This document shows, one piece after another, positions 1-64,000 of a stretch of 64,000 nt of DNA. The notes under the pieces were generated by a model that was given only the letters and a program-made list of their open reading frames with translations, searched no databases and was not told the DNA's origin. The stretch's first letter is position 1. Every line of letters starts with the position of its first letter. Made by a program: the position numbers and the translations under genes. Source of the DNA: Nemertoderma westbladi. Taxonomy: Eukaryota; Animalia; Xenacoelomorpha. The DNA lies in the NCBI GenBank assembly GCA_032718475.1, contig JAUCBJ010008293.1, forward strand, positions 2,162 through 66,161, given 5' to 3'.

Positions 1-3000
1 AACGCAGATGGCATACATCCATAGTGAACGGAGACGGCATACACCCATAATGAATGGAGAAGGCATACATCCATAATGAATGGAGAAGGCATACATCCAT
101 AGTGAACGGAGACGGCATACATCCATAATGAATGGAGAAGGCATATACCCATAATGAATGGAGAAGGCATACATCCATAGTGAACGGAGACGGCATACAT
201 CCATAGTGAACGGAGACGGCATACATCCATAGTGAACGCAGATGGCATACATCCATAATGAATGGAGAAGGCATACATCCATAGTGAACTTAGATGGCAT
301 ACATACACCCATAAGGAAAGGTGAAGGCATACATTCATAGTGACTGGAGACGACATACACCCATAATGAATGGAGAAGGCATACGCCCATAATGAATGGA
401 GAAGGCATACATCCATAGTGAACGGAGACGGCATACATCCATAGTGAACGGAGACGGCATACATCCATAGTGAACGCAGACGGCATACACCCATAGTGAA
501 CGGAGACGGCATACATTCATTATAGTGTACGCAGACGGCATACATCCATTGTGAACTTAGACGGCATACACCCATAATGAAAGCAAGCGGCATACATCCA
601 TAGTGAACGCAGATGGCATACATCCATAGTGAACGGAGACAACATACACCCATAATGAATGGAGAAGGCATACACCCATAATGAATGGAGAAGGCATACA
701 TCCATAATGAATGGAGAAGGCATACATCCATAGTGAACGGAGACGGCATACATCCATAATGAATGGAGAAGGCATATACCCATAATGAATGGAGAAGGCA
801 TACATCCATAGTGAACGGAGACGGCATACATCCATAGTGAACGGAGACGGCATACATCCATAGTGAACGCAGATGGCATACATCCATAATGAATGGAGAA
901 GGCATACATCCATAGTGAACTTAGATGGCATACATACACCCATAAGGAAAGGTGAAGGCATACATTCATAGTGACTGGAGACGACATACACCCATAGTGA
1001 ACGGAGACGGCATACACCCATAATGAATGGAGAAGGCAAACACCCATAATGAAAGGAGAAGGCATACATCCATAGTGAACTTAGATGGCATACATACACC
1101 CATAAGGAAAGGTGAAGGCATACATTCATAGTGACTGGAGACGACATACACCCATAGTGAACGCAGACGGCATACACCCATAGTGAACGCATACGGCATA
1201 CATCCATAGTGAACGGAGATGGCATACATCCATAGTGAACGGAGACGGCATACACCCATAATGAAAGCAAGCGGCATACATCCATAGTGAACGCAGATGG
1301 CATAATTCCATAGTGAACGGAGACGGCATACATCCATAGTGAACGGAGACAGCATACACCTATAATGAATGGAGAATGCCTACATCCATAGTGAACGGAG
1401 ACGGCATACACTCATAATGAATGGAGAAGGCATACATCCATAGTGAACGGAGACGGCATACATCCATAGTGAACGCAGACGGCATACATCCATATTGAAC
1501 GGAGACGGCATACATCCATAGTGAACGGAGACGGCATACATCCATAGTGTATGCAGACGGCATACATCCATAGTGAACGGAGACGGCATACACCCATAAT
1601 GAATGGAGAAGGCATACACCCATAATGAATGGAGAAGGCATACATCCATAGTGAACGGAGACGGCATACATCCATAGTGAACGCAGGCGGCATACATCCA
1701 TAGTGAACGGAGACGGCATACATCCATAGTGAACGGAGACGGCATACATCCATAGTGTATGCAGACGGCATACATCCATAGTGAACGGAGACAGCATACA
1801 CCTATAATGAATGGAGAATGCCTACATCCATAGTGAACGGAGACGGCATACACCCATAATGAATGGAGAAGGCATACATCCATAGTCAACGGAGACGGCA
1901 TACATCCATAGTGAACGCAGACGGCATACATCCATGGTGAACGGAGACGGCATACATCCATAGTGAACGGAGACGGCATACATCCATAGTGTATGCAGAC
2001 GGCATACATCCATAGTGAACGGAGAAGGCATACACCGATAATGAATGGAGAATGCATACATCCATAGTGAACGGAGACGGCATACACCCATAATGAATGG
2101 AGAAGGCATATACCCATAATGATTGGAGAATGCATACACCGATAATGAATGGAGAAGGCATACATCCATCCATAGTGAACGGAGATGGCATACATCCATA
2201 GTGAACGGAGAGACGGCATACACCCATAATGAATGGAGAAGGCATACACCGATAATGAATGGAGAAGGCATACATCCATAGTGAACGGAGACGGCATACA
2301 CCCATAATGAATGGAGAAGGCATACACCGATAATGAATGGAGAAGGCATACATCCATAGTGAACGGAGACGGCATACACCCATAATGAATGGAGAAGCAT
2401 ATACCCATAATGAATGGAGAAGGCATACATCCATAGTGAACGGAGACGGCATACACCCATAATGAATGGAGAAGCATATACCCATAATGAATGGAGAAGG
2501 CATACATCCATAGTGAACGGAGACGGCATACACCGATAATGAATGGAGAAGGCCTACACCCATAGTGAACGGAGACGGCATACATCCATAGTGAACGGAG
2601 ACAACATACACCCATAATGAAAGGAGAAGGCATACATCCATAGTGAACTTAGACGGCATACATACACCCATAATGAATGGAAAAGGCATACATCCATAGT
2701 GAACGCAGACGGCATACATCCATAGTGAACGGAGACAGCATACACCCATAATTAATGGAGAAGGCATACATCCATAATGAATGGAAAAGGCATACATCCA
2801 TAGTGAACGGAGACGGCATACATCCACAGTGAACGCAGACGGCATACATCCATAGTGAACGGAGACGGCATACATCCATAGTGAACGGAGACGGCATACA
2901 TCCATAGTGTATGCAGACAGCATACACCTATAATGAATGGAGAATGCCTACATCCATAGTGAACGGAGACGGCATACATCCATAATGACTGGAGAAGGCA

Positions 3001-5601
3001 TACATCCATAGTGAACGCAGACGGCATACATCCATAGTGTATGCAGACAGCATACACCTATAATGAATGGAGAATGCCTACATCCATAGTGAACGGAGAC
3101 GGCATACATCCATAATGAATGGAGAAGGCAAACATCCATAGTGAACGCAGACGGCATACATCCATAGTGAACGGAGAAGGCATACATCCATAGTGAACGG
3201 AGACGGCATACATCCATAGTGAACGCAGACGGCATACATCCATAGTGAACGGAGACGGCATACATCCATAGTGAACGGAGACGGCATACATCCATAGTGT
3301 ATGCAGACGGCATACATCCATAGTGAACGGAGACGGCATACACCCATAATGAATGGAGAAGGCATACACCCATAATGAATGGAGAAGGCATACATCCATA
3401 GTGAACGGAGACGGCATACATCCATAGTGAACGCAGACGGCATACATCCATAGTGAACGGAGACGGCATACATCCATAGTGAACGGAGACGGCATACATC
3501 CATAGTGTATGCAGACGGCATACATCCATAGTGAACGGAGACGGCATACACCCATAATGAATGGAGAAGGCATACACCCATAATGAATGGAGAAGGCATA
3601 CATCCATAGTGAACGGAGACGGCATACACCCATAATGAATGGAGAAGGCATACATCCATAGTGAACGGAGACGGCATAAACCCATAATGAATGGAGAAGG
3701 CATACATCCATAGTGAACGCAGACGGCATACATCCATAGTGAACGGAGACAGCATACACCCATAATGAAAGGAGAAGGCCTACATCCATAGTGAACTTAG
3801 ACGGCATACATACACCCATAATGAATGGAGAAGGCATACACCCATAATGAATGGAGAAGGCATACACCCATAATGAATGGAGAAGGCATACATTCATAGT
3901 GAACGGAGACGGCATACACCCATAATGAATGGAGAAGGCATACACCGATAATGAATGGAGAAGGCATACATCCATAGTGAACGGAGACGGCTTACATCCA
4001 TAGTGAACGGAGACGGCATACATCCATAGTGAACGCAGACGGCATACATCCATAGTGAACGGAGACAGCATACACCCATAATGAAAGGAGAAGGCCTACA
4101 TCCATAGTGAACTTAGACGGCATACATCCATAGTGAACGGAGACAGCATACACCCATAATGAATGGAGAAGGCCTACATCCATAGTGAACGGAGACGGCA
4201 TACACCCATAATGAATGGAGAAGGCATACACCGATAATGAATGGAGAAGGCATACATCCATAGTGAACGGAGACGGCATACACCCATAATGAATGGAAAA
4301 GGCATACATCCATAATGAATGGAGAAGGCATACATCCATAGTGAACGCAGACGGCATACATCCATAGTGAACGGAGACAGCATACACCCATAATGAAAGG
4401 AGAAGGCCTACATCCATAGTGAACTTAGACGGCATACATCCATAGTGAACGGAGACAGCATACACCCATAATGAATGGAGAAGGCCTACATCCATAGTGA
4501 ACGGAGACGGCATACACCCATAATGAATGGAGAAGGCATACACCGATAATGAATGGAGAAGGCATACATCCATAGTGAACGGAGACGGCATACACCCATA
4601 ATGAATGGAAAAGGCATACATCCATAATGAATGGAGAAGGCATACATCCATAGTGAACGCAGACGGCATACATCCATAGTGAACGGAGACAGCATACACC
4701 CATAATGAATGGAGAAGGCCTACATCCATAGTGAACGGAGACGGCATACACCCATAATGAATGGAGAAGGCATACACCGATAATGAATGGAGAAGGCATA
4801 CATCCATAGTGAACGGAGACGGCATACACCCATAATGAATGGAAAAGGCATACATCCATAATGAATGGAGAAGGCATACATCCATAGTGAACGCAGACGG
4901 CATACATCCATAGTGAACGGAGACAGCATACACCCATAATGAAAGGAGAAGGCCTACATCCATAGTGAACTTAGACGGCATACATCCATAGTGAACGGAG
5001 ACAGCATACACCCATAATGAATGGAGAAGGCCTACATCCATAGTGAACCGAGACGGCATACACCCATAATGAATGGAGAAGGCATACACCGATAATGAAT
5101 GGAGAAGGCATACATCCATAGTGAACGGAGACGGCATACACCCATAATGAATGGAAAAGGCATACATCCATAATGAATGGAGAAGGCATACATCCATAGT
5201 GAACGCAGACGGCATACATCCATAGTGAACGGAGACAGCATACACCCATAATGAAAGGAGAAGGCCTACATCCATAGTGAACTTAGACGGCATACATCCA
5301 TAGTGAACGGAGACGGCATACACCCATAATGAAAGGAGAAGGCATACACCCATAATGAATGGAAAAGGCATACATCCATAATGAATGGAGAAGGCATACA
5401 TCCATAGTGAACGCAGACGGCATACATCCATAGTGAACGGAGACAGCATACACCCATAATTAATGGAGAAGGCATACATCCATAGTGAACGCAGACGGCA
5501 TACATCCATAGTGAACGGAGACGGCATACATCCATAGTGAACGCGGACGGCATACATCCATAGTGAACGGAGACGGCATACACCCATAATGAATGGCGAA
5601 G
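1..5601. repeat. 26-bp satellite array with two interspersed subtypes, running off the window start
   Basis: Units GGCATACATCCATAGTGAACGGAGAC and GGCATACACCCATAATGAATGGAGAA repeat continuously, about 215 copies. All minus-strand ORFs here are repeat artefacts. Confidence 0.97.
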
Positions 5602-5739
5602 GTATGTTTCGCAAACTTTATTCGGCCCATACATCCGTAGCACCACTACATGCTGGTATTAGAAAACTCTGAGATTGATATGATTTACTCTGCTCAACTC
5701 CGCCGCAAGAAAATACAAAGCATTGATGAGCCAGGGCTG

Positions 5740-5786
5740 CTCTCTCTCTCTCTTCTCTCTCTCTCTTTCTCTCTCTATATATATAT
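5740..5786. repeat. Compound (CT)n(AT)n microsatellite
   Basis: Directly visible. Confidence 0.9.
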
Positions 5787-6279
5787 AGCCACTCTACTGA
5801 CACACCCCGGTGCGTTTACCCCGCTTACAGTAGGATCTATGGTTCCAATTAGCTCCACTGATTGCTATGCATACAGTAGCATCGACAGAGAAATCGGGAC
5901 TCCGATAGAGTAAGGAATTCCCAGGAAACTATCTCTCGCTTGTTGCCGCTGAATTATAATTGATCTATTAAGAAAACCTTTCCATGAATTTAAATATTTT
6001 TCGGATTCTTATCCCATTGAGACTACTATACTACATACGATAATATTTTTATAAACTAGAAACGAACTTTTATTGGCTAGAAACGAATGAGTAAATCTCA
6101 ATTATTATAAGTACTGTAATTTAGCCAATATTATATAAATAACCTTAACTTTAACTTTTAATTCCTTTATGTATAATTAATTTTAAACCAAAGTACACAA
6201 AGTACACATTATGTAGTTAATGATAATGATGTTGGACGCCACCTAGATCGAAAGCGAGTAATGACTGTTATATCGCTAC

Positions 6280-8030
6280 CCTGTACCCATACCCCACCCA
6301 TGTACACATACCCCACCCATGTACCCATACCCCACCCATGTACCCATACCGCACCCATGTACACATACCACACCCATGTACACATACCCCACCCATGTAC
6401 CCATACCCCACCCATGTACCCATACCCCACCCATGTACACATACCCCACCCATGTACCCATACCCCACCCATGTACCCATACCCCACCCTTTTACCCATA
6501 CCCCACCCATGTACCCATTTCTCACCCATGTACCCATACCCCACCCAGGTACCCATACCCCACCCATGTACCCATACCCCACCCATGTACCCATACCCCA
6601 CCCATGTACCCATACCCCACCCATATCCCACCCATGTACCCATACCCCACCCATACCCCACCCATACCCCACCCATGTACCCATACCCCACCCATGTACC
6701 CATACCCCACCCATACCCCACCCATGTACCCATACCCCACCCATGTACCCATACCCCACCCATGTACACATACCCCACCCATGTACACATACCCCACCCA
6801 TGTACCCATACCCCACCCATGTACACATGCCCCACCCATGTACACATAGCCCACCCATGTACCCATACCCCACCCATGTACCCATACCCCACCCATGTAC
6901 ACATACCCCACCCATGTACCCATACCCCACCCATGTACCCATACCCCACCCTTTTACCCATACCCCACCCATGTACCCATTTCTCACCCATGTACCCATA
7001 CCCCACCCAGGTACCCATACCCCACCCATGTACCCATACCCCACCCATGTACCCATACCCCACCCATGTACCCATACCCCACCCATATCCCACCCATGTA
7101 CCCATACCCCACCCATACCCCACCCATACCCCACCCATGTACCCATACCCCACCCATGTACCCATACCCCACCCATACCCCACCCATGTACCCATACCCC
7201 ACCCATGTACCCATACCCCACCCATGTACACATACCCCACCCATGTACACATACCCCACCCATGTACCCATACCCCACCCATGTACACATGCCCCACCCA
7301 TGTACACATAGCCCACCCATGTACCCATACCCCACCCATGTACCCATACCCCACCCATGTACCCATACCCCACCCATGTACACATACCCCACCCATGTAC
7401 ACATACCCCACCCATGTACCCATACCCCACCCATGTACCCATACCCCACCCATGTACCCATACACCACCCATGTACCCATACCCCACCATTTTACCCCTA
7501 CCCCACCCATGTACCCATTTCTCACCCATGTACCCATACCCCACCCATGTACCCATACACCACCCATGTACCCATACCCCACCCTTTTAGCCATACCCCA
7601 CCCATGTACCCATTTCTCACCCATGTACCCATACCCCACCCAGGTACCCATACCCCACCCATGTACCCATACCCCACCCATGTACCCATACCCCACCCAT
7701 GTACCCATACCCCACCCATACCCCACCCATGTACCCATACCCCACCCATGTACCCATACTCCACCCATACCCCACCCATGTACCCATACCCCACCCATGT
7801 ACCCATACCCCACTCATACTCCACCCATGTACCCATACCCCACCCATGTACCCATACCCCACCCATGTACACATACCCCACCCATGTACACATACCCCAC
7901 CCATGTACCCATACCCCACCCATGTACACATACCCCACCCATGTACCCATACCCCACCCATGTACACATGCCCCACCCATGTACACATACCCCACCCATG
8001 TACGCATCCCCCACACATGTACCCATACCA
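6280..8030. repeat. 19-bp C-rich/G-rich minisatellite
   Basis: Unit CATGTACCCATACCCCACC with shorter deletion variants. Rare variants recur at a 462-bp offset (CTTTTACCCATA near 6489 and 6951). Confidence 0.97.
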
Positions 8031-10249
8031 CAATACCAATACCACCCTCTCCCAGTGCCGATACCCGTACTGTGTACCCGTACCGGTGCTGTACCTCACT
8101 GCCGATCCCCCGTAGACCAAGTATTAATAGTGCGAACTGTGATAAATAATAGGACTAACAATCTATTATTATAAATAGACAATTAAATAATATAATTTTT
8201 AAAAGGGCCCGGGCTTACTTGAACCCGCCATTTCGACCGTTTCTTCATGTTTTTACAAGAAACACTCGATTCAAGGCACCTTGTTACCCCTCATTCAATT
8301 GTTTCTAGCCCAACAATTTCTTTGCGCACCAACCCTATTGTCCTAATTTCGAAAATAATATTTTTTATTAGCACATATTAGCACATACATAGTGAGAGCA
8401 CATATTATGTGCTCTCGCTTACACATTAAGCGCAGAGCTTTTACAAATTTAAGTGAAAGAAACTCTCTGAACAATGAAACAATGATGTAAAGAAGTGAGT
8501 CTTCTAGTAGTTTCATTTTCACTGTTTTCCACAAATATAAGGCCCTGGAGACTGGATTTAAAAGATCAAACCTACAATTTTTAATAATCGCAATTCAATG
8601 GGGCAAATTTGGGAATAAAATTACACACTACGCGGATTCGCACACACTTTACATTATTACCGAACACGTTGACGTTCGACAATTAGTAAAGTGCTCTTTA
8701 CACACTACAAAGCTAAATTCGACGGACTCGTAAATAAAGATTGCGGTTCTTAATGATTTCTTACGATTTCCAATTAAAGTAGCAACACGTATCAACTAGT
8801 AGCCGACGCACCCGTGAGCTTATACACTTTTGCGTGACCAATTTACAACTAGTACAAATTATTCATAGGTAGTCGGATAGATAGCAACACGAATTTAGCC
8901 AAAGTTAATTTTAGATATATAATTGCGGATTTGGAATATTGTAGCGGGCCGTATAAGGCGACACCTCCATAGGAAACACTCGGGGTTCCACTGTAAACCT
9001 CATTAGGCCAAAATCGCGCTAGGCCTAGCCTACATACTTAGCCAATACTTCAGTATATTAATGGGATTTTTCTGCCTCTTTGATTTCTCCACATTTTACG
9101 GAAGATGGTATTTGTTTATGATACAGCCGCAGCGCAGTTCCAAAGAACTTAGCTTTATGCGTTCAAGCTCAGTTACTTCATATATACTGTAGTGTCGTTG
9201 AAGGGTGACTAAAAAATATACTTAGTACCAAGATAGATGACTTAAAGATTTCCTAACCTAAAATCGTTACAATAAGATTTCATTACCTAAAAGTAGTTGT
9301 TGAATGAGGTTTCATATTTTATATTACTGTAAAATAACAATTTTACCAGTTTTAGGGGCAGAAAATAAGTATGATTTAACAAAGTTTACAAAAACCCAAA
9401 CCATCCCCCCTTAAACGAGATATCATTGACGAATATTATTTTTTAACAAGTTTGGTCTGCCAAGCAAACCCTAAACTCAATCATATCTAAATCAATCATA
9501 AAGACATGTTCCTACTGTAGTAGGTTCAATGGTACTGTGACAATATAATTAATTTTTCGTGTGTTTCACAACATGCTCCACATAATATTTTATCACGCTC
9601 TTTCCGATGGCCTATAGCTACTGTAATCTCGATGTAGGACAATATCAGGTCAATAAGGTTATTGATGCTCTATACTATTATCTTATCAAACTTTCTTGGG
9701 GATCAAAATTCCTTCCATAAATCCCTGTTCGTTTGACTAATCGAGAGATAAGATGACAGCCAGTACCGGTACAACAATAGGCCCGAGCGAAACCTCAAGA
9801 GCCCGGCTTGAATAAATCTATTGTTTGATGTGCAACTCAATTTACGGTTTAAAGGTATGTTGGGATTTTCGCGGCTAGCTGGTGAAGATTTCGTACTGTA
9901 TAATGTATACCGCGGCAAAGGTATGCTGCAAAAGATTAGAAGGCGGGTTTGTGGGGAAGCCCACCTGCAATGTAATAATGGTATTCTCATATTGAATACT
10001 TTTCCTTAATATTTTATTTTCATATTAACATAAATTAAATTTAAATATTAACTATTCCTAATACTTTATCTTGAATACTTAATATGGAAGACGGTCGCTT
10101 TAAATTATTACGGTGAAGATATAGAGCAATAGCGCATGCGGTACTGTACGCGGTACCGTAATTATTATATATATTGAGTTATCTGGAAGTAATGAAATCA
10201 TAGTATTAACCGAAATTAATATAAATTTACTGACCTCTATTGTAAGGTT

Positions 10250-10519
10250 CCACCTTGGTGTAGTGGTTGCATTGAATTCACATCTCCTTAGGTCGTGGGT
10301 TCGATCCTCACATGGGCCAGGGCAGTTTTCGTTTCGGCACGAATGCTTTAAAGGGACCAGCCAGGGCGCATCTCTGCCTTGCATCCTTAAGTGCTAGCTA
10401 AATGAGTACTGGAGTTTCCTCTGGGGAGTAAAGTTCTGGGGGACCGCACTGGAAATAAGTCGTCAGACTTCGTGCGTAATCCCTGGCCTAGCGGCCGAAG
10501 AAAATTAACTTTTTTTTTA
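10250..10519 (+). mobile_element. tRNA-derived SINE
   Basis: A box TGGTGTAGTGG, B box GGTTCGATCC, central AAATGAGTACTGGAGTTTCCTCTGGGGAGTAAAG, a 3' stem-loop region and a T-rich end. A related copy lies at 52652. Confidence 0.75.
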
Positions 10520-11239
10520 CTTTTAAGAACTTTCAATAATTTTATAATTTTATGCAATAGATCGAATCATCAACTAGGTGTGAAGAGACTTAGACTCTTA
10601 AAAATAGAATAAAATTATTAGCTTGCAAGAGACTCCCTGAAACGGAAGTAGTCAAACAATAAAGACGAGATTGATTTAAAGAGGAAAGAGATTCCTCTAG
10701 ACTCCCAGCATTCACATATAATAAAGCTTGGATGGGTCCTAATGAACACCTTCGAGGCTTCGACACCTTTTTAACCAGAACATCTTGCCATGGTTTCCAC
10801 CACCACCGTGTATGTGGTACGGCAGGGTTCCACAAACCACCAGTATCCTGTGTCCCCCAACAACGTATTCTATTTATCAGTAATTCTCTTTTATCATTTA
10901 TTTTATTAATTAATTAATAAAGCTACCTTTGGCGTTATTCGATTAAAAAATATATAATTTATAACAAAACTTAAATTACTTATAATATACAATAAATAAA
11001 TATACAATAGGTATTAAAATATAATAGGCGGTAGTCACTTATTACTGTATATCCATTCACCTGAAGAAGGCATATGTTTCAACTCCTCCCCACATTTCAT
11101 AATGTCGTTTTGTCCATTCGATAATAGATAGCATATTTAACAATTAATTGTGGTATGGAATCTAACCCTACATTCTAGATAATTGGGTAGAAATTAAACA
11201 TAAACATACTCAAACATACATAAGTGTTATTTTACTAAG

Positions 11240-11395
11240 TGTTGATATATTTGCGGTACAGGAAACTTGGTTAGATGATTTAGAGTCTTGTCGTCATCGT
11301 CACTTGCTCTGAAAAATCAACAACTTTTGTTGTAGTTACTCAGTTAGTTGTCTTATAAGCAACCCCAATAGGAAGAGGGGTGCTGGAGTCACCGC
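11240..11395 (+). pseudogene. Decayed LINE APE endonuclease remnant
   Basis: Translates to VDIFAVQETWLDD and, downstream, NRKRGAGV, which resemble the first two APE motifs. No intact ORF. Confidence 0.45.
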
Positions 11396-12012
11396 ACGCA
11401 CAATGGTATAGGCGCAATAAATTCACCACGGTATCACATATAAAGTCAGATATTAAAGCTAATATCCCAGGCTATGTATCCTTTTTAACTCTGGGTTAAC
11501 GCCCCCAATAATGCAAATAAACAGTTAAAAAAATCTTTAATGCTTTTCTAGCCAGATGCTATTCCATTCATATACTCGGATACGAATTGGGACATACTGT
11601 AGTGGCACTACATACAGGGACCACGCTTTTAGAGAAGAGCACCAAAATAGCAGAGTGTTGTTAAGACTCTTTGAATTTCTAAAGTTATAACAATCTCATA
11701 GCATCAGATACTTACTGTATAATATCTTATCGTGACCAGTAGTGATTATCTTTATAGGGCTAAATCACTTATACATAGACCCATAATTATTTCCAGTTTT
11801 GGACTATCATTAATGGTCGACCTTACACTCAGGGGAGCATCTAAGGTCTCATATAAGTTCAAACATGTGGAGGTAACAATTTAAACTTAGTCGCTTCAAC
11901 TGGAATTGGTTATTCACACACTAAAAATCTCAGTACACTACAATACTGTAGTTACAAACAAAATCAATAATTTTCTAAAATCAAATGAGATAGAGAGTGT
12001 ATGTTGTGACAG

Positions 12013-12714
12013 TGCAATTGCGACCCGGACAATTGCGACCCACACATTTTCTAAAATCATGGGTCGCAATTGTCCGGGTCTCAATTGTCTGCATCCAGAT
12101 TAAAAACCGATGTAATTTAAATCATACATAATCATAAATAAATAGTTATACACATTCTAGATTTCAACATTTTTATATCAATGGCTAATAATAATTCATA
12201 AAAGTCATAAATTTATCCAAAACAAACCACAGTAATTTAAGCAATAAATAATGCATGAACAATGTTAACAATATACAGTAGGCTATGCTAATTTTTAGAG
12301 CAACAGTTAAAACAAATTAATTTTAATTGAAAGCATTCCAGAAATTGCGAATAATCTTGGGTCAACATCTCCCTATGTTAAAGTGTAGCTACAGTCCATT
12401 AAATATAGCAGTAAATTAAATATAGCTACAGTAATTACACTTTAATTAATTTGTACAATTAATATAAAAGCATTCCACAATATAACATTGAGAATAATTT
12501 GGGGCCAAATTCTCCCATCTCAACATATGTTAAAAATATAGTTACAGTAATCAAAATTAGTATAATATATTATATAAATATACAGTCTGTCTCCGGACAT
12601 TTGGGACCCAGTAAATTATTCTAAAATCATATGGGTCCCAATTGACCGGATCGCAATTGACCGGATCGCAATTGTCCGGGTCGCAATTGTCCGGGTCGCA
12701 ATTGTCCGGACGCC
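12013..12714. mobile_element. Foldback/Mutator-like non-autonomous remnant
   Basis: Inverted arrays of GGACAATTGCGACCC / GGGTCGCAATTGTCC at both ends. The left terminus looks truncated. Confidence 0.55.
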
Positions 12715-13263
12715 AGTGTTTATAACTCAGTGAAACAGTTTTAAATTCGATGCGTCTGTGTATATGAAGCCATAGTGAACGAAGAGTATTCTTAGATAAT
12801 AAATTTTTTTTTATTTAATATTTTTATATATTTTTGGTTCAGATAATTTAAAACTATAAGGACAATATAGTGGAGAGCGACATTTATCAATAAGAGGAAA
12901 AAGAAAATTATTGTTTCATATAATGTAGTTGCATACAATTTTTGAAATAAATCTTTAAACTGTGTTTTTGCCTTTGTGTATTCGATTTTTCGCGCTTTCG
13001 TAGGCAACACAACAAAAATACGCTCCATCATGATTCTGGTTTTAGAATTCAATAAATACAAACATAATTATTCCCTTTCCCTTCCCTCACCTCACCTCAA
13101 AACCCCCGTGCCATCGAACATCCAATATGCCGCGGCCTTCCCTATCCAGTCACCTTTCATCAATCACCTATAAACCCATACGGCAATATCACCCGGCATC
13201 CCTGCTAATAACCACTACCCAATAAGGGAGCTTCCTCTGGTTAATGCATCCTTCCTTCTTATT

Positions 13264-15270
13264 GGAAGCAGGACAATTCGGTCCGGACAATTCAGTCCCG
13301 GACAATTCGGTCCGGACAATTCAGTCCCGGACAATTCGGTCACGGACAATTCGGTCCGGACAATTCAGTCCCGGAAAATTCGGTCACGGACAATTAATTC
13401 AGACCACCGAATTGTCCGGATACTGACTAGGAAAATTCGGTCCCAAAACATGCATATTAATGGGACCGAATTGTCCGGGACCGAATTGTCCGGGACCAAA
13501 TTTAATTGGTACTATATAATGGTGAATGTTCTAGAACCTTAATATATATTATTATATGGTAGCTAGTGTTTTTTTTACTAGCTAGTATTTTTTTGAAAAT
13601 AAAAAAAAATTTACTTTTGTTTGTTAACATTATTAGTTATGGTAGCTATGGTGTTTTTATGGAGCTTGTGAATTATTTACTAGCTAGTAATGGTATGTAT
13701 TTAAAATGTTTAAAACTGAATTTTTTATATCTTGCATACGTATACTGTATGTGTTGTTGGTTGGTTAACAAGCCAAAATTATTATCCTAGATAATAGCTG
13801 GATCTCATTCAGGGACTGGTATAATATCATCAATATTGTTGGTAATAAATATAATCAGCGACAGTTTAGGCCTAATTCTGAAATATCAATGTTTTTAAAA
13901 GTGTTTTTATAATTTCAAGGAAATGCTAGCTAGTAAAAAAACACTAGCTACATTAAATGATATATAACAATGTTCTCGAACACTTACCAATAACAAAAAT
14001 AATAAAAAATATTGTATTTTTAAAATTTCAAAAAATTATAGCAAGTAAATAACACTAGCTACCATAAAAAATATCTCTAGGGTGAGTGAGGGAGAGTTGA
14101 ACCCCAAAAGTTATAATCGCTCTAAAGAACAGATAAATAAATTTTTCAATGCCGTTTTAACTTTTTCACATTACATTTATGATTGCTATCATTGTGAGAG
14201 TTTGAGAATTTCAACTCTTAAACTTTTTAAATTAAACCAATTATTCGTATTTTCGAAAAAGCGTCACGTCTCCTTCAATGGGGGGAGACTTGACACCTAG
14301 AGACTTGACCCCACTTCGCATACTTGTAAATTCGTTCAAAAATGCCTAAGAAGTGTAATAATTACATGTTCAGCATGTCTATTTTCTAGTAGAGCAAAAA
14401 ATTTAAAAAAATGCGATTGTTAAATTGTTAAATTATTATCCAAAGAAATATTATTATCTAGGTAGACGTCAGCATTGAAGTCTCCCTCACACTCGGGCGT
14501 CATGTCTCCCCACATGGGCTTTTTTTTTATATTAATTGATATAATTTCAAAACGGCTGAACCAAAACTGGAAAACAATATATGGCAGGATAGTGCAATAA
14601 TTAGTCAACACATGTTGTGAATTACAATTAAAATACAGTAAAATAAGGATGCGAATTTTCATTCGTTGTAAAGGCTAAAAATTTTCTTTTGAACCCAGAA
14701 AACGTTTATTGACAATAAAACAAAAAATAACCAAAAGGTAATAAAACATTGTTGCGCGGGAGTAGCCAAAATGTATTTTATACATTTTTGTGTGGTATTG
14801 TTTAATAATTTACAATAGTTTTTGAGTTATTAAAAAAAAACAAGTCTCCCCTAAAGTCAAGTCTCCCTCACTCACCCTATTAATGTTCTAGAACATTCAC
14901 CAATATCAAAAAAGCACAAAAAAGTTGCTATAAGGTACCGGACAATTCGGTCCGGGACAATGCGGTCCCGGACATTTCGGTCCCGGACAATTCGGTCCTA
15001 GGACAATTCGATCCCGGACAATTCGGTCCTAGGACAATTCGGTCCCGGACAATTCGGTCCCATTTATATAGTGTTTTGGGCCCGAAATGTCCGTGACCGA
15101 ATTGTCCGGGACCGATTTGTCCGGACCGAATTGTCCGGACCGAATTGTCCGGACCGAATTGTCCGGACCGAATTGTCCGGACCGAATTGTCCGGACCGAA
15201 TTGTCCGGACCGAATTGTCCGGACCGAATTGTCCGGACCGAATTGTCCGGGACCGAATCGTCCTACTTCC
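13264..15270. mobile_element. Mutator-like (Foldback-type) non-autonomous transposon
   Basis: Termini GGAAGCAGGAC...GTCCTACTTCC, subterminal 14-15 bp GGACAATTCGGTCC arrays, and a perfect 9-bp TSD CTTCTTATT (13255-13263, 15271-15279). Confidence 0.85.
14080..14877. mobile_element. Tc1/mariner-pogo-like MITE nested in the Mutator-like element
   Basis: TIR GGGTGAGTGAGGGAGA...TCTCCCTCACTCACCC flanked by TA on both sides. Confidence 0.8.
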
Positions 15271-17273
15271 CTTCTTATTGCATTAACCCTCTGCCCAGTT
15301 AAAATCAGGGAATTCTTCTGTATCCAATAAAAACTCAATAATACAGGTTGCAGTGAACGATTAGTGATTTAGTAGTCGATAGTCAATTAATCATGATTAT
15401 ATGTTTAACGTAAAGCCTTGTCCAGGAAAGATAACTCCTTTAGAAGGTGATAATTACGGGTCAACTCCATATTTACCCAAAGTACCGGGTTTATTTGGGC
15501 CGGTTTCTTCTGTCTGTGGTGCTGCTGTGTGTCTTTCTGCTGTCAGTGGCTCTGCTTCTCGGCAATCAGACTGCGCTATTCCTATTGCCTGTTTGAAGTG
15601 CTGGTGTCTAGGAGTGTGGGTAGGGTTCCCGCAGAGAATAGAGTTTTGGCCAACCAGCCCTGTAGTGCTTGCGCACTCTGACCGCTGGCTACTCAGATCG
15701 TCCCAGGACCGACTGCTTAGCCGTGAGGACAAAGTGGCAGCTAACCATCTGCGTCCAATCGGTCCCAGACCCGTTTTGACAGAGACGGCGACCTGGTGTG
15801 TTGTTGCACTATTTCCAAGTTCAAATACCGTGAAGCTGCACCAAGTGTATTACGACTTTTAAGACTAAAATCAACTATTTTAGACTGTGTTTCTATTGGA
15901 CCTTTTTCAGAGTATATTATCATCACGAAACGACTAAAATACAGTATTTTATGTACTATTTTCGGTTACAATTATTTTGGAATGTAATATTTTTCGAGGC
16001 TATGCTTTGCCTATCGAGACAAACACCCCTCACTTGGTTTCTTTTGTTTCCCTATTCCCAGAGTTTTTTTTATGGTGTTACGTAGCGCACATTATTTTTA
16101 AACTAAAGTAAGCAATAATAACATCTGGAGAAAACAGAAATCACTATGCGTTTTAGTAGCCTACTATCTTGGAAAGAGTTGTGGATGTCCGTAAATAACA
16201 AGTCATTGAAGGACCGTGTATTATTGCGAGCTATTTTCAAGTCAGTCTTGTCACCGAGAAACCAAAACAATAAGGAAAGAAAGTGTGTTAGCTAGCACTT
16301 GGAACTATTTTTTGAGATACAAAAAGCCTTTTAGGAGCTTTATCGTGCTGAAGGCACGAGAAATCCTTTACACATTGTTTGAAATGTATTCGCCTATTAG
16401 ATACGTAACACACCCACACAAATATCTACATATAATTTTGCCTCTGTCAACCTGAAATTAGATAAACAACTATTTATTTATCACACGAAAATAAATTATA
16501 TCTATCCGGCCATATCTCAGCTTCTTTTCAACAAAATTCCGATGGTTTTTATGGATTAGGAAATCTTTCAAGGCCATCTATCAATGGTCCGTTACTGACG
16601 AAGAATGGCTATGTATTTGCCGATTCTAGTGTAGTACTGTATAACTAGTATAACAATAATGTTGTTTTCTCCATTACATCGTGACGATATATCTAAATCC
16701 TGCAGAATGTTATTGAGGAGAGATATATTTCACGAGTATTTAATTAATAATCTATAATATTTTCCGGTAGCAGTAGTTTTCAAGCTGAAGGTTACTATCT
16801 TTTCGATAACAGAATGCCTAACTGGAGACATGTAAGTGGGAGTAAGGACTCCTCCAACACGGTACAATAATTGAATCAAAATATACGACATATGTAATGA
16901 CAGGTTAATCAATTACTTATAATAACTTTTCAAGATTTCTAAAAGGCCAGAGATGCTAGTAATGGGGCGTGGCGAATGGCCTCTGGTGTTCGACGTCCAT
17001 CCACATTTTAGTGATTTTTGAGTTTTTATGGTTGCAGGAATGTCAGCATATCTATACAGTATGTGGCCTTTGCGTGTTGATAACACTAACATAAAAGTAC
17101 CGAAAATGACTTTTGTTCTTATAACGAATTATATATAAATATGTAAATATTCAACATAATCTAGGCCTATATTTTCATTCCAAAATATACGAACATTACG
17201 TTTTTCACTTTAATAATCAGACGAGTGTGCACAGATTGACACCGCGTATAAAATGAGCACGATATAGGTGTAT

Positions 17274-17780
<507 letters not shown>

Positions 17781-18025
17781 TGTTAGTGGTATACCACGTT
17801 AGTTGCTTTGCTATACAAGCCAATCACAAATATATCAAGGATTTTTTAAGCTCAGGCCAAGATACCACAAATCACATTGGTAAGTAACGCTTATAATATA
17901 TGAGGCCTATTGCGAATGTTAAGGAATACAAGATAAACACGGCCTTATATGAAATTCACAGCATTTATACCCGTTCATACTAGGCAGTCAAAGGTCAAAC
18001 CAGACAACCGACAGCCGTCAACTAA

Positions 18026-19797
18026 GGCCCCGGTAGCGCTACATGGACATAATTTTTATATTGCCTTGTTAGAGCAACTTCTCATTGTCAGAAACGACCA
18101 TAACTTTGTATGAAGGTCAATGGAAGATTTGTAATTATGAATAAAAATAAAAATTCAAATTTTTCAAAAATTTGGAAAACTATTGACAAATGTTGACAAA
18201 TTTTTGGACAAAAATCCAAAAACCTTCAGCAGATTCAATCTTAAGTATTTTTCTTTCTAATTTTACAAATCGCATCAAAAATGTTTGCTCTTTCGATATC
18301 TCGAAGCAAAATTTCGAAAATTAATTAACAATTGTCATTTTGGTGCTGTTTTTTTGTACAAAATTTGACAAATTAAAACTAATCAATATTTTATTCAATT
18401 TCGGCCATTTATTTCTATATTGGAATGAAACAATCAGAATTCGAGATCGAGATATCTGAAGAGAGCACATCAGAGAACCCCTCCGAGCAACATTTTTGAA
18501 AATTTATTGAAAATTGAATTGTCTGAAGCTTTTTTTAGGCCAAAAAATACCATTCCGAGATAATTGCCTTTAAAATTTGAACTCTGTTAATATGTGAGAA
18601 AGTCTGTCAATAATATATCTAGCAACAAGAAAGCATAAAACCATGCTAATAATTTTGCTATGGGGGGTTTCCTGGTCGCTGATTTCATTTCTGAGGTCAG
18701 TTTTCAATTTTAATGAAATCTAGTTTGTCTGTATTGTAAGCGGATTCAATTCCGCCTCATTACCCACCAGAAAATGGGATAGTGGCATTTTCAGCAATAT
18801 GTTGGAGATACGAGATTAGCAATATTAATCTCGTATCACAACCAACATTTGGGGGGGGGGGGCAATGCCGCAAGCCCCGAAGCCACACACAAAGGAAGGT
18901 TAGAGGTCAAACCACCTCGGAGGGGACACAGCTAGCAGAGGCTAGCAGCAGAAGGGAAACACTCCCAGAGAGTGCAAGGGTGAGAAGTAGGGTATTAGCC
19001 AATAGGGGGGAGGAAGGCACGTGATATGGCACAGAAGAGCATCCATTAGGTAACAGGCCAATATACGGTGTATCAATCATATATTATCCCAGATTCTTGT
19101 GTTGGTACACTTAGTTAGTTACTCAGTTAGTGCAGACCGGTATCAATTGTTTACCGTCATCAATCAGATACATACCGGTACCCATTATATCTGTGTTTCT
19201 GCCACAACATTATTGTGCTATTATTTACGATATCAAAGAGACAACACAGGACGACACATGTATGACACATGTATGACACATGTACACATGTACAACACAT
19301 GTATGTCTGTCTGTCGGTCTTTCTGACTATACGACTTATCTGTCTGTCAAATATAAGAAAAAGGCACAGCATTAAGCTAAAAGTTTAGCTATAGGGGTTT
19401 TCCTGGTCGCAGAATTCATTTCGAGTGTCAATTTCAACATTTGATGACATCCACATTGTCTGTTTGACTGTCAGATTATCGGTTATATTTTGACAGACAG
19501 ACTGAAAGGCATACAGACAGAACCGACAATGCCAAATTTGATTAATGACATCAGAAATGAAGTCATCGTCCACAAAAACCCATACAGGGAATTTTTTAGA
19601 CAGATAGTATGTTTTTTATTGACGGACAGACATACTGACGGACAAACCGACAGTAAAACGGACAGAAAGCAATATTTCGAGAAGTAGGACAGATCTTGCT
19701 AAACGGTTTTCAAATTTGGAATCTTGATAAAAATCTGCTCTAGATGAAATAAAAAAAAATTTTTGCAAAAAAATATTGATGTAGCGCTACCGGGGCC
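18026..19797. mobile_element. Kolobok-like non-autonomous transposon
   Basis: Perfect 19-bp TIR GGCCCCGGTAGCGCTACAT. Flanks are CTAA and TTAA, consistent with a TTAA TSD carrying one mismatch. Confidence 0.75.
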
Positions 19798-20856
19798 TTA
19801 AGGACAAAACTGAAACTGGAACCTGTTCTATTTGCTCTCGTTGATTGTTTTGGTTAGAATAGCTCGCCAATATGCCCGCTCCTTTCCCTTCAAGTTTTTT
19901 AACGGTTACCGTTGAGGTTTTCGGCTCTTGGCGTGGCGATTAAACCAAGCTGTCTACTGAATCAATTATTTTCAAATGCGAAAAATCGAAATGATGCCGT
20001 TTTTTTAATTATAATATGCAGCGATGCCTTTTATTTCATCAGTAACAGCAATATGTGTCTTTTAACACCATTTTTTTCCCTCATTTTTTTGCCATTCTTA
20101 ACGCTTATAGGTACGCCTGTTCTTTTAAATAATATATTTTAACGATTTTTTTATTTCAGAACCAACATTTTTTAAATTAATATTTTAACACCCCCACTTT
20201 TATTTATAAATGTTTAACTTCAACGACTTTATATCGGAACCAACAAAGTTTAGTCGATTTTTAATCATTTAACCGTTTTAACATTCTTTTTTAAAATACG
20301 CAAATTTGCTGTTACCTACATTAAGGCACGGGTCACAGGTATGAGCTTTCAACATTCAACATTAAATTAAAAAATAGAACACATTGCAGCCTGTGGTGAC
20401 GTTCACACATAAACAGTAAACTTTCAACTTACATAATGCATTTTTATGTTATATACTTTACCTTTAAAGTTAGAAGTAGTTTTCCATAGCCCGGTATAGA
20501 CTTCCTACACTTGCGATGTGTGACCCGGGACTTACCGAGCAAACAATATATTTCGCCCCCTTTTTATTTTTAAAATTTTTTACAGTTGTACGCGTCTAAT
20601 ACCTTAACAACACATGTACAATAATTCTATCTAGGCCTACATACAATATTACGATAAATCTAAAAGACATCCTATCATACACAATTTGGTGGCATAATAA
20701 TTAGTTGTATACCGTACGTCAAATGTAATACTATTGTTTAGGTTTTAATTGTGTTTTAATGTTGTATAATAACCTATTTAATCAAATTTTACAATTTTTA
20801 CCCCGGCTGGGGGTGTATCTTTAAATATATAATGTTGTATAATATATATTTTAATT

Positions 20857-20900
20857 TATTTACTGAAGACGTCCGTGAGGATTAAATGGCCATATAAATA
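20857..20900 (+). ncRNA. Degenerate minimal type I hammerhead ribozyme motif
   Basis: TATTTA-CTGAAGA-C-GTCC GTGA GGAT-TAAA-TGGCCA-TA-TAAATA. Stems I and II and a palindromic stem III are present, but GAAA is mutated to TAAA. Confidence 0.55.
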
Positions 20901-21924
20901 GAAACTGTTTTTGTTAACCATATGGCAATAGACCCTTTCTACAGTCATTATCCCTGAATCGACTATTTGCGCTTTTAATGGGGCCGAAACCTACTGTAGT
21001 TCATACGACCAATTCAATGTTGGTAAACCAAAACCAATTATTAACGTAAAAAATACACCAATCGCCCAAATTATGCGCAATATTCTTTTTCACGCGCATT
21101 AAGCAAGGGAACATGAGTACAACTGTCTGTCTGTGGTTTCCTCTCGATAAAAATCCTTATCCATACATTTTTTTCATATATATACTCCATTCTACATTCT
21201 AATGCAGAATTATGTACAAACTGGGCAGTACCCTTAATTAAATGTAATTTCGTATCTCAGTTAGCTAATGCTTTTACAGATATATAATTAATCGTATTAA
21301 TATTAAAATAAAATATAGTTAATTTCAACTAACCTCAAAGAACCAAACAGTAAGAAAACGTTCTTCAGTCTGAAAACAACACATTTATTGAAGAATAATG
21401 ATTGATGTATACATTATAATGAATGTGATATAGTGACAAGTGAGGTAATAATTAATCGTAAACATAACATATGGTTTTGAAATTAGTAAATGAATACTGC
21501 AAATATATTTATAATAAAATACAATCATTTTTATCAGCACATGATAATATTATGATGAAAATGAGGTTGATTACTTGATTGTAGGACAAGGTCAAACAAC
21601 TTAATCTTAAGACAGATAATTTGATTGTACAATGATTTTCTTATATTATTCGAATTGGAATATAGTTTGAGTTTCATTTGTAACTCATAAACTGGGGTCA
21701 TTTGTTTATACATAAGAGGAACAGCTCCAACAATACAATGCATTAGAGACAAAGGCCTTTGAGACAATAATTGGCACATCCAACAATCTGAATAGCGTAA
21801 TGTTACAGTTATTCCCTGGGCCTTGCAAGTGACAAAACAATTATATTCTGTGAAAACAAAGATAACAGGGAAGCGAGACCAGAGAGATATATCGGTTTGT
21901 ATAGTCTAACTAAGGAGTGGAAGT

Positions 21925-23290
21925 CAAGGCGTCCTTAAATACAGGCCATGCAGCCGAGATTTAGGGTAAATTAGCGTAGGCTGAAAGTTTCAACAACTGT
22001 ATTGCACCTTACAGCCACAGTAGTCAGGTAGTACCAGTTCAGAAGTACTGTAACTATAACAGTACATTGCTGTGCTGGTTGTTATTATACACAGGTGAAC
22101 TAATTGATTGACACTTGACAGATTGTTTTACTTTAATTAGTTAATTAGCTTTATTAAAATCAAGTTTTCTTTCGGCCTATAGGAAGAGTACTAGAGCGTA
22201 GGAAGACCACAGACTGATTTATAATGCCTTATAGATAGGCATAAACACTGTGTCGGATTCGGCGTGGCTACCAGCTACGTGTGATCGAATTACGACAGTA
22301 CGATGCCACTCTTGAGGCCGTGATTGACGTGTACCCTGACCCTGACCCTGTTGGAAAAAAGTTTCCAAACCGTACATAAAGAACCAAAAATCGTTTTCGC
22401 GTGGTCCGAAATTGAAGAGATAGTTCGCCATCTTAACAATTACCAGCAGACTAATAAAGGTTTCTGCAAGTTTCAATTCTTAACTGAAACTGGCGACTTA
22501 TCTCTTACCCATTATGATCCCTTATTCGGGGGGCCATCCTTTGTTTTTAATTTTGGAAACTTTCAGTTTGAAATGTATAAATTTGTTGTCGGATGCTTTG
22601 ATGAGGTTGACGGTGCCCTTAACTTATCTGATAATGCGAGTTTTTAAAACTGAGACAATTCTCTGCAGGGGATTCACACGATTAATTCTCAGGATTGTTA
22701 CTTAATTATTTAATTAATGAAGAAATAGTTTCAAGGCCATTGTTGTGTTTTTCACTTTGTGGTGGGGAAGATTGAATAAGCATAGGCAATCGTAATATTT
22801 AATATAATAATAATAATATAAATAGTATATAGTAATAACATAAAGTTCCTGATAGATAACATAAAGTACCTACCGGACCGGTAATAATAATATAAAGTAA
22901 TCAATCAATCATATAACATAACTCCAAACTCCACCATTACACTTACACTACCATGTCGCCAGATCCACCATTTGTCATCCCATGTCATGTCACTATATAA
23001 ACAAATGCCACGCCTTGTAGTATTGATGGTTATAATTATAGTAATTAAATATATTTTTATTAAGTATTTATTTAATTTAGAACCATTTGAAATGTCTAAA
23101 TATTAGTACAAACATAATAAATTACAAAATATAGTTTACTAAAGTATATTTCAACTAATAAGATACAAACATTGGCTGACTACCCATAATAAGCTTTGAA
23201 TTACCTATATAGCCTATTGTAAAAGTTTCAGCCTACGCTAATTTCGTACAAATCTCGGTTACATGATGGCCTGTATTAAAGGACGCCTTG
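21925..23290. mobile_element. P-element-like non-autonomous transposon
   Basis: Termini CAAGGCGTCC...GGACGCCTTG, imperfect TIR of about 60 bp, and a perfect 8-bp TSD GTGGAAGT (21917-21924, 23291-23298). Confidence 0.8.
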
Positions 23291-24479
23291 GTGGAAGTCG
23301 ACAGAATTTAGAGATTACTAAAAGATTTGTTTTTGTTTCTTCATGCTTGTTCTTCGTTCATGGTTTTTATCACCATAATAAACTCACTACATTTTTATCA
23401 GGCTGTTCAACTAATACTCCAGATTGGCCTGCCTACTCTCTAAAAAAACCTATTGAAATCTATAAAACTTTTATCAACAACAATAAAATAACAATCTCAA
23501 ATTGAAGAGATCCCCCAATACGCACCAATTATTAGAGTGGAATTACCACTGAAATATTACCCTATGGGTATCTGTGTGGGATTACTTTAAAATCCACCCG
23601 GTCCAATTGGTTGAATCGCAGGCGATAGGCGCCTGCCATTGGTCAGTCTATTTTAGGAAAACCTCCCATATTTGGGAAGCATTGTATCTAGGAAACCGTT
23701 GGCATAGAATACTAAAAGCAATCGACTATCTAAAAAACTTGATAACAGAGACATCTGCTACAACCCCATATAATATCGCGGTACTAATAAGGTTAGGCGT
23801 AATTGAAGCGCAGTTTCGATGTGGGATGTGCGGGGGGGGGGGGGGGGTGTCAACGTACGGCGGGTGTTTATGTCATATACATTAACAAGTACACCATTAC
23901 TTACAGTACAATATGTTGTACTTACAGTAGCCCTAATTAACCGCATGTGTAAACTTTTAGGTTACATAGTTAGGTCTACTGCCTCGCGTGCATTATTAAC
24001 ATTTAAATTCATATAGTTTGCTTTTAACTTTAACTTCATTTTATGACTGAACCCAGCGGTGCAATTTGTAAACAATTTGTAAAATCTGTAATAATGTGCA
24101 ATTTTGTTTAAATTTAGAAGCCTCCGATAAGCAGGTTGGCCGGGTGTTTAATGCCACTTAATTAATATACATAACAATAAAAGCACTAAGCTAATTTCAG
24201 GTACCAGAGAGAGGTAGGGTATAATACAATTTTGGTTGTGATAATGTAGATGTCACCAACCAGTATCGAACTCGTTTGCGTATTGTACGTTTATAGCTGG
24301 TGTGAGGCGGTTGATAAGTTTAAGTACTGTGAGTTTTCTGTCGGGTCAATCCTTACAACAGCGTAATATTTTAGGTTTAGCGGTGAAAGGGTGTGGTGTG
24401 CTTGTTAGTGTGGGGTGTTTATCGAAATAGTGTGCTCCGACTGAGGTTTTACCTGAAACTTGATTATTTTTGCGTATGG

Positions 24480-24800
24480 CATTGTGATGTGACATTATGC
24501 GTCCCCTCGTGTGAGAGAACGTTTATCCTATGTAGTCGTCGGTACAGTTGGTACATTCTATATGATACACTGTATTCTTATCAGTAGTGCAGTGAGTAGC
24601 CCCGTGGGAGTAAGCGTAACATTTGGTATTAGCCGGTGCTGGGCACCGCGGTGGATTTAGTTTCGATTTAATAAGGATGTTTCTCAGTTTTGGGCCTGTA
24701 GTTGACACCACCCCTGTGTTGTGCGCGAACGGTGAATTGTTGATAACTTATTTAACTTGTCTTAATATATTCTCGTTTATATATACGATACAAGTGGTTG
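24480..24800 (-). pseudogene. Penelope-like element GIY-YIG endonuclease remnant
   Basis: Translates to KLRNILIKSKL...KNTVYHIECTNCTDDYIG followed by a stop. The VYxIxCxxC...YIG pattern is typical of PLE endonucleases. Confidence 0.7.
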
Positions 24801-24989
24801 GATATGGTTTATCGTGCTATGGGGAGTTACGGGGTTTATGGTGCTACGGGGTGCTTGTGGGCGTGGGTGCTTTATTTATGTGATTCGTGTACCGCCGCGG
24901 CTCGGCTGGGGTTGTACTAAGGTGTATGGCGCCTTTAAGTGCTGTCCTAGCTGTAGGCCCTATTAATAATTGTTGTTTTACGGGGTACT

Positions 24990-26182
24990 CCCAGATATTC
25001 CCATTGCCGATATCTCCTTTGCAGAAGTGAAGGCTGCTGCCAAGAGCATTAAGACCGATCGTGCCAGTGGATTATATGGTGTTTATTCCCCTTGAGGTCT
25101 TTAAAATACCTGAGTGTTTAAAGCTCATCTATCCCATCGTAGTAGACATGTACATAACAACAAGAGTCCCACAAGAAATGAAAACAAATAAGTTGATGCC
25201 AGTTCCCAAGAAGGGCAACCTAACACTCTATGGTTCTCTTCGGGGAATCTCATTAATCTCGATTGCTGCAAAGCTATACAATAGAATTCTATTAAATCGC
25301 ATCAGAGATCCCATTGAGAGACTGGTCCGTGGAAATCAGAATGGGTTCCGTAAAGATCGTGGGACCATGTCGCCCACTTTGGCACTTAGAAGGATAATTG
25401 AAAGGTTATGAAAAAGAAAGACAGGCATCTGGCTGTTATCTTTGTAAACATCTTCAAGGCCTTTGATTCAGTCTCTCGCTCACGTATGTTCAGCATACTT
25501 TCATTATATGGGATTCCTGATGAAATTATTGCAGCAATCAGATCAGTATAAGATGGTTCGACAACATTTGTGTCTACTGTTGATGGTGATACAGAACCAT
25601 TTGAAGTATTATGGGGAGACCTCCAAGGAGACACACTTTCGCTATTCTTGTCCATAATTGTTGTTGGCAATGTTCTACGCATGTCCTTAGATCTTCATAA
25701 TGATGATGGGGTGATGGTAACTCCACCTAATGGCTCCAGAAGTCGAGGAAATCCTGCCAAGTACCTAACTGATCTAGAGTTTGCTGATGACTTGGAGTAC
25801 TCTCAGAATCATTAGAGGGAGCCCAACGGCTTCTCGGCTCATTGGAGCATGCTGCTTCTACTGTATGTTGGTCTTTTTATTAACTCCAAAAAGACCAAAA
25901 TTTTGACAGTTAACTTTGTAAGTCCTTAGGAAATATCTGATCGTATGTTCATGAGCTCAAAGGATGGTATGCCTGAGCATGTGGACGACTTCTATTACCT
26001 GGGTTCATGGATCCGGAAGTCAGGTGAGGACCTTCGAATACGTAAGGGAAAGGCATTAGGCTTTCCAGGATTTGGAAGTCACAGAGAATTAATCGGAAAC
26101 TTAAGGTCCGATTATTTAGAGCAGCAGTAGTTCCAGTACTCCTCTATGGGAGTCCATGCCGGGATCTAACTGCTAGTAGTAG
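24990..26182 (+). mobile_element. RTE-group LINE RT fragment, decayed
   Basis: PVPKKGNL...RGISL...AAKLYNRILLNRI, NQNGFR, LQGDTL, EFADDL and YYLGSWI motifs with frameshifts; ends in TAGTAGTAG. Confidence 0.85.
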
Positions 26183-26429
26183 ACGTAATACATGTCGTAG
26201 AATTCATTCAAATATTACCAGAACAATAATGTTAAAAGGTACCGTAATAATAATATTACCAATTTAACTAGAGTACAAAGACAAGATAGATAGATATATG
26301 CCATTGGCTAGTTTTTGTATACTAAAATAATTTATTTATTTATTACATAAAAATATAAATGCCCGTAATTCTCTAAAACAATAAATATAATAATAATTTA
26401 ATGTAAACAATTGCGGCACATAATAACAG

Positions 26430-27303
26430 CTAAGCACCAATAAATAATACTTTCCAATCTCCCTTGTTTAGCGGCTGTGTCACCGGCAGACCCTCCCGTC
26501 GCCGTTCCCACACTCCCAACGTGAGGTCCAACGCCTCACCCACCACTCGGGGGACCAGGTCTGCCAGCAGTTGGTAGTCTGTTGTGATAGAAGGGTTCGC
26601 ATTGACTTCTATTAACCAGACACGGAGGTCCCTGTCGACCATAAAATCGAATCCCAATAACTCGAAGTACCCTAGCTTGCGTTCCAATTTACCCGCCACA
26701 GAGTTAAACACGTGCAACATTATTACCCGTATCCTAGGAATTAATTTATTTTTTACCCAATCGGTCCCTATTGTTTTACCTATTGTTGCATTCAAATACT
26801 CATTAAAATCTTCAAAAGACATTAGAGTTTCATCCTTTTTGCTGCAGAAATCTGGGTGTTTCATTTGCTGCAGTTGGTTATTTAAATGCACTATGTGATC
26901 TGACGTGTCATCCATTGTAAACTTCTTTAAAGCCAAACGAATATATCCCTCCCTCGAAAAGACGCAATACGGTTTCGCGCAAGCGATCAGCATGTATACC
27001 CTTATATCGGTTTTGCGACCGTGCACTAACAACGGATTCTCAATGTATCGTTGTATCACTCTGTTCAACAACCAACCTCTCCTCTCTGTTTCGTGTAGTT
27101 CTAGTCTTTCCTTGAACTCTAGAAGACTACTGACTAAATATATTCCTCTTCCCTGATTCATGCCCCCTGGTTTGGAGATCCATACTTCTCCCGTCTTGTA
27201 GTTTTTTATAAAGGCGGCTATTTCTCTTTGAGAACCCAAATTGTGGGTTGTTTTAACAAATTCTGAAGAATGCATAATTTTTCTTCTTATTAACACATTT
27301 AAT
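26430..27303 (-). CDS. TTLL10: TTLL10-like tubulin polyglycylase, exon 2 (last coding exon)
   Basis: TTL-domain motifs VWISKPGGMNQGRGIYL, VIQRYIENPLL..GRKTDIRVYML, HLNNQ, YFELLGFDFMVD and VWLIEVNANPS. Acceptor tttacag|A is phase-compatible with exon 1. Confidence 0.9.
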
Positions 27304-27531
27304 CTGTAAAATAATATCCATTTAATTAAAGATAAATTTTTCTAAGATTTACACATTGCTGAAAATAAAATAATAATATGTTGTTTTAAATCAATTAATT
27401 CTCAAAACACTAAACTTAAAAACAGTGTTTTATTCCACAAAATATGTCATTAAAAACAGACTTACAACTTTAAGTTTTAGGAATACTGTAGGCCTACTGT
27501 ATAGATGGGTTTTTCTAAGGTGAACTAATTA

Positions 27532-29710
27532 ACAGGTCATGCAGCGAGTGGATTGCTGAAATTACGTGGGCCGATCTTTTCCATATTTATGGCACTTTTT
27601 TCATGATATTTTCTTAGAAACTTATTTTGTGCTACTTTGGTAAGGTGGATATGATAACTAGGATTCATAGCAATGTAATAAAATGTGTTTCTGGAATTTT
27701 TATCTTGTATTTGCCAAGGTAACCGGGTGCAAAGCTCAAAATTTGCGCGCCTGTATTTCAAGGCGGCAATGGATTCTTCCCTTGAGATTTGGTAGGTGAT
27801 TAAAGGAAATAAAAGACTATCAAAATATTTAAGATATTATTTGTTTACATTGCCGTTGCCATGGAAATAAGTATAATGAAAAATTTTAAAAATTGTCTAC
27901 CAATTCTATAAAACACCATTTTTATTCGGATTGTCAGTCTAAATAATAAGTTAAATTGCCAACATTTTATTTTTAAATTCGTCAATTGTGAATCATATTT
28001 CTAAAAGTCAATATTTGCAAATAAACTAAACTGTCCAATCAGAGAGCAATACCTGTTATAGCATGATTGTGACATTCCATAATATTAAATTTCGGTTAGC
28101 AATTATTAGAAATAAAGGACAATCACCAGGCATGTTTGTTGGAATTAATATAAGTTGTAAAATATAGTAGCCCAATTCTACTACTAGGATCGGCATGCTG
28201 CATTGCAGCTGCATTTTTAAGAATGCTGTGCCGGCTTGTCAACAAAATTGCACCGCCACAACTCCCTATCACCCATGACATTTGCTAGATCATCCGCATC
28301 TTTATGGCCAGTGTCCTTTAAGATGCGTCTCAAGAAAGTCATGGGCTGTCCACCATGCTTATTCACTCCATGAGGCTGCCAAAGTACAAGATTATGCACT
28401 GGCTGGTCCTCACGGCGAAAGCAATGTCCTGCAAAGCGGAGGCGATTTTGTTCTAGTGTCAAGCTTGGGGGAACCAATGAGACACCTCCAATGTTATATA
28501 GTGTCTGGTTGGAGATGTGTGCATTGTACTTGACACAATGTACCCGGCGTAGCATTCTTGTGAATGTGCCATCCAGAGATTTGGTGTCCTCAGCAGTTAG
28601 AGCCCAGCATGGACTCCCGTAGAGGAGTACTGGAACTACTGCTGCTCTAAATAATCGGACCTTAAGTTTCCGATTAATTCTAGGTGACTTCCAAATCCTG
28701 GAAAGCCTATTCAAGGCTGCCCATGCCTTTCCCTTACGTATTCGAAGGTCCTCACCTGACTTCCGGATCCATGATCCCAGGTAACAGAAGTCGTCCACAT
28801 GCTCAAGCATACCATCCTTTGAGCTTATGCTCATCCGATCAGAGACTTGCTGAGGACTTTCAAAGTTAACTGTCAGAATTTTGGTCTTTCTGGAGTTAAT
28901 AAAAAGACCAACACTAGAAGCAGCATGTTCTAATGAGCTGAGGAGCCGCTGGGCTCCCTCTAATGATTCTGAGAGTACTCCTAAGTCATCAGCAAAGTCT
29001 AGATCAGTTAGGTACTTGGCAGCATTTCCTCGACTTCTGGAGCCAGTAGGTGGAGTTATCATCACCCCATCATCATTATGATGATCTAAGGACATGCGTA
29101 GAACATAGTCAACCACAATAATGAACAAGAATGGTGCAAGTGTGTCTCCTTGGAGGACGCCCCATAACACTTCAAATGGTTCTGTGTCACCGTCAACAGT
29201 AGACACAAATGTTGTCGAACCGTCGTATACTGATCTGATTGCTGCAATAATTTCATCAGGAATCCCATATAATGAAAGTATGCTGAACATACGTGAGCGA
29301 GAGACTGAATCAAAGGCCCAATTCTAGATGGCGGTCAAAATGGGAAATTATCGTAATTCCCGTCACCATGAAAACGGGATTGAAAAAAAATTAAATTTTA
29401 AAATCTTTTGATAGACTTTTATTCCCTTTACTCATATACCAATTCTCAAGAACAGAATCCATTGTCGTTTTGAATTACAGGCGCTCGAAATTTGAACTTT
29501 ACACCCGGTTTCCTTGGCAACTACATACTGTACAAGCTAAAAATTCCAGACACACATTTTTTTATACATTGCAATGAATCCTAGTCATCATATGCACCTA
29601 ACCAGAGTAGCACATTAGAAGTTTCTAAGGAAATATTATGAAAATAGAGCCATAAATAGGGAAAAGACCCACCCACGCTATTTCAGCAATCCGCTCTCAG
29701 CATGACCTGT
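27532..29710. mobile_element. Long-TIR non-autonomous DNA transposon in the TTLL10 intron
   Basis: Diverged inverted repeats of about 300 bp (27532-27835 vs 29400-29710), termini ACAGGTCATG...CATGACCTGT, flanked by TA. Confidence 0.8.
28181..29315 (-). mobile_element. 5'-truncated RTE-group LINE with an open RT/C-terminal frame
   Basis: ORF 28217-29290 has GVLQGDTLAPFLF, LDFADDL, FCYLGSWI, LLYGS and RLRFAGHC; short 3' UTR and (TAG)n tail; 11-bp TSD GCCCAATTCTA (28170-28180, 29316-29326). Confidence 0.92.
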
Positions 29711-30577
29711 TACAGTATTTAGTACACCGTGGTTTTTAACTATAAATGTGGAAGTGAAACAAATTCTTTAAAATGCAGATACCTGGGGGGGGGGGGGGGG
29801 GGGATATTCATGTCTCCAAGGGAATGTCGATGCAAATAACTGCTGATTACTGTACTTACAAAATTTAACTGTAACCTGTTCTATCGATTGTTTATTGTTT
29901 TGGTTAGAATAACACACAAATCTGCTAACTGTTATTCCTAAAACTACTTTAATGCTTTAGACTTTAAACTTTAATGGACTAAGATTTCTTTTAATGGATT
30001 TATATAATTATTGTCCTTTATATGTCTGGCTATTACAGTATAGTTACGCCAAATAATGTAATATGTAAAATGGAAACAAATGAATAAATGGATTTGTGAA
30101 GTTAAGACATGCATCTCCATTTGATTATTAGGTTTTCTGCTGCCGTATAATTTCATTATGATCGTGATGAGTGCTGGACTTTCGACGCAATAATAATTCT
30201 TTCCTCTCCAAATGCACCTAACCCTCCAGGGCTCCAGGGCTCCAGGGCTCCAGGCATACAACCCGCTGTTGACAGCGACTATCGCCAAAACAAATGAATT
30301 TATCTAATCATTTTTATTGATTTCTGTCAGCCAGACTATTAATATCGATATTTTTTTGTTTCCAAATTCCAAAATTTTTTTAACACTCAAGGCATTCTAT
30401 ATTTATTATGAATGCTGTATTTATTAAATTCTTTGAGAGGGTGAATTATCTTATCGTGGATATAATGTGTCTGATGCGAGACAAGGGGGGGGGGGGGGGG
30501 GGGGTCTTAACGCAAATACCATTCCGGCGAAAAAATATGTCTTCGTAATGCTAAAATATCAAGGGAAAGGTGCAGGT

Positions 30578-31663
30578 GGCGCAGTGGCGGTACGGCTAAT
30601 GTCGCGTTACGGAAAGTCGCGTTACGGAAAGTCGCGTTACGGCTAATTTTCAGAGTAGCCGTAACGCGACTTTGAAAGTCGCGGTACGGCTACAGTACTC
30701 AAGTCGCGTTACGGCTAATTGTCGCGTTACGGCTAATCTATTGTCTTGGTTTTACAGAGGGAATCATTATCAATATTATTCTATGGTGTTTATACTGTAC
30801 GTACAGATGAGGTTCGAAAAATTTAATAATTTTTTACAGCATGGAAGTATCCAGGGGGTCCTATTAATAATATATAAGTAATTATTAGTAAATATTTTAA
30901 ATAAAAAAATTAATTTATTAATTATTGTATTATTATTGTTGTATTGAGTACCAGAGTACACAGTACCATAGTTATCTTGGTCGAAAGTATATCAGCATAT
31001 TGCCGAAATATTGTACTTTGATCAAATAAAAATTATCTAAAACTAAAGCTCTTGAATTAGCCAGTCATCGCCAATGCAGCTGGACGGGGCCTGTACCTTC
31101 AAGTGGGTGATCCGCGACCAGAAGGACGGCCATTGCCTGCTTGTCAGTCCCCAAACAGAACGCCATATGGTCTAGGTAGCGAGCCAGAGCCAGGCGATCG
31201 TTAACAACATCGATATGAAGCAGAGGAATTTGTTCCATGAAACCATTCATTGCTTCTTTGGCTGCTATTATTGGCTGTAATCCGTATCTGTGCTTGAGGC
31301 TGTGACTAAGAATACCATAGAATACAATATTATATTGAATGTGAGGTTGTCGAAGAACATACAGTATGAAAGAAGGTAAAATCCCCCACCCCCCCCCCCC
31401 CCCCTCCCGGATACTCCCATGCTGAAAAACATTAAAACATTATTACGTTACATTTTTCGAACCTCATCTATACGTAAACAACATACATAGAGGCATGATA
31501 AACACTGCATTATTATATCATTATATTATTGATAATGATTCCCTTTGTAAAACCAAGACAATAGATTAGCCGTAACGCGACCATTAGCCGTAACGCGAAT
31601 TTTAGAGTAGCCGTACCGCGACTTTCAAAGTCGCGTTACGGCTAATCTCTCAGCGACGACACC
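30578..31663. mobile_element. Mutator/Foldback-like MITE in the TTLL10 intron
   Basis: Inverted arms of about 290 bp with GTCGCGTTACGGCTA subrepeats and an 8-bp direct repeat GTGCAGGT (30570-30577, 31664-31671). Confidence 0.7.
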
Positions 31664-31881
31664 GTGCAGGTTACATTTTAGCAGGTTATATTGTATGTTA
31701 TTCTAACCAAAACAATAAAGGGAGAACTTTATTTTTTGATTGTCACAAAGTAGTATTGGTATTATTAATACCTGGCCAAGCTGAATTAGGTCTACTAATA
31801 CTCAAAATACTAAAACACTTAAATTTTGAACGAAATAAGCAATTCGAATAATTACTAATGTATTTAAATAACTAAAATTAC

Positions 31882-32387
31882 CTGTCGTAGGCTCTTAAGG
31901 TTTCTAGAAGTCCAGTTTTGCAGGTAATCTTCCCAATATTAGGGAAGTGATTGACCAGCTGATTGCCCTCTAGGAACCGCGTGAAATCAAGACCCCGGGG
32001 CGACGCGGTCCATTTCAACCGAAACATCCCGCAATCTTTATCCTCGTTGCGTCCCCATCCGTAACGTTCAAGTAACCTAGCAACCAACTTCCCATTATTC
32101 TGGGGTTGAACATAAAAGCAAGGCGGTGATTGGATACTTGCCCTGCGTCCAGCTCTGCTCCTCATACTACTTCTATAAGACGCTACCCAGACTGACCGAC
32201 GTCCTGTCTGCAATTCAGACTCCTCATTAACACCTTTTGGAATAGATAAAACAGTGGCTTTTATTTTGGATCCGATCTCGAAGCTGTTATCCGACTTGCC
32301 ACCATTCTCTATTGTCTTACCGGACACAATTGTATTTTCATTCCCATTATTCTCTTCAATTCCAGTTGTAGTGGTGATATCTTCCAT
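31882..32387 (-). CDS. TTLL10: TTLL10-like tubulin polyglycylase, exon 1 (start inferred at first in-frame ATG)
   Basis: PCFYVQPQNNG..LERYGW...FRLKW...FLEGNQLVNHFPNIGKITCKTGLLETLR matches the N-terminal part of the TTLL10 domain. Donor AG|GTAATT at 31882/31881. An upstream exon cannot be excluded. Confidence 0.82.
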
Positions 32388-34790
32388 ATCTCTGAATATA
32401 TCATTATTTTTACGTCGACACAAATCAGCTGAAAAAACTATCCTGAAATTGCGCAGCTGCTTTATTATAAGTATGCCTAAAATATCTCCATTTAATAATT
32501 TATTTAATAATTAATTAAATATTCACATAAATTGAACCAAATATTTCTTAATTATCTTAAATGCTAGCTAGAGTGTTGGCATGCAAAAATGATCAAAATT
32601 AATTAAGTTAAATTTCGAATATTCATTTGTTCCATTTTTTTAAAATCTACTGTAGTACGCAAAATATTGAATAATACAGAATTTAAATATTGCTATTCTC
32701 TGTTACGAATATCATGCCGTGGTTAAGGTAGTTTAAAGGGGAGGAAAGCACTCGTCTATTTTATTTGCCACTCGCCTCTCTCGTTGACTATACTTTTACA
32801 CAATAAAGTGCTTCTTTATTAAATGTGAGATAAATACAGATAAATATAAATATAAACAGAGATAAATATAATGTTATATTAAATAGCTAATTGCTGTGAA
32901 TATATTTATTACTGTAGTTCAATACTAAACAATTATTTATTAGATTCCTGTAATAACCCAGTCAGTGAAATGTAATATCTGCAGAAATATTCTACAATTT
33001 TAATTCCGATTTGCAAAGATTTCATTTAAATATAGGCCAACAATGAAATGTAGCTGCATACCTGTATATAAAATATTACAGTAAACTTATACCTATGTCA
33101 CGAGCTGAATGTTAAACATACCATAATACTAGAATAGTGCCAGAAAGTGAATAACCTGGAATAATAGGTGAGGTATTAGTTTTATATTAGATCCCCTCCC
33201 TTTACACTTAATAGTTTACACTAAACAGCCTTGTAATAATAATTTAATTGCCTGGTATGTAATAATATTGAAGTTGTACAAAGTTGAAACAATTCCAAGG
33301 GATACAATTTCACAGGGCGGGGTGGGAGGGGGTGGGGGATAACTGTCGCAAATCCCATCTAGCGAATCAATATCGGCCAAATATCAATGTTAATTATTAT
33401 ATCCATTAACGGAAAGGAGCAGGTTTCAGTAGCAGGTCATTCTAACCAAAATAATAAGCGGGAGGCAATGATAATATAGGTTATTTCCTTCTTTGCTGTT
33501 ATTTGCTTTGATTTCCCTACATTAGGGTACCTGCCAAATAAAGGACCCGAATATTACACGACAAGCAATGATAACATCCTACCGGTAATATAATTATAGT
33601 CAAGGTAATATTGGGCTCCAGTGATCCTCAAATTAAATTGAATGTTGATTGGCATTGGGTAGTGTTGCCGCTACAAAGGAACCCAATCCTAATAGAAAGT
33701 TAATAATTAATTGGTTTTTAATCTCTCGACATTCTGATCGACTCAATCTATTGGATTTCATGGCCTCAGCTATTGGTTGCTAGGGGGATATAATCATTAT
33801 CTGAGATTTACGAGCTCACAATCGATAGCCTGGCCTCTGAACCAATCGTAATAATAATATTAGATAGGAGATTATTTTTCCTGATATACGCCAACCTCCG
33901 ACAAACACCCACCCCACCCCCCAACCCCTTCCACTTAGGAAAAATCGCAAAGATACAATTTATTGAAGAGGTAACTTTTAGTAAAATGGCGAATTTGCGA
34001 AATATCAATAGTAGGCCTACAGCGAAAATAACTGAGGGAACGTCGACAATTTATTGATAATAGATAGAAATTGGTGAAATTTTTGGTGAAAACAAACTTT
34101 AGTCCAATGAGAGCATTGAATGACTATCGATTTACTGAACTACATACAGTATGCACTTCTCCATAGTTACCAAAGTTTCCAGAGCAACGGAAGTTTTTCT
34201 AAACATTTTAATCAGTTTTATTATTATTTGGCTGATAGGTATATTTTATTAACACAACTTCACTTCTAAACGGGGGGATTTAAGCCCTTCAGCTGAGTCG
34301 ACCTCAGAAACCCTCAGAAACACAGACCCCTATTACATTATGTGAAAAATCTCCTCTAACATTCACGGAAATAAATAAAAATATACTTTCAGTTTGAATT
34401 GTGTATTATTTTATGCATCAATTATTATTACCTTATTAAACTAAGTATGTGGGGCAATTTTTGATATATTTAAAAATTGTATGGTGCCACTAATTACGGA
34501 CTGCTACAAAATCTATTTTTGTCTCCAATTATGTCAAATTACCCCGGATATCGAATCTCAGTCAGATACGCGGTATTTTAAAATAAGTATTAGTATTTCA
34601 AATTACGACATGTGAGTAGGCCTATATTTAGAAAGACACTCATGAATGTTAATTTATTTTTGTGAAAAAACTAGTTATTATTTACTAAAAATTATTGATT
34701 ATTATTAAGCAGAACAAACAATATCTATTGCAGCATTAAACTGACGGGCCAGTCTTGCTGTGGTTTTAATTTTATTGTTAAATAATTGGT

Positions 34791-34827
34791 GCTCTGAAGA
34801 TGGCCCAAGGGGCAGAAATATATAAGC
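34791..34827 (+). ncRNA. Minimal type I hammerhead motif with a mismatched stem II base
   Basis: GCT-CTGAAGA-T-GGCCC AAG GGGCA-GAAA-TATA-TA-AGC; palindromic stem III ATATAT. Confidence 0.55.
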
Positions 34828-35135
34828 TGGGTTGAATATTTAAGGTTTAATATCGAGGGTAGTCCCCTAGCTCGACGTCCGGTTTCGATTTAATGTATAA
34901 CCCTCTGAAGTCGGATTGCCGCAACGTTAGTATTAATAATAAGACCATAAACTCTCTGTTTTTTACCTTCGGCCAACTACATAGTCCTTCAGTCAAGTGC
35001 AACGCAGCAGCGCGAGGAAGCACACACCACAAAGTCGAACGGTCGGGATCCCGAGGCCAACACATGATGCCGTCACAAACGTTCTAGATTCACTACCAGG
35101 GAAACCCCCACAGTGGAAATATTAACTAGTATATT

Positions 35136-38100
35136 GTGGGGCGAGCCACGAAGTGAGTGAGCCTTAGCGTAGGGGTACCATTAATCAACCTGTCGTTCTG
35201 TCGCGTTTTTTTTTCAGTATTTTATTTTAAACGTTAATAACTCGGCCAATCCTTGATGAAATCTATCCAAACTTGGTACACATGTTGTTTGGCAAAAGTT
35301 TGAAAATTTTCCAAGTAGAATTTGCGTGGGGCCTTCGTGCAGCATCAGTGTAACTGTTATTGTAGTTATAATATATTTATTTATCCAAAATTAACATGCG
35401 TTAAATTATTATTACTGTAGGATAAATCAGCTGGTTTTCTGACAAATTTTGCAAAACATAGGGGCTGTCTGCCAATCTGCATGTACCATTTGTACCGGTA
35501 CTGTCAGGGTGTACTCAATTCCTGAATCGAGAATTCTGCAATCAGTCAATACTGCAATACAGGTCAGCCGGTACCATACACTGCAGACATGCCATATCAT
35601 GTAATCTAATTAAACATTGCTCCGGAAACCCTTGCGGTGATTATAGTTTAGGCCTAATTAGCCTAGTACCGGTAATAATAATATAATAGTTTAGATAGTT
35701 CAGTAGTTACCGCTAATCATTCAGTCATTGGCACGGTACACCGTATTGCTGTACTGCCGATGTAGTGCGCACCGTAGGTACCACCCATGCGTAGGCTGAC
35801 TGTGCTGATTATGGTACTGTCACACTGTGGTACCTAAGCTATATACTGTTAGGTATATTGCTGTATTGGGGTGGGGTTAGGAATAATCCATTTGTTTTAG
35901 CATTGAACTGTTGAATCCCCTTATTTATTATAAAACCATTGGAAATATTTGCAAATGCCGCTCCATTACTGTCTGAAACGCTCCCGACAGTCCGATGTAT
36001 CTGGACCCGAGCAGCCGAGTTGCTTCAAGAGGTGATTAACGGGGGAATACTACGGAATTGCTTGTTTGTCAGTACGATTCTATTTGGGTATTTACTACAC
36101 TCAGACACTGGGAATACGGCGGTCGGTCAGATCGTAATGCGGGCCACTGCCAAGTTCCTCATGCCTCACTCCGGTCACCCACCTTGGAGTGCGGTGGGAA
36201 GAGTCCCACTTACTGACTTACGTCGACGACTGGACGAATCGACGAGGATTGCGATCTGGGTTTAGCGGCGGCCCGGATCCTGGGATCGCCTGGGGGAAAT
36301 GGTTGAACGTTGGGCAGACGTTATCGCACTGGATTACGTTCTCTGTGACGCGAAAGTGTGAAGCGAATTCGTTGTCGAATTGGGTCGGAAGCTGCGGGAA
36401 TTCTACTGTTCTACGGGAGTAAACCGCAGCGGTCCGGTGACTACGGACGGATACTACTGGGATAAGCAGGTATTTCGATCGAGTTTCTCGTATTCTCGAT
36501 GCTCGAGGCGGATAGAGAGTTGGTTGTGTTGGGCGGTGTTGTTCAATTCTATCAAACATATTGAATAATTGGTAAAATAATAAAAACACACCAGATATAG
36601 ATACTGAGCTTATGGTAAAGAGATAGGCCGAACTTACAATTTCCAAATAGATTGTTCATATAATAAATATATTTTTGGTACCTGCTCCTTTCCCAAAATT
36701 GAGAAATTAATATTGAGGCGGGATATTAATTCGCCAAGATGGGATTTGCGTCCAGTCCCACCCCCCTCCTGTCTCTTGATTTCACTAAAAAATAGAATAC
36801 ATTGCATTTTACTGTTATAATTACTGTATTGAATAAAATAATTAATTGATTGTTTATTAAACCGTGCTAAGCACGTTGAACTGGAGCTCTAACAATTCCC
36901 CACTAGCGGCAGACAGGAACTGTAAAAGTCTCTGTAGAATTTATAATTAAGCAATGCTCTTAGGTAACTACTACTAAATTTCAGATGAATCTGATCGTTG
37001 GTTCTATAATTACAGCTATTTTTACGTTTCTGTTAATTCGCCCCCTAGCGGCAGACCGGGGAACTGTAGAAGTCTGTCTGTGTGTAGAATTTCTAAATTT
37101 TTTATAGACTACATGTGTACCAAGTTTGGTTCCATTTCATCCATGATTGACCGACTTATTAGCGTTCAAACATTCCTGCAACAAACACAGCCAGAGGCAG
37201 CCACAAACAAATAAAAGCTGCAGGAACTCTAGCGATAATTAATTAATTAATTATTAAATACTGTTTCAATTAAATTACTTACGAAAATCTAGTTGGACCC
37301 TGCATCGTGGAAAATATAATATTTGATAATTCATCAGTCAGCCTACGCTAATTTCACAGCAAAGTCCTTGTCATGGCCTGTGTGTAGTAGGCCATGGTAC
37401 CACCCTACTACCGGTACCGGCTGACCGCGTGACCGGTGGCAACTAGCACTTGCACAGCAACAGCACTACCGGCGATACACAGGTTGAAATTTATGTAGAG
37501 TTTGCTCAACAGTACAGATATAAAATAGTTATCTAAATTATATATATTACTATTGACAAGTATTGAAATATATACCGTTATTCGTGTTATCAGTATTTGC
37601 AACATCTGACATTGAAGAGGTGAGAGAAGATGAATACCGGCACTCAACAAAACCAACGCTTATCACAGGTCGGTATGGTTACCTCGAAACCGGCGCGACT
37701 GTCCACTCGAATACAACTTCAAAACACAAACGCCAACAATAAACTGAAAGCGAATCGAACGTTTTCAGAAGAATCTGTCATTGGGACGAAGAAAAGGAAG
37801 CCGAAACCACGGGAATGGACCACAGCTAAGATTGAATGCTCCCATTGTCAGAGTTCCTGGACCGAAATTGAAACACCAATTGCCGATGGGCTTGATCTCT
37901 CAAACCAAAACTTCCTCTGCGGGGTTTGCGCGGCAGTAAAGATTGAAAGTCTGGAAGCTGGCATCCCTAGGTATTATTATTATAAAGAGCGTCAGCCTGC
38001 GTTTAATAAATATATTTTAATAAAACAGGTCGAACGCAAAGAGGCTTATAATGAAGACGAGTACTGCATTGATTATATTCCTATAAACCACCTGGCTTTG

Positions 38101-38370
38101 CATATTGATCGTGCGTTTGGAAATAAGTTCGTGCTACCCTTCCGTGGGTGGTAGATGTCGCGGTTATGTATTGGTGGGTGGGAAGGGAGGGGGGGGGGGG
38201 GGGGGTGTGCAGATTAAAAGGGGTGAACACGTACTGTCCCCCTTTCTTTGATTAATTGGTGGTGTGGGTTAATCTCTCATAACCTGATTTTGTGATACAG
38301 TCGCACAATTTTAATTTGTATCTCATAACTGGGCCTCGTGCTGCGCGAAGGCCCCACGAACGTGTAGTAG
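35136..38370 (+). mobile_element. Composite HINE/Helentron-like element containing an inverted copy and cargo
   Basis: Family 5' motif at 35136 and 3' motif CGTGCTGCGCGAAGGCCCCACG at 38337. Reverse-complement 3' motif near 35325 and reverse core near 37120-37170. Two core repeats CC(A/C)CTAGCGGCAGAC near 36899 and 37041. Confidence 0.5.
37630..37965 (+). pseudogene. Truncated LINE ORF1-like fragment with a PHD-like Cys motif
   Basis: IECSHC...W...FLCGVC followed by a coiled-coil-like KIESLE resembles CR1/L2-group ORF1. The frame then runs into unrelated sequence. Confidence 0.45.
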
Positions 38371-38875
38371 CTGTTTCCCTTATTATTAGATGGGTGGACA
38401 TTCAGTCCAACAGATAGACAAACAGTCATACAGACAGTCTAGATTCAGAAAAATATGAAAGGTAATGTGAAATACATTAACTGACGACCTAAATTGTATT
38501 TTCTGCGAAAATTTAATACTTTCTTTTTATTGACCTCGAAAAAGAGTAACAATTAGTAGTGAAATGTTTAAGTGCGTATTTCTTGTTAGTGAGTAATCCC
38601 AAACAAATACCGGTAAACGATATAATTAGAAGGGTAATAACAGGGGATGTAACATTATTGGCTAAGAGTGATTAATAGTGTGACATGATTGATTAATAAA
38701 GCCGTGAAGTGAGGTGTCAACGCATAGTGAGGCCAAATCCAGTCTTAGATATTGCGTATCGACAAACCGAACAATGCAATGGTGTAATAAAGTATTGTAG
38801 GAGTTGCAATACAGTAAGGATAAACTAACCGGTTGTTTGTAACAATGAAAGGGGACTATTATTAGAACCAAGACT

Positions 38876-38916
38876 TCACAACGCGTTTCGAATTTATTAA
38901 ATTCGTCATCAGGTGA
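38876..38916 (-). ncRNA. Minimal type I hammerhead ribozyme in a Penelope pLTR
   Basis: Minus strand reads TCAC-CTGATGA-C-GAATTT AAT AAATTC-GAAA-CGCG-TT-GTGA: complete core, palindromic stem III ACGCGT, GUU triplet. Confidence 0.85.
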
Positions 38917-39651
38917 GAACAGTAAAACACAATTAGCATTATTGTAATACCTACGACAGGATAAACTTTAAAGAGTACAGTACAGAAAACTGCATATTTC
39001 AATTTGAATATCCCTCCCAAATAATCCCAATCCTTCAATCATTGTCTACAACTCTGGTGACCCGTGAGTACCAGAGTTGTAGAGAGACTCCTACAGTAGC
39101 TCCGTTTGCTTATTAAGCAGAGGAGTAGTTGCCTCCCTAATATTCAGGGCGTCAGCTACCTTGGCATGATACCATGAGCTGCATCTGTATTCTACTCTAA
39201 AATCTTACTCGGCTGGGCGTACTTAGCTACATAAAGGTCAATGTTCAGATTTTCCAGCCGGTCGCCTATGTTCACCAATCCGCACATGATAATGGCGCAC
39301 TGTGTGGCCAATGTAATCCTTGTTACAGGATTGACAGTGGTATGAATATACCAAATTTGACCAGAGTGGTTGGGGAACACGGTCCTTATTGGGAAACAAT
39401 TTGCCGACTTTATTCGACCTGAAAGCTAACAAAAAACTTGCTTGCTTGGCGACTACTGTACAGCTGTAAGTCTTTTCTCAAAAACCCCATCATAACGATA
39501 GAAAGGTAATGATAGAACCAAGTTTTTCTTACGTGGTTCATTTATTATTATTATTCATCATTTATGTTGCTTATGCAGTTTTCTGTACTGTACTCTTTAA
39601 AGTTTATCCTGTCGTAGGTACTACAATAATGCTAATTGTGTTTTACTGTTC

Positions 39652-39692
39652 TCACGTGATGACGAATTTAATAATTTCGAAACGCGTTGTGA
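39652..39692 (+). ncRNA. Inverted hammerhead copy with a C3>G core mutation
   Basis: TCAC-GTGATGA-C-GAATTTAATAATTTC-GAAA-CGCG-TT-GTGA. Confidence 0.7.
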
Positions 39693-40802
39693 TTGTGATA
39701 TTATGTTTATATCTTTTCTAATGTTGACACTTGCTTCTCTTGCATTAATAGAACCATTTGCCAAGAACTAGGCCTACTCACGGCTGAGAGATAGGTAACA
39801 TATTGGCTCTATAACAGGTGAAGGTATTAATAGTGGGATTTAGTCAGATGTTTAGTAATGATTGTCGATTATATTGCGGCGTATATAATGTTATGATTTC
39901 GGTATAGAACTTAATTCTTTCACACCGTGTGTTTAATAACTATTATTGGTGAGAGATATTGGCTATTTTCTAGTAAATGCCATTGTACTACAAGTCAAAC
40001 TGAACCCTCGTATTTGTTACACTGATTCCGGGGTCTAACGCATATCCTCGACCGGCCACTGGATGTCCGACAGCAGGTTCCCTGAGCGAAACAGGAAGTC
40101 ACGTGGGAAGGGGGGTGGGGGGGTAGTCATTCTACTAGAGAAGCGCCTAAGGGATCGGATAAGGGTCTTTCGAGTATCTCACAGACCCGACGAAATATAT
40201 CCCTCTAGTGACCTTTACCAGAGGAGTTTCCCTTAGATTTCTCGGAATTGAGTTTCAGAATCTAAAACACCCACAAATGTAGCAGCAGGTCACATCTCGA
40301 TAACTGAAATAGATATCGCTTAGCTGTTTGCAGATTCAGAGTCAGAGGAAAATTCTGGTTACAATGAGATCAAAAAATAAAAATCTCCCCTTCCTACATG
40401 TAGGCCTAGGTCCGTTTCTAGCGGTACTGCCACATTTATGCTGAAAATTTCTTGCAATTTGTTTGTTCCAGTAGTTCCTAATGAAGTAGTACAATAATGC
40501 AGTATTAAAGACATTTCAAAAATACTTGGTGTTTTTCAGAAATAATTTATCAAAATAACTTCACATTTTTTTTCAAAAAAACGACATCGATTTTAATATT
40601 CATGGCTCTTCTAACCGAAACCCACTCCATGAGATAGAGAATCTTAAACGAAAGTCAAAAGAACATGTAACACTAGATTGTTTAGAAAGACCCCGTATCT
40701 GTGGCTGTATGGGTGAGAGTTAAATAGCCTATCTCCCTGAGAATATTGTTGTGTTCTAGAATATTCATTATAGTTTCATCTTATTGCCAAAGTGGCTGGA
40801 GC

Positions 40803-41064
40803 TGAAGTTAATATGTTTATGTATGAAGTTAATATGTTTATGTATGAAGTTAATATGTTTATGTATGAAGTTATGTTTATGTATGAAGTTATGTTTATGT
40901 ATGAAGTTAATATGTTTATGTATGAAGTTAATATGTTTATGTATGAAGTTAATATGTTTATGTATGAAGTTAATATGTTTATGTATGAAGTTAATATGTT
41001 TATGTATGAAGTTAATATGTTTATGTATGAAGTTAATATGTTTATGTATGAAGTTAATATGTTT
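40803..41064. repeat. 21-bp minisatellite
   Basis: GAAGTTAATATGTTTATGTAT, about 12 copies, two of them 18-bp variants. Confidence 0.95.
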
Positions 41065-41859
41065 GCAACAATTCACCTCAAATATCTTGGTGTGGCTGGA
41101 CATATGGACATTAATATTCATTTGGTTGGACATTAATATTGTAGAGCTAAGGTAATCTTTGAGTATAATGTTCGTAAATTATAGTACTAAAGTAGATTAG
41201 TTTTCACAAATGTTGTGGATGGGACACATTCCCTTATTATTACTTCAAAAGGTCATGACAGATTTTTGCTGAATTCTTTTTGTGGCACATTGGTTGGAAT
41301 ATTATTGTCGAATAAAATGAGCCATTACTCTGATATCTATAAGAAATAAATGGCCATGAAATATGCAAATGTCCCGTCCGCAACGCGGTACAGATGAGAT
41401 TTACACAGCGCACTTATAGTCAGTCAGAACGTTATTGTAATACTAAATAATAATAATAAAAAGTTCATTCCGAAATTACGAAACGGTCGAAGGAGAAAAA
41501 AACCTTTTGTTTACAGATTAATATTTTGGAGGAATTTATAAAATTATGTAATAGGAATTAACATATTGGAGTACCTAGGCTACCTTTAGCTTTGGTAATT
41601 AATTAAAACAACCAGACAGTAAGGAATATAGCTCCACCTAGCGGTACCAAAATTAATATTTAATGTCCCAGTTTCAGTTAGTTTGTTATTAACTTAATAA
41701 CAGATTGTTTTTATCTAAGTATATCGCGACCAGGGTGTTGTAGTCCATCATAGTCCTCAGCGTTGTCATAGAAATAATAACAAAATACTCATTCTGGAAT
41801 CTGAAACAACAACAACAACATCGGCTAATGAAAATATTTCGAAAAAATAATTTAATAAA

Positions 41860-44518
41860 TATATGGGAATATATATGGGAAAACAAATAAATAAATATAT
41901 ATATTGGAAAACAAATAAATAAATATATTGGAAAACAAATAAATAAATATATTGGAAAACAAATAAATAAATATATTGGAAAACAAATAAATAAATATAT
42001 GGGAAAACAAATAAATAAATATATGGGAAAAAAAAAAAATATATTGGAAAACAAATAAATAAATATATGGGAAAACAAATAAATAAATATATGGGAAAAC
42101 AAATAAATAAATATATGGGAAAACAAATAAATAAATATATATATTGGAAAACAAATAAATAAATATATGGGAAAACAAATAAATAAATATAATGGAAAAC
42201 AAATAAATAAATATATGGGAAAACAAATAAATAAATATATGGGAAAACAAATAAAAAAATATATGGGAAAACAAATAAAAAAATATATGGGAAAACAAAT
42301 AAAAAAATATATGGGAAAACAAATAAATAAAAATATGGGAAAACAAATAAATAAATATATGGGAAAACAAATAAATAAATATATGGGAAAACAAATAAAT
42401 AAATATAATGGAAAACAAATAAATAAATATATGGGAAAACAAATAAATAAATATATGGGAAAAAAAAAAATAAATATATGGGAAAACAAATAAATAAATA
42501 TATGGGAAAACAAATAAATAAATATATGGGAAAACAAATAAATAAATATATGGGAATACAAATAAATAAATATATGGGAAAAAAAAAAAATAAATATATG
42601 GGAAAACAAATAAATAAATATTTGGGAAAACAAATAAATAAATATATTGGAAAACAAATAAATAAATATATGGGAAAACAAATAAAAAAATATATGGGAA
42701 AACAAATAAAAAAATATATGGGAAAACAAATAAAAAAATATATGGGAAAACAAATAAAAAAATATATGGGAAAACAAATAAATAAAAATATGGGAAAACA
42801 AATAAATAAATATATGGGAAAACAAATAAATAAATATATGGGAAAACAAATAAATAAAAATATGGGAAAACAAATAAATAAATATATGGGAAAACAAATA
42901 AATAAATATATGGGAAAACAAATAAATAAATATATGGGAAAACAAATAAATAAATATTTGGGAAAACAAATAAATAAATATATTGGAAAACAAATAAATA
43001 AATATATGGGAAAACAAATAAATAAATATATTGGAAAACAAATAAATAAATATATGGGAAAACAAATAAAAAAATATATGGGAAAACAAATAAAAAAATA
43101 TATGGGAAAACAAATAAAAAAATATATGGGAAAACAAATAAATAAATATATGGGAAAACAAATAAAAAAATATATGGGAAAACAAATAAAAAAATATATG
43201 GGAAAACAAATAAAAAAATATATGGGAAAACAAATAAAAAAATATATGGGAAAACAAATAAATAAAAATATGGGAAAACAAATAAATAAATATATGGGAA
43301 AACAAATAAATAAATATTTGGGAAAACAAATAAATAAATATATTGGAAAACAAATAAATAAATATATGGGAAAACAAATAAATAAATATATTGGAAAACA
43401 AATAAATAAATATATGGGAAAACAAATAAATAAATATATTGGAAAACAAATAAATAAATATATGGGAAAACAAATAAAAAAATATATGGGAAAACAAATA
43501 AAAAAATATATGGGAAAACAAATAAAAAAATATATGGGAAAACAAATAAAAAAATATATGGGAAAACAAATAAATAAATATATGGGAAAACAAATAAATA
43601 AATATATGGGAATACAAATAAATAAATATATGGGAAAAAAAATAAATAAATATATGGGAAAACAAATAAATAAATATTTGGGAAAACAAATAAATAAATA
43701 TATGGGAAAACAAATAAATAAATATATTGGAAAACAAATAAATAAATATATGGGAAAACAAATAAAAAAATATATGGGAAAACAAATAAAAAAATATATG
43801 GGAAAACAAATAAAAAAATATATGGGAAAACAAATAAAAAAATATATGGGAAAACAAATAAATAAAAATATGGGAAAACAAATAAATAAATATATGGGAA
43901 AAAAAATAAATAAATATATGGGAAAACAAATAAATAAATATATGGGAAAACAAATAAATAAATATATGGGAAAACAAATAAATAAATATATGGGAAAACA
44001 AATAAATAAATATATGGGAAAACAAATAAATAAATATATGGGAAAACAAATAAATAAATATATGGGAAAACAAATAAATAAATATATGGGAAAACAAATA
44101 AATAAATATATGGGAAAACAAATAAAAAAATATATGGGAAAACAAATAAAAAAATATATGGGAAAACAAATAAAAAAATATATGGGAAAACAAATAAAAA
44201 AATATATGGGAAAACAAATAAATAAATATATGGGAAAACAAATAAATAAATATATGGGAAAACAAATAAATAAATATATGGGAAAACAAATAAATAAATA
44301 TATGGGAAAACAAATAAATAAATATATGGGAAAACAAATAAATAAATATATGGGAAAACAAATAAATAAATATATGGGAAAACAAATAAATAAATATATG
44401 GGAAAACAAATAAATAAATATATGGGAAAACAAATAAATAAATATATGGGAAAACAAATAAATAAATATATGGGAAAACAAATAAATAAATATATGGGAA
44501 AACAAATAAATAAATATA
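41860..44518. repeat. 24-bp AT-rich satellite
   Basis: ATATATGGGAAAACAAATAAATAA, about 110 copies. It generates the spurious MGKQINKY and FSHIFIYL ORFs. Confidence 0.97.
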
Positions 44519-44571
44519 AAATAAATCCTATCTGGACAATAACTGCACAGTTATTATATATATATAACTAC

Positions 44572-46010
44572 CCCCCGCAACCTCCCAACCTACCGATACA
44601 GTTTCACCACCGACGATGTCTCTCCCTCGACCGACTCCCCGCAACCTCCCAACCTACGGATACAGTTTCACCACCGACGATGTCTCTCCCTCGACCGACA
44701 ACCTCCCAACCTACCGATACAGTTTCACCACCGACGATGTCTCTCCCTCGACCGACAACCTCCCAACCTACCTATACAGTTTCACCACCGACGATGTCTC
44801 TCCCTCGACCGACTCCCCGCAACCTCCCAACCTACCTATACAGTTTCACCACCGACGATGTCTCTCCCTCGACCGACTCCCCGCAACCTCCCAACCTACC
44901 GATACAGTTTCACCACCGACGATGTCTCTCCCTCGACCGACTCCCCGCAACCTCCCAACCTACCGATACAGTTTCACCACCGACGATGTTTCTCCCTCGA
45001 CCGACAACCTCCCAACCTACCGATACAGTTTCACCACCGACGATGTCTCTCCCTCGACCGACAACCTCCCAACCTACCGATACAGTTTCACCACCGACGA
45101 TGTCTCTCCCTCGACCGACAACCTCCCAACCTACCTATACAGTTTCACCACCGACGATGTCTCTCCCTCGACCGACAACCTCCCAACCTACCGATACAGT
45201 TTCACCACCGACGATGTCTCTCCCTCGACCGACAACCTCCCAACCTACCTATACAGTTTCACCACCGACGATGTCTCTCCCTCGACCGACAACCTCCCAA
45301 CCTACCGATACAGTTTCACCACCGACGATGTCTCTCCCTCGACCGACAACCTCCCAACCTACCTATACAGTTTCACCACCGACGATGTCTCTCCCTCGAC
45401 CGACTCCCCGCAACCTCCCAACCTACCGATACAGTTTCACCACCGCCGATGTCTCTCCCTCGACCGACAACCTCCCAACCTACCGATACAGTTTCACCAC
45501 CGACGATGTCTCTCCCTCGACCGACAACCTCCCAACCTACCTATACAGTTTCACCACCGACGATGTCTCTCCCTCGACCGACTCCCCGCAACCTCCCAAC
45601 CTACCGATACAGTTTCACCACCGACGATGTCTCTCCCTCGACCGACAACCTCCCAACCTACCGATACAGTTTCACCACCGACGATGTCTCTCCCTCGACC
45701 GACTCCCCGCAACCTCCCAACCTACCGATACAGTTTCACCACCGACGATGTCTCTCCCTCGACCGACAACCTCCCAACCTACCTATACAGTTTCACCACC
45801 GACGATGTCTCTCCCTCGACCGACTCCCCGCAACCTCCCAACCTACCGATACAGTTTCACCACCGACGATGTCTCTCCCTCGACCGACAACCTCCCAACC
45901 TACCTATACAGTTTCACCACCGACGATGTCTCTCCCTCGACCGACTCCCCGCAACCTCCCAACCTACCGATACAGTTTCACCACCGACGATGTCTCTCCC
46001 TCGACCGACT
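44572..46010 (-). repeat. 57/64-bp tandem array derived from the LUC7L3 C-terminus, stop codon and adjacent 3' sequence
   Basis: Minus-strand unit GTCGGTCGAGGGAGAGACATCGTCGGTGGTGAAACTGTAT(C/A)GGTAGGTTGGGAGGTT(GCGGGGA). The first copy is the true end of exon 4. Confidence 0.93.
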
Positions 46011-46205
46011 CCGTCTCCTATTGTCTCTCCTCCGTCGATCCTCCTTTGATCTCCCACCTCGCTCCCTCGACCTGCTCCTTCTACGAGGGGAGCGCCGCTC
46101 CCAGGAGCTGCGACTGTGACGATCGCGGGAACGGTGTCTTCGATTATCTTCGGAATGGTTTCGTCGATCTTCGGAGACTTTTATCTGACTTTTTGTTACC
46201 TCGAC
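45978..46205 (-). CDS. LUC7L3: LUC7L3-like splicing factor, exon 4 (RS domain)
   Basis: Acceptor tttcctttag|GTC, phase 0. Translates VEVTKSQIKVSEDRRNH...RRRSRSRERHRRW*. Not in the ORF track. Confidence 0.85.
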   Translation of the reverse strand, partial: VEVTKSQIKVSEDRRNHSEDNRRHRSRDRHSRSSWERRSPRRRSRSRERGGRSKEDRRRRDNRRRSRSRERHRRW

Positions 46206-46472
46206 CTAAAGGAAACAAGCAAAAACTTAAAATATTGTCTTTCCATCATTAAAATATTTTGCACGCTGCTCAATTCTGGTCAGTAAATATTTAATGCGTG
46301 GCATTGTTAACTAAAGCTCGAAATATATTAATAATTAATAAAGAATGGAAAAAGTATAAGTATCCAAATTTTTTTTTAATTACATTAAAAGCAAAAGAAT
46401 TTGTTTTGAATAAAAAATAATACAACACAATTGTTTTAGACTTTAAAAAGTTGTGAGAATAATGTAAAATTC

Positions 46473-46853
46473 TAAAGTTTAAACGGAATCCCCATCCCGT
46501 AAAATCGGGATCCCGGATAAAAATGCAATACCGATCCCGACTTTTTGTGTAAGGGGATCCCGAAGTATAAATAGTGAAGTAAATTTGTTGAATATCTGAT
46601 AAATAGTTCCAGCAGAACGGGAGTGTTTTAATTATATCGAATTTTATGTCAGTAAACCAGCCAGTAATCAATTGAAAAATATTTTTAATAAATATAACTT
46701 TATCTTTCAGAAGTGTACGTGTACGATAAAGTCAGCCAAAACCAGCCACATACTTATAACTTCAAGCAGTTTAAGGAATTTAATCAGAATCAGTTTCCCG
46801 AAGGGTCCAATCCCGGTCCCGATCCCTAAAAGTCTGATCCCGTTTAAACACTA
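46473..46853. mobile_element. hAT-like MITE
   Basis: Imperfect TIR TAAAGTTTAAACGGAATC / GATCCCGTTTAAACACTA with many subterminal ATCCCG motifs. No clear TSD. Confidence 0.5.
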
Positions 46854-47315
46854 GCACATTGAACAGTTTGGTGACGCATATTGGAATATATACTACATTT
46901 GAACAAACACCACATCCCGGAATATAATACTGTTAGCTGAGATATGGGCGGAGATATATAAACATTTAGTAGTTCCAGCAGAATTTTTGTTTAAGGTACA
47001 ATAAATTTAACTTGTTGTTCATCGGTTGTTTTTACGCCTTAGACTAAAATAACATTAATAATTTTTTAGAACGCATTGCTATGAAATTGTCGAATAATTT
47101 TTAGGGTTATATGTTAGATGGGTTTTCCAAATGAATGAAACTTTACTCAAAATGATTTAAGATATTAGCAAAAGCACTGGTCTCCAGTCTTTCCCACCAA
47201 GCTCTCTGTTTTTCAAATTTCATGTAATATAAATCAATCTCGTAGATTTGCGGAGGGTTTTCGCATATAAAGATATATTCCAGGATATGGCGTAGTGCCA
47301 ACATGATTGTACAGC

Positions 47316-48450
47316 GTGGGGCGAGCCACAAAGTCAAGGTGAGCCTTAGGGATAACGGTGAAATTAGAGGACCGTCAATCGTCGTCACTTAAACGCTAAT
47401 AAGTCGGTCAATCTTTGGTGAGATGGAACCAAACTTTGTACACATAATCTATCTATATTATTATTATTGTTATTTATTTTATTGCCTGAAACTCAAAAGT
47501 AAAATTTTGAGGCAGCGCGGTGAGCCGTTGTAGCCGACACTGATTGGCTGCAATAAACGTCAGCAGACTCTCCGGATCTACTACTACGATCGGCATGCTG
47601 CATTATATATATATTATATATATATATAAAGAATGCTGTGCCGGCTTGTCGACCAAATTGCGCCGCCACAACTCCCTATCACCCATGACATTTGCTAGAT
47701 CATCCGCATCTTCAAGGCCAGTGTCCTTTAAGATGCGTCTCAAGAAAGTCATGGGCTGTCCACCATGCTTATTCACTCCATGAGGCTGCCAAAGTACAAG
47801 ATTTTGCACTGGCTGGTCCTCACGGCGATAGCAATGTCCTGCAAAGCGGAAGCGATTTTGTTCTAGTGTCAAGCTTGGGGGAACCAATGAGACACCTCCA
47901 ATGTTATATAGTGTCTGGTTGGAGATGTGTGCATTGTACTTGATACAATGAACCCGGCGTAGCATTCTTGTGAATGTGCCATCCAGAGATTTGGTGTCCT
48001 CAGCAGTTAGAGCCCAGCATGGACTCCCATAGAGGAGTACTGGTACTACTGCTGCTCTAAATAACCGGACTTTAAGTTTCCGATTAATTCTCGGTGACTT
48101 CCAAATCCTGGAAAGCCTATTCAAGGCTGCCCATGCCTTTCCCTTACGTATTCGAAGGTCCTCACCTGATCTACAGATTTAATCTAACCGCTTCGCAGGA
48201 TATCGCTTTCACCGTGAGGACCAGCCAGTTCCGATATCCTGACTTTCATGAGACGCCTCTTAAAGGACACTGCAATAATCTCGCAAAATTCACTGCGTAG
48301 TTGTGGCGGTTGCAGTACAATTTTTTTTGTTAAGCCTGCATAGTGATCTCGTTTATATTTATATAGTTCCTCGATAGACGGTCCTTAAATCGTACCGCTA
48401 TGCTAAGGCTCTTCTAGACTACGTGCTGCGCGAAGGCCTCAAGAACATGT
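47316..48450 (+). mobile_element. HINE-like element interrupted by an RTE fragment
   Basis: Same 5' and 3' family motifs as the copies at 17274 and 35136. Confidence 0.55.
47582..48167 (-). mobile_element. 5'-truncated RTE-group LINE 3' fragment
   Basis: Highly similar to 28181-28760; (TAG)n tail; TSD GATCTAC (47575-47581, 48168-48174). Confidence 0.9.
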
Positions 48451-49064
48451 TCAATATGTCTGTTATGTATTACGGTAGAATCTATATCAATATGTACTGT
48501 ACGAAGTTCTCTTTGGAGGTTCATGTATCTGTATTGTACAGACTGAATTAATAGAGGCAAATTAGATTATAATTTGTACGATAGGCGAGTAAAGAAATGA
48601 TAAATTGGAAGTGAATTGTTAAAAAAAAAATTAGATAGACTCCATTCTACCCATTTATTCAATTTATAACAGCCTATAGAGAATAAAATAGAAGCTCGTA
48701 TTGGGTACCTGAAGCCAAACTGTTGATGAATACGATGTTGTCTTTAACAATATCAGAAGCCATATCATCATCATCTTCTTAACTTCTCTTTAGACACTGG
48801 ATTAAACATTTGCTCCCAAGGTTCAAGATTATTTAGACTGATATATTTACCCACCTTTACACTGGAGTCACTCGGCTACCAGTTCTGTTCCCATGGAGAC
48901 TTATGTAAACAACACGAACAAATATTATGTGTGTTCTCTATAATTGACTACAATAGGCATAAAACGCTAAAATTGTAATATTATTATTAATTAAATAAGT
49001 AATTATTACACCAATATATAATACTGTAGTTAGTTATTTATTTTCATATTATTATAAAATTTGT

Positions 49065-49165
49065 TGGGCACAGCAAGTCGGCAATGACGTCCAGATGGGA
49101 TCGAACTGGTGACCTCCGGGTTGGAAGACTATGGCACTCTAACCATCTGCTGCCACTGCGCTCAA
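49065..49165 (-). mobile_element. tRNA-derived SINE head fragment
   Basis: Minus strand has TGGCAGCAGATGG (A-box-like), an anticodon-loop-like CTTCCAA and AGTTCGATCCC (B box). The acceptor stem does not close. Confidence 0.55.
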
Positions 49166-49231
49166 CCCTACTGCAGTAGTCGTCTTAACAACGAAGTAAC
49201 TTAAGTACGTCTTTAACAACTCGCTACAATG

Positions 49232-49657
49232 AAGGGGTAGCGTATAACGAAACGAAAATAAGCATATTTGGCAATAACGAAACGAATAAATAACGTAACG
49301 AAAAAACGAAGTAAAACTGTTTCGTTAAATTAAAAAGTTATTAATCATTATGATATAAATTTATTAATATATAAAAATAATTGAAAAATAATAAATAATA
49401 ATATGATATGATATTATCTTTAATAGTTGTAGGTTGTAGAAAGTATTTCCTTTAATTAATACAGCCAACCTTTATTGCCCACCAGGTTCTCCTTTATACC
49501 ACTGCAATGGAACAGCCTAGAGCGGACTACTACAGTAGAACTGTAATAAGGAACTAAGGCAATACTGATAGTAAATTAGTACCGGTACTACACCCAATAG
49601 AGCAACTGGTATACCTGGTATTCCATCTGCCGGGACGTTACGTATGTTATATACCAG

Positions 49658-49689
<32 letters not shown>

Positions 49690-50835
49690 ATATACCAGTA
49701 TATATAGTGTAAAAACCTAAAAGGAGACAAACCGCAAAAAGTTGTGAGGTGTCAACGGTACCGGTACCGGTTAGCGGTGTACCGGTACCGGTTAGCGGTG
49801 TACAGGTACCGGTTAGCGGTGTACCGGTACCGGTTGGCGGTGTACCGGTACCGGTTGGCGGTGTACCGGTACCGGTTAGTGGTGTACCGGTACCGGTTAG
49901 CGGTGTACCGGTACCGGTTAGCGGTGTACCGGTACCGGTTAGCGGTATACCGGTACCGGTTAGCGGTGTACCGGTACCGGTTAGCGGTGTACCGGTACCG
50001 GTTAGCGGTGTACCGGTACCGGTGTACCGGTACCGGTTAGCGGTGTACCGGTACCGGTTAGCGGTGTACCGGTACCGGTGTACCGGTACCGGTTAGCGGT
50101 GTACCGGTACCGGTTAGCGGTGTACCGGTACCGGTTAGCGGTGTACCGGTACCGGTTAGCGGTGTACAGGTACCGGTTAGCGGTGTACCGGTACCGGTGT
50201 ACCGGTATCGGTTAGCGGTGTACCGGCACCGGTTAGCGGTGTACCGGTACCGGTTAGCGGTGTACCGGTACCGGTTAGCGGTGTACCGGTACCGGTTAGC
50301 GGTGTACCGGTACCGGTTAGCGGTGTACAGGTACCGGTTAGCGGTGTACCGGTACCGGTATCGGTTAGCGGTGTACCGGCACCGGTTAGCGGAGTACCGG
50401 TACCGGTTAGCGGTGTACCGGTACCGGTTAGCGGTGTACAGGTACCGGTTAGCGGTGTACCGGTACCGGTTAGCGGTGTACCGGTACCGGTTAGCGGTGT
50501 ACCGGTACCGGTTAGCGGTGTACCGGTACCGGTTAGCGGTGTACCGGTACCGGTTAGCGGTGTACCGGTACCGGTTAGCGGTGTACCGGTATATTGATAG
50601 AATTAATGTACTACATTATACTATATTGTATTCTGTATTGTAAACTTTTATTTTATAAAATTAAAATTTTACAACAAAACGAAACTAAAATAAAAACGAA
50701 TTAATCTGCGATAAGAAACCAAAAATTCATAGATTGAAAAAAAAACGAAACGAATATATATATATATTTGATTGGATTTGTAAAAACGAAACGAAATACA
50801 AATTTCTTACGTTTCGTTTCGTTATGCCATCCCTG
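49232..50835. mobile_element. hAT-like element carrying an internal satellite
   Basis: Right end is the reverse complement of CAGGGATGGCATAACGAAACGAAAC. Left end AGGGGTAGCGTATAACGAAACGAAA is diverged. AACGAA subterminal repeats on both sides. Confidence 0.55.
49756..50590. repeat. 21-bp palindrome-rich, CpG-rich minisatellite
   Basis: GTACCGGTACCGGTTAGCGGT, about 40 copies, inside LUC7L3 intron 3. Confidence 0.97.
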
Positions 50836-51137
50836 GTGAAATTTAACCACGAACCATCACAGCCACAATGATTAATTAATTAAACACTCTAACTACTAAT
50901 TTAGGAGGACTGTTACACCCATAGAGAAATGCGACCGGTTATTTTTTTTAAATTCATTAAACTGGTGTTTAGTGTGAATGAGTGGTTTCATATTAAGTTG
51001 GGAACAGCTTAACAAACTCTAAAAACTATATAAGTAACTTATTATTATGAATTAGAAATTATTCTATCGGATATATATTATATACCTGAGGAGATGACGA
51101 GTAGCCAAGCAACCGGAGCCCCGCGTTACATACTCAC

Positions 51138-51479
51138 CTTGGCAGCATCGGAGGTCGCCGTCCCTCTACCACCACCATCGCGGGTATCCGTCGCCCCGTA
51201 CAACTCTAACCTCAACTCCCGGGCGCTTTTACGCAGCATATCGAACCCGATGTGTTGCTTCCCGTTGGCGTGGTCGTCCACGCGGGTCGGCGCGTCGTTC
51301 ATCACCAGGAAACAGCCGCACACCTCGCAGACCTCCATCAGTTTGGTCTGGTTGGTGTACTTCTCGTCGGTGGCCTGTTGTCGCTCTCTCGCTTTCAGCA
51401 GATGGTCGCACTCTGACAGCTTCTGTTGGGCGGCGTCGACTAGACCATCGGAACCCAGACGTTCCACATCGTCGAGAAT
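51138..51479 (-). CDS. LUC7L3: LUC7L3-like, exon 3 (second zinc finger)
   Basis: MEVCEVCGCFLVMNDAPTRVDDHANGKQHIGF; acceptor tttag|ATT, donor AAG|GTGAGT. Confidence 0.93.
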
Positions 51480-51591
51480 CTAAACGCCAACAACGGGCTA
51501 TCAGTATCTATAGTAACTGAGTAAAAATACAAAGACGGCTGGTAGCTATACTGCTATAGTAACTGAAAACCGAGTAAACAAACAAACTAAC

Positions 51592-51739
51592 ATCTTGTAT
51601 TTTAGTCTGCAACACATCGGACTGCGGTTCCTTCCTCCCGTCAGGAGTTCTCACCAAGGCTGTTGAACCGCACAATCTCAGCCTTTCCTGCCCCTGTCTA
51701 ATACGGCCGTCGCATTTGCTGATAATGCTCTGTATAAAT
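51592..51739 (-). CDS. LUC7L3: LUC7L3-like, exon 2
   Basis: FIQSIISKCDGRIRQGQERL...; acceptor catag|A, donor GAT|GTTAGT; phases fit both neighbouring exons. Confidence 0.88.
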
Positions 51740-52185
51740 CTATGGGGATTACAAATATTATAGAATAAAAATTGGGTAGACCTAAAATGTTGCAGTGTTA
51801 TTATGGAAAGGAGCAGGTTACAGTGGCACGTTATTTTAACCAAAACAATTAACTAAACACAATAGAACAGGTTACAGTTTTATTTTTGAGAGTTTATCAG
51901 CTGTTATTTGCGTCGAAATTCCCCTATTTAGTAGCCTACAGTCTGACAGTAGTCTGGTAGTACAGTAGTACAGTACCGGTAGTACAGTACTGTTGTAGTG
52001 TTGCTGTATTGCCTCCCCAAAATGCCAGTGGAGCGATCAGACGATTACAGGATTAGGCCTACAGGAGTGGACAATTGCAGAATTGAACGTTGAAAGGCCT
52101 GTTCTCCTTGAAGAAAGAACCGACAAGTGGACAGACCAGTAAGTCAGTAAGTGGGAAGTGCGGTCTGGTCTGTTTACAGTCTAAC

Positions 52186-52448
52186 CTGAGAAAATCGTCC
52201 TCATAACGAAGACGTTTGTACCGAGAACTCTTCTTATATTCTTCAACCAGTGCTGGGTCGTGGACCAGAGGACATGGCCCGAGGTCGCTTTTCGTGTTAT
52301 TGAATAATGACATTGGACAATATGCTACCAGAAAGTATTTGCAAACACTCTCATCATCAAACCCAATCTTATAACCTTCTTCATTAGGAAGCAGGTTTCG
52401 GTTGGTTCCCATCAATTCATTTAGCAAATCTCGCGCTGCGTCACACAT
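52186..52448 (-). CDS. LUC7L3: LUC7L3-like, exon 1 (first zinc finger)
   Basis: MCDAARDLLNELMGTNRNL...SVCKYFLVAYCPMSLFNNTKSDLGPCPLVHD matches the LUC7L3/CROP N-terminus; donor AG|GTTAG. Confidence 0.93.
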
Positions 52449-52651
52449 TGTGTGATTTTACAAGAATATTAACAGTAACAATAAACATCTGAACATAAAT
52501 GAATACTGCTGTACTGGAATACTGTAGGCGTATTACTGTACTATAATATTAGGAGAGGCCTATAGCTGTAGGACAGTAGGATAGTTAAAACTTCTCTGTC
52601 TTTATCTGATCAGCTGATATAACGGATGACGGTATCTGATACTTCGCGCTT

Positions 52652-52826
52652 GTTCCACCTTGGTGCAGTGCCATCTTGGTGTAGTGGTTAGATTGAATTC
52701 ATATCTCTGTGAGGTTGTGGATTCAACCCCCGCATGGGGGCCAAGGTAGTTTTCGTTTCGGCACGAATGTCTTGAAGGGTTTAGCCAGGCATCTCCTCTG
52801 CCTTGCCGTGCCTTGCCCTTAAATGG
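52652..52826 (+). mobile_element. Truncated tRNA-derived SINE, same family as 10250
   Basis: Shares TGGTGTAGTGGTT..TTGAATTCA and GTTTTCGTTTCGGCACGAATG with the 10250 copy. The B box is degenerate. Confidence 0.7.
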
Positions 52827-53945
52827 TTGCAAAATGACCACTGCCCATTCCCAGCGAAAAAAAGAACATCAGAAAGGAATTTGGCCAATTCGCTATCATT
52901 AGGGAACTTTCGTATTTTCGACCATCTTCCCAAAACAGTCCGCCTCTGTAAACCTGCTCCTGGGTGTTGGCGTTTTCCGCCAACATTTTTAAATGGTGTG
53001 TATTCGATAATATATTTAAGGGCTATGCACTTGAAATTTATTGACTTTTCCTAAAATTTACTGGCGAATCTCGTAGTGTCATTTATGTTTTTGTACGATT
53101 GTTAGTTTTTTTGCAAATGAGATTTTATCAAAGGGAAGTCAAGAATTTTATTCAAATTTACAAAAATAATTCTTGGTGCTGTCACTATTATTATTCCTAA
53201 ATTCTGGTTGGACAATGTCTTACTTAGCCTTGGCATCCAATCAAATACCAAACTATTCAACCAGTTTTACCAGCGAGACACATTATTTAATTGAATTAAA
53301 TAATTACAAGTGAAGGTAAAGGTAACACAAAGCCTTTTGTTTACTTCATACTGGAATTGAGAAACCTGAAACACACAGCTGGATAGAAAACTGGGTAGAT
53401 ATCTGCAGACAAGTTTTCATCTAAGGATTTATTGAATTAAGTCACCAGGAGTCTAGAACTGCCTCCAGCAAAGCAAATTAGGTTGGCTTCCCAGGTTGTT
53501 GTTGTTGCAGACAAACTACAATACGAATTTAATTATCCATTCCCCTGGACCCACATTGGCACATTTTGGTCCAAGTTACAATAGCCCTCTGGGATAGCGG
53601 CGCACATCAAAGCTAGCCAACAACTACCGTTATAAAATGTCAATCAAAATCAATCAAAATGGGAAGTACTCTGGTGTAATATGTGCGTCGAAAAGGGCGT
53701 TTTCTTGTTGGTTCTGCTAACTATTGTGCTGTGCACTGCTGCTACTTAGTCTTCCTTCCACCTGTGCCTTTATACTGTAATCTATAATGTTTTAAAGAAG
53801 TGATCTCTCTTTTTATTGGCTGATAAATGTAGTAGAAAAAACAAATATTAGGCACGAGACGAGAACACAAAACACGAATACAAACACAAAACAATTAACA
53901 AAACAATTAAAAACTATACTTTGTTAAACAAGTATTTAGTATTTG

Positions 53946-56900
53946 ATGTATTTAATCGGGTGTAATCTGTCGGGTGTCCCTGTCACAAGTTTGTCGGGTG
54001 TCCCTGTCACTGCCACCAATCTGTCGGGTGTCCCTGTCACCGCCACCAATCTGTCGGGTGTCCCTGTCACCGGTCTGTCGGGTGTCCCTGTCATCGGTCT
54101 GTCGGGTGTCCCTGTCACCAGTTTTTCGTGTGTCCCTGTTACCGGTCTGTCGGGTGTCCTTCTCCCTGTCACCGCCACCAGTCTATCGGATGTCCCTGTC
54201 ACCAGACTGTCGGGTGTCCCTGTCACCGGTCTGTCGGGTGTCCTTCTCCCTGTCACTGCTAGCAGTCGGTCGGATGTCCGTGTCACCAGTCTGTCGGATG
54301 TCCCTGTCACCGGTCTGTCAGGTGTCCCTGTCACCGCCACAAGTCTGTCGGATGCCCCTGTCACCAGTCTGTCGGGTGGCAACCATTGCTGTAGCTGCAG
54401 CGCATCTGGGGGGCGTTGCACTAGGTGTGTATGCGCAAAGGAAGGGCGTCACTGCACTATTTGTGGTCCGCTGTTGGTGGGGAGATGTGAGAATTTCATT
54501 GGTCCCATTAACCCTAAACCCATTCCTGACCTTCCCCGGGTTTGTCCAGTAGTCCGTCAAAGGCCTTCTTCAATGTTGACAACAAGGTCACCAACGATAT
54601 CTTGGTTCGGACAACCAATACCTGCCCCAGCTTTCTTAGACACATTACATCGAGTGTACAATGTGATAGTCCATTGGCGATCGAATTTGTTTCTTCTTCC
54701 CCCAGGCGCGGCCGGTCGCGAGGTCGTTTCCGAGATGTCACGGCTCCTCAACATGTTCAGTGGCGACTTCGGACTCGAGGATGCTGCTCTAACGGCGTTA
54801 ATGATTCTCCCCGCCCTCCTCCTACAGAAACCATCCCGCTCATCGAACGCAGCGACCCACCGACGAGTTTTAGAACGTCGCATGAAATCTTGGAAACTCG
54901 GCCGGTTTGAAGAACTTCTCCAAGAGGCCAGCGCAATCCAAGCCCACCTCAAACGTGGTTCCTCCCGCGTGGCAACCATCCATAATAATGCAGCTGAGCG
55001 CGCTTTCTGCCGGCACATGCTGGTCGGCAATGTGAGTGCAGCCGTTCGTAGTCTAGACGAGCTGTCTAAGGGAGGGTTACTTAAACTTAGCCAGATAGTT
55101 ACAGATAAGAACGGAGTCACTAAAACTGTGAAGGAGTTTCTGTTGGACAAACATCCCCCTGCAGAAACAGCAGACAATACGACATTGCTGGAGGGATTTG
55201 ATCGGGCACCTGAGTTCCATGGAGTTATATTCGAGAAGATTGACGCCCAGTTGGTTCTCACTAGCCTCCTTCATATTAACGGGAATGCTGCTGGCCCTTC
55301 CGGTCTCAACGTCCAGGGATGGAAGTACATTGCCACCCGATTCCGGGGAGCCTCTTCTGAGCTATGTTCAAGCATCGCCATGGCAGCGAGAAAGGTTGCC
55401 CAAACACCAATTGACTCTGGTCGTCTCTCATCGTTACTCTCGGCTCGCCTGGTTGCTATAGATAAGTGCCCGGGCGTCAGGCCGATTGGCATAGGGGAGG
55501 TACTCCGACGCATTATTGGAAAGTCAATCATTGCGAGCGTCTCGGATGATCTACAGACTGTTGGTGGCTCAGTACAGTTATGTTGCGGGCAGAAAGCGGG
55601 GATTGAACACGCCGTACATAGTCTAAATGACGCGTTTGACAGCGACGGGTGCGAGGCGGTTCTACAAGTGGACGCAAACAATGCGTTTAATTCATTAAAC
55701 CGCAGCGCTGCGACACACAATATCGGCATCGTTTGTCCTTCCCTTAAGACTGCGGTTTCCAACTGCTACGCCCAGCCAACTAAACTGTTTATCGGGGGCG
55801 AGTTTATATACTCGTCCGAGGGTTTTACCCAGGGCGACCCTCTCGCCATGCCGAGCTACGCCGTTGGGACGATCCCGCTGTTAGATGAGCTGGAGGAAGC
55901 GTCCAGCGTGAACCAGAAGTGGTATGCGGACGACGGGAATGCGGCCGGAACGCTGTCTGAGCTCCAGGAAATGGTGGGACGTAGTAGCTGCGCGGGGTCC
56001 TTTATACGGGTACTTTCCGACGAAATGTGTCCTCCTCGTAAAGCCAGAGTTTCTCGGAGAAGCAGAGTCCCTATTCCCGGAACCCTGCTTTACGATCGAG
56101 GTCCGTGGGTGCCGACTTCTCGGCGGCGCCGTCGGCACTGAAGAGTTCCGACAGGAGTTCGTCGACGCCAAGGTTACCGAGTTTATCCGACAGGTGGAGC
56201 GTCTCGAAGGAATCGCCGCCATTGACCCGCACTGCGTATACGCGGGCCTCGCGATTGGGTTGTCGGCGCGTTGGCGATACATATCGCGTGTTATTCCGCA
56301 GTCTACGGATCGGTTCGGAGATCTCGAGGCTGCCGTCGAGAAGTGTCTTGCGTCGTTAGCGGGGCAGCCTGCCATCACTCCTGCGGAACGGGAACTCTGT
56401 TCGCTCCCGGTGCGCCTTGGAGGTTTAGCGATCCCGCTTCCGTCCGACCTAGAGGAGCAATATAGTAATTCTAGATTGTTATGTGCGCCATTTAATAAGG
56501 GGGGTAACGTAAAAGAAAGAGCGGAACTGCAAAAAGAGGCTACTAACCTTATTAGGATCCGGGAAACCGCCAACCTGAAGAAGAAGGTCGAGGAGGTTCA
56601 TTTAGGACTCAATCGGGACCAACAACACCTACGGGAGCTGACATCCGAGAAGGGCGCTTCGTCCTGGCTAAACTCTCGCCCGGTGACGATCCACAACACT
56701 CACCTAGGTAAGCAGGAGTTCCGCGACGCTCTATGCCTGCGCTATGGTTGGCAACCGAGACTTCTTCCGGCCCGGTGCGCCTGTGGGACACGATTTTCAG
56801 TAAATCACGCTATGTCGTGTCCTACAGGCGGCTATCCGTCTATTCGCCACAATGAAGTCCGCGATTTCTTCGCCACTACACTAACCGAAGTAGCGCATAA

Positions 56901-57468
56901 CGTCGCGGTCGAACCTCATTTGCAGCCAGTCACCGGTGAGCAGTTCATCCGACATTCCACTTCCACCGACGACCAAGCCCGCCTCGATGTGTCCGTCTGC
57001 GGTTTCTGGGGTTCCAGGTATCAGAAGATATTCCTGGATGTCTCCATCTTCAACCCCCTAGCCCCCACGAATGCTGCAATGCCTCTCGCCGACGCCCACC
57101 TCCATCACGAGGCCCGCAAGCGTAATCTTTACGACGAGCGGATTCGTGAAATTGAGTTGGCGACATTTACGCCGCTCATATTCTCGGCGTATGGTGGCTT
57201 CTCGCCAACCACGTCTCAGTTCGTGAAGCGACTCGGGATATTACTCTCCGAGAAGCGTGAGGCACCGTACTCCGAGTGTATTCGTTGGATCCGCCGTGAA
57301 TTGAGTTTCGCACTCCTCCGCGCGGGTTTAATGTGTCTGCGGGGTGCGCGTTCTGCACGGAATCGACCGGTACGCTGCGAGACTCCGATACAGATGTCCA
57401 ACTCGGACACCGACACGTCGCCGTACCCATGGGCGACTAAATCACCTATCTGCATGTCCAGGTTTTGA
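53946..57468 (+). pseudogene. CRE ORF with a single +1 frameshift
   Basis: ORFs 53943-56141 and 55924-57468 join as GTLSEL-RKWWD if one C at 55964/55965 is removed. Confidence 0.85.
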
Positions 57469-57650
57469 ACTGCGTATCACGACTCTATTAGGCCCAATTT
57501 TAATAATATACTGGTATTTTTATGTAGGCCTATATTGTTATTGTTTATACTTGTTACCTAGGCTACGTCAGCTGGTGGTGGGTCAATGTTTGTTTTTATA
57601 TATTATATATATTGACTTTTGGTGCAATATCGTAAATACCGGTAAAAAAA
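53956..57650 (+). mobile_element. CRE-clade non-LTR retrotransposon (RT plus restriction-like endonuclease)
   Basis: AAGPSG, VRPIGIGEVLRRIIGK, VDANNAFNS, QGDPLAM, WYADD, LPVRLGGL, EFRDALCLRY, CACG..HAMSC, RHNEVRD, ARLDV..FLDV..HEARKR motifs; A-tail 57644-57650; 15-bp TSD ATTTGATGTATTTAA (53941-53955, 57651-57665). Confidence 0.93.
53965..54377 (+). repeat. In-frame 21-33 bp tandem repeats at the CRE 5' end
   Basis: CTGTCGGGTGTCCCTGTCACC variants whose lengths are all multiples of 3 (LSGVPVT repeats). Confidence 0.9.
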
Positions 57651-57917
57651 ATTTGATGTATTTAAAATGTTTTAAATTTAAATGATTTAAATTTATAATA
57701 TTTTAAATCGTTTCCTAATAAACCATAATTCATGTAAATGGCGCGGTTATAGTAAACAAGAAATGTATTAGTTAACAAGTTATTCGTAAACAAGAAATGT
57801 ATTTATTTTCATGAGGTCCTAACCTGTATTAAAAGTACATTATTAGTTCACAATTTATAATTAAACTATAAAAACGTGACATTAAAAGCGAATAAAATAA
57901 AACAACCAAAATAGAAC

Positions 57918-58124
57918 CAAAGGGACAGCGGACCCCCGAGCAGTGCCAGTGAGCTTGGCATGAGCCTGAAAAGGCATTGGGCTTTGTTGATACAAGGCAA
58001 AGCGAGGGAGAAAGGGACAGGGACAGCCGACACCAGCGCTAAGCCGCTTGACTTGCTTGAGAACCAACCCCGAAAGGGATTGCGAGGGGCGAGCGGTACA
58101 CAAGGGCAATTCGTATGAATTGCA
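57918..58124 (+). other. GC-rich multi-hairpin segment, candidate structured RNA
   Basis: At least five hairpins, two capped by GAAA, with G.U pairs valid only on the plus strand. Confidence 0.4.
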
Positions 58125-58750
58125 TAAAAACTGACTATAATATAAAATATTTAATAGATTTGCAGTAAAAATATGTAGTTCATAATTAAATCGTTACAAA
58201 ATTGAGATTTTAATATATATAATTTAATATATACTATATACTGTATATGCCCTAGGAGCATAGGCCTATACATTTTTGATTTGAACGAATTATGTTTTTG
58301 ACAGACCAATATCAAGCAAGTAAAATTATTTGGAAACAGAGAAACAACATGTTCCTATCTGTTCAACCGTAAGTAGTCATCGTTTTATTTAAGCAGGGCC
58401 ACAAAGCGCAACCCTGTTTAAATACTGTAAGGAAAATTATCACATTGGTTACATTTAATATTTACGCTATATATATTATATACTATATATATGATATATA
58501 TATATATATGTGTGTGCTGAGAGCATTATGCCCTCAGCTGCTAGGTCACGGGTTCGATCCCGGTATCTAGCTAAATGAACATTTCGATCTTATGTGGGCC
58601 TACAAAGCGAGGATATGGTTATGTGATTTCTGCTGAGGAGTTTTGGAAATGGGTTTGATGGATTGAGATTATTAATGTTGAACGTGTGTGTGAGTGCCCC
58701 CCCCCCCCCCCTTGTATAACTTGAAATTAATACTCCATATCTCAAGAACC

Positions 58751-58851
58751 TGTGGCCTAGTGGTTGTTGTCTCGGCCTCAACCTCGTGGTCCCAGGTTCG
58801 AATCCGACATCACGCTGAAGAGAACCAGTAAGGTCGAAACGCGTACGTGGT
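58751..58851 (+). ncRNA. tRNA-like Pol III head fused to a minimal type I hammerhead (SINE-like retrozyme)
   Basis: A box TGGCCTAGTGG (58753-58763), B box GGTTCGAATCC (58795-58805), then ATCACG-CTGAAGA-GAACC AGTAA GGTC-GAAA-CGCG-TA-CGTGGT. Confidence 0.75.
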
Positions 58852-59015
58852 TTGGAGAGATATGAGATATTAATTTCAAGAAAAATTACGCGATTTCTAA
58901 ATTTGTACACTACCCGGTTAAAAAAGTACGCATGTGATGGGATTAGTCCTACAATTGCGCCAATAAAAGATAAGTTATTTTCGGTAAAATAAACTTATCA
59001 ACGTACAACGTACAA

Positions 59016-59400
59016 GGCTGAGATATCTCCCTCGTGAGATGACTCCCCAGTTATCTCAGCCTAGACTGAGAACACACCTCAGTCGTCTCAGCCTAGGCTG
59101 AGAACACGCCCCAGTTATCTCAGCCTAGGCTGAGAACACTCCCCTTAGGCTGAGATGACTCCCCTTAGGTTGAGATGACTCCCCTAATTGAGTTATAATT
59201 CATATCCATACCTGTGGTATTTTCGTATATTGTAAAAATAAACAGTAACCTATGTTATTGAGTTATTGAGTTATCGTTTATTGTTTTTGTTAGAAAGGCC
59301 CGCCACTGTAACCTGCACTTTCCGTTAATTAATAAATCTTTTTAAATCTATGGAGAAAACTGGAGAGTGTTCTCAGCCTAGGCTGAGAAGACTGGGGAGT
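59016..59400. mobile_element. MITE-like element with palindromic subrepeats
   Basis: Repeated CTCAGCCTAGGCTGAG palindromes at 59050-59170 and an inverted copy at 59358-59400. Confidence 0.55.
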
Positions 59401-59594
59401 CTTATTTGGCCTTATTTGGTAGTACAACTGTATTGCAATACAATACAGTATTACAGTATTTGAATTACTTTACATTATTTTATATGGTCCTAATAATTAT
59501 TTGAATATTAATTTACTTTAAATTAATTAATCGTACTCTATTATTTTATCGTCTCTAATATTAATATGCCTATTTATTGTTGTTGTAAGTTATA

Positions 59595-60490
59595 TTACAG
59601 TATATGTCGCAGTTTGTAAAATATATCTGTAGATTTTGTGATTTTTTTAAATGTGTAGTTTGCGTGAATTTTCCAATCTAGTTTAGAGTCGATCCATGCG
59701 CCAAGTATTTTTGAACATAAGTTGTGAGTGATTGGTTTATTGTAGATTGTAATGTCAGCAGAGGTTGGTGGGATAGTTTTAGTAAACATTGTAAATTCAG
59801 TTTTTATGAAGTTCAGTAGTAGCTTGTTATCGTTTAACCAGTCAAATACTTTTGCTAACTCTGTATTTGTATTGATTATTAGCTGTTTATAGTTTCTATG
59901 TGAATTTAAAAGTGTTGTGTCGTCTGCAAATAGAGTGGATAATAAAGAAGTTACTTTTGGTAATTCATTGATAAATAATTAGAATAGTAGGGAGAGAGAA
60001 CGGAACCTTGTGTAACTCCGCATATTATAGGTAGTAGTAACGATGTTATTTCACAGATAGAAACAGTCAAATTGGTAGCGATCTGACGGAAATTAATTGA
60101 AGTGGAAGATACCATAACATTTGAGTTTATTCAGTAATATTTTATGATCTAAGGTATCAAAGGCCTTTTTCAGGTCTACGTAAACTGCACAAGCGTTATT
60201 GTTGGAGTCTAAAATTGTGTGGATTCTTTCAGCAATGGAGAGTAGTGCATGCGTGTTTGAAGTTTTTGGTCGGAAATCATATTGAGAAGTAGTAGAATTG
60301 AGTATTGAGTATATATAACTAAATATGTTTGTAGTTGTGATTTGATAATGTGTTCTAGAATTTTGCTTAGTATAGGTAGTAGTGATATGGGTCGGTAGTT
60401 GTTGGGGTCAGATGGACTTTTGGGCTTATATACAGGAATTGTTTTGGCTATTTTAAGGGAATTGGGGAAGAACCCGTATATTTGGAATGA
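59595..60490 (-). pseudogene. Decayed CR1/L2-group LINE reverse transcriptase
   Basis: [58 protein letters not shown] and KILGAWIDSKLDW motifs with stops and frameshifts. Confidence 0.88.
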
Positions 60491-60660
60491 TTGTTAATTT
60501 ATACTTGTTACTCACTTACCCCACTTCATTCACATTGCTCATTGCATGGCTTCCTTACTTCTAGCTTGGTATCACCATGTGCTTCAGTTCCCATTCATCT
60601 AGTTATTACAACAACAGACCCCCACTCAACCTCTACTTCTGCTTCCTACTTACTGGTACC

Positions 60661-61023
60661 ATGGCATTTAACAGCCCTCTGAAACCCCCCAAACTGGTTC
60701 CACTCAGCAAATCAGAGATGATCGATTCCTTTGAAGTATGGCGCAACAATCTAACTTATTCGCTTTTGCTCCAACCCCAGTTTGCACCATTTACAACCTT
60801 GGGTGCCACCTGGTTGCGCCATTTCCACACTGTACCATTCCGTGGTTTTGCCGATGAGCCAAACACCATTGCTCCAGCAGATCGCCATACCGCCCTTCAA
60901 AAGACTACAGCGCTGGAGCTTATGCTCGGCCACGTCGCCAATTACGCCGCCGTTATTGCGCGTAACTCGATCATTCAGGACTCCACTTCCTTGCTCTCCA
61001 TATGACATGCCATCCGCCTGCAT
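60661..61023 (+). pseudogene. Gypsy-like gag N-terminal fragment
   Basis: PPKLVPLSKSEMIDSFEVWRNNLTYSL..FAPF...LELMLGHVANY..IARNSII..STSL resembles the gag of an invertebrate Gypsy lineage. Internal stop at 61003-61005. Confidence 0.7.
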
Positions 61024-61029
61024 TATATA

Positions 61030-63511
61030 CCATTATAGCATTATAGCGTGTTCAGTGACAGGGTTTTCATTTACATTCTTGCGGGATCCAACCTCAAGGA
61101 GTCGAGGGGCTGGGTCGTTGCAGATAATAGCAGGGGGACGGCTGAGGGGGCACATGCCAAAGGCAAGAGTAGTTAAGACTTCGCGTAGGGTGTCACTCTG
61201 TTCATCCGAGAGTAAGACAACATTCGAGTAGAATGACACAGTCTCCTGTAAAAGGAGAATACAACGGCGAATGACTGGCCAATGATGGAGGGTGGGTCGA
61301 TGGCTGACTGGGGTACAGTACGCTTGGGGTTGTAGAGAGGGCGACACACTGGTGGCATTGGGCGGTAACCTCATCGAGAGCATGGTCGAGGTCCAGGGTG
61401 TAGAAATACCAGGAAAATGTGGTACGCATCTGGGACTTGTTAGGGTGTAGAAGCTCGATGTGTAATGAGGTGAGTAATCCAATAAGAGCGGAGCGGTGTA
61501 TGATGATGACGTCAAGGGGGGATGTAAAGGGATGTACCAGTGGACTACAACAAAGTCAGAGGCAAGTAGAGAAGATACGCCCAGGTATCATTTGACATCC
61601 TTGCTGTGTGTATCGTGTTTGGAGGGCCGGGTACAGGAGGCGAGATTTTCGGTGATACGGATTAATTCGGAACACTCATGTTGTGTGGCGAGCCACGCGG
61701 GATGACTGGCATAGAGGGGGTGGGGATTGGGGCTATCGGAAGCAACAAAGCATTTCCATGGGGGGGGGGGGGGGGGAGTTTGGTAGTAATGCTTGCGTTG
61801 ATGTGAGTTGGTAGGCAACAGGGTATGGGTGGTTGGGTGATGATGGGTTCGGGCTGTGAGATGAGGCAGACAACTGGTGTGACTCTACAGCAGCGGCGAC
61901 AAACGCACACACTTGGCAGGACATGAGAGGGCATGATGGAACTTTTTGGGTTTGGAAGTCAGCAGGGAGGTTAGTAGAGCCCTTTATGTGGGATACGGTA
62001 ACGTGGGCCTGGCGAGGTGCTTGCGAGGAATGTAGACAAGCGTGGGCTAGTAGGATATGCACCATGGGACAACTTTTTAAACTCTTCAACACAGGGTTTA
62101 CTATCTGTGAGAATGTGTGGTTGGCGTGTGGAGGTAATGAGGTATGAGAGAAAATGTTGAACAGTGGCCATGATAGCGAGTGCCTCCAACTCACAGGGAA
62201 GCCAAATGTGTTGGTGGGCCTTAAGTTTACAGGAGTAAAACCCAGTGAGAAGCAATTCCTTGGAATGTTTGGCGTAGAGAATGGCACCATGGCACCTGGA
62301 TGAGGCAGCATCAGTGATGAGGAATAGCTTGTTGGTGGGCCGCAGGATCGTGATTGACCTGCATGACTGTAGGGCAGCTTGGAAGCACCGGAATACTGAC
62401 TCGAGTTCGGGGGTCCATGTCACTGGATAGTAATGAGGACCTGGAGAGAGATTAGGGCAGAACAATGGGGGAGTATGTGGGAGAGAACCTTATAGGATTC
62501 GATTCGGACATGGGGTGGGGTAGGACATTGGGATAAGGTGGCTGTGATATGGGAGGAAGCCCATAATGAACCACTAGACGACATCCTACCAAGGATGGTG
62601 GTAGTCTGGGGGCAAATAATGGTCTTCTTAGGGGACAAATGCAAGATAGCATGGTGTAGGGCACGGAGGAGGGTGGTGAAATTAAGGAGGAGTTCAGGGA
62701 TGGTGTTGCTGCCACAATAGATGTCATCGGCGTGTTTGACGACAGAGCCCTGGACGAGAAGGTCTCTGAGGATGCAGGACATTAACTCCTCGAAGGCAGT
62801 CTCGCTGCTGGGCATGCCCGTGGCACAGCAGAGGTAGACGCGAACACCATGAAATGGTGTGGATTCGCTGCAGAAACGTATGGAGTTGCGGTGGAGTGGT
62901 ATCTGACAAAAAGAGATGGTGAGGTCCGCCTTAACGAGAAACGTGAACCAGCTGAGGGCTCAAATGGTGGATTCAACATCTGGGAGGAGTGCGGGTTATG
63001 TTTTACAATATTTGGCGATCTCTGTGAATGCAGTGACAAGCTGAGTTCCTCCGTTTTGCTGGGCGACGAGAAAGCTGGGGTTGAAAGCGGGGTAGCTCAG
63101 TTGGTTGAGCGCCAGGCTTGCAATCTATTGGTTGTAGGTTCAGCCCCGCCAGGGTCCACTCAGCCTTTCATCCACTGGGGTCGATAAAATGTGTACCAGT
63201 TGAAATAACTGGGAGCAAAACCTGGGATAGGAGTAGCGCCCACCCCTACCCTCGGGTAGCAGCTATCGGAAGAGGAGCCTTCGGGTCGCCTCCGGCTTCG
63301 GCCGACTGTTTGCTTTGCTTGCTTGCTACTACATTCACACTGGCCAGCTGGATGAAGATGCCAAGGCGCTCAAGTGAATCGAACTTCTCCTGTAGTTCAA
63401 TGAGACGATCGCGGGAGTATTGTGGGATGCGACCTTTACATTGGGGTGGCAACATAGGAGTAACATTGACGACAGCTTCAAATGGACCAGCAGATTCGTT
63501 GTATCCAGGAT
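61030..63511 (-). pseudogene. Decayed Gypsy-like pol (RT, RNase H, integrase)
   Basis: PQYSRDRLIELQEKFDSLERLGIF, FNPSFLV, GMPSSETAFEELM, KHADDIYCG, LITDAA, WLPCELEALAI, ILTDSKPCV and LEVGSRKNVNENPVTEHAI motifs across several frames. Confidence 0.88.
63086..63327 (+). mobile_element. tRNA-derived SINE inserted into Gypsy pol
   Basis: Head GGTAGCTCAGTTGGTTGAGCG..TTGCAA..GGTTCAGCCC, central GTCCACTCAGCCTTTCATCC..GGTCGATAAAATG, structured tail and (GCTT)n end. It splits VNVV from FNPSFLV. Confidence 0.82.
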
Positions 63512-63630
63512 CAGGGACTGGCATCGAATCGAATCGAAAGCAATTTTTCGTCTTCGATTTCCCATATATTTTTCGATTCGATTTCGATTCGACTCAGGTA
63601 AACAATTTCGACTTCGATTCGATTATTCGA
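63512..63630. mobile_element. hAT-like left terminus truncating the Gypsy pol
   Basis: CAGGGACTGGCATCGAATCGAATCG followed by many TTCGA subterminal motifs. The other end is not visible. Confidence 0.5.
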
Positions 63631-64000
63631 CCTTTGAATATTAACTTAATTATTTGTCATTAAATATACATTATAAATTTTATTCTTAAATTGTTATCTT
63701 TGAATTGGAACTTCTCAAATTTAATCACAATGGTTCAAAGAGCATCGAAGTAGAAAAGGTTTGCAAGTACTGTATTTAGTGCAAAATCTAATCACACCTC
63801 AAAAGTTATTGTAACTTTTTAGTGTTGTGTGCACGGTGTACATCAAAACAGAATTCAATATCCAATATTAGTTTATGTAGTTAAGCGGCTCTCTAGTTAC
63901 GTTATAAATATTCGAGAACACTAAATTATTGTAACATTGAGTAAGGCTGCATCAGGAGTTGAATTGTACAATAATGTTAGTTGCAGTAAACATGGAAGCA

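What the first reader, a model, noticed from the sequence alone, without database searches (positions are those of the whole stretch)
58720..58880. Pol III tRNA-like promoter fused to a hammerhead ribozyme, enclosed by an inverted repeat
Seen: a correctly spaced A box (58753) and B box (58795) are followed within a few nt by a complete hammerhead core (CUGAAGA...GAAA, stem I ATCACG/CGTGGT, stem II with one bulged A, palindromic stem III ACGCGT, GUA triplet). The ~100-nt unit is bracketed by an imperfect ~31-bp inverted repeat (58720-58750 vs 58849-58880). Established: minimal type I hammerheads with palindromic stem III occur in Penelope pLTRs and retrozymes and cleave as dimers, and Schistosoma Sm-alpha is a tRNA-headed, hammerhead-containing repeat. 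Inference: this is an extremely compact SINE-retrozyme family that could make self-cleaved or circular Pol III RNAs mobilised by the Penelope elements seen in this window.
Basis: partly seen in the sequence, partly recalled or inferred. Interest (0 to 1): 0.85.

Follow-up and report, generated by a model that had tools for sequence, protein, structure and literature searches.

The report
Truncated tRNA-headed hammerhead retrozyme copy
This is one cut-short, slightly decayed copy of an abundant non-coding repeat in an animal genome that joins tRNA-type promoter boxes directly to a hammerhead self-cutting RNA motif; the intact repeat likely makes its own RNA and is predicted to cut it into unit-length pieces that would be pasted back into the genome, a design already known from blood flukes.

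Summary
The A box, B box, type I hammerhead and inverted repeat are real (0 of 150 simulated windows gave the combination). Contigs of public runs show a high-copy repeat covering 58721-59000 that continues at both ends. One 441-nt contig fits a closed 411/412-nt unit (inferred). The inverted repeat is internal, not a bracket. Head and ribozyme lie on single contigs in four studies. The 'bulged A' and two other defects are private to this copy: the family majority has a perfect 6-bp helix I, CUGAUGA and a 4-bp helix II. That is the canonical retrozyme-type hammerhead, not the minimal Penelope type. Best reading: a solitary, truncated, likely dead copy of an Sm-alpha-like retrozyme with its own Pol III promoter. 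Cleavage, expression, circles, tandem arrays and the mobilising enzyme are untested here, and no Penelope ORF was found in the window. One new lead: folding predicts the hammerhead forms only when the left repeat arm is in the RNA, which may act as a switch. The scan already noted what is likely this family as 411/412-bp arrays elsewhere in this genome. New member of a known kind; interest 0.4.

The parts
58721..59000 (+). Partial unit (280 nt) of a high-copy non-coding repeat; cut short at both ends relative to the family; 8 substitutions against the majority plus a 1-nt length variant at 58920
   Evidence: depth step at both ends, shared loose ends before 58721 and behind 59000, one contig spanning all of it
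58721..58743 (+). Left arm of the internal inverted repeat (58720 pairs in this copy but lies outside the family boundary); upstream of the predicted Pol III start near 58746
   Evidence: start site inferred from A-box position (recalled rule)
58753..58763 (+). A box of a tRNA-derived head
   Evidence: no majority difference listed at 3%
58771..58788 (+). Anticodon-arm-like hairpin; the majority gives 5 bp with one bulge and a loop that reads TCC (tRNA-Gly-like, inferred; no tRNA program hit)
   Evidence: ARAGORN and Rfam tRNA negative
58795..58805 (+). B box; tRNA likeness ends here (T stem only 2 of 5 bp); its last three bases pair in the distal part of hammerhead helix I
58803..58856 (+). 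Type I hammerhead: distal helix I 5 bp, helix I 6 bp, core 58815-58821, helix II 58822-58835 with 6-nt loop, GAAA, palindromic helix III 58839-58844, predicted cut after A58845
   Evidence: majority letters
58857..58879 (+). Right arm of the internal inverted repeat, abutting hammerhead helix I
58887..58897 (+). Stretch complementary to the hammerhead core strand 58836-58845 (possible anti-ribozyme strand; predicted only)
   Evidence: 31 of 2000 shuffles as stable
58969..58999 (+). A/T-rich hairpin holding the only T4 run of the visible unit (58978-58981), a possible weak Pol III terminator

Best explanation
The stretch is a solitary 280-nt piece of a high-copy non-coding repeat whose unit joins tRNA-type A and B boxes to a canonical type I hammerhead motif, and the family is likely an Sm-alpha-like non-LTR retrozyme with a 411/412-nt unit. 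Shown here: the anatomy, the high copy state, the linkage of head, ribozyme and inverted repeat, and the perfect helices of the majority form. Inferred steps: (1) Pol III starts near 58746 in one unit of a tandem array and sometimes reads through the T4 run into the next units. (2) In such multimers the inverted repeat closes over head plus ribozyme and extends helix I; two hammerheads pair through the ACGCGU palindrome and cut after GUA. (3) The unit-length RNA, with its promoter now at the 3' end, may be circularised by a host ligase. (4) A borrowed reverse transcriptase, more likely Penelope-type (about 0.55) than LINE-type (about 0.3), copies it back. This copy has one hammerhead, less than one unit and three private changes in the ribozyme, so it is likely a dead end product.
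For: Depth rises from 13-22 in the left flank to 60,000-815,000 (summed; not a copy number) over 58727-58992 in three DNA runs, with 539, 846 and 1590 contigs laid. Six of the 25 listed pieces (3057 in all) bridge the head/ribozyme junction with 31 or more letters on each side, and one spans 58721-59000; a third study shows B box to cut site on one 70-nt contig (X6 record 19). Majority letters restore a C-G pair in helix I, U7 and the 4-bp helix II; the core and helix II letters are seen in three studies of organism A. The X4 contig is 39+279+123 = 441 nt, which is 411 nt if it is a cycle with a 30-nt overlap (assembler behaviour recalled), and a 1-nt variant at 58920 splits about evenly. This gives 411/412, the sizes in earlier unchecked notes on tandem arrays in this genome. 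A monomeric helix III costs about 5 kcal/mol, while the palindrome self-pairs at -7.5. There is no + strand frame above 57 codons over the unit. PMC6765202 (passages) describes the same promoter-then-hammerhead design for Schistosoma.
Against: No tandem junction was seen directly: the missing ~132 nt are not in the window and no genome is held. The by-sequence look-up found no link to the earlier array notes, so their identity with this family rests on size and anatomy. Copy ends do not pile up at the cut site (table 6 empty; none of 17 listed of 104 loose-end rows). No compensatory changes were seen at 1%. A joint that skips the hammerhead (58809 to 58954) has depth 2137 in X1 and 1079 in X3, so a ribozyme-less derivative may also be multi-copy (short side only 18-20 letters, weak). 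A T4 run at 58978-58981 could stop Pol III before the next unit. Loose ends become mixed about 20 nt behind 59000, which could be a linear end. Rfam scores are far below gathering. Only 1 of 9 predicted Xenopus retrozyme dimers cleaved in vitro (bioRxiv 10.64898/2026.07.22.740005).
Confidence: 0.72

Rival explanations
1. The unit is the terminal repeat (pLTR) of a protein-coding Penelope-like element that carries a tRNA-derived promoter, and this copy is a truncated end piece.
For: PLE ends carry type I hammerheads and most copies are solitary truncations (PMC4209133). The ACGCGT palindrome is shared with the PLE-type hammerhead pair at 38.9/39.7 kb. No clean target duplication. Unchecked notes report such elements in other genomes.
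Against: The hammerhead is canonical (helix II 4 bp, no unpaired base), unlike metazoan PLE minimal forms (helix II 7-8 bp). No open frame starts in or after the ribozyme. The X4 contig length fits a closed 411-nt unit.
Confidence: 0.1
2. It is an ordinary linear tRNA-derived SINE that captured a hammerhead as a passenger and is copied by a LINE; cleavage plays no part in its spread.
For: T4 run inside the unit; ends not at the cut site; a possibly multi-copy derivative without the hammerhead; LINE-type RT fragments are common in the window; in a PLE assay hammerhead cleavage was not needed for insertion (PMC11167929).
Against: The family extends at least 123 nt upstream of 58721, well 5' of the promoter, which a Pol III monomer transcript could not carry along. 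The majority ribozyme is perfect in core and helices. No poly-A or simple-repeat tail is visible.
Confidence: 0.1
3. It is a non-autonomous DNA transposon (MITE) whose inverted repeats flank a captured SINE-hammerhead cassette.
For: A 24-bp inverted repeat surrounds the cassette; the window holds several inverted-repeat elements.
Against: The repeat is internal: family sequence runs on for at least 123 nt on the left and 160 nt on the right. There is no target duplication at the arms. The arms stack directly on hammerhead helix I in the fold.
Confidence: 0.05
4. Chance adjacency of unrelated motifs.
For: Rfam hits are below threshold; the descriptor was written after seeing the motif.
Against: 0 of 150 simulated windows; linkage on single contigs in several studies.
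Confidence: 0.01

Closest known systems
Sm-alpha / Sj-alpha SINE-like hammerhead retroposons of Schistosoma (seen in passages of PMC6765202 and PMC2770079; the primary paper PMC108972 is not held)
   Same: tRNA-derived Pol III promoter followed by a hammerhead, high copy number, non-coding; the promoter ends up at the 3' end of the cleaved unit, so single copies are dead ends.
   Different: Here the B box overlaps the distal part of helix I, an internal 23-24-bp inverted repeat closes over head plus ribozyme, and the head looks Gly(TCC)-like (inferred), whereas Sm-alpha is tied to tRNA-Gln-TTG in PMC2770079. Homology was not tested, and the host taxon was not resolved beyond animal.
Metazoan non-LTR retrozymes (PMC7229834 and PMC7761336 passages; bioRxiv 10.64898/2026.07.22.740005 parts 1-3 of 5)
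   Same: Canonical type I hammerhead with palindromic helix III, non-coding unit of a few hundred nt, solitary monomer copies, proposed Penelope origin and mobilisation.
   Different: PMC7761336 states that these elements do not seem to harbour promoters; this family has exact A and B boxes. Tandem arrays and circles were not shown here.
Penelope-like element pLTRs with minimal hammerheads (PMC4209133 and PMC11167929, parts 1-2 of 4 each)
   Same: Type I hammerhead with palindromic positions 15.2-16.2; insertion without a clear target duplication.
   Different: Helix II is 4 bp rather than 7-8 bp, helix I 6 bp rather than 4-5 bp, no unpaired base at the start of helix II, and no ORF.
Helenus/Ajax/Cassandra TRIMs with small-RNA-derived promoters (PMC10886601, abstract and passages)
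   Same: A Pol III promoter inside a non-SINE, non-autonomous retroelement.
   Different: They have LTRs, PBS, PPT and 4-5-bp target duplications, and no hammerhead is mentioned for them in the passages seen; no LTR pair or target duplication is seen here.

Membership tests
Sm-alpha-like SINE-hammerhead retroposon | tRNA-derived A and B boxes upstream of the ribozyme | tested here: met
   unchanged in the majority
Sm-alpha-like SINE-hammerhead retroposon | High copy number | tested here: met
   539-1590 contigs and about 10^4-fold summed depth over flank; not a true copy count
Sm-alpha-like SINE-hammerhead retroposon | Pol III transcription | not testable with these tools
   no RNA holder listed
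Sm-alpha-like SINE-hammerhead retroposon | Sequence homology to Sm-alpha | not tested
   no Sm-alpha sequence was available from a tool
Non-LTR retrozyme | Canonical type I hammerhead (helix I 6 bp, helix II 4 bp, intact core) | tested here: met
   majority form; this copy has three private changes; Rfam below gathering score
Non-LTR retrozyme | Tandem units of about 150-450 nt | tested here: inconclusive
   single partial unit in the window; the 441-nt contig fits a 411-nt cycle; arrays only in unchecked notes
Non-LTR retrozyme | No coding capacity | tested here: met
   for the 280 visible nt; about 132 nt unseen
Non-LTR retrozyme | Self-cleavage and circular RNA | not testable with these tools
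   needs bench work or RNA reads
Penelope-like element | RT plus GIY-YIG ORF linked to the hammerhead repeat | tested here: inconclusive
   none in the window; genome not held
Penelope-like element | Minimal hammerhead (helix II 7-8 bp, unpaired base at its start) | tested here: not met
   against PMC4209133; met instead by the pair at 38.9/39.7 kb
MITE | Inverted repeats at the termini with a target duplication | tested here: not met
   the repeat is internal; best flank match 6 of 7 nt, offset; true family ends unseen
Classical tRNA SINE | Element begins at the tRNA head and ends in an A-rich or simple-repeat tail | tested here: not met
   family sequence continues at least 123 nt upstream of 58721

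The most novel reading that the evidence does not exclude
A self-promoting circular-RNA retroposon that arose independently of Sm-alpha and carries a built-in folding switch. A strand at 58887-58897 sequesters the hammerhead core in transcripts that start at the element's own promoter, while the inverted repeat, complete only in read-through units or circles, clamps the ribozyme domain into the active fold. Cleavage would thus be licensed only in multimers, and the tRNA B box doubles as part of helix I.
Probability: 0.15. Interest if true: 0.7.

Novelty: new member of a known kind. Interest (0 to 1): 0.4.

Why it matters
A review of retrozymes (PMC7761336) says animal retrozymes seem to lack promoters and depend on read-through, and in my nine searches the promoter-plus-hammerhead design turned up only for Schistosoma. 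A homogeneous, abundant family with exact Pol III boxes in another animal genome would show that the design recurs. It also gives a tractable test of three open steps: which polymerase makes retrozyme RNA, how cleavage is restricted to multimers, and which reverse transcriptase inserts the copies. This particular locus is the least useful member for those tests, because it is truncated and mutated.

Tried and rejected
Whole-genome copy search: no genome held. Second copy in the window: none; the two loose-end motifs are absent from the window apart from one poor match. Expression: no RNA holder listed. X4 is only guessed to be RNA and gave one majority-type contig at depth 13.8 without flanks, which trace DNA of a high-copy repeat explains equally well, so it was not used as evidence of transcription. 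Termini at the cut site: not seen; contigs are poor for this. Empty site or target duplication: no joint across the insertion among 15 of 26 listed joints, and 59012-59040 had no cover; no paralogous empty site in the window. Same architecture elsewhere: a B box + hammerhead pattern gave 19 metagenome stretches; 3 of 19 have helix I of 5 bp or more (L005; L014 and L017, the same motif), and none of these shows an A box by eye. An exact 26-nt motif gave 0 hits in prokaryote genomes and viral contigs. Host taxon: the best named TTLL10 hits are animals at 39-43% and a LUC7 search gave nothing, so it was left at 'animal'. Ideas of Helitron, piggyBac, Ginger or solo-LTR ends, read from the 3' loose end, were dropped because the true ends are unseen and the contig length fits a cycle. 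A heterodimer with the 38.9-kb hammerhead was rejected because the helix I strands are not complementary at the first pair. The majority sequence was not folded; all folding is of the window copy. Papers PMC5785218 and PMC108972 are not held. No supplements were read, so retrozyme consensus tables there could hold this family or other promoter-bearing ones.

Full report
Observation. The box consensus is recalled, not from a call. A descriptor written after seeing the motif finds 2 hammerheads, 2 A+B pairs and 1 joint occurrence in the window, against 0, 1 and 0 in 150 simulated windows. The 161 nt fold at z = -5.9. Library support is weak: Rfam has nothing at gathering score, and the best clan hit is HH9 at 16.4 bits, E 0.21, though the alignment covers all three helices and the distal helix I. 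ARAGORN finds no tRNA, and the T stem has only 2 of 5 pairs, so the head is a tRNA-like promoter and not a gene. The inverted repeat is 24 bp at 88%, not a solid 31.

What the family looks like. No genome is held and the window has no second copy, so I used contigs of public runs (7 listed, 5 laid). Summed depth rises from 13-22 in the left flank to 60,000-815,000 between 58727 and 58992, with 539, 846 and 1590 contigs in three DNA runs of two studies. The tool warns that this is no copy number; hundreds to thousands of copies is my inference. The repeat starts at 58721 and stops at 59000 in this copy, and the runs share loose ends on both sides, so the copy is cut short at both ends and the inverted repeat is internal. 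Six of 25 listed pieces (3057 in all) bridge head and ribozyme with 31 or more letters on each side, 13 of 24 listed pieces (691 in all) run from the B box past the cut site, including a 70-nt contig at depth 1811 in a third study.

This copy is decayed. It differs from the majority at 8 positions. Three lie in the ribozyme, and in each the majority is better: C-G instead of U-G in helix I, U7 in the core, and C-G instead of an A x G mismatch in helix II. The last two are seen again in a third study. The majority thus has helix I of 6 bp, helix II of 4 bp with a 6-nt loop, and a palindromic helix III. PMC4209133 (parts 1-2 of 4 read) calls this the canonical metazoan form, distinct from the minimal Penelope form with a 7-8-bp helix II and an unpaired base. 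No compensatory change is listed at 1%; the family is too uniform for a covariation test, and the only other rows come mainly from one X6 contig with core-breaking changes.

Unit size. One contig (X4) is 441 nt: 39 behind, 279 aligned, 123 before. If it is an assembly cycle with a 30-nt overlap (recalled behaviour), the unit is 411 nt, and a 1-nt variant at 58920 that splits about evenly would give 411 and 412. Earlier unchecked notes of this scan describe 411- and 412-bp tRNA-head-plus-hammerhead units in tandem in this genome. They moved me from a MITE reading to a tandem-unit reading. I could check only the size and the anatomy: the by-sequence and relatives look-ups returned nothing, and I saw no tandem junction myself. 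The loose ends turn mixed about 20 nt behind 59000, which could be a linear end or a subfamily.

Mechanism. As a monomer, closing helix III costs about 5 kcal/mol (-7.5 to -2.3), while the palindrome pairs with itself at -7.5, so cleavage as a dimer is the likely mode, as for newt and axolotl hammerheads (PMC7229834, passages). Pol III would start near 58746. The only T4 run is at 58978-58981, so multimers need leaky termination or outside read-through. The left arm of the inverted repeat lies upstream of that start, so the repeat can pair only in read-through units or circles. In folding of the window copy, helix I has probability about 0.8 for transcripts that start at 58721 and reach 58880 or further, and 0.00-0.02 for those that start at 58740-58750 and reach 58900 or further. 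In the latter, 58887-58897 pairs with the core strand 58836-58845. That duplex is the best of 97 ten-mers, but only narrowly, and 31 of 2000 shuffles match it. Caveats: the test is post hoc, nested folding cannot show a pseudoknot, the majority was not folded, and it changes one base of that strand (58896). I give the switch 0.15.

Mobilisation. A 2026 preprint (parts 1-3 of 5 read) argues that animal retrozymes derive from Penelope pLTRs, but only 1 of its 9 dimers cleaved in vitro. In the window, Pfam finds RT fragments in 6 of 134 frames scanned (171 listed) and no GIY-YIG domain; by recalled motifs they look RTE-, CRE-, CR1/L2- and gypsy-like. A Penelope-type hammerhead pair on opposite strands sits at 38876-38996 and 39572-39692 with the same palindrome; one copy has a changed C3. 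The insertion has no clean target duplication (best 6 of 7 nt, offset). Copy ends do not pile up at the cut site. That fits internal initiation as shown for an anole Penelope (PMC11167929, parts 1-2 of 4) or a circular template, but it is also what a passenger ribozyme would give. A weakly supported joint suggests a multi-copy derivative without the hammerhead. Penelope is a lean, not a result.

Comparison and novelty. Passages of PMC6765202 describe Schistosoma SINE-like elements as a Pol III promoter followed by a hammerhead, with single copies unable to propagate; PMC2770079 ties Sm-alpha to tRNA-Gln. The design is therefore known. PMC7761336 says metazoan retrozymes do not seem to harbour promoters, which makes a second promoter-bearing family worth having. 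Nine literature searches gave no report of this design outside Schistosoma; the library lacks most subscription papers and I read no supplements. A pattern scan of metagenomes found no clear second case among 19 stretches. The host is an animal by its best named TTLL10 hits; I could not place it further, so independence from Sm-alpha is open.

Verdict. A real feature and a new member of a known kind, seen here as a truncated and likely dead copy. The tandem arrays noted elsewhere in this genome would be the better material. Interest 0.4; the possible folding switch is the one lead specific to this analysis.

Noticed in passing
window 38876-38996 and 39572-39692: 121-bp inverted repeat (97.5%) bounding an ~820-bp element; each arm has a Penelope-type minimal hammerhead (helix II about 7 bp, unpaired C, ACGCGT); the minus-strand one at 38912 is intact, the plus-strand one has C3 changed; no ORF recognised between them.
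   Followed up: partly
window 10247-10382 and 52668-52806: Two copies (79%) of a separate tRNA-headed SINE with A and B boxes and no hammerhead.
   Followed up: partly
window 58520-58620: B-box-only SINE-like remnant just upstream of the element, at single-copy depth; X3 shows two haplotypes there.
   Followed up: no
window 59015-59403: MITE-like element with 32- and 20-bp subterminal repeats and ~50-bp inverted arms, starting 15 nt after the retrozyme copy.
   Followed up: no
window 53940-57468: Nearly intact non-LTR retrotransposon in two frames (733 and 518 codons), CRE-like by recalled motifs; weak RVT_1 hit.
   Followed up: no
window 26430-32510 (-): TTLL10-like polyglycylase gene with very long exons; an RTE-like RT fragment (28217-29323) lies between them, inside an inverted-repeat element.
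   Followed up: partly
window 51129-52457 (-): LUC7 splicing-factor gene in two exons.
   Followed up: no
window 59598-63184 (-): Decayed LINE-type RT (59598-60493) and a decayed gypsy-type RT-RNaseH region (61974-62959).
   Followed up: no
run X6 record 17 on window 58788-58878: A 1831-nt contig at depth 401 carries a diverged copy, apparently the one with core-breaking changes, so dead copies may also spread inside larger repeats.
   Followed up: no
L014 601-665 (same motif in L017): Metagenome contig with a Penelope-type minimal hammerhead preceded by an exact B-box match but no A box.
   Followed up: partly
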